DNA of 64,000 nucleotides, taken from the NCBI GenBank assembly GCA_963806325.1, contig CAWDXL010000002.1, forward strand, positions 64,250 to 128,249, in the 5' to 3' direction. The DNA comes from Candidatus Parcubacteria bacterium. GTDB taxonomy: Bacteria > Patescibacteriota > Minisyncoccia > Phycocordibacterales > JAKAEA01. Under the pieces are notes generated by a model, which ran no database searches, was not told the origin of the DNA, and saw only the letters and a program-made list of their open reading frames with translations. A program made the translations under genes and the position numbers. Shown here piece after piece: positions 1-64,000 of this stretch (within the stretch, counting starts at the first letter, position 1; the number at the start of each line of letters is the position of its first letter).

Positions 1-1
1 C

Positions 2-172
2 GAAACCTTCACCTGGTTCCCCGAGGATCGCTTCCCCGACGACTTGGTTGCGCTCGGCTATTGGGGTCCGGGCAACCGCGTGGTCGGGTTCAGCCGGGGC
101 CGCTCGGGCCTTCGGTATCCGTCTGGTGGGGCTCGTGTGGCAATGTCTGTTCCCCTTGCTCTTGTTCCTTAA
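2..172 (+). CDS. 3' end of DGR target gene (variable C-terminal, C-type-lectin/FGE-like region); the gene body lies upstream of the window
   Basis: Frame 2 is open from the window edge to TAA 170-172. It translates as ...ETFTWFPEDRFPDDLVALGYWGPGNRVVGFSRGRSGLRYPSGGARVAMSVPLALVP*. It contains the VR. The track ORF 48..251 is in a different frame. Confidence 0.7.
   Translation, partial: ETFTWFPEDRFPDDLVALGYWGPGNRVVGFSRGRSGLRYPSGGARVAMSVPLALVP
31..148 (+). repeat. DGR variable repeat (VR)
   Basis: Aligns colinearly with 410-527 (offset 379). By manual alignment there are 26 mismatches, and 25 of them fall where the TR has adenine. Confidence 0.85.
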
Positions 173-194
173 ACCTTGTTCCCTTCGGGGACGT

Positions 195-220
195 AGCGGA
201 GATTCATTTCGATCTCCGCT
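195..220 (+). terminator. Stem-loop downstream of the VR/target stop (terminator and/or DGR-associated hairpin)
   Basis: agcggagat (195-203) pairs with atctccgct (212-220) around an 8-nt loop, followed by a T-rich stretch. Confidence 0.4.
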
Positions 221-409
221 ATTTTCGTATATACTTCTGATACGGTTGTGAAATTGATTGTGCAAATGTGCAATAACAGTTTGCCGTGAACAAAGACATT
301 GCGTGTCTCATTTCATACTACGCACGATATACCACGTGCTAACTCAGGAAATGGCAGAACAGCAACTCTTCTGTTTCTGGTGACATGGACGAAGTGAGAC
401 ACTAACACG

Positions 410-527
410 CTTCCCCGACGACAAGGTTGCGAACGGCAATTGGAATCCGGACAACCGCAAGGTCAGGTTCAACCGGAACAACTCGGACAATCGGAATCCG
501 AACGGTGGAGCTCGTGTGGAAATATCT
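410..527 (+). repeat. DGR template repeat (TR)
   Basis: Adenine-rich copy of the VR. In the target frame it reads FPDDKVANGNWNPDNRKVRFNRNNSDNRNPNGGARV, with the AAC/AAT codon richness typical of TRs. Confidence 0.85.
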
Positions 528-539
528 CGCAGAGGGCTT

Positions 540-887
540 TCATGATGGAAGCTCTTTTTGCGCTATGTAGCTGATCCAACCATTCGTCATTTTAGAAATT
601 TCTACAATTTGCCCTCCAAGCCGCAGATATGTTTTGGAATCTATAATGCCTAGTTCGTGCTCTGTCCGAACAAGGTGTTTGAGCACTTCTATTTTAATGC
701 GTAGTATTTCAAGCGGAATTTTCTTCTGGTATCGTGGTTTAAATGCAGACTCTACCGCAAGTGACAATACTTCTATACATAGCGTCTCTATAGTTGCATG
801 TATGCCAAGTTTGTCTCTTTTTGAAAACGTGCCACTCGTGCCGTAAATATCTTTATGCAGTATTCTTATGGCATGAATAACGGGCAA
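540..887 (-). CDS. avd: Avd-like four-helix-bundle protein (23S rRNA intervening-sequence protein family)
   Basis: 115 aa. The C-terminal ...KTYLRLGGQIVEISKMTNGWISY matches the four-helix-bundle/Avd pattern. It sits between the TR and the RT but on the opposite strand. Confidence 0.6.
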   Translation of the reverse strand: MPVIHAIRILHKDIYGTSGTFSKRDKLGIHATIETLCIEVLSLAVESAFKPRYQKKIPLEILRIKIEVLKHLVRTEHELGIIDSKTYLRLGGQIVEISKMTNGWISYIAQKELPS

Positions 888-1014
888 AGTCGCATCGGGG
901 GGGGGGCGTCATACTTGTCATTTTTATGGTGTAATATCTGTTGAGAATTTACTAGCTGCCTGGAAAGAATTTAGGAAAGGAAAGAGATCAAAAGCCGATG
1001 TTGCCGAATTTGAG

Positions 1015-1923
1015 ATGAATCTGGAGAATAATCTATTTGATTTACACCACCGTCTCGTCTCGGGAACGTGGAAGCCTGATCCGTATGAGGCATTTTTTGT
1101 CCACGATCCGAAACTGCGAAAAATCCACAAAGCGACGGTTCGAGACAGGGTACTCTACCAGGCAGTGTACCGTGCATTGTATCAGATATTTGACTCGGGC
1201 TTTATTCACTACTCATTTTCTTCCCGCAATCGCAAGGGGACGCATGCAGGAATGATGGCGCTCGAACACTATATCAGAAAAGTCAGTAATAATTACCGCC
1301 AGTCTGGGTACGTGCTTAAATGCGACATCAGAAAATTCTTTGATTCTATAGACCAGGATATTCTCCTTGGTCTCATACGGAAGAAAATAACCGACACCGA
1401 TCTTATTCTGCTGATACAGAAAATTATTGTTTCTTTCTCAACAGTGCCTGGCAAAGGACTGCCGCTCGGCAACGTCACGAGCCAGCTTTTCGCCAACATC
1501 TACATGAATGAGCTTGACCAGTATGTGAAGCGTGAACTTAAAGCCAAATACTATGTGCGCTACTGCGATGATTTTGCGATAGTTTCGGATTCAATACAGT
1601 ATCTTGAAAAATGCATTGAAGATATGAAATGCTTTTGTACAACAAAACTTCTTCTTGATCTTCATCCGCACAAAATTGTTTTAAGAAAGATTCATCAAGG
1701 AATGGATTTTTTGGGTTATGTCATGTTGCCTCATAGACGTGTATTGCGTACTCATACAAAGGTGAGGCTACTCAAAAAACTGACTGATCTAAAAACAGCT
1801 GTTGAAAAGAGAACTGCTGAGCAAGAATTTCTAGAACAATCAGTGCAGTCCTACCTTGGCATGTTATCTCACTGCAAAGGCGAAAAAATCAAGACGCAGA
1901 TTGAGCGGGTGTTTTGGGATTGA
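1015..1923 (+). CDS. DGR reverse transcriptase; the true N-terminus probably extends upstream to about 873-907
   Basis: Carries the motifs LPLGNVTSQLFANIYMNELD and YVRYCDDF. The in-frame upstream sequence RHTCHFYGVISVENLLAAWKEFRKGKR is the conserved RT N-terminus but has no canonical start in the current frame. Confidence 0.9.
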   Translation: MNLENNLFDLHHRLVSGTWKPDPYEAFFVHDPKLRKIHKATVRDRVLYQAVYRALYQIFDSGFIHYSFSSRNRKGTHAGMMALEHYIRKVSNNYRQSGYVLKCDIRKFFDSIDQDILLGLIRKKITDTDLILLIQKIIVSFSTVPGKGLPLGNVTSQLFANIYMNELDQYVKRELKAKYYVRYCDDFAIVSDSIQYLEKCIEDMKCFCTTKLLLDLHPHKIVLRKIHQGMDFLGYVMLPHRRVLRTHTKVRLLKKLTDLKTAVEKRTAEQEFLEQSVQSYLGMLSHCKGEKIKTQIERVFWD

Positions 1924-1978
1924 TGGAGAGGAAGAGTACCGTAAGCGAAAAATAAATCTGTTATAGGAAAATCAGATT

Positions 1979-2180
1979 TTAGCTGGCCTTAGCCATATCC
2001 TTATATTTCTCAACTACTGATCTCTGTTCCTCAGTGGCTTCTTTTAATACCTGTTTAATAACCTTGGTTTTTTCTTTTGCTTTTGCATTCAAAAAGAAGT
2101 CAGAAAAGTCGTCTTTTTTCTAGATCAGTCACAGGAATAGTCGGTGTTTTACCAGTGATTTTCTTAATAAATTCAATCAT
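1979..2180 (-). pseudogene. Small hypothetical ORF interrupted at a T6/A6 run
   Basis: MIEFIKKITGKTPTIPVTDLEK.. continues in another frame as DFSDFFLNAKAKEKTKVIKQVLKEATEEQRSVVEKYKDMAKAS*. The shift is near 2114-2119. Confidence 0.35.
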
Positions 2181-2315
2181 ATGAGTAATGTTTTTAAATC
2201 ATCTTCAGTATAGGTCTTGCCCGTATACCGGTCAAGCTCTGCAGCCTGTATATTCAGGTGAAGCTTATTGTCGGTATTATCAATGTTCTTTACGAGTAAA
2301 TTGAGCTCAATGGTG

Positions 2316-2387
2316 CTCCCCCGGCAAGATTCGAACTTGCGACCAATCGCTTAACAGGCGACTGCTCTACCGCTGAGCTACAGGGGA
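2316..2387 (-). tRNA. tRNA-Asn (GTT)
   Basis: A manual cloverleaf fits: acceptor TCCCCTG/CGGGGGA, D arm GCTC/GAGC, anticodon loop CTGTTAA, T arm GCAAG-TTCGAAT-CTTGC and discriminator G. Confidence 0.9.
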
Positions 2388-2595
2388 ATGTTTTTCTATT
2401 TCCATACTCACTCTTACCTTTGTCTATGACAGACTTTGGCGAGGCAAGCAGGATAGGGATATACTAACAAAAAAAACGAGTTTGTAAACCTCCTGGCTGT
2501 GTTTTTGTTTTGTTCATGTCACGCCGGGCTTGAGCTATCTCAGCATGCAGGCTATACTTAAGGACAGTTGGTCAGAATATAATTTCTAAACACTT

Positions 2596-2982
2596 ATGAA
2601 TCTCACTATCAAAAATGTGAATGGCGGAACTGATGCAAATGTGCGGGCATACCTTGAAAAGAAGCTTGAGACATTATCGAGGATTGTAAATTTGAATGAT
2701 TCGGATGTGGTGGTGAAAGCAGAGCTTGGGAAGACGACCGAACATCATAAGACGGGAGATATTTATAAAGCTGAAGTAATCATTGAATCTAATGGACGCA
2801 CATATATCGCTACTGCTATTGCTGAAACCATTAACGCGGCTATTGATGCTGTAAAAGACGACCTTGCGCGCGAAATTAAAGCTGGAAAAGAAAAATCAAT
2901 TACGACAAACAGGAAAGGAGATGCTGATATAAAAAATAAGATAAAAAGCTCCGAGGGGTCTGATGAATCTGATGAGGATTAG
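2596..2982 (+). CDS. hpf: Ribosome hibernation promoting factor / RaiA family
   Basis: 128 aa with the S30AE/YfiA-like pattern (LTIKNVNG...VRAYLEKKL...HHKTGDIYKAEVII...AIDAVKDDLAREI). Confidence 0.8.
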   Translation: MNLTIKNVNGGTDANVRAYLEKKLETLSRIVNLNDSDVVVKAELGKTTEHHKTGDIYKAEVIIESNGRTYIATAIAETINAAIDAVKDDLAREIKAGKEKSITTNRKGDADIKNKIKSSEGSDESDED

Positions 2983-3839
2983 AGCGAGCGCTTAAAATCT
3001 TCGTACGACATGTCTTTTTTGCCTTCAGGAATCACTCTGGTAATTTCCAGAGTGTTTTCTTGTTCATTAAATCGCGCATCAGCAATGATGACGCGGACTT
3101 TTACATTATGTTTATCAACGAACAAGAATGTACGAGGCCATTCGCGATATGCCTGGATTTTCAAAAAATTTTGGTATGGATCTGCAGAAAGATCAATCTC
3201 ACCATCTTTTTTCTCTATTTTTTTTGTGTAGGTTGCCTGTGAATGGTCTTGTTCTGTGGCTTTAATATTTCCCGAGAGCCACTCAGGAATAATTTTTACA
3301 AGAAGATCTGCGCCGGCTCGGACAAGATTTTTTCCAAGTTCTGGCGCGGTCGGCGGCCACGGCTGCATTGATACTTCTTGCTGGGCAACAATCGGACCGT
3401 GATCCATTTCGGCATCTACCTGCATGATGGTGACGCCTGTATTTTTTTTATCCTGAAGAATTGCGGTTTCAATTGGCGAAGCACCGCGAAGTTTTGGGAG
3501 AAGGGAAGCATGCAGATTGAGCAATCCAGTTTTTGGCACATCAATAATTTCTTGAGGAATGATTTTGCCATACGCTACGACAATACCACCATCAAAATTT
3601 GAACTTTTTAGTTCAGCAAGAAGCGCCGGATCTTTTAATTTTTCAGGCTGAATAAACGGAAGATTGTGCGATTGTGCGAACACCTTTACGGGCGGTGGCG
3701 TGAGCACAAGGTGCTTGCCTGCTGGCTTATCGGGTGTCGTTACTATAAGCGCCGGCGTAAAGCCTGAGGCAATGAGTGTCTGTAAAACCATGACGGAATA
3801 ATCCGATGTGCCGAAAAAAATGAGATTGCATTTTTTCAT
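2979..3839 (-). CDS. fmt: Methionyl-tRNA formyltransferase
   Basis: 286 aa. Has the LNLHASLLPKLRGASPI motif and lies in def-fmt synteny. Confidence 0.9.
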   Translation of the reverse strand: MKKCNLIFFGTSDYSVMVLQTLIASGFTPALIVTTPDKPAGKHLVLTPPPVKVFAQSHNLPFIQPEKLKDPALLAELKSSNFDGGIVVAYGKIIPQEIIDVPKTGLLNLHASLLPKLRGASPIETAILQDKKNTGVTIMQVDAEMDHGPIVAQQEVSMQPWPPTAPELGKNLVRAGADLLVKIIPEWLSGNIKATEQDHSQATYTKKIEKKDGEIDLSADPYQNFLKIQAYREWPRTFLFVDKHNVKVRVIIADARFNEQENTLEITRVIPEGKKDMSYEDFKRSL

Positions 3840-3842
3840 GAG

Positions 3843-4394
3843 TTATATTTTTTCTTGAGCTTCATGTGATACCGGCTCAGGAGTCGATTCTTCGATGTTT
3901 TCTGCCGAGTCGACAAAAAGAATGCCGTTGAGGTGATCAATTTCGTGCTGAAAAATTTGGGCGAGAAGGCCTGACGCACCGCGGACAAAATGAACGCCAT
4001 GCTCATCAAGTGCCTCAATCGTCACACGCGTCGATCGGCGCACGTCGCCATAGAGCCAGCGTACTGATAGGCAGCCCTCGGTCATTTTCTTTTTATCTTT
4101 AGAAATTTTTGTAATGACTGGATTGATGCATACAAGATCGTCGGGTATCGTATCGCTTGGCTGTATCTCGATATCAGGATAATTTTTCAAGAAAACTTTT
4201 CCTGAGACGACAAAAATACGGAGCGGTTCGGCAATTTGCGGCGCTGCAATCGCGACGGCATCATCCTGCTCGGCGATTGCCTGCTTCATACGGGTAATGA
4301 TACGTTGGATTTTTTTTGAGCTGATTTCTTCGGGTTTTACCGGGTGTGCAATCGTGCGCAGCGCGGGATGGCCTTTTTGGACAATGTCTATCAT
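3843..4394 (-). CDS. def: Peptide deformylase
   Basis: 183 aa with the EGCLS and HEIDHLNG motifs. Confidence 0.9.
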   Translation of the reverse strand: MIDIVQKGHPALRTIAHPVKPEEISSKKIQRIITRMKQAIAEQDDAVAIAAPQIAEPLRIFVVSGKVFLKNYPDIEIQPSDTIPDDLVCINPVITKISKDKKKMTEGCLSVRWLYGDVRRSTRVTIEALDEHGVHFVRGASGLLAQIFQHEIDHLNGILFVDSAENIEESTPEPVSHEAQEKI

Positions 4395-4433
4395 AGTGCT
4401 ACTTTACCCGAATTTCGTCTTAAAATAAAGCGT

Positions 4434-6337
4434 CTACAGCAGACTCTCAGGATCAATGTTGATGCTCATATTGTGCGGTAATGACCGAAGATCGGCAAGG
4501 AGGGTCTTATCAACCCAATTTTTACGCTCTATTTTTATAAGTGCATGCATTACAAGTTTGTTATTGACGAGCTCAATAAACGCCGGGAATACCAACGGAT
4601 TGTAATTTTTAAGTGATGCTTCAATGATCTTAATATCCTCGGCTATGGCATCGCGGGAGTTGTTGGCTGTTATTTTTATCAGCATACTGAAGGGTGGGTA
4701 CTCAAGTTTTTTCCGTTCCTCAATTTCTTCGCGGTAAAAGTCCATAAGATTTCCTTTTGCTGCATAGTCGAATACATGGCTTGTACGCGAACGGGTTTGG
4801 ATGATAAAACGCCGCTTGGCAATGCCGCGGATGCGGAGCAAAATGCTCATGATTTTTTCATTGATGCGGAAGTCGGGGATTGAGAAAAAGAGAATCAATT
4901 GCGGCCACAGCTGCATTTTCAATCGGTCTTTCAAGATATCCAAGCGCCATCTCGGTGCCAAGAAGGATGCTGCCGGGAGATTCATAAAAAGCCTCAGCCA
5001 TCTCAAGAGCCTGTTTGTGCGTGCGTACAGAATCTTTGTCCATTTTAAAAATTTTCGTATCAGGAAACATGTGCTCCAGTGTCTCTGCGATAAGCTCAAT
5101 GCCGATGCCAAGCGTGGTGAGTCTCCAGCTGCCGCAGATTTTACAGCGTTCTTCGGCACTCCGGCGATCGCCGCAGCGATGACAGAGAAAAAAATTCTTT
5201 TTGCCCGCATGTAAAATTATTGGGGCGCCGCAGCGGTATGTTACGGTCGTACCGCAGTCTCCGCACACCGTCATTGGCGAAAGGCCGCGCCGGGCGGCAA
5301 AAATAAAGAGATGCCGGTTTTCCTGCTTATTTTCTCTCACAAGGTCTTCAAGCTCATCGCTCAATATTCTAAATTCGGGCGTTTCAAGGGTTTTATATCT
5401 TTTCATATCAATAATAATCGTTTCAGTTGTCGATATGGAACGGAACTTAAGCGGTGCAAATTCGGCCATTTCTGTGGATCGCGTGCGCCAGACTGTTTCG
5501 GTGCGCAACAAAACATCTCCAAACACAATCCGCGCGCCGAGCTTGCGGCACGTAGATCTCGGCAAACGTGCGCATGTCGACAAACGGCCGTGCGTGGCCC
5601 TTGAACCCATTTGAGTTTTCGTGCTCAATGACGATGGTGCCAATATCTCTGCGCGGAATACTTAAAAATGCACCGGTTGCAATAATAAGTACGGGATGTT
5701 CTTCCTGCAGTGCAGCATTCCACGTAGCAACAATGTCTTTTTTTGTGATTGATGCATTTAATACAAACGTGAATTTCTCGATGCCTTTTGGGAGCGCCTC
5801 AAAAATTCTTTTTGTATCTTGGATTGTTGGCAGACAGAAAAAAACAGATTTTTTGCGCGCAAATTGCTCGCGAATCAGGCTTTTATAATTACTGAAACGA
5901 TCCTCTCTCTCATCGGCCTGGAGAACATAGATTCGCTGTCACCCAGGTGTTCCGGCGTCTGTTCCGAGTCTGTACAGGCATCAGCTTGTCAGCAGATTCA
6001 AGAATAATTTTACTGGTAACTGCGGCAGAGATGCTGCCGGGCGTACCGGCAAAAAAGTCAGCGAGCCTCCTGCGCGGCGTTGATAAATTCTGGCAGAAAA
6101 ATTTGAGCCGGCTTCATTTTGCTGTCGGCTTTGCGAATGGCAAATGACGAATTTTTGAGTTCGGCTTTTGATTTTTCGGCCGGCCGTGAGCTTAAAACTA
6201 GTGCTGGTACGTGGCGATTGCGGAGAGGGAATGTGAATAATAAACCGGGCTGTACATCTACGGCTGAGAAATAGGAAAGCGAGAAGGATACCAATGCCGC
6301 GAGAAATAGGGGTGACATCAAGAATAACCATACCCAC
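4434..6337 (-). pseudogene. priA: Primosomal protein N' (PriA), interrupted by at least 5 frameshifts
   Basis: PriA-like segments are spread over three frames. They are VILDVTPISRGIG / LSYFSAVDVQPGLLFTFPLRNRHVPALV / DFFAGTPGSISAAV / YVLQADERE...IVIEHENSNGFK / Cys4 region CGDCG..CHRCG..CKICG / C-terminal YPPFSMLIKI... The gene is in priA-def-fmt synteny. Confidence 0.7.
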
Positions 6338-6377
6338 ATAATCGCAAAAAATGGCGTGAAATACAAACTTTTAGAAT

Positions 6378-6393
6378 GGGGTCAGGAGTCATT
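6378..6393. repeat. Left inverted repeat flanking the RAYT gene
   Basis: ggggtcaggagtcatt. Its reverse complement matches 7104-7119 at 15 of 16 positions. Confidence 0.6.
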
Positions 6394-6434
6394 ATTGAAA
6401 ATTTATCTTTTCTTCATCTCTCATTTCGTATGAT

Positions 6435-7115
6435 ATGGAGATGCCCAGAAATCCAAGGGTTGATTTAAAGAATTATGTTTATCATATAATAAATAGAGCC
6501 AATGCTCGTGTTTGTATTTTTGAGTACAATGAAGATTATGAGCTTTTTGAAAAAACATTGGCTGAAGCAAAAATTCGGTGGAATGTGAAGATTTTTGCAT
6601 ATATAATCATGCCCAATCATTTCCATATAGTTCTTTCTCCTGTGGAGGATGGCAATGTTGCAAAATTCATGCATTTTTTCACCATGACATTTACCCAGCG
6701 TTGGCATGCGAGGAATAATTCGATCGGTACAGGACATCTTTTTCAGGGGAGATATAAATCTTTTATTGTTCAAAACAGCACTTATTTGCTCCAGCTTTTA
6801 TTGTATGTCGAACGTAATGCTTTGCGCGCGGCACTGGTTGATAGAGCGGAAGATTGGCGTTGGTCGAGTTTATGGATAAGAATTTATGGTGATGATGCTC
6901 AAAAAAAGACGCTATCCGAATGGCCGTTTGAAAGACCCGGCGAGTACTTGCGGTTGGTCAATGGGGAAGTTTTGTGTAAAAGCAATGATGAAATCAAAAT
7001 CTCGATTCTGAAGAATATTCCGTTAGGGTTTCCGGAGTGGAAAGCCAAAATAATACAGAGGCATAAATTACACTCAGTCCTCCGTTCACCCGGTCGTCCA
7101 AAGAATGGCTCCTGA
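6435..7115 (+). CDS. REP-associated tyrosine transposase (RAYT, IS200/Y1-like)
   Basis: 226 aa with the HUH motif (MPNHFHIVL), GRYKS, and the YVERNALRA tyrosine helix. Confidence 0.8.
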   Translation: MEMPRNPRVDLKNYVYHIINRANARVCIFEYNEDYELFEKTLAEAKIRWNVKIFAYIIMPNHFHIVLSPVEDGNVAKFMHFFTMTFTQRWHARNNSIGTGHLFQGRYKSFIVQNSTYLLQLLLYVERNALRAALVDRAEDWRWSSLWIRIYGDDAQKKTLSEWPFERPGEYLRLVNGEVLCKSNDEIKISILKNIPLGFPEWKAKIIQRHKLHSVLRSPGRPKNGS

Positions 7116-7119
7116 CCCC
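7104..7119. repeat. Right inverted repeat flanking the RAYT gene (overlaps its stop codon)
   Basis: aatggctcctgacccc is the reverse complement of ggggtcaggagccatt. Confidence 0.6.
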
Positions 7120-7138
7120 GTTTCCACAAGCTTTCCCT

Positions 7139-7771
7139 TTACCAGCTTGTACTGAATTGTTTTTCTATCGTGGGCTTCCATTCATAGTGTGGCAGTGTTT
7201 GCATGTCATGGTCGGAAACCGTAAGAAGGCTAATAGAAAGAATTCCGTGGTGTATTGAGAGAGATTCTATTTCATCGTCAATTGTGCCAGGCAATGGCAG
7301 CGTGGCATCAATTTGGTGCAGTATGCCGTCTTCGTCGGAAAAAACAAAGATGACTGGTCTGATAATATTTGCGCCATATGCTTGGTAAAGGGCGATAGCT
7401 CCTTCCGGAACATTGTCGCCGTTTAAATCACCGATGGTGGTTGTGGCAAGTGTATAATTGCTAGGGCCGGTATTTGCTGAAGCGGCGATTGTTGCCTGAC
7501 CGTTGATGAGATTGATAATATCGTTTTCCGACGCGTTGTACGGATTGGGGTATGAAAGTGTCGCGTTTTCAAGAGCTTCAGGAAATGTTTCTGCCGGCCG
7601 ACCTGAATTTTGCTGTTCCTCGTCCTGATCTTGGAGGTTGGGTCTGAGGCTGGCTCCTTGTCTTACGTACACATAGCTGATAGCAATGATCAGTAAAATT
7701 ATAACTGTCAATAACGTTGTGACGATTATCGTTCCTGGTCTGTTGTTTTTCATTGTAGTGTTAAAACTCAC
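7139..7771 (-). CDS. Hypothetical membrane-anchored protein
   Basis: 210-aa ORF with an N-terminal TM helix (IIVTTLLTVIILLIIAISYVYV). I recognise no family. Confidence 0.5.
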   Translation of the reverse strand: MSFNTTMKNNRPGTIIVTTLLTVIILLIIAISYVYVRQGASLRPNLQDQDEEQQNSGRPAETFPEALENATLSYPNPYNASENDIINLINGQATIAASANTGPSNYTLATTTIGDLNGDNVPEGAIALYQAYGANIIRPVIFVFSDEDGILHQIDATLPLPGTIDDEIESLSIHHGILSISLLTVSDHDMQTLPHYEWKPTIEKQFSTSW

Positions 7772-9327
7772 GCAGAATGCTCACATGCGCACCGAGGCTG
7801 GTGAGGCGATTTACTAAATCTTCATAGCCTCTATTAATAGAGTAAATATTTCGGAGAATTGACGTACCTTCGGCCGCAAGCATGCCTATCAAGAGTATTG
7901 CAGCAGGCCGAAGTGCTGGCGGACAGATAACCTCAGCTGCCTTCGAGCTTGGTCGGGCCGGTAATATACAAACGATGAGGGTCAACAAGATTAACATTGG
8001 CGCCGAGCTTGTCGATGTCTTTTGTATAGATGGCTCGCTTTTCGTATGGCCAGTCGTGCAGGAGCGTTGTGCCTTTTGCTTGAGAAGCGATAATGGCGAA
8101 GAATGGAAGGTTGTCCATATTGAGGCCGGGATACACGCTCGGATGAATTTTTTCCTCAAGCGCAACAAGCTTTGAGGGAGATGTTTTTATGTCGACAAGA
8201 TTTGTCCGGCCATTTAGTGATTTGTAGACTTTTGATTTTTTATATTTGAAGCCCATTTTTTCAAGCTTCAAAAGCTCAAGCTCAAGAAAATCAATCGGGC
8301 AGCGCTTAATGGTAAGAGATGAGGAGGTGACGATGGCTGCAGCGAGGAAAAACATTGTTTCAATCGGGTCTTCCGAAAGATAATAGGTGATTGGCTCATC
8401 AATGCTTTTAATGCCATGAACAGTGAGTGTGGTCGTGCCGATACCGTCGATTTTGACTCCGCATGCCTCTAAAAAGAAGCAGAGTTCCTGGACCATATAA
8501 TTTGCTGAGGCGTATTTTATGACTGTCGTGCCCGGAATAAGAGCGGCTGCCATGAGTGTGTTTTCAGTGCAGGTGTCGCCTGATTCGTAGAGTACGATTT
8601 CATTTGGATGCAAATCAGGTGCTTTTATGACGTACTTTTTTTCTTGAGTTTCTATTTCAACACCGAGCTTTTCAAGCGCGTAGAGGTGGGGCTTCAGTGT
8701 GCGCGAACCGAGCTTGCAGCCGCCCGGCTGAGGCAAATTAAATTTTTTGAATTGATGAATGAGCGGGCCGATAAGCATGACAATGGAGCGGGTTTTTTCC
8801 GCCGCAGTTACGTTAAGCGTTTTCAGATTTATTTTCTCGGAAGGTTTGATTTCAAGATCATTGTCGTTCCATTTGACATTTACGCCAATTGATTCAAGTA
8901 CCTCAACCATTCTGTTGACCTCCTCTATTTTTGGAACATTTTTGAGCGTTGTCTTATTTTTATTTAAAAGAGAAGCAGCCAAAAGACCCATGGCGCCGTT
9001 TTTGGAAGTCTTTGTGGCGATATCGCCGGACAATTTGTATCCGCCTTCGATTTTTATATTAATCGCTCCTTTTGAAAGATGAACGATATCGCGATTGAGC
9101 GCCTCGCTGATTTTTGAAAGCGTTTCAGTAGAAAGATTCTGCTCGCCGCGCTCGATGCGGGCGATGGTGCTCTGAGTAGTTGTAAGTTTTTCAGCAAATT
9201 CCTGCTGGGTGATGCCGCGCTCCTGGCGGAGGGAAGCGATCAGATTGCCGATTTGGACAAGGTGGCTGTCAATCGGCGTTTTCTCGATTTTCAATTCCTC
9301 ATCTTTTTTGATTGGTGTGCTTGGCAT
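7761..9327 (-). CDS. murA: HTH(XRE)-fused UDP-N-acetylglucosamine 1-carboxyvinyltransferase (MurA-like); one frameshift near 7935
   Basis: The N-terminus has an XRE HTH (ITQQEFAEKLTTTQSTIARIERGEQN). The MurA core has PGGCKLGSRT with the catalytic Cys. The C-terminus LLIGMLAAEGTSILRNIYSINRGYEDLVNRLTSLGA continues in another frame (track ORF 7761..8168). Confidence 0.75.
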
Positions 9328-9474
9328 GATTTTTAAATGATGGCTAGATTAGTGCGTAGTATAGCATATATGCTATACATATTCTAGGGCTTGCAAACTT
9401 GGTCTGTTGATAACTCTGTGCTGCGAAATATGTAATTTGTAAAAATCTGAAAAATATATATTATTGGGGAACCT

Positions 9475-10487
9475 ATGAGTATTTTTTCAAAGAAACTCGG
9501 CATTGATCTTGGCACCTCCAACACGCTCGTATTTGTACCCGGGAGGGGAATTGTGCTCAATGAGCCTTCGGTGGTGGCGGTATCGGAGCAGGACAATAAA
9601 ATTCTCGCCGTCGGCCTTGAAGCGAAAGCAATGATTGGCAGGACTCCCGACAATATTATTGCCTACCGTCCGATGAAAGACGGTGTCATTGCCGACTATC
9701 GCGTCACTGAGGCAATGCTTCGATACTATATAAATAAATCACTCGGCAAATGGAATATTACGCGGCCTGATGTCATGGTGTCGGTGCCTGCAGGCGTCAC
9801 ATCGACGGAGCGGCGAGCGGTAATTGAAGCAGCGATAAAAGCCGGAGCGCGAAATGCGTATGTGGTCAAAGAGCCGATCCTTGCGGCAATTGGCGCAGGC
9901 ATCTCCATTCAGGAGCCGATTGGCAGAATGATCGTCGATATCGGCGGAGGCACGACCGACGTGGCAGTGATTTCTCTGGGTGGAATTGTGGCCTGCACAT
10001 CAGTGAAGGTGGCTGGCAATAAAATAGATACCGCTATTATTGATTACGTAAAAAAGACATTCAATCTTTCGATTGGTGACAAGACCGCGGAAGATATTAA
10101 GATGCAGATTGGTTCTGCAATACCACTCGAAGAAGAACTTGCGATGATGGTTAAAGGCCGTGATTATATTACCGGCTTGCCGCGCTCCGTTGAAATCAAA
10201 ACGAATGAAATCGTCAAATGTCTTTCAAAAGAATTGCGGGAGATGGTCAACGCTATCAAGACCGTGCTTCAGGATACTCCGCCCGAGCTCGCGGCAGACA
10301 TTATTGATCAGGGGATTACGATGACCGGCGGTCGTCACAGCTCCGCAATTTACCCGAGCTTGTCTTTCGGCGCACCGGTGTGAAAGCTCAGCTTGCCGAC
10401 GATGCGCTCTACTGCGTGGCAAAAGGCACCGGCGTTGCCCTCGAGCATTTGGATACATATAAGAAGAGTATTATTACAAAAAGATAG
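9475..10487 (+). CDS. mreB: Rod-shape protein MreB (copy 1); one frameshift near 10328
   Basis: LGIDLGTSNTLV...DIGGGTTDVAV. The C-terminus SSQLRNLPELVFRRTGVKAQLADDALYCVAKGTGVALE continues in another frame to TAG 10485-10487. Confidence 0.85.
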
Positions 10488-10503
10488 TTCAGGAATATTT
10501 TTG

Positions 10504-11237
10504 ATGAAAATTATTTCCTTAAACATTTGGGGAGGAAACAAAAAAGAAGCGTTGCTGGACTTTTTTAAGAAATATTCTATATCAACAGATATTTTTTGCC
10601 TGCAGGAAGTCCTTGATAACGCTAAGACTGAGAGACTGATATATAAAGATGAGAATATGAATATCTTCAATGATATTCAACACATGTTGCCGGATTTTAA
10701 AGGGCACTTTCATGCAAGTGAGGGGAAAGAGAAGGACTCGCCTTTTTTGTAAAAAATAACATTGTTATCGAAAATATAGGAGATATATTTGTTCATCGCT
10801 GGAAAAACGCGATGGAAAATAATGACGGAAGAACTTCGGGAAGAAATTTGCAATATGTTTCAGTTCTCTATAATAGAGAGAAATACCTAATTAGTAATTT
10901 TCACGGATTATGGAATGCCGTCGATAAGCTTGATTCTGACGATAGAATACAGCAGTCACAAAAAATAAAAGATTTTATTGGAAAAAGAAAAGAGCAGCAT
11001 AAGATTATTATGGGTGATTTCAATCTTGCTCCTGCTACGAAAAGCATCGGCATGCTTGAGTGTGATATGAGAAATCTTATCAAAGAGTATGAAATAAAAT
11101 CTACACGAACCAGTTTTTACACAAAGTCTGAAAAATTTGCGGATTATGCTTTTGTGTCACCAGAAATAAACGTGAAGGATTTTAAAGTGTTGCCTGAGGA
11201 AGTCTCCGACCACTCAGCACTTTTGCTTGAAATTTAA
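10504..11237 (+). CDS. Endonuclease/exonuclease/phosphatase (EEP) family protein; frameshift near 10735
   Basis: MKIISLNIWGG... and ...IMGDFNLAP...SDHSALLLEI are spread across two frames. Confidence 0.7.
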
Positions 11238-11241
11238 TAAA

Positions 11242-11279
11242 GGCCTCGCTCATCCTATGGATCAAGCGGGGCCTTTTTT
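11242..11279 (+). terminator. Rho-independent terminator
   Basis: ggcctcgct pairs with agcggggcc (one G-U pair), followed by tttttt. Confidence 0.6.
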
Positions 11280-11300
11280 CTTCCTAAACATCCTTTTTCC

Positions 11301-11688
11301 TTACTTGTACTGCAGACCTTCACCAGCCATGTCATCCCAGACTCTCGTGCGCTCGGCTGGCGGCGGAGTGATGATGTGAACGCAATCGGCGGGAAAGAAA
11401 AATATTTTCCTCGTTCTATAAGCTCTTCGGCGTTCAGTTCTTTGATGGCGCGTACCGATTTTTCAAATAGTACAATGAGAGCTAATTGCACAAGGCACGT
11501 ATAGCCGTCGCAATCAGCAATGCTCTCGCGTCCGCTCGCGGCACCCAAAATTCTAGCGCCTTTTTTACAGAAGCCGGAGCAAGGAAGTTCTGTTCCGACC
11601 GAATGTTTCCCGCAATTCATCCTACCACTCGCCGGGAGGGGTCTTGATGATTTGCATCCAACCATATTCTTCAGCCATGATGTGCTCC
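11301..11688 (-). pseudogene. Cys-rich hypothetical protein, apparently with two frameshifts
   Basis: The N-terminus MAEEYGWMQIIKTPPGEW and the C-terminus FFPADCVHIITPPPAERTRVWDDMAGEGLQYK* share one frame. The middle part, CGKHSVGTELPCSGFC...DCDGYTC...AIKELNAEELIERGKYF, is in another frame. Confidence 0.35.
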
Positions 11689-11763
11689 TTGGTAAAAGTT
11701 CTAAGACAAGTATATGCCACATTTACCGCTCTGTTAAGAGAATAATGTATACTATAATTTATT

Positions 11764-12429
11764 ATGGACGTACTCATCGAAACCTACGGCAAAGGCAAAA
11801 ATCTGCACCATGCCTATATTATAGAAGGCGAGCGGGAAGCTGTGCGGGCGCAGCTTTTTGACTTTATAGAACACAATCTTGAATATGCCACGCAGGGCAA
11901 TCCAGATTTTTTCCACGGGAGCTACGAAAGTTTTTCGATCGACGATGCCCGCAAGCTTCGCGATATGCAAAACACGAAAGCCATATCCGGAGATCGGAGA
12001 ATTTGCGTAATCGAATTGCTCACGATGACTGTTGAGGCTCAAAATTCTCTGCTCAAGGTTTTTGAAGAACCAAATCCCGGCACGCACTTTTTCATCATTA
12101 CGTCGACAGCGGAAATTTTTCTGCCAACCTTGCTTTCGCGTATGGTTGTCATTAAAAATGATTCAGGACAATTGATAGCAGGAAATGACGCGAAAGCTTT
12201 TGTTAAAAAAACTATTCCTGAACGTCTGAGCTTTGTCGCTGAAATTATAGAAGAAAAAGATAAAGCAAGAGCAATAACGCTCGTTAATGATGTGATCAAA
12301 ACTCTTCATGATAATGACAAAATCGATGCTGTTGTTTTGGAAGAGTTGCTTCGTGTGCGGGAGTATCTTTCCGACCGATCGCCGTCGCTCAAGCTTTTGC
12401 TCGAGCACGTAGCGCTTATCGTGCCGTAA
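11764..12429 (+). CDS. holB: DNA polymerase III delta' subunit
   Basis: 221 aa with HAYIIEG, AQNSLLKVFEEP and LPTLLSR. Confidence 0.8.
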   Translation: MDVLIETYGKGKNLHHAYIIEGEREAVRAQLFDFIEHNLEYATQGNPDFFHGSYESFSIDDARKLRDMQNTKAISGDRRICVIELLTMTVEAQNSLLKVFEEPNPGTHFFIITSTAEIFLPTLLSRMVVIKNDSGQLIAGNDAKAFVKKTIPERLSFVAEIIEEKDKARAITLVNDVIKTLHDNDKIDAVVLEELLRVREYLSDRSPSLKLLLEHVALIVP

Positions 12430-12489
12430 TATCCAGTATTATTTCAAATTATCTGCTATACTTAGCTCCATATAATTAAATTCCAAAGC

Positions 12490-13041
12490 ATGATATACGA
12501 TTTTTCAGGATTCAAAAAGAAAGTAAAGGATACCGAGGAATGGCTCAAAAAAGAGGAACAGCAGATCCGCACAGGCCGCGCGACGCCCGCATTGCTCGAT
12601 AATGTTATGGTAGATGCGTACGGCGTACAGACTCCTATTTCACAGATGGGCTCGATAAGTGCTGAAGATCCGCGCACGCTCCGCGTGACTCTTTGGGATC
12701 AGAGCCAAATAAAAAATGCTGAGAAAGCTATCGGTGCCGCAAATCTTGGCGTGTCGGTAGCAGTAGATGAAAAAGGCATCAGAGTTTCTTTTCCCGAATT
12801 AACAAGCGAGCGCCGCACGGCAGTGTTGAAAATCGCTAAAGAGCGTCTTGAGCAGGCCCGAGTAACTCTGCGAAAGCTCCGTGATGAAGCATGGACTGAT
12901 ATTCAATCAAAAGAAGAAGAGGGCGGTATGAGCGAAGATGAAAAATTCAGATTCAAGAGTGAAATGGAAAAGATTATCCAGGAAGCAGGCAAAACCCTCG
13001 ATGATCTGCATGCTCGGAAGGAAAAGGAAATAATGAGCTAA
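12490..13041 (+). CDS. frr: Ribosome recycling factor
   Basis: 183 aa with the RRF pattern (IRTGRATPALLDNV...SERR...IRKLRDEA). Confidence 0.9.
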   Translation: MIYDFSGFKKKVKDTEEWLKKEEQQIRTGRATPALLDNVMVDAYGVQTPISQMGSISAEDPRTLRVTLWDQSQIKNAEKAIGAANLGVSVAVDEKGIRVSFPELTSERRTAVLKIAKERLEQARVTLRKLRDEAWTDIQSKEEEGGMSEDEKFRFKSEMEKIIQEAGKTLDDLHARKEKEIMS

Positions 13042-13047
13042 AACATA

Positions 13048-14145
13048 ATGAGTATAATTATTTTTCTCGTCATTCTTGCACTTCTCGTCTTAGTGCACGA
13101 ATTCGGTCATTTTATTACCGCAAAGCTGTCCGGCATACGGGTGGATGAATTTGGCCTAGGTTTTCCTCCTCGGGCTGTTGGTATCAAAAAAGGTGGGACG
13201 ATTTATTCTTTAAACTGGATTCCATTTGGAGGTTTCGTGAGGATTTTCGGCGAAACTCCTGATGAAGCTTCTATTGACGGACCCGATAAAGAAAAAAGCT
13301 TCTTCAACAAACCTAAAAGCATTCAGGCACTCGTTCTGGTTGCTGGAATTGTGTTCAATATTCTTTTCGCATGGCTGCTCATTTCTATTGGTTTTATGAT
13401 CGGCATGCCGGCGCCCGAAGGCTATTCTGCATCAATGCCGGTGACGAATCCAAAAGTTACAGTGATTGACGTTACAAAAAATACTCCGGCGAGTGAAGCG
13501 GGGCTCATACAGGGTGATGTGATCATTCATCTTCAGGCGGCGGCGAGCAGCGAAAACGTGCAAAAGGTCACCGATGTTCAGGATTTTGTCGCCGCACACT
13601 CAAATCAGTCAGTCACGTTGACATACATACGAGGTGGACAGCAAAAAAATGCGGCAGTTACTCCTGAGCTCGGAGAAGTACCGGGCCGTGCCACTATCGG
13701 TGTTACCCTCGAAGATCTCGGTATTCTCAAACTCAACTTTTTCCAGTCGGTATGGGAAGGAATGAAGCTCACGGCGTATCTTGTACAAGAAACAGTTGTT
13801 AGTATTTCGCTGTTTATTTATCAGGCAGTCACCGGCCGTGCCAGTCTTTCAGAGGTAACGGGGCCTGTCGGTATTGCGGGAGCAGTGGGCAGTGCCGCAA
13901 GTCTTGGTTTTGTGTATCTTCTCTCGTTTACTGCGCTCATTTCGATAAATCTCGCGGTCATCAATCTTATTCCGTTCCCGGCGCTTGATGGCGGCCGGCT
14001 TCTTATGACGCTCATTGAAAAAATAAAAGGCTCGCCGATTAATCGACAGTATGCCAACATTGTAAATTTTGTCGGCTTCATAATTCTTATCGGCTTCATG
14101 CTCGTGGTGACATATCACGACATTCTCAATCTTATTCATCACTAG
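13048..14145 (+). CDS. rseP: RIP metalloprotease RseP (site-2 protease)
   Basis: HEFGH motif, a PDZ-like middle region and C-terminal LPFPALDGG. Confidence 0.9.
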   Translation: MSIIIFLVILALLVLVHEFGHFITAKLSGIRVDEFGLGFPPRAVGIKKGGTIYSLNWIPFGGFVRIFGETPDEASIDGPDKEKSFFNKPKSIQALVLVAGIVFNILFAWLLISIGFMIGMPAPEGYSASMPVTNPKVTVIDVTKNTPASEAGLIQGDVIIHLQAAASSENVQKVTDVQDFVAAHSNQSVTLTYIRGGQQKNAAVTPELGEVPGRATIGVTLEDLGILKLNFFQSVWEGMKLTAYLVQETVVSISLFIYQAVTGRASLSEVTGPVGIAGAVGSAASLGFVYLLSFTALISINLAVINLIPFPALDGGRLLMTLIEKIKGSPINRQYANIVNFVGFIILIGFMLVVTYHDILNLIHH

Positions 14146-14151
14146 CGAGTG

Positions 14152-14385
14152 TTACTTACCAAACGTGGCAGTTTTTAGAAGTCTTACATCGTCTTCAAGA
14201 TTGGCGATGCGATTTTCGTGGTTGTGAAAAAGGATTTTTTCTACGGTATCAAAACGCTTGTCTATTTTTGTTTCAAGATTATTTATTTTGTCATCCAGTT
14301 TATTTTCCAGATGTGTAAAACAGTTACTCGTAATTTGAGCCAAGTCCTCAATAGTCATTTTCTTGATGTTCTTAGATTTCGCCAT
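14152..14385 (-). CDS. Hypothetical coiled-coil protein
   Basis: A 77-aa ORF with heptad-like sequence. It fills the gap between rseP and proS. Confidence 0.4.
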   Translation of the reverse strand: MAKSKNIKKMTIEDLAQITSNCFTHLENKLDDKINNLETKIDKRFDTVEKILFHNHENRIANLEDDVRLLKTATFGK

Positions 14386-14529
14386 AATTTCAACAATTAT
14401 ATTGCTAATGGATTTATTCTACAAGCTCAACATGAAATTTCCCTGAAGTTTATATAGAAAAACGGCGGACTCATCATTTTATTTCGTAATTTTGACCCGC
14501 ATCCTTTTTTTCCTGTACTATTGCAAGAC

Positions 14530-15788
14530 ATGAAGCAGTCTCAACTTTTTACAAAAACCCGCCGGGAAGCGCCAAAAGATGAGGTGTCAAAGAATGCCGA
14601 GCTTCTCATTCGGGCAGGATTTATTCATAAAGAAATGGCGGGCGTGTATGCGTATCTGCCGCTTGGCCTGCGGGTTCTCAATAATATTATTTCCATCATT
14701 CGCGACGAGATGAATAAGATTGGAGGACAGGAAGTTTCGCTTACCGCGCTTCAGGATAAAACGATATGGGAAAAAACAGGGCGATGGTCCGATGATGTTG
14801 TCGACGTGTGGTTTAAAACTAAGCTTAAAAATGATACTGATCTCGGCCTCGGTTTTACACATGAAGAAATGCTAACGTCACTTATGACTGACTATATAAA
14901 CTCCTATCGCGATTTACCATCGTACATTTATCAATTTCAAACAAAATTTCGAAATGAAACTCGGGCAAAAAGTGGTATTATGCGTAGCCGCGAGTTTATT
15001 ATGAAAGATCTCTATTCTTTTTCTCGGAATGAACAAGAGCATCACGAATTTTATGAAAAAGCTAAGCAGGCGTATGTAAATATTTTTAAGCGCGCAGGAT
15101 TGGGTGACAATACGTACGTTACGTTTGCTTCAGGAGGTACATTCTCAAAATATTCTCACGAATTTCAGACGGTGACCGACGCAGGAGAGGATGTTATTTT
15201 TGTGCACAAAGAAAAAAATATTGCTATCAATAAGGAGGTCTTGAATGATGAGACGTTAAAAAATCTTGATATCAAAAAAGAAGACCTGGTTGAGAAAAAA
15301 GCAGTTGAAGTGGGAAATATTTTCAGCTTAGGCACAAAATTTTCTGATGCGTTTGATTTGGCCTATCTTAATGAAACCGGTGAGAAGAAGTCTGTGATCA
15401 TGGGAAGCTATGGTATTGGGCCTGGAAGAGTGATGGGTACCATTGTTGAAACATTGTCTGATGAAAAGGGGATTGTCTGGCCGGAGGCGGTGGCGCCGTT
15501 TGCTGCTCATCTTATTTATATTCCCGGCAAAAATCCTGAAGTGAAAAAGCAGGCTGATGCATTGTATCAACTTTGTCTCAAAAAAATATCGAAGTGTTGT
15601 ACGATGATTGGGATATCCGCGCGGGAGAAAAATTTGCCGATTCCGATTTGATCGGCATTCCGCACCGGATAATTGTCAGTGATAAGACTGTGGGAGCCGG
15701 AGAGGGAATGGTTGAGTATAAAAATAGAAAAACAGGCGAGACTAAAATAATCGCTGCAGCAGAGGTTGAAAAGCTTTTGAAAAAATAG
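14530..15788 (+). CDS. proS: Prolyl-tRNA synthetase; frameshift near 15570
   Basis: Class II ProRS N-terminus (QSQLFTKTRREAPKDEVSKNAELLIRAGF). The anticodon-binding C-terminus (NIEVLYDDWDIRAGEKFADSDLIGIP) is in another frame. Confidence 0.85.
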
Positions 15789-15824
15789 AAGATTGCAACG
15801 CGGGAGGCTGACAGGAATGGGAGA

Positions 15825-16913
15825 ATGTGTAGTATGAGCCAGATAGATATGATAAAAAAACTCAGAACTAAATTTAACACTGTATTTTCAAACGACATCG
15901 GCATTGATCTTGGCACAGCCAATACGCTTGTGTATCTTCGGGGCCGCGGCATCATTATCAATGAGCCGTCGGTTGTGGCTATGAACCAGAAGACGGGTAC
16001 GGTTGTAGCGGTTGGCGGCCAGGCGAAAGACATGCTTGGCAGAACGCCCCAGCATATTGTCGCTGTACGGCCTCTTGTTGCGGGAGTTATTTCAGATTTT
16101 GAAGTGACTGAAGAAATGATTACGTATCTTTTGCGCAAAGCTCAGAAAGATCACAAGAAATTTTTGGGTCCAAGAGTGGTCGTCGGGTACCGTCCGGCAT
16201 TACCAACGTGGAGACTCGAGCCGTGCGCGATGCGACGCGCAATGCGGGCGCGCGCGAAGTATACATTGTCGAAGAGCCGATGGCGGCGGCGCTTGGTGTG
16301 CGATTGCCGGTCATGGATCCTGTCGGCACCATGATTATGGATATTGGCGGCGGTACGACCGATATCGCGGTGATTTCTCTTGGCGGCGTTGTTGTTTCAA
16401 AAAATCTCAAGGTTGCAGGCGACAAACTGAATAGTGATATCATGTCGTATATTCGCAGCGAATTTAAAATTCTCGTCGGCGAAAAAACTGCAGAATATAT
16501 AAAAATTTCAATCGGTGCGGCAATGGCATCAGATGCTCCAATGGAGGAAGTGATCAAAGGCCGCGATCTTGTGACGGGATTGCCAAAAGAAGTGGTTATC
16601 ACCGATTCCGATATCCGCGAAGCAACCCGCCAATCTATTGAATCTCTTCTTGAATCAGCCAAAGAAGTGCTCGAGACGACGCCGCCGGAAATCATTTCCG
16701 ATGTTATGAATCGCGGTATTTATATGACGGGCGGCGGTGCTCTGATAAGAGATCTCAATAGCATGCTTGCCGATTATTTAAAGATTCCCGTTCATGTTGT
16801 GGAAGACCCTCTTACGGCGGTTGCGGCGCGGTACGGGCGTTATTCTTGAAAATTTGCCGAAATATTACGAAATTTTGATTCATCATGATGAAGACATACC
16901 CCCAACGAGATAG
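15825..16913 (+). CDS. mreB: Rod-shape protein MreB (copy 2); frameshifts near 16190 and 16825
   Basis: IGIDLGTANTLVY / ETRAVRDATRNAGAREVYIVEEPMAAALG...DIGGGTTDIAV / C-terminal RGTGVILENLPKYYEIL are spread over frames. Confidence 0.8.
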
Positions 16914-17751
16914 CGCTCGTGTTCGAAAACAAAAACAAATATATTTTTTTAGCGTGGCTGCATGTGTGATCTTTATAATTCTCGCGAGTCTTTTCTTTCC
17001 TCATTTTCTGACACCTCTCGCAGACGATATTGGTACGCCAATGCTCCGTTCGCGAACAGCTATTGATGATATGGGAGCCGGATTCTGGGATGTGCTGCAC
17101 TGAAGCTTAGTCTTATTCAAGAAAACGACAGCTTGCGCGAGCAGCTCGCACTCACTGATGCTATAAAAGCTGAGCGGGATGCAGCTCTGGCACAAAATGC
17201 CACGCTTGAGGCGCTCTTCAATAGAAGTGAAGCGGGACATACAGGCATACTTGCTCGAATCTTAGCAAAGCCGGGGATTTTCTCCCTACGATACTATTAT
17301 TGTAGACGCAGGGAGCAATCAGGGCGTAGTGATGGGAAGCATCGCGGTTGCCGATCAGTCGGTGGTTGTCGGTGAAGTGTCGAGTGTGAACGCCGATACC
17401 TCAACAGTCATCCTCTATTCTTCACCCGATGAAAAAAATAATATTTTTATCGGTACAACCTCAGTGGAAACAACCGCAGTTGGGGAGGGCGGCGGAGTAT
17501 TTCAAATTAAACTTCCAAAAAATACCGCGGTCGCGCAAAATGACAGTATTTTTCTCGCTCAAGAACCTGATTATATACTGGGTGTTGTCGGATTGATCAA
17601 TGACACCTCTGCGGATTCGTTCGAAAATATTCTTTTTCGCAGTCCGGTAAATCTTGAAGAGATAACCTATCTCACGCTGGTGCCGATTGGAGCGCCGCCG
17701 TCAAAAACTATACAATCTCAAACTTATGAGACCATTCCGAATCATCGCTGA
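16885..17751 (+). CDS. mreC: Rod-shape protein MreC; frameshifts near 17097 and 17280
   Basis: An N-terminal TM, then LIQENDSLREQLAL, then SPYDTIIVDAGSNQGVVMGSIAVAD, lie in three frames. Confidence 0.7.
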
Positions 17752-17998
17752 TATTGTTGTTTTCGTATCTATTTTTTGGCTGCCCTGGCCCATTTTTATT
17801 GTGCTCGGATGTCTCTGTGTATTTCTTTTTGAAAATTACATTGAATTTGTTATTGCTGCCCTTATATTTGATTCGCTCTACAGCGTATCAACTGTTCATT
17901 TCATGCATATACAATTTCTTGCTACAATAATCGCGCTTGCTGTGCTCATTATTGCCGGCGGCATAAAAAAACAGCTTAGAGTTCATTTATATCTCTAA
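17726..17998 (+). CDS. mreD: Rod-shape protein MreD (putative)
   Basis: A small polytopic membrane ORF directly after mreC and before PBP2. Confidence 0.5.
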   Translation: MRPFRIIADIVVFVSIFWLPWPIFIVLGCLCVFLFENYIEFVIAALIFDSLYSVSTVHFMHIQFLATIIALAVLIIAGGIKKQLRVHLYL

Positions 17999-18006
17999 TA
18001 TAATCC

Positions 18007-19740
18007 GTGAATATTTTCGAATCCATAAAAAATCTTTTTAAAAAGAATAGCCGGCCGCGCCGAATATCCCGCGAGATAGATCCCGACGAGATTTTTATTG
18101 ATTCTGAAAATCTGCCTCAATTCAATAAATTTCAGTTTGAGGGCAGGCTTGAAAAACCAATATCACGCAGAGTAGTAGTAATTACCGGTATTGTATTCGT
18201 CTGTATCGGCTTGCTGTTCTCGTATAAAGTATGGAATCTCCAGATAAAGAATGGTGGTATATTCTCCAAGGAAAGCGAAAGCAATAGTTTGCACGATACG
18301 CTCGTATTTTCAGATCGCGGCGTTATTTACGATCGCAATCATGTGCTGCTCGCGTGGAATGAACCCAACCCTGTTGATAACGATTTTTCGCTGCGGCAGT
18401 ACGCGACCTCGACCGGTCTTGCCAATCTTGTGGGATATATAAAATACCCCTCGAAAGATAGCTCTGGTTTTTATTATCGCGAAGATTATATCGGTATGGA
18501 CGGTGTGGAAAAATTTTTTAATGACGATCTTCAGGGAACAAATGGCACAAAGATAACAGAAACTGATTCCACAAACCATATTATTTCAGAAAGCGTGATG
18601 AATCCGCCAAAAGCTGGTAGCGATCTTACGTTATCGATTGATTCACGTTTACAATCAGCGTTGTATGACAATATCGAAGCGCTTGCTACCAAAGTCGGCT
18701 TTTCCGGCGGAGCGGGAGTTATCATGAATGTGCACACGGGTGAAATTCTGACCGATGTTTCGTATCCTGAATATAATTCACAAATTATGACTGATGGCAC
18801 TAACACTGCTGCAATTAAAAATATTCTTGCGGATGCAAATCATCCACTCCTTGATAGAGTAGCGGATGGTCTCTATACTCCTGGGTCAATTGTTAAGCCG
18901 ATCATGGCTTTGGCTGCTCTTGATACTCACACAATTACAGCCGATAAAGTCTTGTACACCACTGGCTCAATCTCCGTTCAGAGTCCGTATGATCCGTCGG
19001 TGGTCTACGTCTATCACGATTGGCAAAACAACGGTGCGCTTGATATGGCTAAAGCTATTCAGGAATCATCCGACGCTTATTTTTATGAAGTTGGCGGCGG
19101 CTATCAGGATCAGCCGGGCATGGGCATCGCTAATATCGACAAATATGCCGCTCTGTTTGGATATGGAAAACCTGTCGGCGGTCCGGAAATTTTCGGAACG
19201 AAATCGGGTACCGTACCAAGCCCCGCGTGGAAAGCCTCAAATTTTAACGGCGAGCAATGGCTCCTTGGTGACACGTATCACTCCGTCATTGGCCAATATG
19301 GTTGGCAGGTGACGCCTATGCAAGTCGTGCGGGCAATTGCCGCAGTAGCTAATGACGGCACACTGCTCACGCCTACGCTGGTCAAAAGTGACAGTACGAG
19401 TGCATTGTCAACAGTAAAGAATATCAATCTTCCTCAAAGTGAATTTAATGTCGTTCATCAGGGTATGCGGCAATCAGCAACGCTCGGTACAGGTGCAGCG
19501 CTCAATGTAACCTACACAGACTTTGCGACCAAGACCGGTACGGCTCAGACAGGTACGCATAATCAGTCGTACAATTCGTGGATTGTTGGTTTTTGGCCGG
19601 AAGAACATCCTCAATACGCGTTTGCAATTATCATGGAGCATGGTCCTGCAGGCAGTCTTTTTGGTGCTCCATATGTGTCTCGGCAATTTTTTGATTGGGT
19701 GGATGCTCATGCACCGGAGTATTTTTCCAGCCCCCAATAA
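18007..19740 (+). CDS. mrdA: Penicillin-binding protein 2 (elongation transpeptidase)
   Basis: 577 aa with an N-terminal TM and an SxxK motif (GSIVKP). It lies in mreBCD synteny and uses a GTG start. Confidence 0.85.
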   Translation: MNIFESIKNLFKKNSRPRRISREIDPDEIFIDSENLPQFNKFQFEGRLEKPISRRVVVITGIVFVCIGLLFSYKVWNLQIKNGGIFSKESESNSLHDTLVFSDRGVIYDRNHVLLAWNEPNPVDNDFSLRQYATSTGLANLVGYIKYPSKDSSGFYYREDYIGMDGVEKFFNDDLQGTNGTKITETDSTNHIISESVMNPPKAGSDLTLSIDSRLQSALYDNIEALATKVGFSGGAGVIMNVHTGEILTDVSYPEYNSQIMTDGTNTAAIKNILADANHPLLDRVADGLYTPGSIVKPIMALAALDTHTITADKVLYTTGSISVQSPYDPSVVYVYHDWQNNGALDMAKAIQESSDAYFYEVGGGYQDQPGMGIANIDKYAALFGYGKPVGGPEIFGTKSGTVPSPAWKASNFNGEQWLLGDTYHSVIGQYGWQVTPMQVVRAIAAVANDGTLLTPTLVKSDSTSALSTVKNINLPQSEFNVVHQGMRQSATLGTGAALNVTYTDFATKTGTAQTGTHNQSYNSWIVGFWPEEHPQYAFAIIMEHGPAGSLFGAPYVSRQFFDWVDAHAPEYFSSPQ

Positions 19741-19867
19741 ATGATGCTGTGCACGGCTTGTGGAATCTTTCTAAAAAAGGTATACTGGCAACCAATTTAA
19801 ATTGGAAGAGCGAATATTTAAATTACGATAGAGCATTATACATAGTGAATTGAATAGGAAAATTATT

Positions 19868-20335
19868 ATGACCACCGAACAACACTATCTTACAAAAGAC
19901 AAGTACGCAGAGCTCACAAAAGAGTTTGAGCAATTGCGCACTACCGGGCGCAGAGAGGTGGCTGAAGAGCTTGAATATGCCAAGCAGCTTGGCGACCTTT
20001 CGGAAAATGCCGAATATCACCAGGCCCGCGAGCGTCAGGCACTTCTCGAGGATCGTATTGCAAAGCTTGAAAGCCTCTTAAAATCGGCTTCGATTGTTGA
20101 TGCTCGCCACAGCGACAGCGTTAACGTTGGTTCAGTTGTTGAACTTCAGAAGGAAGGAAAACCCGGCACTATTAAATATACAATTGTAGGTTCGGAAGAA
20201 GCTGATATGCTTGCCGGCAAGCTTTCCGTATCATCGCCGCTCGGTACGGCTCTCCGCGGCAAGAAAAAAGGCGAATCGTTTGCTTTGATGACTCCGGGCG
20301 GAAAAGTTGTCTACAAAGTAGTAAATATTGCGTAA
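19868..20335 (+). CDS. greA: Transcription elongation factor GreA
   Basis: LTKDKYAELTKEFEQL...ENAEYHQARE. ATG 19868 is preferred to the TTG at 19850. Confidence 0.9.
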   Translation: MTTEQHYLTKDKYAELTKEFEQLRTTGRREVAEELEYAKQLGDLSENAEYHQARERQALLEDRIAKLESLLKSASIVDARHSDSVNVGSVVELQKEGKPGTIKYTIVGSEEADMLAGKLSVSSPLGTALRGKKKGESFALMTPGGKVVYKVVNIA

Positions 20336-20353
20336 ACTATATACTCATTAGCA

Positions 20354-20395
20354 AGAAAACAGCTTTACAGAACAGTAAAGCTGTTTTCTTTTGTT
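20354..20395 (+). terminator. Rho-independent terminator after greA
   Basis: A 15-bp stem, agaaaacagctttac / gtaaagctgttttct, followed by a T-run. Confidence 0.7.
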
Positions 20396-20490
20396 GTACA
20401 CATGAGTAAAAAGTGGATAACCTCACTAGAAAATGGCGGCGGGTGGGATATAATGGTATGAAGTGGGGGGAAGTGGTAAATTCGAGAACT

Positions 20491-20924
20491 ATGCTTATAG
20501 GTGAATACACGCACACTATCGACGAGAAAAACCGGCTGTCATTGCCGGTGAAATTCCGAAAGGAAGTCGGTAAAAAAGTTATTGTGACGCATGGTCTCGA
20601 CAACTGTCTGTTTCTTTATCCACTCGGTGAATGGCAGAAGATCTCCAAAAGCTTGCAAGCCTCAGTATGGGTCAGGCAGACTCGCGCGGCTTCAATCGCT
20701 TTATGCTCGCAGGAGCAATGGAGGTGGATATTGACGCCGTCGGACGAATGCTTGTGCCCGAGCATCTTGCGATTTTCGCAGATCTCAAAGGCAAGGTAGT
20801 TGTGGCTGGCGTTCATAACAGGATTGAACTTTGGAATGACGGCCGGTGGGCCGATTACAAGAAGAAAATCCTGGCTGAAGCTGACAGTCTTGCGGAGAAG
20901 CTCGGTGAAGTTGGTGCATTTTAG
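20491..20924 (+). CDS. mraZ: Transcriptional regulator MraZ; frameshift near 20640
   Basis: MLIGEYTHTIDEKNRLSLP... then ...MLAGAMEVDIDAVGRMLVPEHL...HNRIELW are in two frames. Confidence 0.8.
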
Positions 20925-20965
20925 CGGGGGTACACTTTGTTTCTGAATATTCTGTTTGATGTTGT

Positions 20966-21886
20966 ATGAATACCGATACCAAAAATTCTGAGCAGGGACA
21001 CATATCAGTTCTTTTACATGAATCAATAGACGGTCTCAATCTCAAGGCGGGTGACATCTTTCTTGATTGTACGCTGGGAAGCGGCGGTCATAGCGCTGCG
21101 GTCGCTGAACATTTTGGAGATACAGTGCAAATTATCGGCGTTGATATGGACGCCGACGCTCTTGCCCGCACCCGCGTGCGGTTTGCTTCACTCAAAGCGA
21201 ATGCAGTATTTGTTCAGAACAATTTCAGAAATATAGACCAGGTGCTTGCCGAGCTTCATCTTGAAAAAGTCGACAAGATTCTCATGGATCTCGGACTGAG
21301 TTCAAATCAATTTGAAGAATCGGGCAGGGGATTCAGTTTTCAAAAAGATGAACCGCTTGAGATGACCTTTAAGAAAGATCCGGGAGTATCTGACGTCAGC
21401 GCCAGGACTATCGTCAACGAATGGTCGGAAGACACACTCGAGACAATCCTTAAAGGTTTTGGTGAAGAGCGGTATGCCTGGAAGATTGCGAAAGCCATTG
21501 GCCAGTATCGCATCATACGGCCAATTGAGACCACCCTGCAGCTTGTTGAAATCATCACAAGTGCTACACCTATCGCATACCATCACCGCAAAATCCACCC
21601 GGCAACAAAAACATTTCAAGCTCTCCGAATCGCTGCAAATGACGAACTCACCGCTCTTAAAGAAGCTTTGCAAAAGGGAATGGATCATCTGAATCACGGC
21701 GGCCGAATGGCAGTCATTTCATTCCATAGTCTTGAAGATCGGATCGTGAAGAATTTTTTCAGGGACCTGCGTATGAACGATCAATTAATCCCTGTTACCA
21801 AAAAACCTATTGTACCGTCGGAAGAAGAACTTATCCATAACCGTCGGGCGCGAAGCGCGAAATTGAGAATTATCGAGAAGAAATAA
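20966..21886 (+). CDS. rsmH: 16S rRNA (cytosine1402-N4)-methyltransferase
   Basis: 306 aa with HISVLLHE, DCTLGSGGHS and SFHSLEDRIVK. Confidence 0.9.
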   Translation: MNTDTKNSEQGHISVLLHESIDGLNLKAGDIFLDCTLGSGGHSAAVAEHFGDTVQIIGVDMDADALARTRVRFASLKANAVFVQNNFRNIDQVLAELHLEKVDKILMDLGLSSNQFEESGRGFSFQKDEPLEMTFKKDPGVSDVSARTIVNEWSEDTLETILKGFGEERYAWKIAKAIGQYRIIRPIETTLQLVEIITSATPIAYHHRKIHPATKTFQALRIAANDELTALKEALQKGMDHLNHGGRMAVISFHSLEDRIVKNFFRDLRMNDQLIPVTKKPIVPSEEELIHNRRARSAKLRIIEKK

Positions 21887-21897
21887 TTATATACATC

Positions 21898-22221
21898 ATG
21901 AATATACAATCGCAAACAATGGCTGTTCCCTTCATCGGAAGAATCAGCCAAAAACTCCTTTTTTATCTCCTTGCCGCAATTCTTTTGTCGGTATGGTTTC
22001 TATATGCTTTTCTTATAAATAAAACGGTTATGAATGTTGTTGCCCGGGAAAAGACGGAAAGTACGCTAAGCGCACTCTCCGGCTCTGAAGGGAATCTTGA
22101 ATCAAAATACTTGGCTCTTGAGAGCGCTATCACTATCAAAGAAGCATATCAAAAAGGTTTTGTTGACGCGTCTGCTCAGTTTATAAATCGCTCGTCTAAC
22201 GTTGCTATCAATTCGAGATAA
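21898..22221 (+). CDS. FtsL-like small membrane protein
   Basis: 107 aa with a single TM. Its position between rsmH and ftsI supports the call. Confidence 0.5.
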   Translation: MNIQSQTMAVPFIGRISQKLLFYLLAAILLSVWFLYAFLINKTVMNVVAREKTESTLSALSGSEGNLESKYLALESAITIKEAYQKGFVDASAQFINRSSNVAINSR

Positions 22222-22245
22222 TAGTGCTGTGTTATACTGCATTAC

Positions 22246-23961
22246 ATGCAGCGCAGCGTTCTTAGAATTCGCATCATCTCAGTTTTAGTTATTGTTTTTG
22301 CACTGCTTCTTGTCACGAAGCTGTATCTTGTGCAGATTGTTTCCGGCAAACAATTTATTGAGCGTGCCGATGCGCAATACGTCCGACCGGCAAACGGTGT
22401 TTTTGACCGCGGCACTATTTTCTTTCAGGCAAAAGACGGTACGCTGATGGCTGCTGCCTCGCTTAAAACCGGCTACACCATTGCTGTAAATCCTGCTATT
22501 CTCCGGGATCCTGAAGGAGTATATTCAAAGCTTTCGGCGCTCATTCCTCTCGATCATACGGCATTTATTGCGGAGGCGACAAAGCCAAATGATACGTACG
22601 AAGAAATTGCCAAACAGGTTGATCCCGATGTTGCAAACAAGATAGATGCTCTCGCTATTCCAGGTCTCAATATCTATCAGGAAAAATGGCGTTATTATCC
22701 TGCTGGCAGTCTTGCTGCGCATGTGATCGGCTTTGTTGGCTATGATGGCAATGCGCTTGATGGTCGATATGGTCTCGAGCGCTATTACGATTCGACGCTG
22801 GAGCGCACTGATGACGACATTTACGTTAATTTTTTTGCTGAAATTTTTTCAGATATTCATGAAACATTCAGTGACAATGGCACGATTGAAGGAGATGTTG
22901 TCTCAACCATCGAGCCGAATGTTCAGTCGTATCTCGAACAGGAACTTCAGTACGTTCAAACGAAGTACAATTCCAAAGTCACCGGCGGCATCATTATGGA
23001 TCCGATGACAGGCAGTATTTATGCAATGGCAGCAAATCCAACCTTTGATCCTAATAATTATGGAGCAGTAAATACTATCGGCGTCTTTACCAATCCGCTG
23101 GTCCAAAATGTGTACGAGCTTGGCTCTATCATGAAGCCGATTACTATGGCAATAGGTCTCGATACTCATTCAATCACTGCATCGACCACATACACCGACA
23201 GTGCTTCAATCACAGTGAATGGAAGCACTATTCACAATTGGGATCTCGCAAGCCATGGTCAGACCACCATGCAAAAAGTGCTGAGTGATTCGCTCAACAT
23301 TGGTGCTGCGTGGGTCGAGCAGCGCATTGGCAACAAGCAATTTTCAAGTTATATGTACAAGTTTGGATTCGGTGAAAAAACAGGCATTGATCTTCCTAAT
23401 GAAGCCAGCAATCTTGTGGCCAATCTTCAGAGTCCGCGTGATGTGGAATACGCGACTGCTTCGTTTGGACAGGGTATCGCCATTACACCGATCTCCATGG
23501 TTCGCGCATTATCGGTACTGGCCAACGGCGGCTATCTCATTACGCCGCATGTGGTTGATAAAATTGATTATAATATCGGCTATACAAAAAATATCAATCC
23601 GGGACTCGGTCCGCAGGTGATCTCGACGGCAACATCAAAAACAATTACCGGGATGCTTGTCAATGTGTTTGACGGTGCTCTCAATAATGATGTTGGCGGA
23701 ACTATCGAAATGCCGCACTATTCCATAGCAGCGAAGACTGGTACTGCTCAGCTTGTCGATAATTCGACCGGAGGGTATTACAGCGACCGCTATCTCCACT
23801 CATTTTTTGGATATTTCCCTGCATCCAATCCGCGTTTTATCATTTTTCTTTATACGTACGATCCCCAGGGTGAAGAGCTTGCTTCGCACACGCTGACTGT
23901 GCCGTTTTCCGATATTGCCAAATTTCTGATAAACTATTATGAAATCCCACCAGACCGATAA
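22246..23961 (+). CDS. ftsI: Penicillin-binding protein (FtsI-type division transpeptidase)
   Basis: 571 aa with an N-terminal TM and an SxxK motif (GSIMKP), in dcw context. Confidence 0.85.
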   Translation: MQRSVLRIRIISVLVIVFALLLVTKLYLVQIVSGKQFIERADAQYVRPANGVFDRGTIFFQAKDGTLMAAASLKTGYTIAVNPAILRDPEGVYSKLSALIPLDHTAFIAEATKPNDTYEEIAKQVDPDVANKIDALAIPGLNIYQEKWRYYPAGSLAAHVIGFVGYDGNALDGRYGLERYYDSTLERTDDDIYVNFFAEIFSDIHETFSDNGTIEGDVVSTIEPNVQSYLEQELQYVQTKYNSKVTGGIIMDPMTGSIYAMAANPTFDPNNYGAVNTIGVFTNPLVQNVYELGSIMKPITMAIGLDTHSITASTTYTDSASITVNGSTIHNWDLASHGQTTMQKVLSDSLNIGAAWVEQRIGNKQFSSYMYKFGFGEKTGIDLPNEASNLVANLQSPRDVEYATASFGQGIAITPISMVRALSVLANGGYLITPHVVDKIDYNIGYTKNINPGLGPQVISTATSKTITGMLVNVFDGALNNDVGGTIEMPHYSIAAKTGTAQLVDNSTGGYYSDRYLHSFFGYFPASNPRFIIFLYTYDPQGEELASHTLTVPFSDIAKFLINYYEIPPDR

Positions 23962-23965
23962 TTAT

Positions 23966-25276
23966 ATGAAACAAACCGCAAAAAAAATTGTTGTAAGCAT
24001 CATAACATTCGAAGCTCGCCTGGTTCTTAAAAAATATAAGCCAAAAATAGTCGGTATCACGGGTTCTGTGGGAAAGACATCGACCAAGGACGCGATTTAC
24101 ACAGTCCTTGCTTCAAGTTTCTCAGTACGCAAAAGTCAAAAAAGTTTCAATAGTGAAATCGGCATGCCGTTGACGATTCTCGGTCTTTCAAACGGCGGAT
24201 CAAATATATTACTTTGGCTTAAGAATTTTATTGATGGCCTGATGCTTATATTGCTGCCATTCAATTATCCTAAGTGGCTGGTGCTTGAAATCGGTGCTGA
24301 TAAGCCCGGCGATATTGAATCAGTTGTCAGATGGCTCAAGCCTGATATTGCTGTCATCACCCGCTTGGCCGAAGTGCCGGTACATGTTGAATTTTTTCCG
24401 ACCATTGACGATCTTATTAATGAAAAAAAATATCTTGCCCGTGCGCTCGGCCCGGAAGGAGTTCTTATTTTAAATTATGACGACAAGCGCGTGCTGGCTT
24501 TTGGCGAGGGTGTGCTCCATAAAAAATTCTCCTATGGTTTTGAAGAAGGTGCAGATATTTTGGCATCAGGCGAAAAGATTGTGTACGCACCGTACGATTC
24601 TTCCGATCTCGAGTTTCCGGAAGGGATGGCATTTAATGTTGCTTATCAGGGTATTAAAGAAGATGTTGTGATTAATGGCGGTCTTGGTGCTCAGCATATT
24701 TATCCGGTACTCGCAGCGTTTGCCGTCGGTGTTGCATTGGATATCAGCCCCGATATTATTGCACTCGCCCTCAAGTCTCATCGGCCGCCAAAAGGCAGAA
24801 TGCATTTCGTGGGAGGCGAGCGCGATACGCTTATTATCGACGATACCTACAATTCTTCTCCGGTAGCCGTCCATGCCGCATTGCATGCGCTGTCTGAATT
24901 GAAATGTATCGGCCGAAAAATTGCCGTGCTCGGTGATATGCTTGAACTCGGACAATATTCAGTCGAAGAACATCGGAAAGTGGGGGAGATGGTCAAAAAA
25001 TATGCGGATATGTTTGTGGCTGTCGGCGTGCGTTCGCGTGGCGCTGCAGATGCCGCGCTTGATGCGGGTATGGATGAAAGCAATGTGCTCCAATTTGAAA
25101 CATCGCGCGAGGCTGGCACGTATCTCGAATCAATCATTCAGCGAGGAGATATAATTCTTGTGAAAGGATCACAGTCGATGCGCATGGAGCGGGTAGTGGA
25201 AGAAATTATGGCTCATCCGGAAAAGAAAGAAGATCTTCTTGTTCGGCAGGACAAAGAGTGGCAAGCTCGCAAGTAG
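23966..25276 (+). CDS. murF: UDP-N-acetylmuramoyl-tripeptide--D-alanyl-D-alanine ligase
   Basis: ITGSVGKTSTKDA and IIDDTYNSSP, in the Mur ligase family. Confidence 0.8.
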   Translation: MKQTAKKIVVSIITFEARLVLKKYKPKIVGITGSVGKTSTKDAIYTVLASSFSVRKSQKSFNSEIGMPLTILGLSNGGSNILLWLKNFIDGLMLILLPFNYPKWLVLEIGADKPGDIESVVRWLKPDIAVITRLAEVPVHVEFFPTIDDLINEKKYLARALGPEGVLILNYDDKRVLAFGEGVLHKKFSYGFEEGADILASGEKIVYAPYDSSDLEFPEGMAFNVAYQGIKEDVVINGGLGAQHIYPVLAAFAVGVALDISPDIIALALKSHRPPKGRMHFVGGERDTLIIDDTYNSSPVAVHAALHALSELKCIGRKIAVLGDMLELGQYSVEEHRKVGEMVKKYADMFVAVGVRSRGAADAALDAGMDESNVLQFETSREAGTYLESIIQRGDIILVKGSQSMRMERVVEEIMAHPEKKEDLLVRQDKEWQARK

Positions 25277-25326
25277 ATATCGCTCCCATAGATTTTCCAG
25301 GTAAAAACTGCTATATTCCAAACGCC

Positions 25327-25398
25327 GGCCTCATCGTCTAACGGTTAGGACAGAAGCTTCTCAAGCTTTAAATCGGGGTTCGATTCCCCGTGAGGTCA
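25327..25398 (+). tRNA. tRNA-Glu (CTC)
   Basis: A manual cloverleaf fits: acceptor GGCCTCA/TGAGGTC, anticodon loop TTCTCAA, T arm GGGGTTCGATTCCCC. Confidence 0.85.
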
Positions 25399-25531
25399 CA
25401 AGCAAGGTCGATGCGGAGGCATCATATTTTGAGCCGTTATTTCCGTCTCAAAAATCGAGCACCCCCTCCGGGTCTCGAACCACATAAGTTTTTATATTGT
25501 AACTATTACTAATTGTTGCTAGTATTCTTCC

Positions 25532-25708
25532 ATGTCTGAAGAAAAAAATACCTATCCAATAAAAGGCTGTGCCTGCAAAAACTGCTCTTTTGACGGAGAT
25601 GTTGAGGTACAAAAAGGAACGATGTTAGAAAATGCTGCTTGTCCAGAATGTCAAAATACAGGATGTTTGTATAAAAAACCTACAACTAGTACATATTATG
25701 AATTTTAA
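25532..25708 (+). CDS. Small zinc-ribbon protein (58 aa, below the track cutoff)
   Basis: MSEEKNTYPIKGCACKNCSF...AACPECQNTGC has CxC/CxxC pairs. It lies 5 nt upstream of the next ORF. Confidence 0.45.
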   Translation: MSEEKNTYPIKGCACKNCSFDGDVEVQKGTMLENAACPECQNTGCLYKKPTTSTYYEF

Positions 25709-25713
25709 TTACT

Positions 25714-26063
25714 ATGGAACTCAAAGAATTCATTAAAAAAGTCATTGCTGATACGGTTGAAGCTGTTGATGAATCTAGCGCATCCGCTTCTCGAAATATA
25801 GTTCTAGCCTCAAAATCTGATAAAAGAACCATTGAATTTGATGTTGCGGTTACTGTTGAAGAAACTACTACAGCTCAAGGTGGTGCTGGCATTAGGTGCT
25901 TGCATTCATGAATGCAGGGGCAAATGCTGGGGTAGAGTCAAAAAATTCCTCTGTTAGTCGAATAACTTTTGGTGTTGATGTAGGTATAAGAACCAAACAA
26001 GAGGTCGCTGCGCAAAATGCCACTCTTTCAGCTCGTCGAAGTATTGATTCAAGCTCTCGCTAA
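25714..26063 (+). CDS. Trypco2-like (trypsin-co-occurring domain 2) small protein; frameshift near 25895
   Basis: MELKEFIKKVIADTV...IEFDVAVTVEETTTAQGGAGI(R) continues in another frame as VLAFMNAGANAGVESKNSSVSRITFGVDVG... This resembles the trypco2 pattern from memory. Confidence 0.45.
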
Positions 26064-26097
26064 TTTAACAACCAAAGGTGGGGCATAGGTAAAATAT

Positions 26098-27957
26098 ATG
26101 AAACTTACCAAATTCAGAATTAAAAATTATAAATCAATCATTGATTCGGGTGATTGTTATTTCAGCGATAAATTAACAATTCTCGCTGGCAAGAATGAAT
26201 CAGGAAAGACGTCCGTTTTGGAAGCACTCGAAGATTTTCATCAAGAAAAAACTATACGGCAGGAGGCTAAACCTATAGATGGCGAAGGTGTTCCTGAAGT
26301 ATCGATCACTTTTACTCTTGGTAATTCAGAGACGAATGAAATCCTTAAAACAATTGTTAGTGACAAAACCGTAACAAAAGATATACCTATTACGCTGGTT
26401 AAGAAATTTGGAGTTGCTACATATACCCTCGATTCAGAATCGCGCAAGCAAATTAATCTACCAAATATCCACGAGGTGTCTAAAAAACAGATTTTAGAAT
26501 CTGTTAAGAAAATCGAAGCTTTTATTAAAACGTCTGGCAAGAGCGTAAAATTTCCAGCTACAACACTAGAAAAACAAAAGCTCAGCGATTACAAAACAGA
26601 AGTGGTAACATTCAAGTCTCAAATTCCTGACCTTCCGGATGCAATTACGGAAACAGCTAATATAGAAAAAGCGTCAGATGATTACTATGCTCGGGAAAAA
26701 CTTGTTGCAAATTTTATTGCAGAGTTTGTAAAATCACATTTACCATACTTCGTTCTCTTCTCATCTTTTGATGATGAGTTTCCAAAATCGATTCCCATTG
26801 CTTCACTTACTACAAGCGAATGGGCAAAAGACCTCGAGCAGGTGAGTAACTTTTCCATTGCAAAAATGGCATCGACTAACCAACAAGAGCAGGTAAACCA
26901 CGAGAATTCTGTAAACGTTGATTTCACGAGCAAATTCGACAAGTATTGGACTCAAGATAAAATAAAACTACGGGTCAAAAAAGATGGAACTGACATAAAT
27001 TTTTGGATTGTTGAAAACGAAAAAATGTATTATCCTTCGCAACGAAGCAAGGGTCAGCAGTGGTACCTCTCGTTTTATATTAAAATTGTCGCCAGACTTC
27101 AGGAAGACAAGCCAAATATTATATTGATTGATGAACCAGGACTGTATTTACACGCGAAAGCACAGAAAGATCTTTTAACGGTCTTGTTGGAACATACAAA
27201 CGATAATCCGGTTATTTTCTCTACTCATTCTCCATATCTTATAACTGAAGATAATCTTGAGAACGTAAGACTCATTGAGAAAACCGACATCGGTACGAAA
27301 ATCCTTGGAAAAATACACGCCCACCCGACAGCGGACAAGGAGACTCTCACGCCTATTCTTACGGCAATCGGTCTTGGTATCAACGACTCGATTACAAATC
27401 TTGACCAGAAGGATAATATTGTCGTCGAGGGCCCTGAGGACGTCTTCTATCTCGGCGCCTTTAAGGAGCTTGAAAAGAAAGATCTTAAGATCAATTTTAT
27501 AAATGGAGGTGGAGCTTCCAACATGGGGCTTGTGGGAGCAATTCTTGAGGGCTGGGGTGCGAACGTCCATTACCTATATGATAACGATCAAGGGAAAAAA
27601 GACGGTGAAAAGAATTTAAAAGCTTGGAGAATTCTGCCGGAAGCGATAAAGACCGTTCTTAAAAAAGACGGAGCAACCATAGTCGACATTTTTAGCCCTG
27701 AAGATTTTAGGAAGTTTGTTTTAGAAGATTCAAAACTGACTTACACGTTGTCAAACTCCGAATACATAAAAAGTCTTAAACCTAAACCGGATAAGGTTCT
27801 ACTTGCGAGGAAGTTTTTACAGAAAGCAAAAGTCAGCCCCGTTATTTTGAGCAAAGGAACAAAACAAAACATCGAGGCATTATTCACGGAAATTAATTTC
27901 AAAGACGAGGAAACTAAAGACAAAATTCAGAGCAGGGGGTATTCCACAGCAAACTAA
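26098..27957 (+). CDS. OLD-family ATP-dependent nuclease (ABC-type ATPase plus C-terminal Toprim)
   Basis: Walker A GKNESGKTS, QRSKGQQW, Walker B IILIDEPGLYLH, STHSPYLI. The Toprim domain has IVVEGPEDVFYL and YLYDNDQG. Confidence 0.85.
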   Translation: MKLTKFRIKNYKSIIDSGDCYFSDKLTILAGKNESGKTSVLEALEDFHQEKTIRQEAKPIDGEGVPEVSITFTLGNSETNEILKTIVSDKTVTKDIPITLVKKFGVATYTLDSESRKQINLPNIHEVSKKQILESVKKIEAFIKTSGKSVKFPATTLEKQKLSDYKTEVVTFKSQIPDLPDAITETANIEKASDDYYAREKLVANFIAEFVKSHLPYFVLFSSFDDEFPKSIPIASLTTSEWAKDLEQVSNFSIAKMASTNQQEQVNHENSVNVDFTSKFDKYWTQDKIKLRVKKDGTDINFWIVENEKMYYPSQRSKGQQWYLSFYIKIVARLQEDKPNIILIDEPGLYLHAKAQKDLLTVLLEHTNDNPVIFSTHSPYLITEDNLENVRLIEKTDIGTKILGKIHAHPTADKETLTPILTAIGLGINDSITNLDQKDNIVVEGPEDVFYLGAFKELEKKDLKINFINGGGASNMGLVGAILEGWGANVHYLYDNDQGKKDGEKNLKAWRILPEAIKTVLKKDGATIVDIFSPEDFRKFVLEDSKLTYTLSNSEYIKSLKPKPDKVLLARKFLQKAKVSPVILSKGTKQNIEALFTEINFKDEETKDKIQSRGYSTAN

Positions 27958-28012
27958 TTTTTTTAGATTAATCATTTTCACCTGCGAATATTTGCAGAAC
28001 ACGAGATCTCGC

Positions 28013-29335
28013 TTATCCCACCACCAACCTCCTATCCTTCATCACCACTCCACTCTTGATGCACGACAGCATCTCCCGCTTCTCAAACGTACTGCCTTCC
28101 TTGAGCAGGTATTTAGCATAATTTTTGATATCGAGTTCCTTTTTTTGCACGGATATGTCCTTCTCACCAAGCACGCCAGTCTGGAATTTTGAGTACCGCT
28201 CAACCTCTTTCGCTAGTCTCTCCCTGATCGTGGTTTTGTCGAGATTGATGCTGTCGATCAATTCCAGGGCTAATTCTATGAGGTCACCCTCTTTGAGCGG
28301 TGGATTTGTACACTCCTTGTCTCGGCTCTTGGTACACCTGTAGTATACATGCCGGTTTTGACCACCATCTTTGAGTTTCTTGAACTGTTCCTCAGCAGTA
28401 ATGCCCGAGCCGCAGTATCCACAGTGCATGATCTTGGTGAAGGCGAACTCTATACCATGCATTCGTCCCTGCTCGGTGTATAAATGCTCTTGCACTTTGT
28501 CGAATAACTCTTTGGATATGATAGGGGAGTGTTTGCCTGTGTACCAGTTGCCGCTGCCAGTGGGATATTCAAAGACACCGTAGTAGAAGGTGAATCGCAG
28601 GAGGCGGTAGATGTTACCGAGGCTCAGAGGCCTATCATTCTTTGACATAAATTTCACATCATCCTTGAGCCATTTAAACAATCGTCTGCCAGACCACTGC
28701 TCATATGCCACCTTCTCAAACATCTGCTTAATGATAGGTGCACGCTTTGGATCAACCATGACTTCGCACTTCTTGTCAGTTCGTTTTTCGTTCAGGTATC
28801 CCGTTGGTGCGATACACGGCCAGAGTCCCATCTCGACCCTCGTCTTCAAACCACGCTTCACGTTGATGCTCTTATTATCATTTTCCAACTTGGCCTGACT
28901 TCCTAAAATCATCAGCAAGAATTTTTCGTTAGGGTTGTTTGTAAATTTTTGACTATACGTTCGTATCTCAACAAGCACTTTCTGATCCATGAGATCAACA
29001 AGTGCGCCAAGGTCTCCGGCATTTCTACTTAATCTATCAGGATGCCAGCAGAGGATACCGTTAAATTTGCCGGCACGCATATCCACCAATAGTTGGTTAA
29101 AAATTGGTCGTTGACCATTGGCTTTTGCCGAGTGCGACTCACGCCTCGTCTCAGCGATATCAAGGCCATTTTTCTCAGCCAAGCTCAGCATTTCTTTTAC
29201 CTGCGACTCTATGGATAGTGCCTGCATCTCATCCTGCTCCGTACTCTTGCGTGCATAGAGGCAGTAGCGTACTGCCACTCGTTTTTCCTCTACGTAGTTC
29301 TCTAAAATTCTCCCTACGGCTAGTGTTGGTTCCAT
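28013..29335 (-). CDS. Large serine recombinase
   Basis: YARKSTEQDEMQALSIESQ, PDRLSRN, a recombinase domain and a Cys-rich zinc ribbon (CGYCGSGI...YYRC). Confidence 0.9.
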   Translation of the reverse strand: MEPTLAVGRILENYVEEKRVAVRYCLYARKSTEQDEMQALSIESQVKEMLSLAEKNGLDIAETRRESHSAKANGQRPIFNQLLVDMRAGKFNGILCWHPDRLSRNAGDLGALVDLMDQKVLVEIRTYSQKFTNNPNEKFLLMILGSQAKLENDNKSINVKRGLKTRVEMGLWPCIAPTGYLNEKRTDKKCEVMVDPKRAPIIKQMFEKVAYEQWSGRRLFKWLKDDVKFMSKNDRPLSLGNIYRLLRFTFYYGVFEYPTGSGNWYTGKHSPIISKELFDKVQEHLYTEQGRMHGIEFAFTKIMHCGYCGSGITAEEQFKKLKDGGQNRHVYYRCTKSRDKECTNPPLKEGDLIELALELIDSINLDKTTIRERLAKEVERYSKFQTGVLGEKDISVQKKELDIKNYAKYLLKEGSTFEKREMLSCIKSGVVMKDRRLVVG

Positions 29336-29378
29336 GTGTATACATTGATTAGCTTGTATACCCTAAGGGATGACGCAA

Positions 29379-29402
29379 CCCCTCCGAGGAGTCTAGGAGG
29401 GG
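29379..29402. promoter_or_regulatory. Palindromic site upstream of the serine recombinase (candidate att/operator)
   Basis: cccctcc-gaggagtcta-ggagggg lies in the divergent recombinase/hsdM intergenic region. Confidence 0.35.
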
Positions 29403-29483
29403 TGAGTTGGTAACTAAAAGCGTAAAACCTTTCAAAATAGACGTTTTTGTGTTATAAATAAATTCATAATTATTTTATCTGCC

Positions 29484-31009
29484 ATGGCTTCAGACATAAA
29501 ACAACTTGAGAGCAAATTATGGGAAGCGGCCAATCATCTCCGTGCCAACTCCTCTTTGCGTCTCAATGAGTTTGCTGAACCTGTTCTTGGGCTTATTTTC
29601 TTGAAATTTGCTGATGTTAAATTCAATACCGCAAAAAATGAAATTGAGGCTGAACGAGGGCAAACAAGCTCAAAACGTCAACGATCCGTAACAGCCGAAG
29701 ATTTTCAGTCTCGTGGAGTTCTCTATATTCCAGAAAGTGCACGCTTTTCTTCCTCATTTCTCTTCCAGAAGGAACTGATATGGGGAAAGCAGTAAACGAT
29801 GCAATGAAAGAAATCGAATCAGATAATAAAGAGTTGTCTGGTATTTTACCAAAAAATTATAACCTTCTCGATAATCCTGCGATCATCACGCTTCTCAAAA
29901 ACCTCAATCATATTCCCGATAGTATTGAAGGTGATGCATTCGGGCTCATCTATGAATATTTCCTCGGCAAATTTGCAATAGCAGACGGTTCAGGTGGTGG
30001 TGAATTTTTTACTCCAACCTCTATCGTAAAATTGATTGTTGAAATTCTAGAGCCTTATCAAGGAAAAATTTACGATCCTGCTTGTGGCTCAGGAGGTATG
30101 TTCGTACAGTCTCTAGAATTTATCAAGCGTCACCTTGAAAATGGAAAGAAAGCAAAAGCATCACGTGAAATTTCTATTTACGGGCAAGAAAAAACTGACC
30201 AGACAGTTCGAATTGCAAAAATGAACTTAGCAATTCATGGACTCTCGGGTGATATTAGGCAAGGCAATACCTACTATGAGGATCTGCACCGCTCACTTGG
30301 TAAGTTTGATTTCGCAATGGCAAATCCACCATTCAACGTAGACGGTATCGATAAAGAGCGTATAAAAGATGATCCACGATTTTCTTATGGTCTACCACGT
30401 ACAGATAATGGTAACTACCTTTGGATACAAATATTTCTTAATGCACTCAAAGACGGAGGACGTGCTGGATTCGTTATGGCAAATTCGGTAAGTGATGCTG
30501 GACATAGCGAAAAAGACATTCGCCAGAAACTTATAGATGATGGGCTTGTTGATGTCATGATTTTAGTTGGCCCAAACATGTTCTATAACGTTACACTTCC
30601 CGTAACGCTCTGGTTTCTAGATAAAGGGAAAAGGAAAACTGATCGAAAAGATAAAATACTTTTTATTGATGCCCGCAATATTTACAAACAAATTGATCGT
30701 GCACACCGTGAGTGGACAAATGAACAAATAGAGCAGATTGCTGAAATTGTTCGTAGTTATCGTGGAGAAAAAGGATCCCAAAAGTATGCGGATATAAAGG
30801 GGCTCTGTAGAATAGCAACGCTTGATGAGGTGGTAAAAGAAGGATACTCACTCAATCCTGGTAGATATGTTGGCACCATTGAATTAACCCAATCTGACGA
30901 GGATTTTGAAAGTACAGTCAAAGCACTTTATGGTGAATTTTCAAAATTGACAGATGAAGCACACGATATTGAGAAGAAAATTGAGAGTAACTTTAAGAAA
31001 TTTTTTTAG
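29484..31009 (+). CDS. hsdM: Type I R-M methyltransferase subunit HsdM; frameshift near 29750
   Basis: The N-terminal HsdM_N segment (LESKLWEAANHLR), DPACGSGGMF and the NPPF motif are spread over two frames. Confidence 0.9.
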
Positions 31010-31010
31010 T

Positions 31011-32249
31011 ATGACCAATCAAACTCTTATAAAATGGAATAGCAAGAAATTGTCCGATATCTCTGATCACATAACAGTTGGTTTTGTTGGTTCAATGTCA
31101 TCACTTTTTACAGACAAAAGGGTTTTTCTTCCTTATTGAGAGGTCAAAATATTGAACCCTACCGCTTAAATCTAAGGAATATTAAACATATTTCTTTCGA
31201 AACTCATAACAAATGGAAAAAGTCATCTCTGATAGCTGGAGACGTGGCAATTGTTAGGGTTGGTTATCCTGGAACAGCTTGTGTTGTCCCGAAAGGGTTG
31301 GGGGATATAAATGCTGCCAGTTTGGTGATAGTCAGGCCAAATTCGAAACTATTAAATTCACACTGGTTAGAATTGGTCCTTAATTCTCCATGGGGAAAGT
31401 CTGCCGTTCAAAGTCGTTTAGTAGGTGCTGCACAGCAGGTATTTAACACCAAAACGGCCGCGGAATTAGAAATTCCATATCCTGATCAAAGTTCAAGACC
31501 AAATTGTTGATGTTATATATTCGTACAATAAGCTAATTGAAAATAATAATTACAGAATAAAAATTCTTGAAGACATTTCTCAAAAAATCTACACAGAGTG
31601 GTTTGTGAATTTTCGTTTTCCTGGATACGAGAAGGTAGAATTTAGTAAAGATGGTTTACCTGATGGATGGAGTAAAATGGTGTTGGATGATTGCATTTCT
31701 ATATACAGAGGTAAGTCATACTCAAGTGAAGATTTGATTGAAACTGAAAGTGGTATTCCTTTTGTTAATCTAGAATGTATAAAAAGATTTGGGGGATTCA
31801 GGAAGGATGGAATAAAGTCTTTTTCTGGCAAGTACAAAGAATTTCATAAAGTTAGTAAAGGTGACATTGTTATGGCTGTCACGGATATGACGCCAAAGAA
31901 TGATAGTTGCAAGATCGGCACGAATTCCGTACTATCGGGTGTTGATTTCGGTGTTATATCAATGGATTTAGTAAAAATTGAACCAAAGAATAATTGTGAG
32001 AAGGACTTTCTGTACTCATATTTCCGATGGTCAGATTTTTCAGATAATGTTAAAAATTACGCAAATGGAGCAAACGTGTTACATCTTACTCCTGACCGAG
32101 TAACTGATTATAAATTTGTATGTCCTCCAAAAAATTTACAAAAAGAGTTTTCTGATTTTGTTAAAAATCTATTTGAAGAAATAGATAACATTGAACTTTC
32201 TAACAATAATTTGAGTAAATTTCGTGACTTGCTTATACCGCAATTGTAA
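31011..32249 (+). CDS. hsdS: Type I R-M specificity subunit HsdS; frameshifts near 31130 and 31480
   Basis: Two TRD-like halves are separated by the conserved spacer QDQIVDVIYSYNKLIENNNYRIKILEDISQKIYTEWF. The pieces lie in three frames. Confidence 0.75.
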
Positions 32250-32275
32250 CTGGTAAGTTAGACAATTAAAATAAC

Positions 32276-35200
32276 ATGAACGAATTTTCTGAAGACAATT
32301 TAATTGAACAAACGGCCGTCAAAATATTTAGTGAGCTTTGGGGTGCAAAGAATTTTATCAATGCCTATTCCGAAGAAGGTGATGCTCCACTTGGTCGTGA
32401 TAATCAAGGTCAAGTTGTTTTGGTAAATCAACTTAAACCAGCACTTGAAAAACTTAACCAGATGTCCACAAGAAGCTATCACTCAAGCGATTAAGGAACT
32501 TACTAAAGATCGCTCGTCGATGAGTTTGGTTAATGCAAACGCGGAGAGATATAAACTCATTAAAGATGGAGTAAAAGTTGAGGTCAAGGATGAACGAGGA
32601 GCGATAGAAACAATAAATATAAAAGTTGTTGATTTCACTGATACCTACTAAAAATGATTTTCTTTTGGTATCACAAATGTGGATTACTGGAGACTTGCAC
32701 AAACGCCGTCCTGACCTGATCGGGTTCGTGAATGGTCTACCTCTTGTATTAATAGAACTGAAAGCCTCGCATAAAAATCTACGCAATGCTTATCAGGAAA
32801 ATATTCGGGATTACAAAGACACTATTCCCTCAACTTTTCTGGCATAACGCTTTTATTATCATTTCAAATGGCATTGAGAGTAAGGTTGGCACACTCACTT
32901 CTGCATACGAACATTTCAATGAATGGAAGAAAATTAAAGATGAGAGTGAGGAAGGTGGTGTTAGTTTAGAGACTGTCCTCAAGGGGACATGCGAACAGTC
33001 CCGCCTTTTAGATATAGTTGAAAACTTCACTTTGTTTGACGGCTCTCGTGGAGAACTCACCAAGATTGTTTCTCGGTATTTCCAATTCCTAGGAGTAAAT
33101 CGAGCTTTTGATCGCATTGAACACCGTGACGAGAATGGCGGCCGACTCGGTGTCTTCTGGCATACACAAGGTTCAGGTAAGTCATACTCAATGCTTTTCT
33201 TGTCTCAAAAAGTCTTTAGAAAACTACACGGCAACTTTACGTTTATTTTAGTGACTGATCGTAAAGAGCTCGACAAACAAATTTACAAAAACTTTGTTGA
33301 CTGTGGAGCAGAAACGAAAAAAGAGGTTCATGCTGAATCAGTACAAGAGCTACGTGATTTACTAGCTGAGGATCATCGCCATGTCTTCACACTCATTCAG
33401 AAATTTAATGAGCCGATTGAGCTTAACAAGCGTAGCGACATTATTGTTATGGCAGACGAAGCTCATCGCACACAGTATGATACATTCGCAAAAAATCTCC
33501 GTATAGCACTTCCGAACGCCGCTTTCATTGGCTTTACAGGTACACCGCTCATGGCAGAGGGCGAGGAGAAAACCCGATCTACATTTGGAGACTATGTTTC
33601 GACGTACAACTTTGCTCAATCAGTAGAGGACGGTGCAACTGTACCTCTCTACTACGAAAATCGCGTACCCAAACTAGAGAATGCAAACCCAGAGATTCAA
33701 AAGGATCTTGAGAAAGTTATGGACTACTACGACCTTGCTACCGAGGAGGAAGACAAACTTGAACAAGAATTTTCAACGTTCTATCACCTTATTTCCCGTG
33801 AAGATCGTTTGAATAAAGTCGCAGAAGATATCGTAACTCACTTTACGGCTCGAGGTTATGACGGCAAGGCGATGGTGGTGTCAATTGATAAAAAGACAGC
33901 CATTCGCATGTACGTAAAAGTGAAAGAGCAAATGCAACGCTACATAGCGAAACTAAATATTGCGGTATCAAAAGCAAAGGACGATCACGAGAAGGAGGCT
34001 ATACGAGAACAGATACACAAGTACGAAGACATTGATATGGCAGTCGTCGTGAGTCAAAGTCAAAATGAAATTGCTGACATGGAGGAATTTGAGATTGATA
34101 TGCGACCAATTCGTGCACGCATCTTGGACGAAGATCTCGAAACGAAATTCAAGGATCCGACTGATAATCTTAAAATTGTCTTTGTTTGCGCAATGTGGAT
34201 GACGGGTTTTGATGTACCAAATCTCTCAACTCTCTATCTCGATAAACCTCTTAAAAATCATACACTGATGCAGACAATTGCTCGTGCCAATCGTGTCTAT
34301 CCAGGTAAGACAAACGGACTTATCGTGGACTATGTCGGAGTATTCCGTAATCTGCAGAAAGCACTTGCTATCTATGCAATAACAAAAGATGGCTCTGGCG
34401 ATATTATTCAAGACAAAGATGAGCTTGTAGAAATTCTATTTTCTAAGGTTGCAGAAACACGAAAATTCCTGAAGTCGCTTGAGCTAAATATCAACGAATT
34501 ATTGGAAGCAAAGGATATTGAGAAAATACGACTTGTTGATGTATTTACAAATCGTATTCTTGCTGATGAGCAGACAAAACAGAGATACCTAGAACTTGCG
34601 GGTAATGCGTATACATACTACAAAGCAGTTTTGCCAGAACCAAAAGCTGAAGACTATTATCATGAGGTCACTGCGTATAAAGTAATAGCATCTCGTATTC
34701 GTGAAGTTGTCGACGAAGACACCGACGTATCGCAAGTGAAGAAAGACCTCGAAGATCTTCTCGATCGCTCTATTCGAGCTGGTGAGTATGTCATTAAAGA
34801 TACGCCAAAAATCAAAGACCTTAGCAAGATTGATTTTCAAGCATTGAGAAAGTTTTTTGATGATTCAGATACAAAAAATATTGAGGCGGAACAACTCAGT
34901 GCTGAACTAGAGGAAAAGATAAAAGAAATGGTGAAGAAGAACAAACTCCGTAAGCGATTTCTCGATAGGTTGAATATACTTTTGAGTGAGTACAATTCTG
35001 GCTCGCATGATCTTGATGCTTTTTTCAATCAATTAGTTGAACTAGCTAAAGAGTTGAGCGAAGAAGATCGTCGTGCTATTTCGGAGAATCTGACAGAGGA
35101 AGAATTGGCCGTTTTCGATCTTCTAAGAAAAGACGATCTAAATCCAGATGAAACCGACCAAGTAAAGAAGGTTGCCAAAGAACTCGTCACAAAACTCAAA

Positions 35201-35395
35201 CTAGAAAAACTGGCTCTAGATTGGAAGAAGAAGGAAGAGACTAGAGCGGATGTAAAAGTTACTATTCGTGATATTTTGTATGATAATCTTCCAGAGCCCA
35301 CATATTCACAATTTGACTGCGAGGATCGAACTCAGAAGGTTTATTTGCATGTCTACGATAGTTACATTGATGGAAAAATTAATGTTTATATATAG
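32276..35395 (+). CDS. hsdR: Type I R-M restriction subunit HsdR; three frameshifts (about 32460, 32640, 32830)
   Basis: The N-terminal nuclease region (PDLIGFVNGLPLVLIELK), Walker A HTQGSGKS and the DEAH box (MADEAHRTQ). Four consecutive ORFs step through the frames. Confidence 0.9.
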
Positions 35396-35398
35396 TTT

Positions 35399-36181
35399 AT
35401 GGAAACACAGGAAGATAAAAAGATAATACTTTCACAAGTGATCGAAGGGCTTGAGTCTCTCACTTCTATGCATCAAAAAATTGCTGAGAAGTATGAATCT
35501 ATGATGATAGGACTTCAAAAAGAAAGAAGAGATATGTTTAGATATTTAGGCACTATTGCGGGTGGTGCTGCAGCATTGGCTCCGCAACTTATTAATTATG
35601 TTGATCTGAAGAGTCACTATTTCTATTGGGGCTTATCCTTTCTTTTAATTTGTATAATTATCGCAATTAGTAACGTAATCTCAACCTTGGAAAAAAGTGC
35701 CGAAGAATTAACTACAGAATTTAATAAGGTATTTGCAGATATAGAAGAAATGAGAAAATTAAAAATAGAATTTATTGAGACTGGAGATATTAGTCCTGAT
35801 GCCTGGAAGAAACATACTGAGAAAGATTTACAAACAATAAAAAAACTTAAGAAAGATGTAGACTTAAGAAGGATCAAGAAAGTGAGTCAGGGGTTTTATA
35901 GACCAATGGATTATACAAGTGAATATCTTATATTTTCTTTTATTTTAGGCATAGGACTAATAATTTTATCCGTAACACATACTGCTCTAGGTAGTAAATT
36001 ACTTTGGCTATCTATTTTGGGTATTTTCATAATAATTAATATTATTAGTATTTTTCCAACAAAAATATTCACAGTACTTGGTTTTCCAATGGATATAGCA
36101 AAAGGAACATTCAGAAAGATATTTCAACAACAAGCACGAAATAAATCACTCGGCGTAGAAAATGTTGATCATAATATTTAA
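35399..36181 (+). CDS. Hypothetical 4-TM membrane protein, tightly coupled to hsdR
   Basis: 260 aa, starting 3 nt after the hsdR stop. Two TM pairs flank a roughly 90-aa charged helical segment. Confidence 0.6.
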   Translation: METQEDKKIILSQVIEGLESLTSMHQKIAEKYESMMIGLQKERRDMFRYLGTIAGGAAALAPQLINYVDLKSHYFYWGLSFLLICIIIAISNVISTLEKSAEELTTEFNKVFADIEEMRKLKIEFIETGDISPDAWKKHTEKDLQTIKKLKKDVDLRRIKKVSQGFYRPMDYTSEYLIFSFILGIGLIILSVTHTALGSKLLWLSILGIFIIINIISIFPTKIFTVLGFPMDIAKGTFRKIFQQQARNKSLGVENVDHNI

Positions 36182-36209
36182 TTATAAAAATAATTAAAAT
36201 TATCCACAT

Positions 36210-36341
36210 ATGGACGACGAAGTATTTGATAAAGCAAAAGAGGAAGATATGAGCAAAGACGAAGCCCAAGAGCTTCGGGATATTGTCGATGAGACAGGGC
36301 TTGATGCTGATGAAGCCTACGAAATTTGGCAGCAAAAGTAA
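36210..36341 (+). CDS. Very acidic 43-aa ORF (tentative)
   Basis: MDDEVFDKAKEEDMSKDEAQELRDIVDETGLDADEAYEIWQQK. It is below the track cutoff. Confidence 0.25.
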   Translation: MDDEVFDKAKEEDMSKDEAQELRDIVDETGLDADEAYEIWQQK

Positions 36342-36452
36342 TTGGTGAGCTGTTGGTAACTCGACTACACAAATTTTCCAATCTAAGCTAAGGTGCATGG
36401 ACTAATACAATAGGCCATTGTATTATGTGAACACAGCTGAATAAGTAGTTAA

Positions 36453-36609
36453 GTAGCCTAAATCTCACAAATCCTTGTGGGGCATGGTGAAAGTATCCGC
36501 AAAAGCATAAAAAACTCCTCGTCAGAGTTGCTTTTGCGGTCATACTGGGAAACTGGTATGGGTGGTCTTCGGATCATCAGTCTGGCGGGGAGCTTTTTGT
36601 TTCCGCTAC
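36453..36609 (+). ncRNA. Unclassified structured RNA motif, copy 1 (5' leader of the 36631 gene)
   Basis: P1 is GUAGC/GCUAC (36453-57 / 36605-09). A receptor-like CCUAAA...CAUGG pair brackets hairpin 36465-80. There is an 11-bp helix 36497-507/36529-39 with an A-rich bulge, a GAAA hairpin at 36543-58 and a UUCG hairpin at 36563-76. The helices covary with copy 2. Confidence 0.6.
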
Positions 36610-36630
36610 ATTATCAAAACCGCAAAAGTT

Positions 36631-38403
36631 ATGAAAAACAAACTAATAGCATCACTGGCAGTTCTTGTGTTTTTTGCCACATGTTCAGTAGCTCATGCAG
36701 CAGGTGTTTTCAATAGCGATCTCAGCTATGGGATGACAGATAATCTCGGTGTTCAAGCACTACAAACGTTTCTCACTAAGCAAGGCTTATATTCTGGTCC
36801 GATATCAGGAAACTTCTTTACTTTGACCCAAGCTGGAGTTAAAAAATATCAGACATCAGTCGGCTTGCCCTCCACTGGTTTCGTCGGTCCTTTAACCAGA
36901 GTTCATATCAATACTGATCTTGCGGCCCAACCTACTTCTTCAACTCAAAACGAGATTGCTGAGACAGGTATGTCCACTCCATCTGCCGTTTGCACAGGTG
37001 GAGCATTGTTCAATAAACTTACAGGCCAATCATGTAATCAATACGTACCTGTTAGTACCGGTCCATGCACTAGTAATGCTGTGTACAACTCCCAGACAGG
37101 AGCGTTGTGTAGTACTAATCCAGCTCCTATTACTCAACCGACACCTGTGCAGAGTAATCCTACATCTCCATCACCCAATTCTAATTATTCCTCCTACACT
37201 CCTGTCACGTTCTCTCAATATCAAAACGATTCCACCGCATATATCGGTGACGATGTCATAGTGACTGGTATGAACGATTCATTCATACCAAGCACGGGGA
37301 ATGTCGGCAGTACCAATTATGTCGAGGTTGAAAATCCTTTTGATCTTACTCAGCCGAAAATCGAATTAAAAGTAGATGATCCTACCGCCTATGCCGCAAT
37401 CGTTAATGCCCTCCAAGACAAAAGCCAGCCAACTCATCTTTTCTTGCGAGCATATGGCGTCGCGGTACCAAGTCAGCAATTTACTTCGAACAATGCCTTT
37501 CGCTCAGCCACAATTCAAGTGCCGGTCTTAGACGCATCAAGGGTTGACCAATGTTTACAGGGTTCCATGAGTGGTACTGTACTTATTGGTACGAGTTTCG
37601 AGAGTAATTTCTCCTGCTCTTCGTGGTCAACGATTGTGCCGTTGTCACTGACCGGTACCGTCTGGACTACTCCGACCCCACCGTTGATTCCTGTTACTCC
37701 AGTCACTCCAGTACCACCAACAACACCATCTCCAACACTCAATTCGGACGCGACACTCAAGAGCCTTACGGTTAACGGAACATCCGTAACAGGATTCAGT
37801 CCGACTACCTACGCATACACTGTCACATTACCGGCAGGATCGGCATCAGCTCCAACCGTATCAGTTGTTACAAATGACACAAATGCAACAGAAGTAATTA
37901 CCCAAGCATCAGACTCGCTTGGCAGTGCGACAGTGGTGGTAACAGCCCAGAACGGTACAACTCGGAACACGTATACTCTTAATTTTAAACCTTCTGACGC
38001 CGGACAATGTAATGTCGGTGGGAACATCTTCACATGTGCATCAAACTCAGGCATAACCCTCAGCCCGACCTCTCTGCCAGCTGCCACGGTCGGCAGTCCA
38101 TATACCCAGCCAGTTATTGTATCCGATCCGGATACATCGTCTGAGAATTTCAGGTGGAATATCATCTCCGGTTCACTTCCTCCGGGTTTGGGTTTGGCGT
38201 TCTCTTCTTCTCAGGCGATTGAATGTTCTGGCAGTTATTGTTTCTTTACAACCCCGAATATATCGGTTCCATCCAATAGCCCCGGAATGTTCTTCGGAAC
38301 ACCGACAACCGCCGGAACCTACAGCTTCACGCTTCAGGCAATTGATAGTCTGAATTACACAGCTCTCCCGACGTTTACCATCACGGTTGTTAGTTCGACA
38401 TAG
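36631..38403 (+). CDS. Secreted protein: signal peptide, PG-binding-like domain, cadherin-like beta-sandwich, Ig-like repeat
   Basis: MKNKLIASLAVLVFFATCSVAHA signal peptide, LQTFLTKQGLYSGPISGNF...GFVGPLT, SDATLKSLTVNG...YTVTLP and GSLPPGLGL. The track start at 36562 would run into the RNA motif. Confidence 0.7.
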   Translation: MKNKLIASLAVLVFFATCSVAHAAGVFNSDLSYGMTDNLGVQALQTFLTKQGLYSGPISGNFFTLTQAGVKKYQTSVGLPSTGFVGPLTRVHINTDLAAQPTSSTQNEIAETGMSTPSAVCTGGALFNKLTGQSCNQYVPVSTGPCTSNAVYNSQTGALCSTNPAPITQPTPVQSNPTSPSPNSNYSSYTPVTFSQYQNDSTAYIGDDVIVTGMNDSFIPSTGNVGSTNYVEVENPFDLTQPKIELKVDDPTAYAAIVNALQDKSQPTHLFLRAYGVAVPSQQFTSNNAFRSATIQVPVLDASRVDQCLQGSMSGTVLIGTSFESNFSCSSWSTIVPLSLTGTVWTTPTPPLIPVTPVTPVPPTTPSPTLNSDATLKSLTVNGTSVTGFSPTTYAYTVTLPAGSASAPTVSVVTNDTNATEVITQASDSLGSATVVVTAQNGTTRNTYTLNFKPSDAGQCNVGGNIFTCASNSGITLSPTSLPAATVGSPYTQPVIVSDPDTSSENFRWNIISGSLPPGLGLAFSSSQAIECSGSYCFFTTPNISVPSNSPGMFFGTPTTAGTYSFTLQAIDSLNYTALPTFTITVVSST

Positions 38404-38432
38404 AGACCTAGATTAGTACCTCAAATAAAAAT

Positions 38433-39457
38433 ATGGAAACAACTACAAAGAAGTGTCCGTACTGCCAAAAAGAAATTGATGCCAATGCCAGAAAGTGTCC
38501 ATTTTGCCAATCAGACCTCAGAGGCTGGACGAGCCGTCATCCTCTTGTAACAATCATTCTGGCCCTTATCGGAATATTCATTGTCACGTCTATTGTTGGT
38601 GCAATTATTAATGGTTCAAATAGCACTAGTGGCATTTCAGCGCCTACTGCAGCAACTGATACCCAGGCTCAATCAGTTTGTCCGGCTGACCTTGTTACAT
38701 TCAAGACCCAGACTCAAACAGTAGATTACAAAAAGTTAGAAAAAGACCCTAATAGTTTCACAGGACAAAAAGCACAATTCACTGGCCAGATTCTTCAAAT
38801 ACAAGAATCTGGCGGCAACACCGTGATACGTCTTGCTGTCACTAAGACCGACTATGGCTGGGATCCTAATAATGTCGTGTGGGTAGACTATCAAGGCACT
38901 ACTGATGCAGTTCAAGATGATGTTGTTACAGTATATGGTGTACTCGCTGGTTCATACACCTACACATCTGAAGCAAATTACAGCATCGCGCTTCCAAGTA
39001 TTACCGCATGCGTGATTGATGAGGGTGCACCAAAGAAAGCTGTTACCACAACAACTAAGGCCGCATCAACGCCTTTGGTCACTTCTCGGCCTCAAGCACC
39101 TGTTGCGCCACAACCAGTAGCTCAACCAGTCGTACAAGCAACTCCTAAAACGTGGCACACCGCGTATACCTACACCGGAAATACATCTATTCAGACACCG
39201 CCATTCTCATTGTCTGGCGATGAGACAAGAAAATTACCTACACCTGTTCGATAACTGATCCAACTAATACATATGGAGGAACTTTTAACGGTATATTATC
39301 AGCTGCGCAAGGGTATGGAGGAGGTCCATTTGCAGAAGTAGTAACCTGCCCAACGAGTAATACTTCATATGAGTATTCGCAAACGCCGGGACAGTATTAT
39401 CTCAGCCTTGATTCTGTAAATGCTGCGTACACTGTTACGGTAGAGGATTACTACTAG
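38433..39457 (+). CDS. Zinc-ribbon/TM-anchored extracellular protein; frameshift near 39225
   Basis: KKCPYCQKEIDANARKCPFCQS, then a TM, then beta-rich domains. The C-terminus ITYTCSITDPTNTYGG...QYYLSLDSVNAAYTVTVEDYY* is in another frame. Confidence 0.6.
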
Positions 39458-39490
39458 ACCTGAATCAACAAATCATTCATCAGCGCCTGT

Positions 39491-41293
39491 CTAGTATCCG
39501 CCCATCTTTTTTCTGAAATCATCCAATGCCTCCCGTTGCCAGTATTCTCTGTCTGCCTTCTGCGCTTTTAGAAGCTCTGCTTTTATGCGTGCTATTCGCG
39601 GATCGCCAACTGCCATCTCCTGTCTAATGATTATTTCCTGATCAGCCTCTCGCTCCTCTTCCTCTTGAGATCTTTTTGGCTTAGGCTCATCTGGTCTTGG
39701 AAAAGAAAATTTATTACGCGTATAGTCGCGCATTTCAGAGTACGCAAACCACAGCGCCATCAATGAGTCGCCGGTGTGGCCGTCCGGGTACGCCCGCATT
39801 TCATTTATCAGTAAAGTAATGAGCTTTCGTGTCCGGGTATCTCTGTTGCTGTAGGGCAATACAACTTTTCCCTGCGCTAGAATAATAGAGAGGCTGTTGA
39901 CTCCAATATCCGGATCATTCTTTTCTTTGCCGGTATGATAACTTGTGATAGGGATGCCGGCATCTTCTAGATCGCGGCTCATGGATTCCTGGTAGGCAAC
40001 GCTTTCAACCCGAATGCCTCCCGGCTTTACTATTGCGTCATGTCGCGCAACCATATCACGAACGTCTTTGGGCCGCATTTTGCCCCGCTCAATATTCCGG
40101 ATAACATAATCTCCGGCTTTAATATCACCGCTGCCGTATTTCACCCGATCAATACTTAAGAGTACCGTATCATCACTTTGAGCATCGAGCGATATTGCCA
40201 AATCAAGCCCGGAGGTGGTATTTTCCGTTTCGTATTCGGTGCGTTCCGCATCCTGCAAGACCAAATCTTTTCCTTTTCGGAGCGCTTCCTCGATCTCACT
40301 CTCTTTAAATTTCTGATTGGGTCGGATTGTCGGATCACACTGATACATGCGAGCGAATGAATAGGGATTTGCAATCCGCAGCAGCACCAGATCTTTGTAC
40401 GGAAAGCGTTCCGGCCACAGCACCTCTACGCCGGATTCCATCTCCGCTTTATTTTTTGCATAGTACGCGGCAGCTTCTTTCTTCTTGTCTTCAGGAGAGA
40501 GTGTCTCGTCTAAATGGATGTTTGACCACTCATCCCAAAGATCTTGCCGTGTCGCTTCGTGCATTATGGCCGGCATCTTTTTGCGGACGTCAAACTGCGG
40601 GTCTTTGAGGAGGTTGCTCATGAGGTCATCCATATGCCACGTATTACCGAGGTAAATGAATTTGCCTCCCGGCACGAGCACTGGCATGAGAGTCGTGTAG
40701 ACCCAGTCTTTAATCTTTTGCCGCTGATCCTCAGTCATCGAATTTTCCTGATTTACAAGGTCATCAACGATAATAATGTCGGCTCGCTTGGAAAGAATAG
40801 AGCCGAAGAGGCCGACAGCATTAATCGTCGGATCCTTGAGCTGCAAATTGTCGCGGTCGATGACAATCGAATCATTCGTCCATTTTTGTTGCTGTTTGCG
40901 ATTTTTTCGCAGCCGCGGAACAACTCCTTTGCCGGAACTATCGATAGCCTTCGCCCACAGCTGGTATTTATTGTTTCCTTCAATATGTCCCGTGATTTCT
41001 GACATGAAGCTTTGTGCTATCTGTGCCGTGCTTGAAACGAGTAAAATTCTAACGTCATGGTTTTTGGCAATTTCCCAGAGCGGATATGCTACCGACAAGT
41101 GCGTTGATTTGCCGTGGCCGCGCGGCAGGGCGATTGAGAGCTTGTTGTACGTCTTGTTCGAAAGGTAATCATCAAGATCATTATGGAACTGGACATTATT
41201 AAGCCCAACTACCTCTGATACGAATATTCTAAAGTTGTCAGATATGAGCTGGATGGCAGCAGCAACATTCTTAAATTTTTCTTTGTTCTCCAT
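39491..41293 (-). CDS. terL: Phage terminase large subunit
   Basis: 600 aa with Walker A-like LPRGHGKST and Walker B IIIVDDLV, plus a C-terminal nuclease-like region. It overlaps the upstream TerS-like gene. Confidence 0.8.
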   Translation of the reverse strand: MENKEKFKNVAAAIQLISDNFRIFVSEVVGLNNVQFHNDLDDYLSNKTYNKLSIALPRGHGKSTHLSVAYPLWEIAKNHDVRILLVSSTAQIAQSFMSEITGHIEGNNKYQLWAKAIDSSGKGVVPRLRKNRKQQQKWTNDSIVIDRDNLQLKDPTINAVGLFGSILSKRADIIIVDDLVNQENSMTEDQRQKIKDWVYTTLMPVLVPGGKFIYLGNTWHMDDLMSNLLKDPQFDVRKKMPAIMHEATRQDLWDEWSNIHLDETLSPEDKKKEAAAYYAKNKAEMESGVEVLWPERFPYKDLVLLRIANPYSFARMYQCDPTIRPNQKFKESEIEEALRKGKDLVLQDAERTEYETENTTSGLDLAISLDAQSDDTVLLSIDRVKYGSGDIKAGDYVIRNIERGKMRPKDVRDMVARHDAIVKPGGIRVESVAYQESMSRDLEDAGIPITSYHTGKEKNDPDIGVNSLSIILAQGKVVLPYSNRDTRTRKLITLLINEMRAYPDGHTGDSLMALWFAYSEMRDYTRNKFSFPRPDEPKPKRSQEEEEREADQEIIIRQEMAVGDPRIARIKAELLKAQKADREYWQREALDDFRKKMGGY

Positions 41294-41720
41294 TGTTTTT
41301 ATTGATTATGTCTAAATATGGCTCGACTAATTTTTGCGTCTCGGGCTTGAGCTGACCGAATGCCTCGAAATACAAATTTTCCTGATCATCCTGAGCGATA
41401 GCTAATCCCGATTGGAACATTTTCTGCTTATAGTCAGGATGTTTGTACTTAAGCCAAAATATAATGGCCGTCAGGTTGCCAGCCTTAATAGCAGAGATGA
41501 GCTGAGATTCAGCAGCATCGCAGACGAAGGCGGTGCCATCAGCAAGCGCAGCATCAGCGGCTTTCGAGAATTCTGGATCTTCATTGCGCCAGCGGTAGTA
41601 GGTAGCGCGGGCGACAGCTACTTTCTGACAGGCGACTTCTACAATTGGTGTTTGCTTAAATTGTGTGATGAGCAGGTCTTTATTTGTCTGGGTTTTGTTC
41701 ATATAGTTTAATTGCTTCAA
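41271..41720 (-). CDS. Terminase small subunit-like HTH protein
   Basis: VARATYYRWRNEDPEFSKA...AIIFWLKYKHPDY, positioned immediately upstream of terL. Confidence 0.55.
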   Translation of the reverse strand: MKQLNYMNKTQTNKDLLITQFKQTPIVEVACQKVAVARATYYRWRNEDPEFSKAADAALADGTAFVCDAAESQLISAIKAGNLTAIIFWLKYKHPDYKQKMFQSGLAIAQDDQENLYFEAFGQLKPETQKLVEPYLDIINKNNGEQRKI

Positions 41721-42474
41721 TTCCTGTTAAATCTTCAAACTGTTCGAGTATTGACCGCACGTAGTCAGCATCAAGTTCGATACCGATGCAGATTCTCTTT
41801 GTCTGTTCGCACGCGAAAAGTGTTGTGCCGGAGCCGAGAAAGCCGTCAAACACCACGTCTCCGATGCGCGTACTGTTTAATACCAGCCGACGGATGAGCC
41901 CAATCGGTTTTGTTGTAGGATGGCGCGGGCTTTTCTGGGGCTTCGGATGGACGATAACGCTTTTGTCGTTTGATTTCAGAAATTCATGGACGCCGTACCA
42001 GCCATAGGCGATGAGTTCATGCTGGGGCGCATAGTCCATACGGCCAATAACGGCACTCGTTTTGACCCATATGAGCAGCTGTCCGAATTTCATTCCAGCC
42101 TGGAGCATGCCGTCATGCAGCGCGAAAATCATCCGATCGCTGTTGAAGATATAGAAGGCATTCTTGCGCTCAAGGTGCGGTTTCAGCGCCTCGATCCAGC
42201 CGCAGGTAAAGGCGGTGTATTCCACATCGCTCTGAAGATGGTCATTGGCAATAGCTTTATTTTTCTTTAGTGTCTGAAAACCTTCCTTGCTTTCGGCCAC
42301 CGCTATGCCGTAGGGCACATCAGCAATGACCGCTTTAATTTTATTTGCCCCGACAAGCTTTTTGACGAGATCTGTATCTCGGCAATCACCAAGCGCAAGG
42401 AAGTGATTCCCGAGTTTAAAGATATCTCCGTAGCTAATTGATCTTTCTTGCTTTTTTATTGGTGAGTTTTTCAT
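41680..42474 (-). CDS. DNA N4/N6 methyltransferase (beta class)
   Basis: Motif IV-like IADVPYG comes before motif I VFDGFLGSGTT. Confidence 0.8.
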   Translation of the reverse strand: MKNSPIKKQERSISYGDIFKLGNHFLALGDCRDTDLVKKLVGANKIKAVIADVPYGIAVAESKEGFQTLKKNKAIANDHLQSDVEYTAFTCGWIEALKPHLERKNAFYIFNSDRMIFALHDGMLQAGMKFGQLLIWVKTSAVIGRMDYAPQHELIAYGWYGVHEFLKSNDKSVIVHPKPQKSPRHPTTKPIGLIRRLVLNSTRIGDVVFDGFLGSGTTLFACEQTKRICIGIELDADYVRSILEQFEDLTGIEAIKLYEQNPDK

Positions 42475-43711
42475 ATCGATTAATGATGAGCTGACAGAAG
42501 ACCGGTTCGATTTCTGCGAGTCGTGATTGGCGCTTTAGGGCTTCGCAAGCGACTAACAGGCTGCCACTTCCAGCCGTTAAATCTAAAATAATGTCTCCCG
42601 GCTTGCTGCAGCGCCGGATGGATTTTTCGTAGAGCGTCGGGGGCTTCATGGTGCTATGTTCATATTGATTACCGGGTAGCCGTTGTACGAGCCATATGTG
42701 GAAAATGTCCATGATGTCGTCGATCAGCCGATTGCCACTACCAATTTCTTTGTTCTGAAATTCACTCAGATTTTTTATTTTGTCCGACAAAAAGGGATGT
42801 CCTTTTAAACCATACATACACAACTCGACCGCCCGATTGAAAGCAATTTGAGGCGTTGGGTTGTGCGATCCTTTACACCACATACAGAGCCTCTTGAAAT
42901 GTATATCAAGCTCTTTGTATATTTCTTGCAGCAGACCGATATATTTTTCATCGAGCCATGAGAAGATATGGCAGTCATCCTTGCTAACTGATAGGGCGTT
43001 GCGTAGAATACTTGTGAGAAACTTCCGATACTCGGCGTCTGATTTTTTGTCATTGATCGTTCCACCATAATTTTGTTTTCCGCCGAGGCCTTTGGAATAG
43101 TCCACGCCTATGTTGTATGGAAAATCAATGTTTATGAGATCTATCTTTTCCTTGCCGACAAGCCTTTTAACCGTATTAGGATCAGTACTATCGAAGCAAA
43201 TCAAACGGTGTATACCGAGCTGGAATAGATCACCTGATTTGATTGAGGTTGTCTTGGCTTTTTCCAATTCCTGTTCCTCGTTAATGCTGTCATCGATGAC
43301 TTCAAGGTTATCGTCGAAGATGTTACTCAAATCGGCTGAATCGAAGCCGGCGGTGAGAAGAAGATCGAGATCAAAATCTTGGCCTAAAATATCCCAATTA
43401 AATTCGCCGCCTGAGCGGTTACTCGTGAGCAAGTAGTCTTTAAATTCCTGGTCGGTTAATGTTCTGTTTGGAATTCTGACTTCGATTTCTTCTTCTCCGC
43501 GCCCGAGCAGCTGGAGTATTTTTATGCGTTGATGCCCGGCAATTATAGTGCCATCGGTATTAATGGCTGGCAGTTCGACGAGATTGAATTTCTTAAAGCT
43601 GCGCTTTAAGTCATCCACCTGCTTATCCGATATGACCCTTGGGTTTTTTGAATAGGGTAGCAGACTATTCACTTTGCGTTTTACCGTCCTCCAGTCTAAT
43701 TTTTTCGACAT
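42434..43711 (-). CDS. ParB-like nuclease domain fused to a DNA methyltransferase
   Basis: ParB-N (NPRVISDKQVDDLKRS...IIAGHQR), then motif IV-like IDFPYN and motif I ILDLTAGSGS. Confidence 0.8.
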   Translation of the reverse strand: MSKKLDWRTVKRKVNSLLPYSKNPRVISDKQVDDLKRSFKKFNLVELPAINTDGTIIAGHQRIKILQLLGRGEEEIEVRIPNRTLTDQEFKDYLLTSNRSGGEFNWDILGQDFDLDLLLTAGFDSADLSNIFDDNLEVIDDSINEEQELEKAKTTSIKSGDLFQLGIHRLICFDSTDPNTVKRLVGKEKIDLINIDFPYNIGVDYSKGLGGKQNYGGTINDKKSDAEYRKFLTSILRNALSVSKDDCHIFSWLDEKYIGLLQEIYKELDIHFKRLCMWCKGSHNPTPQIAFNRAVELCMYGLKGHPFLSDKIKNLSEFQNKEIGSGNRLIDDIMDIFHIWLVQRLPGNQYEHSTMKPPTLYEKSIRRCSKPGDIILDLTAGSGSLLVACEALKRQSRLAEIEPVFCQLIINRYEKLTNKKARKIN

Positions 43712-43845
43712 ACTTATTTCTAACTAATTAATAATAATCATTCCTCTACTAACACTACCCAAGCGATAGGGTCGTTTTGTGACATATGAAAAAAGTCATC
43801 ACTACGTGTGATAACTTTTTTGATACCGAATCCTTAATTTAAGGT

Positions 43846-44871
43846 CTATTTTTGCAGAATCTTTTTTAGGCTTTTCACTGCGCGACTTTTTGCTTTTCGC
43901 TGGGCGGGGTTCAATTTAGCACCTTTAAAATCTTCTACGAGCGCTTTTTGTTCCAATGGAGATAATTTCTCCATGGCCATATACAGATCCTTAATATCAA
44001 GCTCCATGTGTTTTGGCAGAAGATCGAATAATGACTCGTCAATCTCATCTATGGAAGGGTGTGCTCTCTTTTTAAATTTTGAACCGCTGCGGCCTTGTTC
44101 ATAATCTATGAAGCGTAAAAAGAGTAATTTTGGTAGGTCATTTAACTTTAATTTTGATCCCAATCTATCGACTGTTCTTCCAACTTCTTGTAACGCAAAC
44201 GACATATCCCCAAAAGCCTCTGACTGTGTAATTTCATAAAAACTTTTTCTGAAACCAGACCAGAATCTTTTAAGGCGCAACATCATATCAGCCCTCGTCT
44301 TATCGTCGCGCGGAGTATTTTGCGGTGTCTGACCAAGCAGGGTAATTGTTGCTAAAATGCCCATACGCTTGGCTTCAAGAATTTTTATATCCTCTTCCCA
44401 TTTTTTAATCATGCTCAGCGTCACGCCCGGCGCATTTTTCTTCAAATCTATTTCTGTCATTTTATCCATGAACCCTATCAATACTCGTGGTTCTTGCTCA
44501 AGTTGCTCTGCATATTTTTCATAGCTTGAGAGATCAAGAAAGATCGGAACTTCATATTCTTCCTCTACCCGGAGCATGGGATTGTGTGGTGCCGAGCCGG
44601 AGTTGTCATATAAGCTGAGTATGAAAGAGGATAGTCTCGGAATATCGTTATCAGTGATCGGTCGCTCTGCCCCTTTCAAAAATTGCTTTAGCATATAGAT
44701 CCGAAGGTAGATATCAGATACGCGAAAGAGTCCGGGGTGGAGCATACGCTGGCGGTGATATATAACCAATTCTTTTTTGAGAGTTTTAGGACTACCAATG
44801 CTACGTTCAAATTTTTTCAAAGCTTTTTCAAGCTTACTTGCGCTACTGGGAGTTTTTGGCTGTTTTGTCAT
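43846..44871 (-). CDS. Hypothetical protein with a sigma-70 region-4-like C-terminus
   Basis: 341 aa. The C-terminus LSPLEQKALVEDFKGAKLNPAQRKAKSRAVKSLKKIL resembles a region-4 HTH. I recognise no family. Confidence 0.45.
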   Translation of the reverse strand: MTKQPKTPSSASKLEKALKKFERSIGSPKTLKKELVIYHRQRMLHPGLFRVSDIYLRIYMLKQFLKGAERPITDNDIPRLSSFILSLYDNSGSAPHNPMLRVEEEYEVPIFLDLSSYEKYAEQLEQEPRVLIGFMDKMTEIDLKKNAPGVTLSMIKKWEEDIKILEAKRMGILATITLLGQTPQNTPRDDKTRADMMLRLKRFWSGFRKSFYEITQSEAFGDMSFALQEVGRTVDRLGSKLKLNDLPKLLFLRFIDYEQGRSGSKFKKRAHPSIDEIDESLFDLLPKHMELDIKDLYMAMEKLSPLEQKALVEDFKGAKLNPAQRKAKSRAVKSLKKILQK

Positions 44872-45044
44872 GCTTCTTAATTCATAAGCTTATATACTAA
44901 TTATACTCTTGGAAAGGTCGTTTTCTTCTTTTTATCGACCGAAATATTGAGAATGCCTTTTTATAGTGTCTTTACTGTCTCGCGCTCTTCAAAAAACCCT
45001 TATATTACGTGAATTATGCAAAAATAATGAGACACATGCAAATA

Positions 45045-46673
45045 CTACATGGTGATGCGGAGGGGTTGTTTTGAGGCTAGCAAAATCGCTCGAAAAGGCT
45101 TACACTGATTGGTATTACTATGTTCGCGACCCGAGTCGCTCACCAAACGATTCTTTTCATCACCAAACTGCGATTTAACGTTGTAGATTGGGCATAATTC
45201 AAGAGTTTTAATAGCTGGATAAGTGTAAATGATATTTTGAGGGAAAAGCAGGGTTCTTAAAACTCTTAAATCTTTTACATCTAAGTCTTTCCAAGTTTCA
45301 GGAAGATGTTTTAGAAAATAAATACTTGAGTCAATGATATTATCTAATCCAAACTCGGGCGTGGAGAGATTATTCATTTCTTGTCTCAAGGCTTCGATTT
45401 GAAGTTTATACTTTTCATTGGCTGGTACAAAATCTTCATCTGATATTTTTCCCTCAATTCTTAAATCGAGCAACTTTTCCTTTTTGTCTTTTATTTCTGC
45501 GATATTAGCATTCAATTTTCTTTCGGATGATGTAACAGAACTTAGCTCAGTTTTGTGAGCCATTTTTATTGCTTCTTTAAGAATGTCAAAAAAATCGTCA
45601 TTAGGAGTAAGCTCTGCAAGAAATTTGGTAAAGTCTTTTTCCATATCAATTTTTGAGATGGCTTTTCTTTTTAGACAATCTTTATTGTAACATCCGTAAT
45701 ACTGGTAATATTTTTTAGTTTTACTCCTTGATGGTCCTCCAGACATATTTTTACCACATCCATCACATTTTATTCCGCGCAAAGGAAAGTTTGGATTATC
45801 CAGATTACGAGGATTCTTTCTACCAATATTTATGCCATGTCGCACATCTTGAGCCTGTCTGTATAATTTTTCACTGATAATTGGTTCGTGGGAACCCATC
45901 ACTGATACCTGAAACTTTAGAACTGTAATCATTCCGTAGTAGATTGGATTTGCGATTATTTTAGCTACGAGTTGTTTGCTAATCTTCAAACCATGCTTAC
46001 TTTTCATTCCCATTTTGTTTGCCATAATGGCTAGTTCCCTAAAGGTATATTTCCCAGTCACATAATTTTCATAGAGCATTTTCACCACCGGAGCTTTTTC
46101 AGGATGAGGAATAATTATTTTATTTCCTAACTTATCTGTAGTGTTTAGGTAACCCCAGGGGGCAACTCCACTCCATAACCCTTTTAATAACCTCGCTCTC
46201 ATGCCCTCGCTTGTTCTTATAGACCTAACATCATTATCAAGTTGAGCAACAGCCGAGAGGATCGTTTCATTGAATTTTCCAGAAGGTGTGTCTTCAAGAT
46301 TCTCAGTTGCAGATGCCAATGAGATTCCAAGTTTATTGAAGAATGCTCTTAAGCTGAGGTGGTTTGCAGTATTTCTTGCCAATCTATCAACCTTATAAAC
46401 TACAATTCTGTCAATATTTTTCTTGTTTCTTTCACAATACATCATCATCTGTTGAAGCTTTGTTCTGTCAGTAGTTTTGGCTGATTCTCCCTCCTCTCTG
46501 AAGGATTGAAGCACATTGTGTAAAGTTCTGTGAGAAAATTCCGTGCAAAATTTTTCTTGATTGTCTAAACTGAAATTAAAAGTTTGTTCTTGTGAGGATA
46601 CTCTATAGTAGTGAACATCATTTTTCGGCTTCTCACTTTTGTAACTAAAATTTTTCATGTTTTTTATGATCAA
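45045..46673 (-). CDS. Large serine recombinase (integrase type)
   Basis: YYRVSSQEQ...SLDNQ, VDRLARN, a recombinase domain and a zinc ribbon (CDGCGKNM...YYGC). Confidence 0.9.
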   Translation of the reverse strand: MIIKNMKNFSYKSEKPKNDVHYYRVSSQEQTFNFSLDNQEKFCTEFSHRTLHNVLQSFREEGESAKTTDRTKLQQMMMYCERNKKNIDRIVVYKVDRLARNTANHLSLRAFFNKLGISLASATENLEDTPSGKFNETILSAVAQLDNDVRSIRTSEGMRARLLKGLWSGVAPWGYLNTTDKLGNKIIIPHPEKAPVVKMLYENYVTGKYTFRELAIMANKMGMKSKHGLKISKQLVAKIIANPIYYGMITVLKFQVSVMGSHEPIISEKLYRQAQDVRHGINIGRKNPRNLDNPNFPLRGIKCDGCGKNMSGGPSRSKTKKYYQYYGCYNKDCLKRKAISKIDMEKDFTKFLAELTPNDDFFDILKEAIKMAHKTELSSVTSSERKLNANIAEIKDKKEKLLDLRIEGKISDEDFVPANEKYKLQIEALRQEMNNLSTPEFGLDNIIDSSIYFLKHLPETWKDLDVKDLRVLRTLLFPQNIIYTYPAIKTLELCPIYNVKSQFGDEKNRLVSDSGREHSNTNQCKPFRAILLASKQPLRITM

Positions 46674-46808
46674 ACCAATTAAACCTCCGAATCTGATAAT
46701 CGCAAAATTTGAATCAAAGAAATTAAAACAGTAGGGAACGCTAAAATTGTTGCCTTATGGTGAGGAACCACCGCTGAGGGATTCCCCACGTAAAGCAACA
46801 AAGACTGC

Positions 46809-47198
46809 CTAGGAGTGCTGCTTTGGCTGTTTACAAGCGTATCTAAGCATCAAGTCAACTATGGATATCACTTTTATTCCTCGGAATTTCAGAAATCGTC
46901 TTAATCTCTGTAATCCAGCGGAGTTATTTGAGAGTCTGCCGATATCCGTGACAATTAGGAATTTTATCTTTCTGTTTAGCTTGATATATTCCATCATCTC
47001 TTTGAACGCAGGTCTGTCAAAATTTTTAGCAGAGATATCTTTCTCAGGAAAAATCTTGATAAGATTGATGCCTTTTTCATCGGCAAAATCTGTAATTGCT
47101 TTTTTCTGTTCCTCAAGGCTGTAGATGTTTTCTAATTCTTTATTGAAGAACCTAACATAGGCTATTGCATTCCCGAAAAATATTTTTGAATCATTCAT
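46809..47198 (-). CDS. Resolvase N-terminal-domain protein lacking the catalytic serine
   Basis: 129 aa. AIAYVRFFNKE...SLEEQ has RFF where the family has RVS. TDIGRLSNN is retained. There is no DNA-binding or recombinase domain. Confidence 0.55.
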   Translation of the reverse strand: MNDSKIFFGNAIAYVRFFNKELENIYSLEEQKKAITDFADEKGINLIKIFPEKDISAKNFDRPAFKEMMEYIKLNRKIKFLIVTDIGRLSNNSAGLQRLRRFLKFRGIKVISIVDLMLRYACKQPKQHS

Positions 47199-47359
47199 TA
47201 TTTTTTATCGTTAATATTCTTAATTTTTGAGTGTACGAGGAATAATCCAAGGTCATATAGATTTTGGGCTATTTTCTCAGCTTCACTATCACTGATCTGA
47301 CTGTCCTTATTTTTTAGGAGATCTTTGAGTTTTTTGACCCCCTCCTCTTTTTCCAGCAT
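47198..47359 (-). CDS. Small hypothetical protein (53 aa from the internal Met)
   Basis: MLEKEEGVKKLKDLLKNKDSQISDSEAEKIAQNLYDLGLFLV... It abuts the next gene, so its stop overlaps that gene's start. Confidence 0.35.
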   Translation of the reverse strand: MLEKEEGVKKLKDLLKNKDSQISDSEAEKIAQNLYDLGLFLVHSKIKNINDKK

Positions 47360-47406
47360 TACAGTTTTTGTAACCTTTGAGAGGCCAGATTTTTTCCAAC
47401 AAAAAA

Positions 47407-47473
47407 CTAGCACGCAAAAGTAATTAAACAATCAATTCACGAATGATTGCGGTTAATTACTTTTAGATGCTAG
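47407..47473. promoter_or_regulatory. 67-bp nested palindrome upstream of the recombinase operon
   Basis: ctagca..aaaagtaattaa..caatca-ttcacgaa-tgattg..ttaattactttt..tgctag. Confidence 0.45.
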
Positions 47474-47753
47474 CTGGCGGAGGCAACCCTTAGCAGGTTA
47501 CACGCTTTTATTGTATTGATTTGTTATCTGTCATTCCGCATGCTTCTAAAGGCTCTCATTTTGTGCTGGACACGCCTTGCAATTTTCTATCAGAAACAAA
47601 GTCAAAATCTAACACTTCCTGGGTCAATACCCAAAAGTATTATGTCAAAAACATTTCTATTAAATTTTCAAGGTTCGACCACCTGAAATACTTACTCACG
47701 TTTATCGACCATACTGAAACGATACTAAAGATTATAAAAAATAACAAGCTCAT

Positions 47754-47786
47754 TTAATTCAATTGCAAAATATGCAATTGAATTAA
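47754..47786. promoter_or_regulatory. Perfect 14-bp inverted repeat with a 5-nt spacer (candidate operator)
   Basis: ttaattcaattgca-aaata-tgcaattgaattaa, about 45 nt upstream of RNA motif copy 2. Confidence 0.45.
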
Positions 47787-47830
47787 TAAACTGTCTATGT
47801 TACTGTTCAAATACAACCGAATATCGAAGA

Positions 47831-47974
47831 GTAGCCTAAATCAGCAAGTCATTGCTGACATGGCGAAAAATCGCAGAGTACAGAAAACCCGATCATAAGG
47901 GCGTACTCTGCGTTGCTGGAGGAAACTTCAGTAGAGGCTTCGGCCTTCCTTGTGGTCGGATTTTTCGTGCCTAC
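47831..47974 (+). ncRNA. Unclassified structured RNA motif, copy 2 (5' leader of the 48004 gene)
   Basis: P1 is GUAG/CUAC. CCUAAA (47835-40) and CAUGG (47859-63) bracket hairpin 47843-56. There is a 10-bp helix 47872-81/47903-12 with an AGAAAA bulge, a GAAA hairpin at 47916-31 and a UUCG hairpin at 47934-47. Confidence 0.6.
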
Positions 47975-48003
47975 CACTAGGAGTTATTAATTAATAACCT
48001 AGT

Positions 48004-48615
48004 ATGGAAAACGCAACAGGCTCTCCTAAGAAAAAATGGTTCATGCGTCCAGCCGTTATATGGACGTTTGTAATATTAATATTGTTTGTAGTTGTCATGG
48101 TGAGTGGATTATTTTTGAACGGTAACAATAGTTCTACATCTCCCTCTATTGATACTCCAAACCAACAAGAAAATAGTCAGACGACTCCTTTTGCGACCAC
48201 GACAATAACAGACCTGATAAATAATCCACAGTCCGGTAGTCTCGTTCAGGTAACAGGAGTGATAGCGCAGAAAGGGGAATTTACATATTCAAACAATACG
48301 AGCTATTACCTAAAAATTACCAACGGCATAGACTCTACCTTGGTCCAATTATCTGATGGCAGTGGGACAACTCCTCCAAAATACGCACTCAACCAGTTCG
48401 TTGATGGTGAAACTATCTCTGTTCAAGCAGGGGAAGGAGAATTGGGTTCTTGTAGCGATACAGAGGATGGTGATGTCATCGGAAAGATGTGCACTTTGTT
48501 TGGTGTATGGAATCAAAAGAGTGTCCCTGTACTCATTCCCATTAACATTACTGTTGTTCAGAAGAATCCAACCTCGGTTACAAATGACTCTGTTTCTAGT
48601 GCTACAAAACAATGA
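48004..48615 (+). CDS. TM-anchored extracellular beta-rich protein
   Basis: 203 aa with one TM (VIWTFVILILFVVVMVSGLFL). Its architecture resembles the 38433 protein. Confidence 0.55.
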   Translation: MENATGSPKKKWFMRPAVIWTFVILILFVVVMVSGLFLNGNNSSTSPSIDTPNQQENSQTTPFATTTITDLINNPQSGSLVQVTGVIAQKGEFTYSNNTSYYLKITNGIDSTLVQLSDGSGTTPPKYALNQFVDGETISVQAGEGELGSCSDTEDGDVIGKMCTLFGVWNQKSVPVLIPINITVVQKNPTSVTNDSVSSATKQ

Positions 48616-49077
48616 ACCCAGCAGAAGAAATAGTAAAGTTTTGGCTTCAAGGCAGAGGATACTTTCTCCAATCCTCCATACCATTACCTCGCAACAAAGA
48701 GATAGATATATTAGCAATACATCCTGAGACGGGGGAAAGTATTACATGTCGAGGTATCTGTTTCTGTAAGATGTGCGAATTACGACAAGGATGCCCATGC
48801 ATTTGCTAAGGATTATTTCTCAGAAAGAAAGTTTAATTCGATATGTACTGAGGTTCAAAACATTCTCGGAAAGGATTATAAAAAAATGCTCATTGTCGGT
48901 GAGATTTCCTATAAAAATAAAAACATTTTGGAAGGCTTTATTGATGAGTGTAAAAAAGAGGGTATCGAGGTCTTAACCCTTAAAAAAATATTGGATGAAC
49001 TAAAGCCTAATCTTCTAACTCATACATATCTCAACCCAATCATTAAGACCGTTCAGATGGTCGATTTGTTCAAATAG
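48612..49077 (+). CDS. PD-(D/E)xK-type nuclease-fold protein; frameshift near 48740
   Basis: EIDILAIHPETGESIT then (other frame) HVEVSVSVR...MLIVGEIS...GIEVLTLKKIL. Its ATGA start overlaps the upstream gene. Confidence 0.45.
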
Positions 49078-49108
49078 GGTTTTATAAATTATTTACTAAT
49101 TATTTTTT

Positions 49109-49282
49109 ATGATGTTCTACAAACGATGTCCTAAATGCGGTAGTCCTGTTGGTACAAATGTGTCCAATGCTTCAGTGACCTGTAACTGTGGAAATAAGTT
49201 CTCAATGGAAGGAGCTGAATGTCCGCACCATAGTAAAAAGGGTGAGTGCAATAATCCAAGGTGTGAATTTGCCAAGAAATGA
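49109..49282 (+). CDS. Small zinc-ribbon protein (57 aa, below the track cutoff)
   Basis: MMFYKRCPKCGSPV...CNCGNKF...CPHH...CNNPRC. Confidence 0.35.
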   Translation: MMFYKRCPKCGSPVGTNVSNASVTCNCGNKFSMEGAECPHHSKKGECNNPRCEFAKK

Positions 49283-49338
49283 TTTGAGCATTCTCCGTCG
49301 AAGGCAATAAATTGAGAAATTATTCATAACTAATATTT

Positions 49339-49419
49339 ATGGAACAAACAAAAAAGTGCCCACACTGTCAAAAAGAAATTTCGATACTTGCAACAAAGTG
49401 TCCGTAGTGCAAAAGCTAA
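49339..49419 (+). pseudogene. Truncated paralog of the 38433 zinc-ribbon N-terminus (in-frame TAG at 49405)
   Basis: MEQTKKCPHCQKEISILATKCP*CKS* compares with METTTKKCPYCQKEIDANARKCPFCQS. Confidence 0.5.
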
Positions 49420-49610
49420 GTGGGGTACTGATTATACGATGGTTCAATACGAGTATAATCAGCAAGTTCATGCTTATAAAAGTATGTAAGGGCACAGTTT
49501 GTTGCACAAATTCAAGCACAGCATTAATGGTGGCGTTGGAGGGAGTAGTGATAAAATTACCAAATACACCTTTACATTATTCTTAGTGTGAAATAGTATA
49601 CACATTAAAT

Positions 49611-50249
49611 ATGCAAATCGCTTGGCGCACAGCTCATAATCTTGAATCACATAGTTACGTCTGTGGCTACTGTGGTAATCCCTTGGCCTCAGATAAAGGT
49701 TTTGTTGCTGATCAATTTCATCAAAATCCGAACAACAGTGCCATGACCGGTAACAAAGCATATATTTATATTTGTCACCATTGTCATAAACCAACTTTTT
49801 TTGACATTAACTTTACAACCCAAATTCCAGGTAAAAAATTTGGTAATGAAGTAAATGATATTGATGATGAAAAAGTATTGAAACTTTACAATGAAGCAAG
49901 AAATTGTTTTTCTCAGAATGCCTTTACAGCAGTAGTACTCTCCTGTAGAAAACTTTTAATGCATATTGCTGTAAACAAAGGAGCGTTAGCTGGTCAAAGT
50001 TTTATCCAGTATGTCGAGTACCTCTCTACTCAAGGTTATATACCGCCAGATGCTAAAGATTGGGTTGACCATATCCGACAAAAAGGGAATGAGGCTAACC
50101 ATGAAATTGTAATAATGAAAGAGGAAGATGCTAAAGACCTACTTAATTTTTCAGAAATGCTGCTCAAATTGATCTACGAGTTTCCTGCAAACATTAAAAA
50201 GAAGAAAACCTCCTCAACTATTCCTATGCAAGCACCTAAAGTAAACTAA
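49611..50249 (+). CDS. Zinc-ribbon plus DUF4145 domain protein
   Basis: CGYCG...CHHC N-terminus. The C-terminus ARNCFSQNAFTAVVLSCRKLLMHIA...IRQKGNEANHE...EDAKDLLNFSEMLLKLIY fits the DUF4145 pattern. Confidence 0.65.
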   Translation: MQIAWRTAHNLESHSYVCGYCGNPLASDKGFVADQFHQNPNNSAMTGNKAYIYICHHCHKPTFFDINFTTQIPGKKFGNEVNDIDDEKVLKLYNEARNCFSQNAFTAVVLSCRKLLMHIAVNKGALAGQSFIQYVEYLSTQGYIPPDAKDWVDHIRQKGNEANHEIVIMKEEDAKDLLNFSEMLLKLIYEFPANIKKKKTSSTIPMQAPKVN

Positions 50250-50581
50250 GTATAATTGTTTTTTATAAGACTCGGGGTTTTACCATCAATCCTATCGAAT
50301 ATATAATCTATAGCCCTCATATTTCCCTTGATTGCCATTTGTATCAATTTTTCCACAATCATTCTGTCTGCAGGCTCATCCTCACCATCACTAATCTTTT
50401 CGACAGCCTCTCGAAGTAGGGTAGCCATATGTCGTGTACCTTTTGGTTTACCGTAGGGATTTGGAGTATATCCAGGAAGCAGTTGGCCTTTCTCATTTCT
50501 CATAACGACTACTTTTTCCCTACCATTTTCTAGAGAAACAGCATTTTTTACATTTTCTTTTAAATTCATTGAATCAATCAT
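50246..50581 (-). CDS. DUF5681-like phage protein
   Basis: GQLLPGYTPNPYGKPKGTRHMATLL is the motif typical of that family. Confidence 0.5.
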   Translation of the reverse strand: MIDSMNLKENVKNAVSLENGREKVVVMRNEKGQLLPGYTPNPYGKPKGTRHMATLLREAVEKISDGEDEPADRMIVEKLIQMAIKGNMRAIDYIFDRIDGKTPSLIKNNYT

Positions 50582-50623
50582 TCAATCTTAGATATAGTAA
50601 GTACTACTAGAGTTTAGTTACTG

Positions 50624-50833
50624 TTAAGGGTTTACTTCTTTAAGCACATTTTGATCAAAATGCTCATATACGGGCTTATTTTCAAAGTTCGATATGATGT
50701 TTCCTAGCTTTGTAAAGAACTCAACCAAGGGTTTTGAATCTTGTATCGTTAGGGTCACAATTTGACTTTTGTTATAATTTAATATATAATACAAATAATG
50801 TAGTTGAAGCGTGGAGAGTGTCTCACCGCCCAC
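50624..50833 (-). CDS. Hypothetical protein
   Basis: A 69-aa ORF, supported only by its position upstream of the 50246 gene on the same strand. Confidence 0.25.
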   Translation of the reverse strand: MGGETLSTLQLHYLYYILNYNKSQIVTLTIQDSKPLVEFFTKLGNIISNFENKPVYEHFDQNVLKEVNP

Positions 50834-50863
50834 TGCATGTTCTTTAATAAAAGGAAACTGACC

Positions 50864-51511
50864 ATGTTACATGGTATTGTTCCGACGATTACTAGCGGTC
50901 AAATGAAGGACCTTGCCTCTGCTCTCGTTCAGGCTATACCTAGCGATCTTCCGAGTCAGCGAGCCCAATGGCTTATACAGAACAAAGGGAAAATTCAGAG
51001 GGCCTTGAGAGAGTTTCTCGTTCCAACGGATCTGCAGGAACAAGGATCTGCTCTAATCGAAAAGGAAGTTTCTCTGGATACAATCGTTTGTGTTGAGCGA
51101 TCAGACCATTCTGTCTACCCATTCTGGGCGACAAATCCCTTGCATCCTGAACTGGAAACTGTTGGACCATCACATTATGACCTTGCACAGGTCCAACTTT
51201 ACGTCTACGAAAGTCATTGGAAAGGTGACAAACGAATGAAAGGCACCCAAGTCTACCAGCACCTCAAGGGAACCGATAGAATCAAAGATTGTCTCGATTT
51301 CCATGATGCCTTGCAAATCCAGAAGAAAGGTGTCGAGGTTTTTGATAGGCTCTTCAAAGGTAAGAAGCTGTTCTGCTGGAAGTCTGTCCAGAATGGCGCT
51401 TACCTAGAAGTTCCTTATGTTCAGTCTGATAACGGTAAGGTTGTTGTAGACTGGTGGAGAACTGTCAACAATTGGTACGAAGAGTACCCCGCGGCTCTTT
51501 TTCCGAGTTAG
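50864..51511 (+). CDS. Hypothetical protein
   Basis: About 215 aa from ATG 50864 (MLHGIVPTITSG...). The composition is clearly coding. I recognise no family. Confidence 0.5.
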   Translation: MLHGIVPTITSGQMKDLASALVQAIPSDLPSQRAQWLIQNKGKIQRALREFLVPTDLQEQGSALIEKEVSLDTIVCVERSDHSVYPFWATNPLHPELETVGPSHYDLAQVQLYVYESHWKGDKRMKGTQVYQHLKGTDRIKDCLDFHDALQIQKKGVEVFDRLFKGKKLFCWKSVQNGAYLEVPYVQSDNGKVVVDWWRTVNNWYEEYPAALFPS

Positions 51512-51703
51512 TTCTCAGTTAAAGTTCGAGAGAATAGCTAAAAACTCTCAGGCCTCGCTGCATTTCGCACGGGGTTTTTCTTTTACTTAAATTTCTGAAA
51601 CTCCTTTACATACTTAACCACCCGATTCCAATTCCATCCCCGGAGGGTCACCAAAGTTGACTAGGTATATATAATGTGCTACTGTATAGTTTGAAAGGAG
51701 TTT

Positions 51704-52111
51704 ATGGATTCCGAACAACTTCGGTATATAAAGCGTTTCGTTGAACGCTCAGTGTCAGGAATCATGATCATCGTGTGCAATGATGTAGAACTTGAAAATA
51801 TTTCTGCATTGCTGCGTCTTGAGATTCAGACTCTTCAAAGGGTATCACTCCCTGCGGATTGTCAGAGTTTCTATGAAGAAATAGGACACCAAGTGAATCT
51901 AGGAGATACAGCTCCACTGCTTATTTCTGGTTTAGAGAAGACGATTATATCTTCGGATTACCATCCTCTTCTCCAAAACATCAACTTGGGTAGGAAATAT
52001 CTTGCTGATATGAGAAGGCTGTCAATCCTTCTTGTGCCAGAATACCTGCTTCCATTGATTGGACGCTATGCACCTGATTTTCGAGACTGGGCAGATGTAC
52101 AAAATCTGTAG
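51704..52111 (+). CDS. Hypothetical protein
   Basis: A 135-aa ORF with an SD-like aaggag 8 nt upstream. Confidence 0.5.
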   Translation: MDSEQLRYIKRFVERSVSGIMIIVCNDVELENISALLRLEIQTLQRVSLPADCQSFYEEIGHQVNLGDTAPLLISGLEKTIISSDYHPLLQNINLGRKYLADMRRLSILLVPEYLLPLIGRYAPDFRDWADVQNL

Positions 52112-52114
52112 CAG

Positions 52115-52145
52115 CCGCTTCAAAGGTATGAAGCGGTTTTCTTTT
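52115..52145 (+). terminator. Rho-independent terminator
   Basis: ccgcttc-aaaggtat-gaagcgg followed by ttttctttt. Confidence 0.6.
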
Positions 52146-52277
52146 ACCTAAGTTTCCGATTCCGATTATTTAATTATCTAAGCATTCAATTATGATTTCA
52201 TTTCCTAAAGATTGTTTGTGAACACTGTGAACATCTAATTAGTATCAGTGTTAGTTTTACTGTAGAGTTAGGGACGT

Positions 52278-54536
52278 ATGAATCTATTAAAAAAATTGTT
52301 TGCTGGCATGAGCGTCATTCTTGTTTTTGCAATTTCATTTGGTGCGACACTCGGATTTATTGGCTACAACTACATTAATAGTCAGCAGCTGGCAGCAGCA
52401 GATGGTATCCTTGTAAAAGGAACTGAATGTCCATACGCAATCATATGGATAGGGGGTACAGGTTCGTCGGCGGGAGATTCCATGTCGCAGTGGATCATAA
52501 ACACGTTTGGTTCCGAAACATATATTCCTCTTGCCAACGGCGGAGGCAACAATGCTGTTGATCCAGCGGTTATACAAAATATTAAAACAACGATTGCTGC
52601 AGATTTAAACCAGGGTCACAAGGTGCTGCTTATCGGTCATTCTCTCGGTGCCGTTATTTCAGAGGAGGTTGGTGGGCAGTACAGCAGCGATGATGTCACT
52701 GTGATCCCCGTCGACCCTCCGACGTGGAGCGGGCTCGTGGGTAGCCGTATTGGGCAAACGCTGGCAAATAATATTCCCCTTATTTCAGATTTTAATAAGC
52801 TTGTAGCAGGGGCTATTGCAAATAATATTAGTAAAATTACGTCTGAAGAAAAGGTTATAAACGCAAATCCGCTATATATAAATTGGACGAAGGGGATGGC
52901 ACAGCCGAGCTTGTTGCATGATCCTTTTGATTCTCTCAATGATCCGACCGCTCTTGCGGAATTAACCTCATTAAAGTCGGAGATTGTTGCTGCAATAAAT
53001 AATTGTATAGCTATAAGGGTATTGCATACCGATGGAAGTCTTGCAAAAAGTTACCCGGTCAAAGTTGCCTCCATGACAGGTGGTCAGGCAGAAAAAAATA
53101 ATACCGATTCAAATGGAATAGCGTCATTTATATTTCCCAGTCTAACGAATGATGAATATTTTATTTCAGGGGAAGGTACCCCAACGGAAAATGAATTGTC
53201 GCCAAACTCAATTGATACCGGAACTCTCCCCGTTACTAATTTGTATACGTTGCAATTGAAGCCTGTCGTGAATATTACTTCCGTCTCCCTCACCCGCACC
53301 CCTCTCGACAACTCGGCAGGTGTCATGTCAGTCATCAGCTGGAAGACTAAAGGATTTGATCCGAATGAGACGGTAAATATAGACTTAACAGATACAAATG
53401 GTAATAGTCTCAGGAATATCGCTCAAAACATTCCATACAACAACACATATTCATGGTCATCAGATCTTTCTATTCCCTCAGGACAGTACAAGATTGTTAT
53501 TTCATCAGCAACAGTCGAAGATCCCAACACGATCATTAGAGGCTTTAGCCCCGTCTTTACTTTAAAGACAAGTGGCATGCCAGCCTTCAAAATTTCCAAC
53601 AATCTTGTACCACCAGCCTCTGGGGCAGCCTGTGTCACCAACTCTCCCTTCACCATTACCCTAAGCACTGTTGATCCTTCTACCGGCAAGCCGGAATCAT
53701 TGCCGAAAGGAGATACCTACAGTGCGGTAATCTATCTTGAGAGTACGCCACTACCAGCTGTTACCAGTTCAGCTCAATCAAAAACAATAAATGCTACCTT
53801 AACCACCAACTCCTCAGGAGCCATTATTAATGGTGTCACCCTTCCTTTCGGCCCTCAAAACATGAGTGCCAATATCACCGTGAAAGACGCTAACGGTAAT
53901 CCCGTTGGAGGAACCTACTATTCCAACAATATTCAGCCGTTTATGACGGTGGGGACGTGTGTAAATGTTGCTCCCACCTTTATACTGATCGGCACATTGT
54001 TTAATTCTCCATCAAACCAATGTTTGCAAAATAATTATCCGGTCACCGCAATAGTTTCATCCCCAAAACCAATAACTGGTCTATACACCTACACAGCATT
54101 ATTATTTGTTGACGATAGAAATCTTGAAACTTTAAGCAGTACCTCACCGACCATTACCTTCAATGCATTTGAAAAAAACTTGTCAAATTCAGCCTCAATC
54201 CTCTTGACGCTGAAAGGTACGACAATCGAAAAGGTTCTTACGGTCGGTTCACACCAGGTTTATGCCCGAGTAATTATGAGAGATCGCACAGATGGAACTG
54301 CGGTCACCTATACCACTAACACCCAAAGCATATCAATTATTGCACCGCCTGCAGGCAGCCCAAGCTGTAATCCGCCGCCGACTGAATATATTATTGTTCC
54401 ACCGCCAGGACTTGGTGGTAGTGAGGGTGATGGAAATAACTACCAGCCTACTGATTCTATTTCGTGTTGGGATAATCCCAATATGGATAGTTTTGAGTGC
54501 GATTTGGAAGAAGAAGTGGGCAGTGGAAATACGTGA
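52278..54536 (+). CDS. Secreted alpha/beta-hydrolase (lipase-like GHSLG) with Ig-like/beta-sandwich repeats
   Basis: 752 aa with an N-terminal TM/signal, VLLIGHSLGAV and a long beta-rich C-terminal region. Confidence 0.65.
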   Translation: MNLLKKLFAGMSVILVFAISFGATLGFIGYNYINSQQLAAADGILVKGTECPYAIIWIGGTGSSAGDSMSQWIINTFGSETYIPLANGGGNNAVDPAVIQNIKTTIAADLNQGHKVLLIGHSLGAVISEEVGGQYSSDDVTVIPVDPPTWSGLVGSRIGQTLANNIPLISDFNKLVAGAIANNISKITSEEKVINANPLYINWTKGMAQPSLLHDPFDSLNDPTALAELTSLKSEIVAAINNCIAIRVLHTDGSLAKSYPVKVASMTGGQAEKNNTDSNGIASFIFPSLTNDEYFISGEGTPTENELSPNSIDTGTLPVTNLYTLQLKPVVNITSVSLTRTPLDNSAGVMSVISWKTKGFDPNETVNIDLTDTNGNSLRNIAQNIPYNNTYSWSSDLSIPSGQYKIVISSATVEDPNTIIRGFSPVFTLKTSGMPAFKISNNLVPPASGAACVTNSPFTITLSTVDPSTGKPESLPKGDTYSAVIYLESTPLPAVTSSAQSKTINATLTTNSSGAIINGVTLPFGPQNMSANITVKDANGNPVGGTYYSNNIQPFMTVGTCVNVAPTFILIGTLFNSPSNQCLQNNYPVTAIVSSPKPITGLYTYTALLFVDDRNLETLSSTSPTITFNAFEKNLSNSASILLTLKGTTIEKVLTVGSHQVYARVIMRDRTDGTAVTYTTNTQSISIIAPPAGSPSCNPPPTEYIIVPPPGLGGSEGDGNNYQPTDSISCWDNPNMDSFECDLEEEVGSGNT

Positions 54537-55188
54537 TTAATAAACTTTCTAAGCATACTATTCTGAGTGCAGAACAAACTAATCCAGACAATCATTTGTT
54601 TTTTAGAACAGTGCCAAATTTTCATGGCAGAATCATTCACCGTCATGTTTTTGGCGTGGTAAATTCAAGGATCTCTTTCCGTTATTCTTATTCTGGCAGT
54701 ACTGACTGGAATACTCATCTGCTTACTTTTTTCATTGCCGAAAGTTATTCACATTATTTTGCAAGTGCTGTCGCGGGAGCTCGCCAGTGGCGGACCACGT
54801 ACATGAGAATATCTTGTTTCTCATTAGATTTTACTTTCTCTACGAAAGCTGTATCATAATTATCAACATGAAAATCTGCAAAGTATCATTGCGACCCCTC
54901 ATTCTTCACAACGGTATTTATGGTGCGTTGCATCCTGATAAAAGCTAGATGTCGGTTTCTTGTCTCTGTAAAAACCGCCTCAACTTATTACTAAGCTAGT
55001 TTTTATCAATCCTTTTTAATCGTATCTTTATGAAAGCAGCATATGCTGTAGCAATACTCATCGTGTGGTGGGTATTAGAAGTGCGGGGATATACTCACAT
55101 GCATCCAGCTATCAATCTATTACTTATCCCGGCTGTTATCCTTGTTCTTGCTGATCTTACAAAATTAGTCGGTCATACAAACCTCGAT

Positions 55189-55929
55189 TCATTTTGAAAG
55201 TTCTTCCAACAAGTCTCTATAGCCGTCGATAGTCAAATGCCATGCTCCTGGTTTAAACGGATTATCAAGGTCATCAACAACAATAATCAATGTAAATGCC
55301 AAAAGGCTGATTGAGGAGGTAAAAATATAGTCTAAATAAATATTATTTACTGCCACGAAGAGCGACAAGAAAATGAAAAGTATGTCAGCTAAGATGACAA
55401 TTCGTTTAAGGATGCTTGGCATGTGCTCGTTGCTAAAATTAAGACGCTGATTGCGTGCTTCTATCAGGCTTGCAAATGAGTCTTGAAGCTGATCTCCGAG
55501 ACTGCTCATAGAGAGTGTCATTTTCATGATGACATTGCGCAGATTATCAAGCTCGATATCAGCCTCAGAGCTTCTCTTTTTATCTTCGCCGTTCCACCAA
55601 TGCAAAACTATGAAGTTGAGATACTTCTTGAGATATGCATGAGCTTCTTCGCAGAGGGACTTTTCAGCATATGCACTCCACTTCCACATTTCTCGAATTG
55701 TGTCTATTTCTGTGCGTACAGAATTTGAAAGGTTTGTCCATATTTCCCATTCTCGCTGGATGACGAAGGCAACAATAAGGCCGAAGATAAGCCCGTCTGC
55801 TGAATAGAATCCCGCCAGCCCGTTTTGGGTTGAGCGCGAGATGACTGATTCAAAGTGCTCATGCAGGACCCAAAATATCAGCGTAAATGGTACAAAAAAA
55901 AGAGATACTCGCTTAATCATCGATATCAT
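55189..55929 (-). CDS. DUF4239-like membrane protein
   Basis: 246 aa with N- and C-terminal TM pairs. The FGLIVAFVIQREWEIW...EIDTIREMW pattern fits the family. Confidence 0.5.
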   Translation of the reverse strand: MISMIKRVSLFFVPFTLIFWVLHEHFESVISRSTQNGLAGFYSADGLIFGLIVAFVIQREWEIWTNLSNSVRTEIDTIREMWKWSAYAEKSLCEEAHAYLKKYLNFIVLHWWNGEDKKRSSEADIELDNLRNVIMKMTLSMSSLGDQLQDSFASLIEARNQRLNFSNEHMPSILKRIVILADILFIFLSLFVAVNNIYLDYIFTSSISLLAFTLIIVVDDLDNPFKPGAWHLTIDGYRDLLEELSK

Positions 55930-56163
55930 GTTGCTATCATAGCATATATTATTTCAGTGACGGTATGAGTCCTATCTGTTTCCAGGGTGATTTGACAAAA
56001 ATTTCAAAATCATAATTTTGTATGGCAAAAATCTGTGATCATATAAAATAATTTGATTAATTTTAACAAGGTGCTGTTTTCTTTTCCAACTTGCGTTATA
56101 ATAGCTAAGCGTGGGTTTGAGTGTAGGAGCGAATTATTATATAAATCTTAAAATTATATAGCT

Positions 56164-56458
56164 ATGTCAAAAAAGGCAATTGTCTGGATAATTGTGATTG
56201 TGGTGGTTGTTGGTCTTGGTGTGTGGTGGTATACAAGCAGGCAGTCTTCGCCTGCGCCGTTTGCAAATGATACGCTCAACTCGCAGACAGCGGGCGGACA
56301 AGGTACTCCGACGGCCTCGTCCAGCAATTCACGGTTTCTGCTACAAATACGTCTGATGCAGCGCTCAATCAAGACATGGGCAATGTCGATGCTCAAATAA
56401 ATGGCCTCAATTCAGATAATGCAAGTGCTGATCAAGGATTAAGCAGTCAAAATCAATA
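56164..56458 (+). CDS. Small TM-anchored protein; frameshift near 56330
   Basis: MSKKAIVWIIVIVVVVGLGVWWY..., then in another frame VSATNTSDAALNQDMGNVDAQINGLNSDNASADQGLSSQNQ*. Confidence 0.5.
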
Positions 56459-56483
56459 GCAGCTCATTAATATATAACTCACT

Positions 56484-57305
56484 ATGAATACCAAAAAAGT
56501 TACTGCACCTATAATTTCTCTCGCAGTTCTTGCATTGCTTGTAGGAGGCAGTGCAGTCGTTCCTACGCGTGCTCTGGCAGTGGGAGTAAACGCTTCTGCG
56601 ACCGTCGGGGCGGGAGGTGTAAAAGCCCAGGCAAATATGGCAGCTCGCTTGTCGGCAATAATTACTCGAAGTGATACTGCAATTACTGCCAGAATTACAG
56701 CGCTCAACAATTTGAATAGTCGTGTTCAGGCAATGAAAAATGTTTCTGCTGCAGACAAGACTGCGCTCTCAACTGAAATACAGACCAATATTTCAGGACT
56801 TACATCTTTAAAGACAAAAATTGATGCTGATACAGACGCAACAGTAGCTCTTACGGATGCTAAAACAATCACTGCCTCGTATCGTATTTATGCTCTGGTT
56901 ATTCCGCAGGGGTATATCGAGGCTTCATCGGATCGGGTACAGACAATCACTGGAATGCTAACGACTGTCAGTGCCAAGCTTCAATCAAGAATTTCAACAG
57001 ATCAGTCGGCCGGTCAGAATGTGACGGCTCTTCAGGCTTCACTCTCTGATTTGAATGCAAAAGTGGCCGATGCCAATACCCAAGCTCAGAATGCTGAGGC
57101 AGGCATTGCGTCTCTCGTTCCTGATCAGGGGAATACAACAGTAGCTGCTTCAAATAAAACCGCGCTCGTGGCTGCACGTGCAGATATTAAAACAGCCACA
57201 ACAGATATTAAAACAGCGGACGCGGATGCAAAAAGTATTATTCAAGGCCTCAAAGCATTCAATAGCAGTGCTTCTGTGACTGCAAGTACGACGGTCAATC
57301 AATAA
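56484..57305 (+). CDS. Secreted alpha-helical protein
   Basis: 273 aa with a signal peptide and Ala/Thr/Gln-rich helical repeats. Confidence 0.6.
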   Translation: MNTKKVTAPIISLAVLALLVGGSAVVPTRALAVGVNASATVGAGGVKAQANMAARLSAIITRSDTAITARITALNNLNSRVQAMKNVSAADKTALSTEIQTNISGLTSLKTKIDADTDATVALTDAKTITASYRIYALVIPQGYIEASSDRVQTITGMLTTVSAKLQSRISTDQSAGQNVTALQASLSDLNAKVADANTQAQNAEAGIASLVPDQGNTTVAASNKTALVAARADIKTATTDIKTADADAKSIIQGLKAFNSSASVTASTTVNQ

Positions 57306-57322
57306 TTTAAATCGAATGAAAC

Positions 57323-57360
57323 AAAAATCGCCCGGCATATATCGGGCGATTTTTGTTTTA
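57323..57360 (+). terminator. Rho-independent terminator
   Basis: atcgcccg-gcatatat-cgggcgat followed by ttttgtttt. Confidence 0.75.
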
Positions 57361-57421
57361 TTGCTCTAGCTAATGGTTGAATTTTGTGGCAACCTTACTG
57401 ATATCTACTTAATAATCTACT

Positions 57422-58195
57422 ATGAAAAAATATTTAACCCTTGGATTACTCCTCTCCGTGATAGTGTTAGCTTCTCTTTTTATTCAGCCACCGCAAACAT
57501 CTGCACAGATTGATAACAATCAGTGCATTATCCTTACGAATAATCTTGCGTATGGATCTCAAGATATATCTGTGAGCGGTTCTGTATCTACACTACAAAA
57601 CTACCTCAGCACCTTAGGTTATTTTACATCGCAACCAACAGGTTATTTCGGCTCTATTACGCGTACTGCGGTAGAAAAATATCAGGCCGCATATAGTATC
57701 ACTGCCACGGGTTTTGTCGGTCCGCTTACTCGCGCTTATATAAAAACAAGTACGTGCGGAAATACTGCTCCAATTACCGGTAATCCCACAGGCTGTTTGC
57801 TAGGCAATATCTACAATACAGCAACGGGAGTGCTGTGTACTGCACCTGCAACATCTGCTTCACCGGTGATTAGCCAATTGTCACCATCATCCGGTCCATT
57901 AGGTACAACGGTCATAATTACTGGCAGTGGTTTCAGTAGTTTGACAGCAGGCACTACTACGATCGTGTTTGATGGTGTTGATGCCGGTGCTGCGGCCACT
58001 GCCTCCAATATAAAATTGTCTTTTGTTGTTCCGGTCTATCAGCCAGGATATTGCTCTCAGTTACCGTCAAATGGTGGCGCGAATATACAAACTTTGTGTG
58101 ATCCAATTCCGCAAGTTGCTCAAGGCAGTCACACAATTGCAATTCAGACTTCGGGTGGCACAAGCAATACCGCTATATTTACCGTAACAAATTAA
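57422..58195 (+). CDS. Secreted protein with a PG-binding-like domain and an IPT/TIG-like domain
   Basis: A signal peptide, LQNYLSTLGYFTSQPTGYFG...GFVGPLT and PVISQLSPSSGPLGTTVIITGSGF. Confidence 0.65.
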   Translation: MKKYLTLGLLLSVIVLASLFIQPPQTSAQIDNNQCIILTNNLAYGSQDISVSGSVSTLQNYLSTLGYFTSQPTGYFGSITRTAVEKYQAAYSITATGFVGPLTRAYIKTSTCGNTAPITGNPTGCLLGNIYNTATGVLCTAPATSASPVISQLSPSSGPLGTTVIITGSGFSSLTAGTTTIVFDGVDAGAAATASNIKLSFVVPVYQPGYCSQLPSNGGANIQTLCDPIPQVAQGSHTIAIQTSGGTSNTAIFTVTN

Positions 58196-58304
58196 TCTCA
58201 GCAAATTTCTCGTTTGCAAGAATGTGGCAGTGCGGCTCCGCTTGCTTTTGATTATTACTCTATTACTATGTTATAATGCAGCAATTGTTATTTAATGTAA
58301 TAGT

Positions 58305-58796
58305 ATGAAAAAAGCACCAATTCCGCAGGATGAAAAAGCGAGAATGGAGGCCGTTCATCGACTGGCAATTTTGTATACGAAGCCTGAAAAACGCTTTGAT
58401 CGCATCACAAAAGAGGCTATTGAAAAATTAAATGTGCCAATATCTACATTGGCAATATTGGATTCAGACAGAGAATGGTATAAATCATGCCAGGGCCTTA
58501 CTGCAAAAGAAGGAGATCGAGCCGCATCATTTTGCGGGCATGCCCTCCTCGTAAAAAATCTTTTTATTGTTGAAGATACACTCAAAGATGATCGATTTAA
58601 GGACAACCCAATGGTTGTTGGAGAGCCGTTCATCCGATTTTATGCGGGCATGGCTCTTTTTGATTATAAAACGGCGCAGCCGGTGGGAGTATTTTGCATA
58701 AAAGACACCAAGCCAAGAACCTTTCATCTCAAGGAGGTTGGTATTTTAACTGCCCTAGCAGACCGTGCTGAAAAGGAAATTAATACATACCTCTAA
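58305..58796 (+). CDS. GAF domain protein
   Basis: 163 aa: DEKARMEAVHRL...RFDRITKEA...FCGHALL...VEDTLKDDRFKDNP...FYAGMAL. Confidence 0.75.
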   Translation: MKKAPIPQDEKARMEAVHRLAILYTKPEKRFDRITKEAIEKLNVPISTLAILDSDREWYKSCQGLTAKEGDRAASFCGHALLVKNLFIVEDTLKDDRFKDNPMVVGEPFIRFYAGMALFDYKTAQPVGVFCIKDTKPRTFHLKEVGILTALADRAEKEINTYL

Positions 58797-58804
58797 AATT
58801 TAAT

Positions 58805-59026
58805 GTGTATATAAAAGTCAGAGTATCAGCCGGAACAAAACAGGAAAAAATACAGCCTATATCAAAAGACCATTTTGATATATTTGTGCGGGAAAAAGCT
58901 GAAAGAAATATGGCGAATCGCAGAGTCGTTGAAATGATTGCGCGCCACTACAAGCTTCCTGTGGGGAAAATTAGAATCATAAGCGGTCATCATTCTGGCA
59001 GCAAGATTCTATCGGTTGATGTATAA
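58805..59026 (+). CDS. DUF167 (YggU) family protein
   Basis: 73 aa with a GTG start: IKVRVSAGTKQEKI...ANRRVVEMIARHYKLPVGKIRIISGHHSGSKI. Confidence 0.7.
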   Translation: MYIKVRVSAGTKQEKIQPISKDHFDIFVREKAERNMANRRVVEMIARHYKLPVGKIRIISGHHSGSKILSVDV

Positions 59027-59054
59027 CACCTATATTGTTTCTATGAAAAAATAG

Positions 59055-60514
59055 CTAGTCTTGTTTTGGTGTCCCAATATTCTTTTGAAATACAACGCCT
59101 CTAGCTTCTCGCAAAAGAGGTTCATGTAAGAGTTTGAGCATGATGAAATACACGGCAATACTTGCCGGCACATTAATAATGACGCTCACGTGTGTAATGA
59201 GTAGGAGTGTGGTAACTATTGCCATGAGTATACCGGCAAGCAATATCTTTTTTAATCGTGGCAATACTTCAAAATAATTTATTTTTTTCATAACGTACCA
59301 GAGATATGCATTGTTTAGGATTTGGGCGATAAGCGTGGCGATTGCTGATCCTGTGATGCCGAAATGGGGGATCAGTAACAGATCAAACGCAACGTTTGCC
59401 ACACCTCCAATAATCGATGCATTAATGAGTGTTTTTTGATGATCATAGGCGAAGATCGCGAGACTTATAACACCTCCCGGATAATCTGCGAGCATGCTGA
59501 GCATGAGAAGAGTGAGGGATAATCCGCCGGCAGCATAGGCAGCGCCAAATACGGTTTTCATTATTTCTGTGCCAAGAATTGCTCCGCCGAAAGCAATTGG
59601 AATTGAGACGCTGAAAATAACAGTGACTATCCGCTCAAACATGGCGCGGAATTTCTCACTGTTATGAGTGGCAAGCCGTGAAAGCAGGGGGAGTGTGCTG
59701 TATTGGATAATAACTGGAAAGAGATAGAGCACCTGAACGATTCTTACGGCGGCGGAATAGATGCCGACATCAGAAGCTGTGCGCATCCAGCTGATAATGA
59801 GAATATCGGTATTGGTAAGCAGAAGCCCCAGCGCACCCGTGACGGCAAATGGCCATGCCGAGCGCAGGATCGGTCCGACGAGCTCCGCTCTGAATTCAGA
59901 AAAAAGACTCTTTATATATGAGCGCAAAACCCACAGCGCCAAAAGCGCTCCAATGGTTGTGCCAAGAGCGTATGCCCATCCAAATGAAACTGCGGTTGGG
60001 AGATAATAAAGAGCAACAAAACCGAATATGACGATGCAAAGATTTGTAATCAAAAATATTGCTGCTTCACGCTCCATTTTTTCTTTTGCTCGGATAAAAG
60101 AAGAAAAAAATTCACGCAGCGTGTCGCCGATAATAATCAGAGCGACGATCGGCAGGAGAATTCGTGCGCCGGGCAGGGTACTAAAGAGTGGGCCAATCAA
60201 CAAGACAAAAAGCACCGTCGCACCAATGAGTATAAGCTTAATATAAAACGTGGTAGAAAGAAGTCTCATCGAATACCCCTCATCTTTTTTTGAGCCTTCC
60301 CTGATAAGCATTATATTGACTCCCGGGTCAGCAAAAAAAGTAAAGAAGCCTGCGAGCGTTACTGCATACGAAAAAACACCCCAGCCTGAGGGGTCAAGGA
60401 CGCGCACCGCATAAATAATAACAAGCGCTTTTAATAAGCGTCCGCATACATTAGAAATAGAAAGCCAAACCGTATTTTTTATCACTGTTTGGCCGTCTGT
60501 TGTATTTACAAACA
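59055..60514 (-). CDS. Oligosaccharide/lipid-linked flippase family protein (Wzx/MurJ-like); start uncertain
   Basis: A polytopic membrane protein. The conserved N-terminus begins near IKNTVWLSISNVCGRLLKAL. The track's extra roughly 80 N-terminal residues (to 60743) look non-coding. Confidence 0.7.
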
Positions 60515-60762
60515 AAAAATGAACGCAGGCTTTTAAACATGTGTTCACAATACCATATATTTCAGCAAGGGGAATATAATAGCTACTCGTTCTTTCATTT
60601 TTCGATACTATACTATCGTTATCTGGCTTATCTACAAAGAATACAAATGCATTACCTCTTGATAAGAAGATTCTGATCGTGGCGTCTCTGTAGCGGTGCT
60701 TATGCGCACCTTTTTCACATCCATTTTCGTATACCAAAGGCAAGGGCTCATTACATAAAATT

Positions 60763-61818
60763 ATGACGTTATTTTTTAAATATCATGCAAAAATCCTATT
60801 GAGGGGAACCCTCGTACTGTTTGCTGCCGCAGCCTTTTTAATTTTGTCTTTCGTGTCGGGTCTTGCTGTGTACGCGTCTACTGTTTCACTGCCGTTGCCC
60901 CAGCCTCTTTCATTTGGAACGGCTGTCGATGCAGGCAGTGGGAGTATTTCTTCAAATTGGTCGGGATATGTAGCGCAAAATCAAAATACGCAATATACGT
61001 CTGTGGCTGGTTCGTGGATTGTGCCGCAGGTTGCAACCACCCCATCCTTTCAGGCTGATGCGACATGGGTCGGTATTGGCGGGGTTTCAAGTTAAGACCT
61101 GATTCAGGTAGGAACTGAAACCATTATTTCAGCATCAGGTCAAGTTGTCTATCAAGCGTGGTATGAACTTTTGCCGCAGGCATCCGTCATTATTCCAGTC
61201 TCAATAAAAAGTGGTGATTCTGTAACAGTATCTCTTTCTGAAACATCCAAGAATGTCTGGCAAATTTCTTTTGAGGACAACACGACGGGCAAAAATTATA
61301 CAACAACGGTAAACTACTCTTCCTCGCTTTCTTCTTCGGAATGGATTGAAGAAATGCCAAGCACTGAAAATATGCTGGTGCCGCTCGATAATTTTGGCAG
61401 TGTAAACTTTACAAATGCTTCGACAGTGGCAAACGGAAGCTCGCTCACTATTGCATCTTCAGGTGCTACTGCGCTTAATATGCTCAATGATGATATTCAG
61501 GCTCTCGCCGTGCCATCAGGTCTTGGAAGTGATGGATCGAGTTTTACAGTGACGCGCACGCAAGCCTCCTCATCTGCAGCAAACAACACAGGATTTTTTG
61601 CAGGCACAATACCGACAGGCAGGAGAGCATGGCGCACAGGAGTGGGAATAAGAGATTTTAGTATACCCGTAGTTATCCAAAGTATTATCCCTCCGTCAGA
61701 TGATGACCAACTTGATCAACTGGGCCAGCCACCGCAGGGCCGTCTTGTCAGATCATTTAATATTGGAGGATTTAGTGTTCAAATATACCAAGCAAATCTT
61801 TTCAAGATCAAAAAATAG
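60763..61818 (+). pseudogene. Peptidase G1/A4 (eqolisin-like) family protein with an in-frame TAA at 61093-61095
   Basis: NWSGYVAQ...SWIVPQV...ATWVGIGGVSS*DLIQVGTE...YQAWYELLP are continuous in one frame across the stop. Confidence 0.65.
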
Positions 61819-61851
61819 TGTATAATAGACGTTTAATCCCCGTTTATTATT

Positions 61852-63403
61852 ATGCTGAAAACCTATATTTTAAGGCCTTTTACGCTTGTCACAGTCACGT
61901 GTGTTATTGCTATTGTTGTTGTGATATATGCATTTACCGCTTCCTCCCGCCCTCGGCTTAATCTACAAAATACGACGGTTGTTTCCCTTATGGGTCTCGA
62001 TCAGGTGGTATCGGTAAATGGTACGGTCACAGCAGCTCAAAATGTGGATCTCTCCTTTGAGCGTGGCGGCACAGTCACGTCTCTTGTGGGTGACGTAGGC
62101 ACCCCGGTAGGAAAAGGACAAGTAATCGCCCGAGTAGAAAGCTCGGGCCTTGATGCTGAGCTTGTGCAGGCTCAAGCAGCGCTCTCCGGCGAAAATATAA
62201 AACTTCAAAACCTCCAGTCATCTGCTACAAGTTCAAATGAAGCTGGTTCGAGCATTCAAACCACTATTACAAATAGCCGGCAAAGTCTGCTCGTACAGCT
62301 TTCAACCAGCTATTCCGCTGCCGACGGCGCGTTATCTACATATGTCGACAACCTTTTTAGCAATGCTCGTACCAATCCATCTTTTGGTGTAACAATTAAT
62401 CAAAATGGATCTGTCTATGATATAACAGCACCGGCAAGCACCCTCTTAAAAATTGATGCGGAACGGCAAAGCCTCACTATGCTTATGTCATCGTGGTCTT
62501 CATTGGCAGCTTCAGCCACTGCTTCCGGCAATGATCAGGATATTTCTGCTGCTATCACAGCAAGCCAATCGGCACTCCAGACGGCCACAGCACTCCTTAC
62601 GGATATTTCCGCAGTGTTTACAGACTATTCTCCAATTGACGCTGCAAGCCAAGCCCTGTATGCCGGTTATAAAACAAATATTTTATTGGCGGAGACGGCC
62701 ATCAATACCAATGTAAGTGCGCTCAAGTCTTCCGAAGAGGCGTATGCACAAGCGTCGGCTTCAGCAAGTCCGTACAGCATTAGTCTTGAACAAGTGGCCG
62801 TCACAACTGCACAATCACAAGTTGCGGGGATTGAAGCTCAGATTGAACAGGGAGTGCTTCGCTCTCCGATTGACGGGGTTATTACTGAAGAAAATATAAA
62901 ACTTGGGGAAGTGGCAGGTGCAAATACTCCTGCCGTTAGCGTTATGTCAGATGGCCTCTTGCAGATTGATGCATACGTTTTCAGAAGCCGACATTGAAAA
63001 AATCGCTGTTGGAGATAGTGCACGTACAACGCTTGACGCTTCTTCCGGCAGCATACCGCTTTCCGCTACCGTTATTTCAATTGATCCAGCTGAGACCATG
63101 ACGAATGGTGTTGGAGCATACAAAGTCACGCTTCAATTTAACCAGGCAAATCCAATTATAAAATCGGGTATGACGGCAACTGTCGATATTCTTACGGCAC
63201 ATAAGGATAATGTTCTCGCCGTACCGGCTAGTGCTTTAGTAACAAATAATAATCAAACCTCCGTGCTTGTATCTGCTGGATCATCTGGACAGCTTGCAAC
63301 AAGACAAGTTACTACCGGTATCTCCGGAAATAACGGCTATGTAGAGATAACTTCAGGTCTGAGCATCGGCGAAAAAGTTTTAACATTCGGTAATCAGCAG
63401 TAA
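61852..63403 (+). CDS. HlyD/MFP-type periplasmic adaptor; frameshift near 62975
   Basis: A TM, a lipoyl-like domain, a long coiled coil, VLRSPIDGVI, then in another frame SEADIEKIAVGDSA...YKVTLQF...VLAVPASAL. Confidence 0.75.
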
Positions 63404-63414
63404 TTATACCACGT

Positions 63415-64000
63415 ATGAATACAGAGCCAGAAAAAATAACACAGCCGGTGCCGGAGGATCCTATCGAAGAAAATTTTGAAGGAGCTCAGCATAAAAAATT
63501 AAACCGCCGCATGTGGATCATTGCCAGCATTGCTGCAATTATCATTCTCGCCGGAGCCTTCGGAACTCTCTATTTGAAAATTTCGTCGAGCAGAATTTAT
63601 ACCGATACTGCACAAATTACTGCCCCTTCGGTCATCCTTTCGTCTGCTACAGGGGGGATACTTGAAGACATGTATGTAAAAGAAGGGGATCTTGTGCCGG
63701 CGAATACGCCTGTTGCGCGTGTTGGAGATGAAATAGTCAAGACAAAAACAGAAAGTCTTGTGATTCTCGCGCCGAATAATATTGGAGCCGTTCTTTCTCC
63801 TGGCCAGACTGTTATAACCGTTATTGATCCGACACAGCTTCGTGTCGATGCTCAGGTTGAGGAGGATAAAGGCCTCAGCGATATTTCGGTCGGCGATTCT
63901 GTCACGTTTACGGTTGATGCATTCGGTTTAAAGCAATATCAGGGTATTGTCGATGAAGTCAGCCCTACGTCACACGAACAGGATGTTGTCTTTAATATTT
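63415..64000 (+). CDS. HlyD-family secretion/adaptor protein (3' end beyond the window)
   Basis: ATG 63415 is open to the window end. It has a TM (MWIIASIAAIIILAGAF) and GDLVPANTPVARV...LRVDAQVEE. Confidence 0.65.
   Translation, partial: MNTEPEKITQPVPEDPIEENFEGAQHKKLNRRMWIIASIAAIIILAGAFGTLYLKISSSRIYTDTAQITAPSVILSSATGGILEDMYVKEGDLVPANTPVARVGDEIVKTKTESLVILAPNNIGAVLSPGQTVITVIDPTQLRVDAQVEEDKGLSDISVGDSVTFTVDAFGLKQYQGIVDEVSPTSHEQDVVFNI

Follow-up and report, generated by a model that had tools for sequence, protein, structure and literature searches.

A poly-G tract within the overlapping 5' ends of the RT and avd genes of a Candidate Phyla Radiation DGR, conserved among related loci and probably acting as a phase switch

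How can the RT of this DGR be translated from its very beginning? In the 64-kb stretch of DNA analyzed here (the window, by which we mean the whole stretch), the conserved body of the RT starts directly after a run of G's, where its GRH is aligned with KRH of the Bordetella phage bRT, and the canonical ATG upstream of the run stands in another frame. The G run and the out-of-frame ATG had been pointed out in the first-pass annotation, and reading of the sequence confirms them: the run at 897-906 consists of exactly 10 G's; there is an ATG at 873-875 and a TGA, in the RT frame, at 874-876; and from 877 to 1014 the RT frame contains no ATG, GTG or TTG, the listed ORF starting at 1015. The TGA at 874-876 is followed by ATA ACG, where some homologs carry ATG. 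It had also been stated that a run of nine G's would connect ATG 873 to the conserved RT N-terminus, and it does: the translation is then MNNGQSRIGGGRHTCHFYGVISVENLLAAWKEF..., and with one G removed from G10 the reading is MNNGQSRIGGGRHTCHFYGVISVENLL.... Two explanations had been offered, a homopolymer error in the sequence and a slipped-strand ON/OFF switch.

Judged by its DGR-type RT and by an adenine-specific TR/VR pair, the locus is a DGR (Table 1). VR and TR differ at 26 positions, and at 25 of these TR has an adenine (25 of the 34 TR adenines are altered in VR and nine are not). With mismatches adenine-specific to this degree, the DGR has been active. The open frame that holds VR ends at 172; the target gene is truncated by the left end of the window, and its fragment of 57 aa gave no match in Pfam. 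The layout, TR-(avd)-RT, is typical of Candidate Phyla Radiation (CPR) bacteria. With its target gene/VR, TR, reverse-strand avd and RT in this order and orientation, the window DGR corresponds to architecture B3 as presented in the available text of Wu et al. (2018; PMC5758913), according to which the layout TR-(avd)-RT is found in 90% of the CPR DGR set. An invertible segment around avd was considered and rejected, as no inverted repeats flank 540-887 and a reverse-strand avd is normal for the B3 layout. A scan of 500-1100 for promoter and terminator consensus sequences returned one promoter-like site, situated downstream of the starts, which is what chance would give. A tRNA-Asn gene (GTT) is located on the minus strand at 2315-2387, about 400 nt downstream of the RT gene.

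Table 1. Coordinates of the features of the DGR locus in the window.
Feature	Position	Strand	Remarks
VR	29..148	+	lies at the 3' end of the target gene; pairs with 408-527 as direct repeat D1
TR	408..527	+	direct repeat partner of VR 29-148
avd body	540..887	-	first in-frame start in the G10 state is TTG 887 (115 aa)
RT start codon ATG	873..875	+	reverse complement of the Avd His5 codon CAT
RT/avd 5' leader overlap	873..912		40 nt, head-to-head, with the tract inside
TGA	874..876	+	closes the RT frame upstream in the G10 state
G10:C10 homopolymer	897..906		codes GGG in RT and PPP in Avd in any frame
RT conserved body	907..1923	+	public annotation begins at Met 1015 (P0001, 302 aa)
avd start codon ATG	910..912	-	reverse complement of the RT His13 codon CAT

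The RT matches RVT_1 (E 1.7e-21), and its best solved relative is bRT (8ub7_A), to residues 3-288 of which its residues 11-307 are aligned with E 4e-41; the match to the group II RT profile begins at residue 24. RT homologs, hundreds of which are located in CPR DGR-like loci, include proteins of 344-348 aa whose N-termini span the tract. The full-length RT of the window would have about 349 aa, against the 302 aa of the annotated protein. Among the top 50 homologs, about a quarter are annotated with N-truncated starts, giving 302-332 aa instead of about 345 (P0001, P0005, P0006, P0018, P0027, P0028, P0030, P0035, P0038-P0040, P0042, P0045). Three of the truncated calls were checked (P0001, P0038, P0039); their loci are either out of phase at the tract or overlap avd.

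The avd gene on the opposite strand shares the tract, which the first-pass annotation had not noticed. There the minus strand reads AGT ATG ACG C10 GAT GCG ACT TTG CCC GTT ATT CAT. In the C10 state the avd frame runs into a TGA at 911-909, and with nine C's the ORF reaches the ATG at 912-910 and encodes 123 aa, MTPPPDATLPVIH.... The avd product matches the Pfam profile bAvd over positions 7-106 of 107 (E 1.8e-8; 35.3 bits, below the curated cut-off of 40) and the NCBIfam profile DivGenRetAVD over positions 2-103 of 104 (E 1e-10; 41.9 bits, below the curated cut-off of 80). The length of the tract thus fixes the frame of both 5' leaders: ATG 873 is in the RT frame, and ATG 912-910 in the avd frame, only at tract lengths of 9, 12 and so on, and one and the same change of -1 brings both ATGs into frame.

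G10 is the only homopolymer of G or C of at least 7 nt in the whole 64-kb window, whose GC content is 42%. In dinucleotide shuffles G8 had on average 0.41 matches, and the observed number of three was reached in 3 of 100 shuffles. Within the window alone, the appearance of such a tract by chance is therefore only moderately unlikely; the decisive support comes from related loci, 135 of 152 of which have the tract at the corresponding place. These loci are what was analyzable of 160 loci encoding RT relatives, fetched from species-representative genomes and metagenomes. All those with a name are MAGs of Patescibacteria/CPR, save one record labeled Ignavibacteriae (L043), and the N-terminal parts of their RTs are only 50-77% identical to that of the window. 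At this site, which immediately precedes the conserved R/H, the 135 loci mentioned have a pure G run of at least 6 nt, and 119 of the 152 have one of at least 8 nt. In the 118 loci for which lengths were counted, 10 G's (42 loci) and 9 G's (37) prevail, followed by 8 (13), 11 (10), 7 (8), 6 (5), 12 (2) and 14 (1). GGG is the rarest glycine codon in the same RT genes (17.7%), and three of them in succession are expected in 0.55% of cases; outside the tract site, only 15 other runs of G or C of at least 7 nt occur in 758 kb of the surveyed loci. The upstream flank is conserved too, which is due to its being the antisense of the Avd N-terminus (..PIIH.IRILHK).

At two loci the place of the G tract is taken by other repeats, (GA)7 at about 864-879 in the ON register (L158) and the hexamer GGACCG, repeated about eight times in the 80 nt that precede RT residue 17 (L075), which suggests that the site tolerates or attracts simple repeats in general. 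Three contigs start in or at the tract (L019, L117, L128), and in two loci N gaps touch it (L037, L048); this is consistent with assembly graphs breaking at a run that is heterogeneous in length or hard to read. How long an Avd is called likewise depends on the tract: at G9 there is a call of 58 aa or no call, at G10 one of 124-125 aa.

The relation between the tract and the start codons can be followed in the 118 non-redundant loci where a tract is accompanied by a minus-strand Avd, if phase is defined as the register between the RT and Avd codons. Phase 0, where the codon boundaries coincide, comprises 33 loci; in 32 of them the tract is preceded by an ATG for RT, in 31 an ATG for Avd lies beyond it, and 30 have both. 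In phase 1 (28 loci) such an ATG is available to RT in none and to Avd in three, and in 16 loci neither gene has any start. Phase 2, which is that of the window, comprises 57 loci, with an ATG for Avd in four and an alternative one for RT in 20. This alternative ATG is created by synonymous choices in the Avd codons and gives an N-terminus of the type MIGKV.SGGG, which could represent an RT-only ON state; the window has ATA ACG there. The peptide preceding the RT body in the G10 frame of the window, ITGKVASGGG directly after the stop codon, matches this second type of N-terminus found in some homologs, a match that had also escaped the first-pass annotation.

Thus, the both-ON register is found in 33 of the 118 consensus sequences (28%), and 83 of the 85 out-of-phase loci would regain both ATG-initiated frames by a single change of +1 or -1, which in the window is -1. 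The distribution over the phases, 33:28:57, is uneven (chi-square p 0.002), with an excess of phase 2, that is, of the ON length plus one G. Loci without a tract behave differently: of their 7-8 unique cases, six belong to phase 0 and show ATG/ATG overlaps of 30-63 nt, vs. 33 of 118 among the tract-bearing loci (Fisher p 0.004-0.011).

Length polymorphism of the tract was judged between consensus assemblies, namely those of the window and Logan, of the Hainich groundwater and of a pair of closely related loci. Hainich groundwater samples yielded many contigs that code for the RT P0038. Ten Hainich assemblies (from ENA and Logan), aligned over 2,370 nt, differ only at the tract and in a cluster of seven SNPs. 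Seven of them, among which are contigs with a coverage of 29-107, have G9, and three have G10; at this locus the both-ON length is G10, with which Avd is called with 124-125 aa. Since G10 is present on both of the linked haplotypes that the SNP cluster defines, the change in length must have been recurrent. The cluster itself (seven SNPs in 11 nt, columns 2212-2222 of the alignment of L162-L171, YDKGLIY vs. YDKELVY) lies in a tRNA-synthetase gene (Pfam tRNA-synt_1) downstream of RT and is unlinked to tract length. In the pair of closely related loci the tract is G9 in one (L012) and G11 in the other (L091), the two being otherwise at least 95% identical; L091 has also lost 2 nt about 20 nt downstream of the tract, which brings RT back into frame, and the short out-of-frame stretch in between, GGGGVIVVIFDV, looks like a compensated frameshift. 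Shorter tracts were constant, G7 in six of six assemblies and G8 in three of three; in the population of P0039, G9 was found in both assemblies available. No further comparison within a population came from P0048 and P0101, each present at a single place, or from P0068 and P0080, in which the tract falls within the protein itself.

The exact locus of the window also exists in public data in a G9 version with both genes in frame. Over its 1,677 nt, contig L161, assembled by Logan from run ERR10755936, agrees with window 444-2120 at all positions outside the tract. The tract itself has nine G's there, and Avd is called from ATG with 123 aa, for which PF22296 is the precomputed Pfam match. The G10 of the window is the OFF length, and it may be a real allele as well as a miscall. 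Elsewhere in the window, an A5 run (4884-4888) marks the point where priA passes from one frame to another (4875-4896, minus strand; the gene extends upstream to about 5643). With one base removed, the merged product matches the NCBIfam family PriA (TIGR00595) over positions 141-496 of 509 in a single stretch; the two priA-like ORFs themselves had no match in Pfam. The N-terminal helicase part of PriA seems disrupted too, as the match begins only at residue 48; priA is here a pseudogene or else contains an indel error. A small minus-strand ORF located between the genes for RT and tRNA-Asn (about 1990-2300) is broken at 2111-2116 and 2192-2196 and reads through only with two frameshifts, at A6 and A5 runs on the minus strand. 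The T6 at 2111-2116 is also present in the Logan contig, which ends right after it, at 2121, and the frameshift there is therefore not peculiar to the assembly of the window. A generally error-ridden assembly is argued against by the long intact ORFs elsewhere in the window, of which nine exceed 540 aa; ORFs of at least 90 aa cover 83% of it.

Taking all this together, we consider it reasonably probable, though far from certain, that the tract is a conserved slipped-strand phase switch for both RT and avd, which in the window has the OFF length. The earlier proposal of a slipped-strand switch with G9 as the in-frame length thus gains support from a conserved and length-variable tract that sets the frame of the ATG. 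The comparison of orthologous DGR loci, which had been recommended along with it, revealed such a tract throughout the clade, with its phase deciding whether the ATGs are in frame. The case is made stronger by the fact that the tract sets the frame of the divergent avd as well and does so clade-wide. According to the mechanism we propose, the tract would be a hypermutable simple-sequence repeat, whose length is altered by slipped-strand mispairing during replication. Both start codons lie in the register where the RT and Avd codon boundaries coincide, and this is why one length class (here 9, or 9 plus or minus 3) links both ATGs to the bodies of their genes, any slip by +1 or -1 disconnecting both. 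A change in length would then switch ON or OFF the translation of RT and Avd, both of which would be needed for mutagenic retrohoming; the G10 of the window record would be the OFF length and the G9 of the independent assembly the ON length.

From the observed anatomy of the locus, the conservation of the tract, the differences in its length between assemblies of the same population and the relation of register to start codons, we infer that the length changes by replication slippage at a high rate. It would presumably control protein levels, and the tract appears to have been selected as a switch. The conservation of both ATGs and the purity of the tract are not fully independent evidence in this respect, because they are partly forced by dual coding (by the His codons, and by Gly facing Pro when the registers are aligned). 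Besides, the OFF state may not be absolute in all loci, given the alternative in-frame RT ATG of 20 of the 57 phase-2 homologs, and Avd could start at TTG 887. As for the clade as a whole, we would give even chances to a broader proposal, namely that a whole clade of CPR DGRs (about 80-90% of the sampled loci) carries a heritable and reversible master switch for RT and Avd, and hence for hypermutation, with the consensus mostly OFF and diversification taking place only in rare ON subpopulations, in effect bet-hedging layered on a mutator.

The simplest competing explanation is a miscall in the record: the organism would have G9 with both genes intact, and the tract would be a Gly3/Pro3-coding overlap without any regulatory role. 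The independent Logan assembly, with its G9 on an otherwise identical sequence of 1,677 nt, speaks for it, and the homopolymer error named by the first-pass annotation keeps its place as an alternative; the other short-homopolymer frameshifts in the same record (priA, the small ORF) and the contigs that break at the tract or adjoin N gaps there point the same way. However, consensus errors cannot explain why 85 of the 118 non-redundant loci, which come from many studies and assemblers, are out of phase. In the Hainich population the contigs with a coverage of 29-107 carry the OFF length, and Logan gives both lengths there; moreover, the Logan contig reproduces the T6 frameshift, so not all frameshifts of the record are assembly errors. 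The tract is also dispensable for coding, as seen from the tract-less loci, and yet about 80-90% of loci retain it, contrary to their codon usage. We therefore regard a plain miscall as unlikely, though it deserves to be borne in mind. A different explanation places the event at the RNA level. Long homopolymers promote transcriptional slippage, and reiterative transcription of a G run is known at pyrG of B. subtilis; with RNA polymerase slippage or ribosomal frameshifting on the G/C run, in-frame products would arise from DNA of any tract length, and the tract would be a device for constitutive low-level expression rather than a DNA switch. The phases of the tract-bearing loci are far from ON-dominated, as expected if there were no selection on DNA phase, and tract length is held at 9-10 in most loci. 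Both the 28% of loci in the ON register and the excess of OFF, phase-2 loci would fit such slippage, the former equally well any mechanism that makes the DNA phase irrelevant. Against it stand the tract-less loci, which are almost always in the ON register, so that frame matters when the tract is absent, and the generally lower efficiency of slippage on G/C runs than on A/T runs. Recoding of this kind seems to us decidedly improbable as the explanation of the tract, and it is compatible with switching at the DNA level, the two not being mutually exclusive.

It is also conceivable that G10 is correct and that no switch is needed, RT being made from the non-canonical ATA 877 or ACG 880 (in the frame that reads ITGKVASGGGRH after the stop codon) or from Met 1015, and Avd from TTG 887. 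The upstream peptide in the G10 frame does resemble the MIGKV.SGGG N-termini of homologs such as P0003, P0015 and P0043, but this resemblance follows automatically from the constraint of avd on the other strand, and the window has ATA ACG where homologs of the P0003 type have ATG. An Avd started at TTG 887 covers nearly the whole DivGenRetAVD profile (positions 2-103 of 104); a TTG at this position is nevertheless not conserved, being found in only about one of seven loci. Met 1015 we reject as the true start of RT, as the homologs of 344-348 aa extend through the tract and as such a start would remove about 37 conserved N-terminal residues, whose counterparts are residues 3-39 in bRT and positions 2-25 in the group II RT profile. 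Non-canonical or internal starts are thus hardly credible, and we keep to the tract as a phase switch as the preferred reading.

Little seems to be known about how the activity of DGRs is regulated, particularly in the uncultured bacteria of the CPR, in which DGRs reach their greatest abundance. If RT and Avd are indeed gated by a conserved homopolymer, this would be a simple and general means of control; it would also explain the frequent truncation of RTs in public annotation and would provide a natural example of one repeat that controls two divergent, overlapping genes.

In its RT, akin to bRT of the Bordetella phage, and in the adenine-specific differences between TR and VR, the window DGR is like the known DGRs. 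In the available text of Wu et al. (2018; PMC5758913) we found no mention of RT and avd overlapping head to head in their coding parts, nor of a homopolymer at such a place. The literature search returned no paper linking a DGR with a homopolymer, a frameshift, phase variation or simple repeats, and nothing relevant on phase variation in Patescibacteria.

A close parallel is offered by the poly-G/C contingency loci of Campylobacter, Neisseria, Helicobacter and Bordetella, which are responsible for translational phase variation. As in those loci, a run of about 8-12 G or C lies near the 5' end of the coding region, and the gain or loss of one nucleotide decides whether the ORF is in frame; tract length is not the same in all samples of a population, and it is the longer tracts that vary, the shorter ones being constant. 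With regard to the features that define a contingency locus, G10 at 897-906 is a homopolymer of at least about 7 nt in a 5' coding region whose change by +1 or -1 shifts the ORF, and length polymorphism within one population is seen between consensus assemblies. In contrast to the contingency loci of these four genera, one tract serves here two divergent genes by means of a 40-nt antiparallel overlap; the function predicted to be controlled is a targeted mutator instead of a surface structure; the hosts are uncultured Patescibacteria; and the tract is the only such one in 64 kb rather than one of dozens.

Programmed transcriptional slippage, or reiterative transcription, at homopolymers is known from transposases of IS elements, dnaX of Thermus and pyrG of B. 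subtilis. The locus described here resembles such sites in having a long homopolymer where the leader that bears the start codon joins the body of the ORF. The known cases, however, mostly involve runs of A or T and a single gene. DGRs, the B3 layout and poly-G/C contingency loci are all familiar; what is probably new is their combination, in which one repeat, conserved in a large clade of uncultured bacteria, would gate two divergent and overlapping genes of a targeted mutator.

Follow-up and report, generated by a model that had tools for sequence, protein, structure and literature searches.

Two LOOT RNAs carry a covarying 3′ extension that may form a conformational switch ahead of secreted- and membrane-protein genes

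What is the structured RNA that occurs twice in a 64,000-nucleotide stretch of bacterial DNA (the window), each time directly ahead of a gene, and what might it do there? Both copies sit in a genomic island, and the bacterium is most likely a member of the Patescibacteria (CPR), an assignment based on where LOOT RNAs occur and on some proteins encoded in the window, which are 52-66% identical to proteins of CPR loci. CPR bacteria live attached to host cells and depend on surface proteins, and to our knowledge very little has been learned about their gene regulation.

The element is not a new RNA, as the two copies are members of the catalogued LOOT RNA family (RF03000). A cmscan search matches each of them to the whole Rfam model (positions 1-121 of 121), copy 1 with 76.3 bits (E = 1.4e-12) and copy 2 with 71.0 bits (E = 2.4e-11), where the curated gathering score is 46.4 bits. 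An earlier sequence-only reading of the window had proposed a novel RNA and had named an Rfam match beforehand as a refutation; since both copies are full-length RF03000 matches, the claim of novelty fails. A covariance model of our own (R1), built for LOOT beside the Rfam model, gives 86.9 bits for copy 1 and 78.1 bits for copy 2, and a search with R1 finds just these two copies in the window and one in each 8-kb related locus. A pattern made from the conserved parts matches the window twice, against 0.00 matches expected, and the dinucleotide-shuffle z-scores of the two window RNAs, taken from LOOT nucleotide 1 to the U5 tract, are -4.0 and -5.6.

LOOT is an orphan RNA whose structure is curated and for which no function is known. 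In the original description the name reportedly stands for 'lots of tetraloops', and the RNA is said to carry an 11-nt receptor and to be a presumed sRNA without a classified host. The Rfam entry for RF03000 has the type 'Gene; sRNA'. The family originates from the comparative-genomics alignments of Weinberg and Breaker, and was presented in the Rfam 14 paper as a 'metagenomic-based RNA' (PMC7779021). The further papers found by our literature search just list the family, and the search returned no paper connecting Patescibacteria, riboswitches and tetraloops.

The two copies share an identical architecture of four hairpins, namely P1 with its internal loop, a long P2, P3 and P4 (Table 1), and all helices of copy 2 are changed compensatorily relative to copy 1. 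Here the sequence-only reading was largely right: the receptor-like CCUAAA and CAUGG that flank a small hairpin, the 11-bp helix with an A-rich bulge and an inner 4-bp hairpin, the GAAA and UUCG hairpins, the U5 tract and the second copy with its compensatory changes are all present. The Rfam consensus gives the CCUAAA and CAUGG positions in upper case, its mark of high conservation. Both window copies have GAAA on P3, and UUCG on P4 versus GaAA in the family consensus.

Table 1. Positions of the two LOOT RNAs in the window, their parts and the flanking features
Feature	Position	Strand	Sequence or parts	Basis or remark
Copy 1, promoter-like site	36398..36426	+	TGGACT-17-TATTAT	Consensus scan; putative promoter
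Copy 1, -10 box	36421-36426	+		Overlaps the perfect inverted repeat
Copy 1, perfect inverted repeat	36403-36425		TAATACAAT-aggcc-ATTGTATTA	Overlaps the -10 box
Copy 1, predicted 5′ leader	36433..36454	+	ACAGCUGAAUAAGUAGUUAAGU	From the predicted transcription start, ~7 nt past the -10 box
Copy 1, LOOT core	36455..36578	+	RF03000 positions 1-121	cmscan and model R1
Copy 1, P1 module	36457..36487	+	CCUAAA 36457-36462, CAUGG 36483-36487	Sequence reading
Copy 1, P1 hairpin	36463-36469 / 36476-36482		UCUCACA/UGUGGGG	7 bp, between CCUAAA and CAUGG
Copy 1, P2	36497..36539	+		Sequence reading and cmscan
Copy 1, P2 outer helix	36497-36507 / 36529-36539		CCGCAAAAGCA / UGCUUUUGCGG	11 bp
Copy 1, P2 A-rich bulge	36508-36514		UAAAAAA	
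Copy 1, P2 apical hairpin	36514-36528		ACUC-CUCGUCA-GAGU	Inner helix ACUC/GAGU
Copy 1, long-range helix, 5′ strand	36509..36526	+	AAAAA 36509-36513, unpaired A36514, CUCCUCGUCA(GA) 36515-36526	Complementary to 36581-36598; in MFE fold cut at U5
Copy 1, P3	36541-36560	+	CAUACUGG-GAAA-CUGGUAUG	Sequence reading and cmscan
Copy 1, P4	36561-36578	+	GGUGGUC-UUCG-GAUCAUC	Sequence reading and cmscan
Copy 1, 3′ tail	36581..36598	+	(UC)UGGCGGGGAG 36581-36592, C36593, UUUUU 36594-36598	Beyond the Rfam model; 3′ strand of the long-range, terminator-like helix
Copy 1, alternative hairpin	36584-36591 / 36600-36607	+	GGCGGGGA / UUUCCGCU	Full-leader MFE fold; the U5 tract lies within its loop (36584..36607)
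Copy 1, copy of P2 outer 5′ strand	36620-36628, ATG 36631-36633	+	CCGCAAAAG, then UU, ATG	Can pair with P2 outer 3′ strand (36529-36539); duplex -14.9 kcal/mol
Copy 1, downstream gene	36631..38403	+	590 aa	Sec-type signal peptide MKNKLIASLAVLVFFATCSVAHA, PG_binding_1 domain, weak cadherin-like match
Copy 2, candidate -10 box	47801-47806	+	TACTGT	Positional analogy with the family only; weak assignment
Copy 2, putative 5′ leader	47813-47832	+	ACAACCGAAUAUCGAAGAGU	Positional analogy with the family; weak assignment
Copy 2, LOOT core	47833..47947	+		cmscan and model R1
Copy 2, receptor-like motif	47835-47840 / 47859-47863		CCUAAA / CAUGG	
Copy 2, P2 outer helix	47872-47881 / 47903-47912		CGCAGAGUAC / GUACUCUGCG	
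Copy 2, long-range helix, 5′ strand	47883..47898	+	GAAAA 47883-47887, unpaired C47888, CCGAUCAUAA 47889-47898	Complementary to 47950-47965; in MFE fold cut at U5
Copy 2, P3	47914-47933		UGCUGGAG-GAAA-CUUCAGUA	
Copy 2, P4	47934-47947		GAGGC-UUCG-GCCUU	
Copy 2, local terminator-like hairpin	47939-47960		Tail with P4 loop and 3′ strand, then TTTTTCGTGC	7 pairs, 8-nt loop
Copy 2, 3′ tail	47950-47959, 47960, 47961-47965	+	UUGUGGUCGG, A47960, UUUUU	
Copy 2, alternative hairpin	47952-47959 / 47970-47977	+	GUGGUCGG / CCUACCAC	Sequence reading, full-leader MFE fold
Copy 2, near-perfect palindrome	47978-48003	+	CUAGGAGUUAUUAAUUAAUAACCUAG	Adjoins ATG 48004-48006
Copy 2, downstream gene	48004..48615	+	203 aa	N-terminal membrane helix PAVIWTFVILILFVVVMVSGLFL

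The covariation first seen between two copies extends to a wider set of homologues. We found 74 further LOOT RNAs, mostly in Patescibacteria (CPR) genomes, which is where these comparative data place the family. All 18 of the relatives tested pass the Rfam threshold, with 67-99 bits; the homologue set was collected with one sequence pattern and may under-sample LOOT subtypes that lack its features. In an alifold analysis of the 74 homologues, 22 of the 26 pairs show compensatory changes. P3 is paired in 96.3% of cells, with compensatory changes in 8/8 pairs, and the P2 outer helix has compensatory changes in 10 of its 11 pairs across 64 loci, with 77.5% of cells paired. The inner P2 hairpin of the Rfam model consists of just 3-4 bp in this set, 3 of them good, with 65.5% of cells paired; we treat it as a lesser alternative to the main fold.

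A further conserved part of the family lies downstream of the Rfam model. At their 3′ end, LOOT RNAs extend into a G-rich 10-12-mer and then a U tract (at least five U within 8 nt in 97% of loci), and this extension can pair, by complementarity, with the A-rich bulge of P2 and its apical part. The duplex between apical P2 and its own tail has a mean energy of -24.1 kcal/mol, versus -13.2 with the tails of other loci and -10.0 with shuffled tails (permutation p = 2e-4). An alignment of 64 sequences gives the same picture, with 94.8% of cells paired versus 48-54% for slid partners, and compensatory changes in 9 of 13 pairs, amounting to 103 cells versus 11-20; none of 500 shuffles reached these values. 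Copy 2 carries compensatory changes in this helix relative to copy 1 and to the family. Furthermore, the helix has fixed G-U wobbles (UG in 48/64 and 54/64 sequences), and it is therefore specific to the + strand RNA. The real long-range helix has the A-rich bulge and apical P2 on one side and the tail and U5 tract on the other; it is not the GUAGC/GCUAC helix with which the sequence-only reading had closed the element.

This strongly covarying extension competes with the annotated LOOT fold. Relative to P2 the full long-range helix would form a pseudoknot, and we infer on steric grounds that it and a closed P2 exclude each other. By constrained folding, the median difference between the two states is -2 kcal/mol, and 48% of loci lie within +/-3 kcal/mol. 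When cut at U5, both window RNAs have the long-range helix in their MFE fold; the LOOT fold returns in the centroid of copy 2 and in the MFE fold of full-length copy 1. The tail also has a possible second partner in the segment after the U tract, as the duplex energy is -9.9 kcal/mol within a locus versus -7.8 between loci (p = 2e-4). The P2 3′ strand has one too in some loci: in 12 of 76 loci (~16%), copy 1 among them, a locus-specific copy of the P2 5′ strand precedes the ATG by 2-10 nt, where such copies are counted at a duplex energy of at most -12 kcal/mol, a value reached by 1.2% of cross-locus pairs. The nine-nucleotide repeat that the sequence-only reading had spotted ahead of the start codon of copy 1 is an instance of this, and its suggestion of an expression platform gains weight from the comparison. 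Finally, the tail and the 3′ side of P4 can form a local terminator-like hairpin in 29 of 74 loci. Copy 2 is one of these; a scan of the site found no such hairpin at the tail of copy 1.

Along the family, the next gene (at least 80 aa, within 300 nt) is on the same strand in 57 of 76 loci and on the opposite strand in 1, at a median gap of 58 nt; in the window both genes are co-oriented, with ~50 nt between core and ATG. An N-terminal hydrophobic segment, i.e. a signal peptide or membrane helix, begins 44 of the 57 downstream products (77%) versus 94 of 511 other ORFs (18%; Fisher p = 4e-19). The secreted-protein gene that had been read directly after copy 1 is confirmed by the Sec-type signal peptide of its 590-aa product, and homologues of this gene lie directly 3′ of LOOT in loci L081 and L003. 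The 203-aa product downstream of copy 2 has no Pfam match. What the downstream genes share is a destination, secreted or membrane, and not a pathway, so the gene context suggests no candidate ligand. The spacers are mostly A/U-rich and without an obvious Shine-Dalgarno sequence, and in several loci (e.g. L090, L029 and L044) just 11-14 nt lie between the U tract and the ATG, too little to hold a promoter of its own for the gene. This arrangement suggests that LOOT acts as the leader of secreted- and membrane-protein genes, not as a free-standing sRNA.

The region upstream of the core is consistent with transcription starting close to it. In 75 related loci, TAnnnT or TGnTATAAT boxes cluster 26-36 nt upstream of LOOT nucleotide 1, and a motif ACAAYUGAAUAAG...AAGU is common to these loci at -22 to -1. 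With a promoter-like -10 box ~30 nt upstream, the core would begin ~20 nt into the transcript. At copy 2, the consensus scan gave no + strand promoter. An inverted-repeat arm of at least 7 bp spans the promoter in 19% of loci versus 4.5% in shuffles; this is a subfamily trait, not a general feature. We also considered pairing of the 5′ leader with the LOOT core or tail and rejected it (own-locus -7.58 versus cross-locus -7.67, p = 0.68), and no partner for the leader was found in the spacer or core.

With moderate confidence, we propose that LOOT is a cis-acting, two-state conformational switch in the 5′ leader of the downstream mRNA. In state 1, the LOOT fold, P2 would be closed and a GAAA tetraloop docked in the receptor would keep the shape compact. 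The tail would then be free, or held in the small hairpin with the segment past the U tract, and in RNAs of the copy 1 type the start-codon region would be free too, with the gene on. In state 2, the tail and U tract would pair along the A tract and apical P2, giving an A-tract, a 13-18-bp stem and a U-tract in a structure that resembles an intrinsic terminator. This helix would sterically exclude the closed P2 outer helix, and transcription would end prematurely at the U tract. In RNAs of the copy 1 type, the freed P2 3′ strand would in addition bind its other partner beside the ATG, blocking initiation. Which outcome prevails would be set by a stabiliser of the tertiary LOOT fold, for which an ion, a small ligand, temperature or a protein are candidates. 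The 29 loci with a local terminator hairpin may follow the opposite logic, with the long-range pairing as an anti-terminator.

Some observations speak against a switch. A terminator stem that encloses a ~65-nt loop with two hairpins is unusual, Rfam types the family as an sRNA, and the ATG-adjacent element is confined to ~16% of loci.

How else might these data be read? The leader could be structural and constitutive, either as a nuclease-resistant, 5′ cap-like fold or as a module for ribosome stand-by or translation enhancement on mRNAs with a weak Shine-Dalgarno sequence or none, in which case nothing would switch and the tail-P2 pairing would be a permanent pseudoknot. LOOT always lies near the predicted 5′ end of the transcript, it combines a tertiary-contact motif with stable tetraloops, most of its spacers lack an obvious Shine-Dalgarno sequence and the downstream genes show no coherent pathway, all of which would suit such a leader; so would the core 8 bp of the long-range helix, which could coexist with P2 as an H-type pseudoknot. 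We nevertheless think this unlikely, as the complementarity spans the whole of apical P2, taking in both strands of the hairpin and the A tract, and its 13-18 bp are too long to sit beside a closed outer helix. The locus-specific alternative partners of the tail and of the P2 3′ strand, and the near-equal energies of the two folds, also count against a static structure. A free-standing, trans-acting sRNA with its own promoter, ending at the U tract and merely adjacent or unrelated to the next gene, has the Rfam type in its favour, together with the promoter-like box at a fixed upstream distance, the U-rich tract that follows a helix-forming tail in nearly all loci and the local terminator-like hairpin of copy 2 and its like. 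That reading is improbable in our view: it is at odds with a next gene co-oriented 57 to 1 at a short median gap, with an orientation and distance to the gene that are fixed, with spacers too short for a second promoter, with a P2 3′ strand whose complement, specific to each locus, lies at the start codon in 12 loci, and with the strong enrichment of signal-peptide and membrane products downstream, and copy 1 does not have the local hairpin.

The association with mobile elements raises another reading, in which LOOT would be a DNA-level site for attachment or binding of a neighbouring large serine recombinase. Homologues of such a recombinase occur in 39 of 74 LOOT loci versus 0 of 44 control loci; with the recombinase of the window (28013-29335) as query, the homologue is upstream and divergent in 31 of 37 matching loci, it is just 160-220 nt away in 11 loci, and in the window, as in several of the loci, tRNA genes adjoin the recombinase. 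That said, the helices are kept by compensatory changes and by G-U wobbles, which the opposite strand would turn into C-A mismatches, tetraloops and receptor-like motifs belong to RNA, and half of the loci have no recombinase in the 8 kb fetched. The strand-specific covariation largely refutes the DNA-level reading, which we regard as very improbable. Viral sequences tell against it as well. A search of 2.9 million viral contigs gave 6 pattern matches, none of them with P3 pairing and one with a marginal 26 bits under R1; we take them as chance matches, found no true match there, and on this search reject a phage origin of LOOT. We give practically no credence to the model of the sequence-only reading as it stood, i.e. 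an unknown riboswitch-like RNA of ~157 nt closed by GUAGC/GCUAC. Its length was roughly right, given ~145-165 nt overall with the tail, and its 5-bp complementarity does exist in copy 1 (36453-36457 with 36605-36609). However, the family was already known, copy 2 has just GUAG/CUAC, and the closing helix is not conserved across loci, the pairing of 5′ flank and spacer being no better within loci (-6.30 kcal/mol) than between them (-6.57; permutation p = 0.87, 73 loci). GUAGC is part of the near-invariant family start AAGU-AGCC, and GCUAC (36605-36609) overlaps the 3′ arm of the alternative hairpin of copy 1, a segment better explained as a partner of the G-rich tail.

If the two-state switch is true, then a widespread RNA switch before surface-protein genes on mobile islands offers an entry point into CPR regulation. 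A bolder version of it is a tentative possibility, and one we would not yet rely on: LOOT may be a genuine sensor RNA, a riboswitch of a new class or else a leader that senses ions or temperature. It would gate the secreted and membrane proteins encoded on serine-recombinase islands throughout the Patescibacteria, and the 5′ strand of its terminator would come from an aptamer helix ~65 nt upstream, namely from the A-rich bulge and apical loop of that helix. In that case, tetraloop-receptor docking would directly choose between read-through and termination and, in some loci, also between an open and a blocked start codon.

Intrinsic (Rho-independent) terminators are G+C-rich local hairpins that have loops of 3-8 nt and run straight into a U tract. 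Like those with a matching A tract upstream, LOOT shows the expected order of A tract, G+C-containing stem and U tract; unlike them, it has a 'loop' of ~65 nt. In transcriptional 'ON' riboswitches, e.g. the pbuE/ydhL adenine riboswitch, folding of the aptamer withholds the 5′ strand of the terminator. LOOT resembles these in being a structured leader in which part of the putative sensor helix is the 5′ strand of a helix ending in a U tract, with near-isoenergetic folds. It differs from pbuE/ydhL in that the competing helix encloses the whole of P3 and P4 and, with respect to P2, makes a pseudoknot, and in that the downstream genes share a destination and not a metabolic pathway, with no ligand known.

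The 11-nt GAAA-tetraloop receptor, CCUAAG...UAUGG, is known from group I and II introns and from RNase P, where an AA platform and a U-A reverse Hoogsteen pair receive the docked GAAA loop. LOOT has a similar asymmetric loop within a helix, CCUAAA...CAUGG, and GAAA hairpins elsewhere in the RNA. The match covers 9 of the 11 positions, with A and C in place of G and U, which would set an A-C opposition where the classical receptor has a G-U wobble. By this likeness the P1 loop is a candidate tetraloop receptor, in which a GAAA loop would dock. The window copies and RF03000 are alike in the four hairpins, the CCUAAA/CAUGG loop and the GAAA on P3. The Rfam model ends at P4, and to it the window copies and the 74 relatives add a 5′ leader with a promoter-like box, a tail and U tract that pair with apical P2, and a co-oriented downstream gene. 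These differences are additions, not conflicts, and the RF03000 model and its type may deserve revision, with a 3′ pseudoknot or terminator arm and a cis-regulatory annotation.

The two elements of the window are essentially certain to be LOOT RNAs. Scanning the entire window against Rfam 15 with the gathering thresholds (46.4 bits for RF03000) gave full-length plus-strand matches to this family for copy 1 (76.3 bits, E = 1.4e-12) and copy 2 (71.0 bits, E = 2.4e-11), and the architecture with its covariation, the receptor-like loop and the GNRA loops all agree with membership. The RF03000 structure has a P1 with a CCUAAA/CAUGG internal loop, a long P2, a GAAA-capped P3 and a tetraloop-capped P4. 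This is the four-hairpin layout described at 36453-36609 by an earlier sequence-only reading, whose listed features are all present and correctly placed; its claimed second copy is an element of like layout from 47833 onward. Contrary to the proposal of that reading, the RNA is not novel: it has full-length matches to a known family, the very finding that the reading had named as refuting novelty. The name LOOT we take to stand for ‘lots of tetraloops’; the original authors reportedly noted an 11-nt tetraloop receptor and had no classified host for LOOT, which they are said to have seen as a probable sRNA. The Rfam 14 paper (PMC7779021) describes a ‘metagenomic-based RNA’ from the Weinberg alignments, the Rfam 15 paper (PMC11701678) added two covarying pairs and the CaCoFold paper gives about 43 base pairs in six helices. 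In the literature covered here, LOOT is only listed as a family.

A search pattern made from conserved LOOT positions, run on one genome per GTDB species, matched at least 118 loci; its two matches in the window are the two copies, against 0.00 expected. The further homologues on which the sequence-only reading depended do exist: among the matches listed, 74 distinct ones beyond the window copies have a 7-8-bp P3 around a GAAA loop. All 74 score 60-119 bits with a covariance model built from these same sequences, and the 18 submitted to Rfam all exceed its threshold (67-99 bits). Among the matches listed, 48 of 75 LOOT-positive loci (one exact duplicate counted) are labelled as CPR/Patescibacteria lineages (Saccharibacteria, Parcubacteria/Paceibacterota, Microgenomates, Taylor-, Staskawicz-, Doudna-, Roizman-, Magasanik-, Nomura-, Adler- and Yonathbacteria) and 15 more as unclassified ‘bacterium’. 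The remaining 11 (loci L030, L033, L039, L046, L052, L059, L069, L073, L086, L100 and L113) carry Gammaproteobacteria, Flavobacteriaceae, Rhizobiaceae, Bdellovibrionales, Pseudomonadales or, once, Omnitrophota labels. Their copies exceed the Rfam threshold where run, most come from third-party bins and one isolate name includes ‘PATE’; the labels may reflect binning or annotation errors or horizontal transfer. Window proteins are 52-66% identical to proteins of CPR LOOT loci, which makes Patescibacteria the probable origin of the window. Among 2.9 million viral contigs the pattern search yielded no true LOOT copy.

The window is bacterial chromosome. Its cell-wall genes (PBP2, FtsI-like, MurF, MurA, MurJ) are divergent, all falling below NCBIfam equivalog cut-offs; the N-terminal segment of the MurA homologue is either a fusion unusual for a cell-wall enzyme or the product of a mis-chosen start codon. 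In the region 25327-51500 there seems to be a genomic island adjoining tRNA-Glu, which occupies about 25.4-51 kb and has lower G+C (0.36-0.40 in places). First in its gene order come an ATPase, a serine recombinase and the type I restriction-modification genes, then copy 1 and the gene that it precedes, two methylases, the other serine recombinase and a resolvase fragment, and finally copy 2, its own gene and a DUF4145 protein. In five related loci (L021, L025, L031, L037, L057), homologues of the methylases are convergent with LOOT, at 1.2-2.5 kb on its downstream side. Recombinases with Resolvase, Recombinase and Zn_ribbon_recom domains accompany LOOT elsewhere too (e.g. L004, L019, L021, L025, L031, L038, L046, L055, L060, L115, L116), homologues being found in 39/74 LOOT loci against 0/44 control loci (p = 9e-11). 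With the 28013-29335 protein as query, 37 loci match, and 31 of them have the recombinase upstream and divergent. Its start is as close as 160-220 nt to LOOT nt 1 in 11 loci, and its neighbours are often tRNA genes. Integrative islands may carry LOOT cassettes as cargo.

Features of the window, with the commonest long-range helix of related loci
Feature	Position	Strand	Detail
MurA homologue	7933-9327	-	extra ~85-residue N-terminal helix-turn-helix segment; residues 25-79 match HipB/XRE-type antitoxin models
tRNA-Glu	25327-25399		next to the island
OLD/PtuA-like AAA ATPase	26098-27957		TOPRIM domain
Large serine recombinase	28013-29335	-	accompanies LOOT
hsdM	29780-31009		type I restriction-modification
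hsdS	31605-32249		type I restriction-modification
hsdR	32786-35395		type I restriction-modification
Copy 1 inverted repeat	36403-36425		TAATACAAT-aggcc-ATTGTATTA, perfect; overlaps promoter-like site
Copy 1 promoter-like site	end 36426	+	TGGACT-17-TATTAT (sequence match)
Copy 1 conserved upstream stretch	36433-36454		
Copy 1, RF03000 match	36455-36578	+	
Copy 1 long-range helix	36509-36524 / 36583-36598	+	AAAAA-A-CUCCUCGUCA / UGGCGGGGAG-C-UUUUU
Copy 1 downstream gene	ATG 36631	+	590 aa, signal peptide, PG_binding_1 domain
Second gene past copy 1	38433-39254	+	zinc-ribbon protein with membrane helix (KKCPYCQKEI...CPFCQSDL)
N6_N4 DNA methylases	41680-42474, 42434-43711	-	
Second serine recombinase	45045-46673	-	large; accompanies LOOT
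Large serine recombinase gene	46809-47198	-	accompanies LOOT
Copy 2 inverted repeat	47758-47782		TTCAATTGCA-aaata-TGCAATTGAA, perfect; upstream of candidate -10 box
Copy 2 conserved upstream stretch	47813-47832		
Copy 2, RF03000 match	47833-47947	+	
Copy 2 long-range helix	47883-47898 / 47950-47965	+	GAAAA-C-CCGAUCAUAA / UUGUGGUCGG-A-UUUUU
Copy 2 palindrome	47978-48003		CTAGGAGTTATTAATTAATAACCTAG, 26 nt, near-perfect; abuts start codon
Copy 2 downstream gene	ATG 48004	+	203 aa, N-terminal membrane helix
DUF4145 protein	49611-50249		
Commonest helix in relatives			AAAGA-A-CCCAUCAUAU / AUGUGGUGGG-C-UUUUU

The Rfam model stops at P4, but almost every locus goes on with 3-6 nt, a G-rich 10-12-mer (the tail), a single unpaired base and a tract rich in U; 97% of loci have at least 5 U in 8 nt. 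The tail is the complement of the apical P2 hairpin's 5′ strand and loop, as the U tract is of the A-rich bulge just 5′ of that hairpin. In an alignment-free comparison, the pairing energy is -24.1 kcal/mol with a locus's own tail and weakens to -13.2 with tails taken from other loci and to -10.0 with shuffled ones (permutation p = 2e-4). In a MAFFT alignment of 64 loci, the 13 core pairs of this long-range helix are paired in 94.8% of cells, against 48-54% with the partner slid by 1-3 columns. Compensatory changes affect 9 of the 13 pairs and 103 cells (11-20 cells when the partner is slid), and the observed values were reached by 0 of 500 shuffles. For comparison, this alignment gives 96.3% pairing for P3, 77.5% for the outer P2 helix and 65.5% for the local inner P2 hairpin, which has only 3 good pairs. 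G-U wobbles stand at two positions of the helix (in 48 and 54 of the 64 sequences), which makes it specific to the plus-strand RNA rather than a DNA palindrome.

The long-range helix takes up the whole apical P2 and starts 1-2 nt past the outer P2 strand; on steric grounds, a continuous helix of 13-18 bp should be incompatible with a closed 11-bp outer P2 helix. Constrained folding of 64 RNAs ending at the U tract gave a median difference between the two states of -2 kcal/mol, with 48% of loci within +/-3 kcal/mol. From nt 1 to the U tract, the minimum free energy fold has the long-range helix in both window copies (z-scores -4.0 and -5.6), and P2 stays closed in the copy 2 centroid. The full leader of copy 1 reverts to the annotated LOOT fold, its tail forming a small hairpin with 36600-36607. 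Pairing of the tail with sequence past the U tract is stronger within loci than between them (-9.9 vs -7.8 kcal/mol, p = 2e-4).

In related loci, a TAnnnT or TGnTATAAT box clusters 26-36 nt 5′ of LOOT nt 1, and between this -10 box and the Rfam model all loci share a stretch, ACAAYUGAAUAAG...AAGU, that is conserved over about 20 nt. Given the box and this stretch, the transcript probably begins about 20 nt before the model. The stretch, with no detectable pairing partner in core, tail or spacer, could be initial transcribed sequence or a protein-binding site. Inverted repeats comparable to those near the two window copies, though of other sequence, turn up in about 19% of the related loci (4.5% in shuffles), mostly where a recombinase is adjacent; they may be operators or hairpins. 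The palindrome abutting the copy 2 gene contains the sole GGAG of that spacer, and could be a hairpin sequestering the RBS region or a protein-binding site. The 9-mer repeat that the sequence-only reading noticed near the copy 1 ATG is real and not peculiar to that locus. Of 76 loci, 12 repeat their P2 5′ strand, in locus-specific sequence, 2-10 nt ahead of the ATG; the duplex energy there is -12 kcal/mol or lower, which only 1.2% of cross-locus pairs reach.

LOOT behaves as a leader rather than a free gene. Across 76 instances (the related loci among the matches listed and the two window copies), the next ORF of at least 80 aa within 300 nt is on the same strand in 57 and on the opposite strand in one, at a median gap of 58 nt; most other instances have shorter ORFs, also with signal-peptide-like beginnings, or a contig end. 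The U tract is only 11-14 nt from the ATG in several loci (L090, L029, L044), and the gene must therefore be transcribed through LOOT. A hydrophobic N-terminal segment is found in 44 of the 57 downstream products (77%), against 94 of 511 other ORFs of the same loci (18%; Fisher p = 4e-19). The products are otherwise diverse, with several PG_binding_1 proteins, a PMT-type glycosyltransferase, zinc-ribbon membrane proteins and many without a Pfam family. In L092 and L100 the gene right after LOOT encodes a homologue of the 38433-39254 protein (N-terminal identity 47-54%), and in L042 and L094 LOOT is followed by similar ‘KCPYCAEEI’ proteins. We consider it likely that LOOT is a cis-acting leader; that it is purely a trans-acting sRNA is less likely, indeed improbable.

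How such a leader might act is a more tentative matter. We suggest that LOOT could be a putative two-state switch, with the LOOT fold permissive and the long-range helix terminating or occluding. The compact fold, held by tetraloop-receptor docking, would allow read-through and initiation, and the A-tract/stem/U-tract helix would cause termination. In leaders of the copy 1 type the helix state would also occlude the start codon: once P2 opens, the ATG-adjacent copy of its 5′ strand would pair with the P2 3′ strand. What makes this switch uncertain is the structured loop of about 65 nt, which is unusual for a terminator, and the short local terminator-like hairpin that the tail and the 3′ side of P4 can form in 29 of 74 loci, including copy 2 but not copy 1. 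With that hairpin as terminator, the long-range pairing would be an anti-terminator and the logic inverted. A serious rival, if a rather unlikely one, is a leader that is constitutively pseudoknotted and serves to stabilise the mRNA or to aid initiation. The covariation, being strand-specific, largely excludes a recombinase site acting at the DNA level.

The CPR home, the cis-leader role for exported proteins and the competing 3′ helix are possibly new for LOOT, and make of an orphan family a regulatory system that can be tested, in a group of bacteria about which little is understood. LOOT cannot be filed as a riboswitch, as no ligand is known. Its long-range helix resembles an intrinsic terminator with an A tract, and the definition of a local intrinsic terminator fits it in part only. 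In the proposed switch model, LOOT would work similarly to a pbuE-type transcriptional ON riboswitch.

Follow-up and report, generated by a model that had tools for sequence, protein, structure and literature searches.

LOOT RNA upstream of a membrane-anchored protein gene in Candidatus Parcubacteria: a candidate bistable 5' leader

Results

The window, by which we mean the whole 64,000-nucleotide stretch of Candidatus Parcubacteria DNA analyzed here (contig CAWDXL010000002.1), contains two copies of a structured RNA, both on the forward strand, with a small mobile element between them. Copy 2, the subject of this report, precedes a 203-residue open reading frame whose product has no homologue besides itself among 5.8 billion proteins. 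Both copies match the Rfam family RF03000, "LOOT RNA," over model positions 1-121 of 121 and above the gathering threshold of 46.4 bits (cmscan): copy 2 at 47833-47947 (+) with 71.0 bits (E = 2.4e-11 for the whole window and 1.5e-13 locally) and copy 1 at 36455-36578 (+) with 76.3 bits. An extended model that we call R1 scores 112 bits on copy 2 and 125 bits on copy 1, and the fold of copy 2 has a z-score of -5.8. Within Rfam, riboswitch families included, no other RNA family matches the copy 2 locus at E <= 1. Copy 2 is a second copy of a catalogued motif, not a new motif. The parts of the two copies are as follows.

Copy 2
47778-47783, weak -35 sequence TTGAAT upstream of copy 2
47798..47812 (+), putative -10 region (TGT TACTGT) and spacer, by position analogy
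47813..47830 (+), conserved 5' leader ACAACCGAAUA and linker, outside the Rfam model, likely holding the transcript 5' end
47831-47842 (+), motif GUAGCCUAAAUC, shared with copy 1 (36453-36464, +)
47833..47947 (+), LOOT core (71.0 bits by cmscan; helix covariation on 88 sequences)
47834-47836 (GCC) with 47862-47864 (GGC), P1; its receptor-like bases are CCUAAA (47835-47840) and CAUGG (47859-47863)
47841-47858 (+), P2, UCAGCAA/UUGCUGA (copy 1, UCUCACAA/UUGUGGGG)
47872-47881 with 47903-47912 (+), P3 stem, CGCAGAGUAC/GUACUCUGCG (copy 1, CCGCAAAAGCA/UGCUUUUGCGG)
47882..47902 (+), P3 apical loop AGAAAACCCGAUCAUAAGGGC (minimum free energy [MFE] fold, duplex statistics, pair counts)
47914-47933 (+), P4, UGCUGGAG/CUUCAGUA (copy 1, CAUACUGG/CUGGUAUG), with its GAAA loop at 47922-47925
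47934-47947 (+), P5, GAGGC/GCCUU (copy 1, GGUGGUC/GAUCAUC), with its UUCG loop at 47939-47942
47948..47965 (+), 3' tail CCUUGUGGUCGG (T), then A and the U5 tract (UUUUU, 47961-47965); partner strand of the P3 loop, outside the Rfam model
47971..47983 (+), anti-tail CUACCACUAGGAG, which overlaps the 5' arm of the next hairpin and contains AGGAG
47976..48003 (+), start-proximal hairpin ACUAGG-AG-UUAUU-AAUU-AAUAA-CCUAGU (sequence, MFE fold)
48004..48615 (+), open reading frame for an N-terminally membrane-anchored protein of 203 aa, the candidate regulated gene

Copy 1
36433..36630 (+), extended leader (R1, 125 bits), with the 5' motif at 36433-36443 and the Rfam core at 36455-36578
36497-36507 with 36529-36539, P3, with its loop at 36508-36528
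36581-36599, tail, including the U5 tract at 36594-36598
36600-36607, anti-tail
36619-36630, copy of the P3 5' strand, ACCGCAAAAGUU, directly before the ATG at 36631

The -10 site of copy 2 was not called by the consensus scanner and was placed from its position in relatives.

The LOOT RNA comes from a screen that reported 224 candidate structured RNAs (Weinberg et al. 2017, PMC5737381), and RF03000 is typed in Rfam as "Gene; sRNA." In the literature searched, no functional study dealt with LOOT or with riboswitches of the candidate phyla radiation (CPR). LOOT is not known to have been described from other than environmental sequence. The window copies resemble the Rfam family in the CCUAAA/GCAUGG internal loop, the long P3, the GAAA loop of P4, and the tetraloop of P5. 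In copy 2, the family's internal loop flanking P2 (CCUAAAC/GCAUGG) is represented by CCUAAAUC (47835-47842) and ACAUGG (47858-47863), and hairpins P2 to P5 are capped by tetraloops, with GAAA on P4. Both copies lack the apical extension of P3, an 8-bp inner helix of the Rfam model; cmscan marks these pairs as noncanonical in both, and the same nucleotides pair instead with the 3' tail. The deviation is local, and the above-gathering score is reached in spite of it. The Rfam model, moreover, ends at P5, whereas the window copies and about 100 CPR relatives carry a larger unit. It adds a promoter-like box, a 5' ACAAYUGAAUA element, and, on the 3' side, a tail complementary to and pairing with the loop of P3, and it stands in every case before a reading frame.

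Comparison of the two copies bears out much of a first-pass annotation made from the letters of the sequence. The unpaired motifs that it listed as common to both copies, including CAUGG-Y-GAAA and the GAAA, UUCG, and U5 elements, lie where it placed them, its other sequence statements are correct, and the P3 loop is 21 nt long in each copy (47882-47902 and 36508-36528). As it also held, P2, P3, P4, and P5 differ in sequence between the copies while staying complementary. Drift after a recent duplication, which it had named as the outcome that would overturn this view, does not account for the pattern: identity between the copies is 41% in paired columns and 73% in unpaired ones, which points to structural constraint. 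The annotation noted a purine-rich bulge, the loop, and the U5 tract, all of which are present, but missed that they belong to the two strands of one long covarying helix (see below).

To place copy 2 in its family, we drew on the genomic matches to LOOT, which number at least 119 and are almost all from Patescibacteria. The roughly 100 relatives studied among the matches listed, nearly all from Patescibacteria/CPR genomes, are a biased subset in which the retrieval pattern fixes GUAGCCUAAA...CAUGGYGAAA. A same-strand ATG follows the U-tract at a median distance of 40 nt (10th to 90th percentile, 13 to 52; 94 leaders among the matches listed) and lies within about 60 nt in about 90% of the leaders listed. 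At the other end, a TGnTATAAT-like box stands 6 to 7 nt before the conserved ACAAY (103 LOOT loci among the matches listed), and ACAAYUGAAUA is itself conserved in the 88-sequence alignment A3, again among the matches listed; in the window, this pattern occurs only at 36433 and 47813. The mutual-information scan returned no covarying partner for ACAAYUGAAUA. By eye, a helix between this element and sequence after the U-tract can be drawn at a few loci only, such as L221 and L236. Each 8-kb locus gives a single extended-model match, with no tandem LOOT arrays. In viral contigs, the loose pattern returned mostly chance matches and the strict pattern only six matches, one of which (L122) is also a chance match.

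The fixed position and orientation before an ATG, together with the conserved promoter-like box upstream, favor a cis-regulatory leader over a free small RNA, as had been proposed from the sequence, and the approximately 100 relatives suggest that LOOT acts on its own downstream gene and not as a free-standing small RNA. A conserved structured domain in the 5' untranslated region of a downstream gene is what is found in riboswitches; the lack of a fixed relation to a downstream reading frame that characterizes trans-acting small RNAs is not seen here.

Also outside the Rfam model is a helix of about 17 to 20 bp between the 3' tail and the P3 apical loop (the loop:tail or LT helix). In the MFE fold of copy 2, loop positions 47883-47887 and 47889-47900 pair with the tail, and C47888 lies opposite A47960 at a conserved A.C mismatch position (A.C in 70 and C.A in 6 of 88 sequences among the matches listed). 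The helix is predicted by RNAalifold. Duplexes between a leader's own loop and tail average -23.9 kcal/mol, a mean that none of 2,000 permutations reached; cross pairs average -15.6 kcal/mol, and duplexes with shuffled tails -8.5. Across 88 sequences among the matches listed, 98.4% of LT cells are paired and 10 of its 15 pairs show changes on both sides, as do 9 of 10 pairs in P3; P2, P4, and P5 have 94 to 98% of cells paired. Both P3 and the LT helix also emerge from an unbiased scan for mutual information. Constrained folds of 85 leaders among those listed make the P3-closed and LT conformers nearly isoenergetic (mean ddG, -1.7 kcal/mol), and on geometric (steric) grounds the two helices appear to be mutually exclusive.

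Two sets of complementarities connect these helices to the start codon. In 14 of the 85 leaders listed, the stretch from -18 to -1 relative to the ATG is specifically complementary to the leader's P3 3' strand (0 of 5,000 permutations; P3 5' strand control, P = 0.79). Copy 1 is among them, its P3 3' strand matching the start-proximal P3 copy at positions -12 to -1 with -14.9 kcal/mol. In 40 of the 85 leaders listed, the tail is complementary to the leader's own downstream anti-tail (0 of 5,000 own-versus-cross permutations); copy 2 is among these, with -12.7 kcal/mol between anti-tail and tail (UCCUUGUGGUCGG). For copy 2, the predicted accessibility of the start region falls from 0.58 to 0.43 upon tail sequestration and is 0.47 in conformer A (P3 closed) and 0.38 in conformer B (LT formed). 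Family-wide, nested folds of the 85 leaders listed give start-codon accessibilities of 0.54 in state A and 0.53 in state B (P = 0.71), and tail-sequestration folds change it in mixed directions across leaders. Pairing of the P3 3' strand with the start-proximal copy while the LT helix is in place is a pseudoknot and lies beyond nested models. We dropped the assignment of ON and OFF states by nested constrained folding because it gave no systematic family-wide effect. In one subtype (CUUUUUGCGU ... ACGCAAAAG), the logic would be reversed.

The hairpin ACUAGG...CCUAGU that abuts the ATG at 48004 is real, as first annotated. Its buried AGGAG had also been taken for a Shine-Dalgarno site. We reject that reading, since this genome makes no use of such sites: they precede only 2 of 45 window genes and none of the 85 LOOT-led reading frames. 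The AGGAG is also 21 nt away from the ATG, and it is part of the anti-tail complementary to the 3' tail.

The genes that follow LOOT encode mostly membrane or secreted proteins (hydrophobic segment in 64 of 85 among the matches listed), in keeping with the early description of the motif as a leader preceding surface or membrane proteins. The largest family among the 85 listed comprises 18 Zn-ribbon/TM/OB proteins; others are proteases, nucleases, peptidoglycan-binding proteins, and a response regulator, and 50 are singletons. In other genomes, LOOT directly precedes homologues of the 38433 Zn-ribbon/TM protein, one of the proteins for which the first-pass annotation had advised an upstream comparison. 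The annotation's paralogous Zn-ribbon/TM proteins at both window loci survive in part, since the one at the second locus is only a stop-interrupted pseudogene fragment (MEQTKKCPHCQKEISILATKCP*, about 49339-49420).

LOOT loci are often part of small mobile elements with serine-recombinase, terminase, and methylase genes. One such element, at 36.4-47.8 kb, separates the two window copies; its recombinase is encoded at 45045-46673. In about 30 of the 101 loci listed, a divergent serine recombinase lies upstream, at a distance of only 177 to 535 nt in 11 of them. In the window, the order is copy 1 -> cargo <- TerL TerS MTase ParB-MTase SerRec, followed by copy 2; circular permutation with the opening at LOOT turns the compact form, <- SerRec followed by LOOT -> gene <- TerS MTase ParB-MTase, into this order. 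At L228, which also has the permuted order, the extended model found no second LOOT beyond the recombinase.

Discussion

We think it reasonably probable that LOOT copy 2 is a bistable 5' leader, acting in cis to control translation of the 48004 gene through exclusive P3 and LT states. It would be transcribed from its own promoter as a leader of about 190 nt whose core is a string of hairpins, P1/P2, P3, P4, and P5, and which is probably compacted by docking of the P4 GAAA loop into the CCUAAA/CAUGG internal loop, judging from sequence likeness. In state A, P3 would be closed and the 3' tail paired with the downstream anti-tail, leaving the start region of copy 2 open. In state B, the tail (47948-47965) would zip onto the whole P3 loop (47883-47900), a pairing expected to be incompatible with closed P3; the freed anti-tail of copy 2 could then form the hairpin that abuts the ATG and lower initiation. 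In copy 1, state B would instead free the P3 3' strand to pair with the P3 5'-strand copy immediately before the ATG. In an organism that does not use Shine-Dalgarno sites, structure at the start region is a plausible control point. Candidate triggers, should one exist, are a ligand, an ion, pH, temperature, or a protein.

A more ambitious reading, which we hold tentatively and consider somewhat doubtful, makes LOOT a CPR-specific riboswitch-like sensor, not a small RNA, in which the receptor-braced choice between P3 and the LT helix sets translation of the cargo gene. The cargo would be surface, secreted, and mobile-element genes in bacteria without Shine-Dalgarno sites. The conserved A.C mismatch of the LT helix and the change of the receptor's G.U to A/C would make pH, Mg2+/K+, and temperature candidate signals beside a metabolite.

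Other accounts of the same structure have to be weighed. The LT helix followed by C-UUUUU-G could be a long-range intrinsic terminator that closed P3 prevents; the two outcomes would be a short LOOT RNA of about 150 nt or transcription that continues into the gene. Such an attenuator would reconcile the Rfam typing with the leader position; the A-rich/stem/U-rich layout is a terminator arrangement, the U5 tract is kept as U's in most leaders and not merely as a pairing partner, and in copy 2, a scanner marks 47939-47960 plus U5 as terminator-like. That match overlaps P5 and has no equivalent in copy 1; the family-wide helix before U5 is long-range. We judge attenuation unlikely, since the A-rich:U-rich segment covaries (ACAGAAA/UUUCUGU, CACUGA/UCAGUG), which the RNA:DNA hybrid of a U-tract does not need, and since the own-specific anti-tails and start-proximal P3 5'-strand copies stand 3' of the U-tract, where they cannot influence the termination decision. 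The U run is also broken in some lineages (UUUGUGU, CUCAGUG). The loop of such a terminator would measure about 55 nt with two hairpins inside, and the genome shows no excess of canonical terminator-like sites (16 found versus 20.4 expected). A constitutive leader that stabilizes the mRNA or aids ribosome loading without any signal, its alternative pairings being folding intermediates, would suit the very diverse downstream genes, the unsystematic change in predicted accessibility, and the fact that LOOT brings its own promoter along, as a portable expression cassette would, and is often carried by mobile elements. Yet two incompatible helices that are both kept by compensatory change, balanced in energy, and tied to the start region by own-specific complementarity are unexpected of a purely static element, and we find this account rather improbable.

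It is very improbable that LOOT is a free-standing trans-acting small RNA, as in Rfam, with incidental proximity to downstream genes. Its typing, the U-rich stretch past the structured core, and the multiple copies per genome would fit, but the narrow distribution of distances to the same-strand ATG would not, nor would the covariation of sequences past the U-tract, up to the start codon, with internal strands. Least expected of all is that the 5' part of LOOT is or overlaps a serine-recombinase attachment site in DNA, the window copies being junctions of an element integrated into a chromosomal LOOT. The divergent recombinases, the circular permutation opened at LOOT, and a 5' ACAAYUGAAUA conserved without an RNA pairing partner all speak for such a site. 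Against it, G.U-rich strand-specific covariation, GNRA loops, and a fixed sense orientation before reading frames argue for RNA function, most LOOT loci have no recombinase nearby, and L228 lacks the second LOOT despite its permuted order. A DNA-level site would be compatible with RNA function.

Since the motif was already catalogued, the window copy is ordinary as annotation. Any importance would lie in a new view of the motif: in Patescibacteria, LOOT seems to be widespread as a 5' leader with its own promoter, in which a previously unmodeled long-range helix competes with the main hairpin. Patescibacteria are ultrasmall episymbionts, and in the literature searched we found nothing on their gene regulation. 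A cis-acting RNA switch, if LOOT is one, would stand before genes for surface and secreted proteins and mobile-element cargo and would offer a testable handle on how these bacteria regulate host-facing genes. A recent review asks for inducible genetic tools (PMC11665869), for which LOOT might also be useful as a portable promoter-plus-leader module.

Among known systems, riboswitch expression platforms, especially those of cobalamin riboswitches, share with LOOT a structured 5' leader, a domain loop that pairs with a downstream strand, and alternative pairings that reach the start region. In cobalamin riboswitches, a loop of the aptamer pairs with a second loop, farther downstream, in which the ribosome-binding site lies. 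That contact is a short kissing interaction, whereas the LT helix of LOOT extends to about 20 bp and would exclude P3 sterically, not by shared nucleotides. LOOT has two covarying, near-isoenergetic helices, as an expression platform might, and start complementarities in subsets of leaders; nested folds give no systematic change in accessibility. It has no Rfam riboswitch match, and its functionally diverse downstream genes share no pathway, unlike those of typical metabolite riboswitches. A relay of exclusive helices ending at the start codon recalls hok/sok mRNAs and attenuator leaders (1:2, 2:3, 3:4); in copy 2, the relay would run from P3 loop to tail to anti-tail to start-proximal arm. 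LOOT differs from both in having no leader peptide, antisense RNA, or toxin-sized reading frame, and the first choice in its relay would be topological.

The putative tertiary contact also has a precedent. The 11-nt GAAA tetraloop receptor occurs in group I/II introns, RNase P, and c-di-GMP-I riboswitches. Its canonical sequence is CCUAAG...UAUGG (bioRxiv 10.1101/2024.03.11.584472), which the CCUAAA...CAUGG internal loop between P1 and P2 resembles, the invariant P4 GAAA loop being its candidate partner; the receptor's G.U wobble is A/C in LOOT, and docking is proposed from sequence only. Because our search pattern fixed the receptor bases, their invariance in the sample is not independent evidence. 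The receptor-like bases are conserved in the Rfam consensus.

Identity and conservation of the leader RNA

An Rfam scan of the window at the gathering threshold returned two tRNAs and two matches to RF03000 (LOOT RNA), and nothing more. Because both LOOT matches lie above the gathering score of 46.4, the window copies are members of a known Rfam family, and the motif itself is already known.

36455-36578, LOOT copy 1, 76.3 bits, full model covered
47833-47947, LOOT copy 2, 71.0 bits, full model covered

No other Rfam family matched the copy 2 locus at E <= 1. LOOT RNA comes from the screen of Weinberg et al. 2017 (PMC5737381), and Rfam types it as "Gene; sRNA." The only other mention we found in the literature is the CaCoFold paper (PMC7657543), which reports ~43 base pairs, six helices, and 28 "cross-covariations"; our literature search found no functional study.

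The first-pass annotation had described 47831-48003 (copy 2) and 36453-36630 (copy 1) as two copies of one RNA motif, and the sequence agrees. The copies share GUAGCCUAAAUC, CAUGG-Y-GAAA, the GAAA and UUCG loops, the U5 tract, and a long-helix loop of 21 nt, while the P2, P3, P4, and P5 stems keep their complementarity despite different sequences. Against shuffles, the fold z-scores are -5.8 for copy 2 and -3.9 for copy 1. The structured-RNA observation at copy 2 is correct and non-random. Identity between the copies in the family alignment (41% in paired versus 73% in unpaired columns) is opposite to the pattern expected from recent duplication followed by random drift.

Relatives were collected with a strict search pattern, GTAGCCTAAA-N(12-26)-CATGGYGAAA, which fixes the sample, so that all family counts are counts among the matches listed. 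The pattern gave 6 matches in viral contigs, of which 5 are real LOOTs, and at least 119 in one-genome-per-species contigs; by structural parse, ~100 among the matches listed are true LOOTs. With an extended covariance model (R1, 170 positions), each locus yields exactly one copy, and full-length matches score 32-178 bits. Nearly all hosts among the matches listed are Patescibacteria/CPR, including Parcubacteria/Paceibacterota, Taylor-, Nomura-, Adler-, Zambryski-, Vogel-, Yanofsky-, Kerfeld-, Morani-, Doudna-, and Gottesman-bacteria and "Saccharibacteria," and several of these MAGs carry two copies. This host range makes a patescibacterial origin of the window very probable, in keeping with its near lack of Shine-Dalgarno sites and its diversity-generating retroelement.

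A loop:tail helix and its proposed competition with P3

The most informative feature is a helix that sits downstream of the Rfam model and is unmodelled there. The apical loop of P3, the long hairpin, consists of an A-rich segment plus ~13 nt; along its full length, its complement is the tail 3' of P5 (~13 nt, a single nucleotide, and UUUUUG). The window positions of this loop:tail (LT) helix are as follows.

36515-36526 with 36581-36592 and 36508-36513 with 36594-36599, LT helix, copy 1
47889-47900 with 47948-47959 and 47883-47887 with 47961-47965, LT helix, copy 2

The two strands are fully different among subtypes yet retain complementarity (CCCAUCAUAUGGGG/CCCAUGUGGUGGG, CUCCUAGUCAGAG/CUGGCUAGGAG, ACAGAAA/UUUCUGU, and CACUGA/UCAGUG). 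Among the matches listed, the mean loop-to-tail duplex energy is -23.9 kcal/mol for own pairs, -15.6 for cross pairs, and -8.5 for shuffled tails, and none of 2000 permutations reached the own mean. RNAalifold predicts the helix on a plain MAFFT alignment, and an unbiased mutual-information scan recovers both it and P3. Pair counts among the matches listed give 98.4% of cells paired in the LT helix, with both sides changed in 10/15 pairs, and 85.6% in P3 (9/10 pairs); over the whole structure, 95.1% are paired, versus 76.2% for shuffles and 37-43% for slid partners. A conserved mismatch lies mid-helix (columns 112/203 of alignment A3; A.C 70, C.A 6, A-U 4, and G-C 2 of the 88 sequences, among the matches listed) between near-invariant A-U and C-G pairs, corresponding to C47888/A47960 in copy 2 and A36514/C36593 in copy 1.

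On geometric grounds, P3 and the LT helix should be alternatives, since a 21-24-nt loop fully paired in a 20-bp duplex is incompatible with a closed 10-11-bp stem: the loop strand would have to span ~56 Å with only 1-3 nt of linker, and threading of the tail through the loop would be needed. The constrained ensemble energies of the two states are near-equal (mean difference, -1.7 kcal/mol; LT state lower in 56/85 full leaders among the matches listed), so LOOT looks like a bistable element. Termination at the conserved U5 may be a rival mechanism for such an element, and the conservation of this tract as U's would fit it; against it, the A:U segment itself covaries, the tail-complementary stretches downstream (anti-tails) are located beyond the U-tract, and terminator-like sites are not enriched in the genome.

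Link to the start codon

In 94 parsed leaders among the matches listed, an ORF of >=50 codons starts on the same strand, its ATG at a median distance of 40 nt past the U-tract (10th-90th percentile, 13-52). This comparative context backs the earlier proposal of a cis-regulatory leader, which is better supported than the sRNA label of Rfam. The detail that a hairpin before the 48004 ORF buries a ribosome-binding site did not hold: AGGAG at 47979-47983 is not one, given that the core Shine-Dalgarno motif occurs in 2/45 window genes and in 0/85 LOOT-led ORFs among the matches listed. A TATAAT-like box ends ~7 nt before the ATG in many window genes (e.g., 11764, 18007, and 2596; 45 starts checked), and the sequence suggests that leaderless or very short-leader mRNAs are common in this genome, the ~190-nt LOOT leaders being exceptions. 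With Shine-Dalgarno motifs nearly absent, start-site structure, rather than Shine-Dalgarno masking, is a plausible lever for control.

Pairing of leader strands with sequence before the ATG (counts among the matches listed)
P3 3' strand with start-proximal region, usually -18 to -1 of the ATG: own -7.0, cross -5.4 kcal/mol; observed value reached by 0/5000 permutations; <= -10 kcal/mol in 14/85
Tail with downstream anti-tail, usually -45 to -25 of the ATG: own -9.8, cross -8.1 kcal/mol; observed value reached by 0/5000 permutations; <= -10 kcal/mol in 40/85

As a control, the P3 5' strand against the start-proximal region gave p = 0.79. Copy 1 is a strong case of P3 3' strand pairing (ACCGCAAAAGUU, 36619-36630, -14.9 kcal/mol), and copy 2 is a strong anti-tail case (UCCUUGUGGUCGG with CUACCACUAGGAG, 47971-47983, -12.7 kcal/mol). 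Because the copy 2 anti-tail shares sequence with the 5' arm of the 47976-48003 hairpin, a relay can be proposed, in which formation of the LT helix would free the anti-tail, allow the hairpin at the ATG, and lower initiation, while closure of P3 would let the tail and anti-tail pair and leave the start region open. In copy 1, equivalent logic would operate via the freed P3 3' strand. The sequence of one subtype (CUUUUUGCGU ... ACGCAAAAG) suggests that the logic is reversed there. Predicted accessibility in copy 2 shifts modestly in the relay direction (0.58 to 0.43; other estimate, 0.47 to 0.38); by nested folds, no change in start accessibility between states was consistent across the family among the matches listed.

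Upstream elements and a receptor-like loop

In 103 loci among the matches listed, the Rfam model is preceded by, in order, a TGnTATAAT-like box, a 6-7-nt spacer, and a conserved ACAAYUGAAUA ~6-10 nt 5' of GUAGCC. In the window, ACAAYUGAAUA occurs at 36433 and 47813 only. A promoter scanner called TGGACT-17-TATTAT, ending at 36426, for copy 1; the inferred -10 region of copy 2 (TACTGT, 47801-47806) is weaker. Directly after the stop of the mechanical ORF 47521-47757, and ending at the putative -35 of copy 2, is a perfect 9-bp inverted repeat (47758-47782; TTCAATTGC-N7-GCAATTGAA) that may serve as an operator or form a terminator-like hairpin.

The P1-P2 internal loop, CCUAAA/CAUGG, resembles the 11-nt GAAA-tetraloop receptor, CCUAAG/UAUGG, but has A/C in place of G.U. 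As the GAAA loop of P4 is invariant, it likely docks in this receptor-like loop. The A/C replacement and the A.C mismatch of the LT helix might point to a dependence on protonation or metal.

Genes led by LOOT

LOOT-led proteins are diverse. Among the matches listed, 64/85 have a hydrophobic segment (within the first 40 residues in 60), 10 have N-terminal zinc ribbons, and the largest cluster comprises 18 Zn-ribbon or lysine-rich/TM/OB-fold proteins; others are proteases, nucleases, peptidoglycan-binding proteins, DUF805, and a response regulator, with 50 singletons. The 38433 protein of the window belongs to the largest cluster, and the suggested search upstream of its homologues found them directly LOOT-led in seven loci (L123, L172, L153, L239, L228, L151, and L159). 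The 48004 protein is an ORFan. Two decayed genes lie 3' of its ORF: a Zn-ribbon pseudogene (49339-49420, MEQTKKCPHCQKEISILATKCP*; 70% identity over 23 aa to the 38433 N-terminus) and a frameshifted gene (48612-49077) whose N-terminus, MNPAEEIVKFWLQGRGYFLQSS..., resembles an intact LOOT-led protein of locus L190. The PG_binding_1 + TIG protein at 57422-58195 is distantly paralogous to the LOOT-led 36631 protein (156 aa aligned at 27.6% identity); its gene has no LOOT upstream, R1 yielding two copies only in the window.

In two IMG/VR contigs (L098, 5838-8089; L020, 4403-5676), LOOT leads a NucS_C-like nuclease of the PD-(D/E)XK family, with another nuclease behind it in L098 and with methyltransferases, a reverse transcriptase, and a MoxR/CobT-like ATPase adjoining; this set may form a restriction or defence module controlled by LOOT.

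Mobile-element context

LOOT loci are strongly tied to a small set of mobile-element genes, homologues of which were sought in 101 loci (<=8 kb each in genomic contigs, up to ~15 kb in IMG/VR).

Loci with a homologue, among the matches listed
Large serine recombinase, 38/101
ParB-methyltransferase, 21/101
TerS, 19/101
Methyltransferase, 17/101
TerL, 6/101

The recombinase gene diverges from LOOT on its upstream side (at a distance of 177-535 nt in 11 loci among the matches listed), and the Ter/methyltransferase genes are downstream and convergent. The set recurs in L070, L073, L098, L124, L147, L150, L151, L153, L154, L156, L159, L172, L175, L199, L203, L214, L228, L235, and others. Its compact form (<- SerRec, LOOT -> Zn-ribbon/TM/OB gene, <- TerS <- MTase <- ParB-MTase) could represent a small mobile element of ~7-8 kb; the L070 and L073 contigs total 7.2 and 7.8 kb. 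Exactly between the two LOOT-led loci of the window lies a phage- or satellite-like element that lacks structural genes (39491-47431, - strand).

39491-41293 (-), terminase large subunit TerL
41271-41720 (-), terminase small subunit TerS
41680-42474 (-), N6/N4 methylase
42434-43711 (-), ParB-methyltransferase
next in order (-), 341-aa ORF
45045-46673 (-), large serine recombinase
46809-47198 (-), resolvase fragment
last in order (-), 77-aa ORF

Opening the compact form at LOOT and permuting it circularly gives this order, which suggests integration at a LOOT; an R1 search of L228 did not reveal the second LOOT that integration predicts. The unmodelled LT helix and its proposed competition with P3 make LOOT worth follow-up, as do its host range in the CPR and its link to mobile elements.

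Elsewhere in the window, a bAvd-like protein (540-887, -) adjoins a reverse transcriptase (RVT_1; 1015-1923, +), a pair that is a hallmark of diversity-generating retroelements. Reverse transcriptase homologues (44-51% identity, L098 query) lie a few kb from LOOT in L073, L098, L149, L186, L226, and L235; that of L020 was identified separately, via PHROGs. A tRNA gene (25327-25398) opens the region 25327-36181, with a defence or mobile island after it.

26098-27957, OLD-family ATPase/nuclease
28013-29335 (-), large serine recombinase
29780-35395, type I restriction-modification methylase and R subunit
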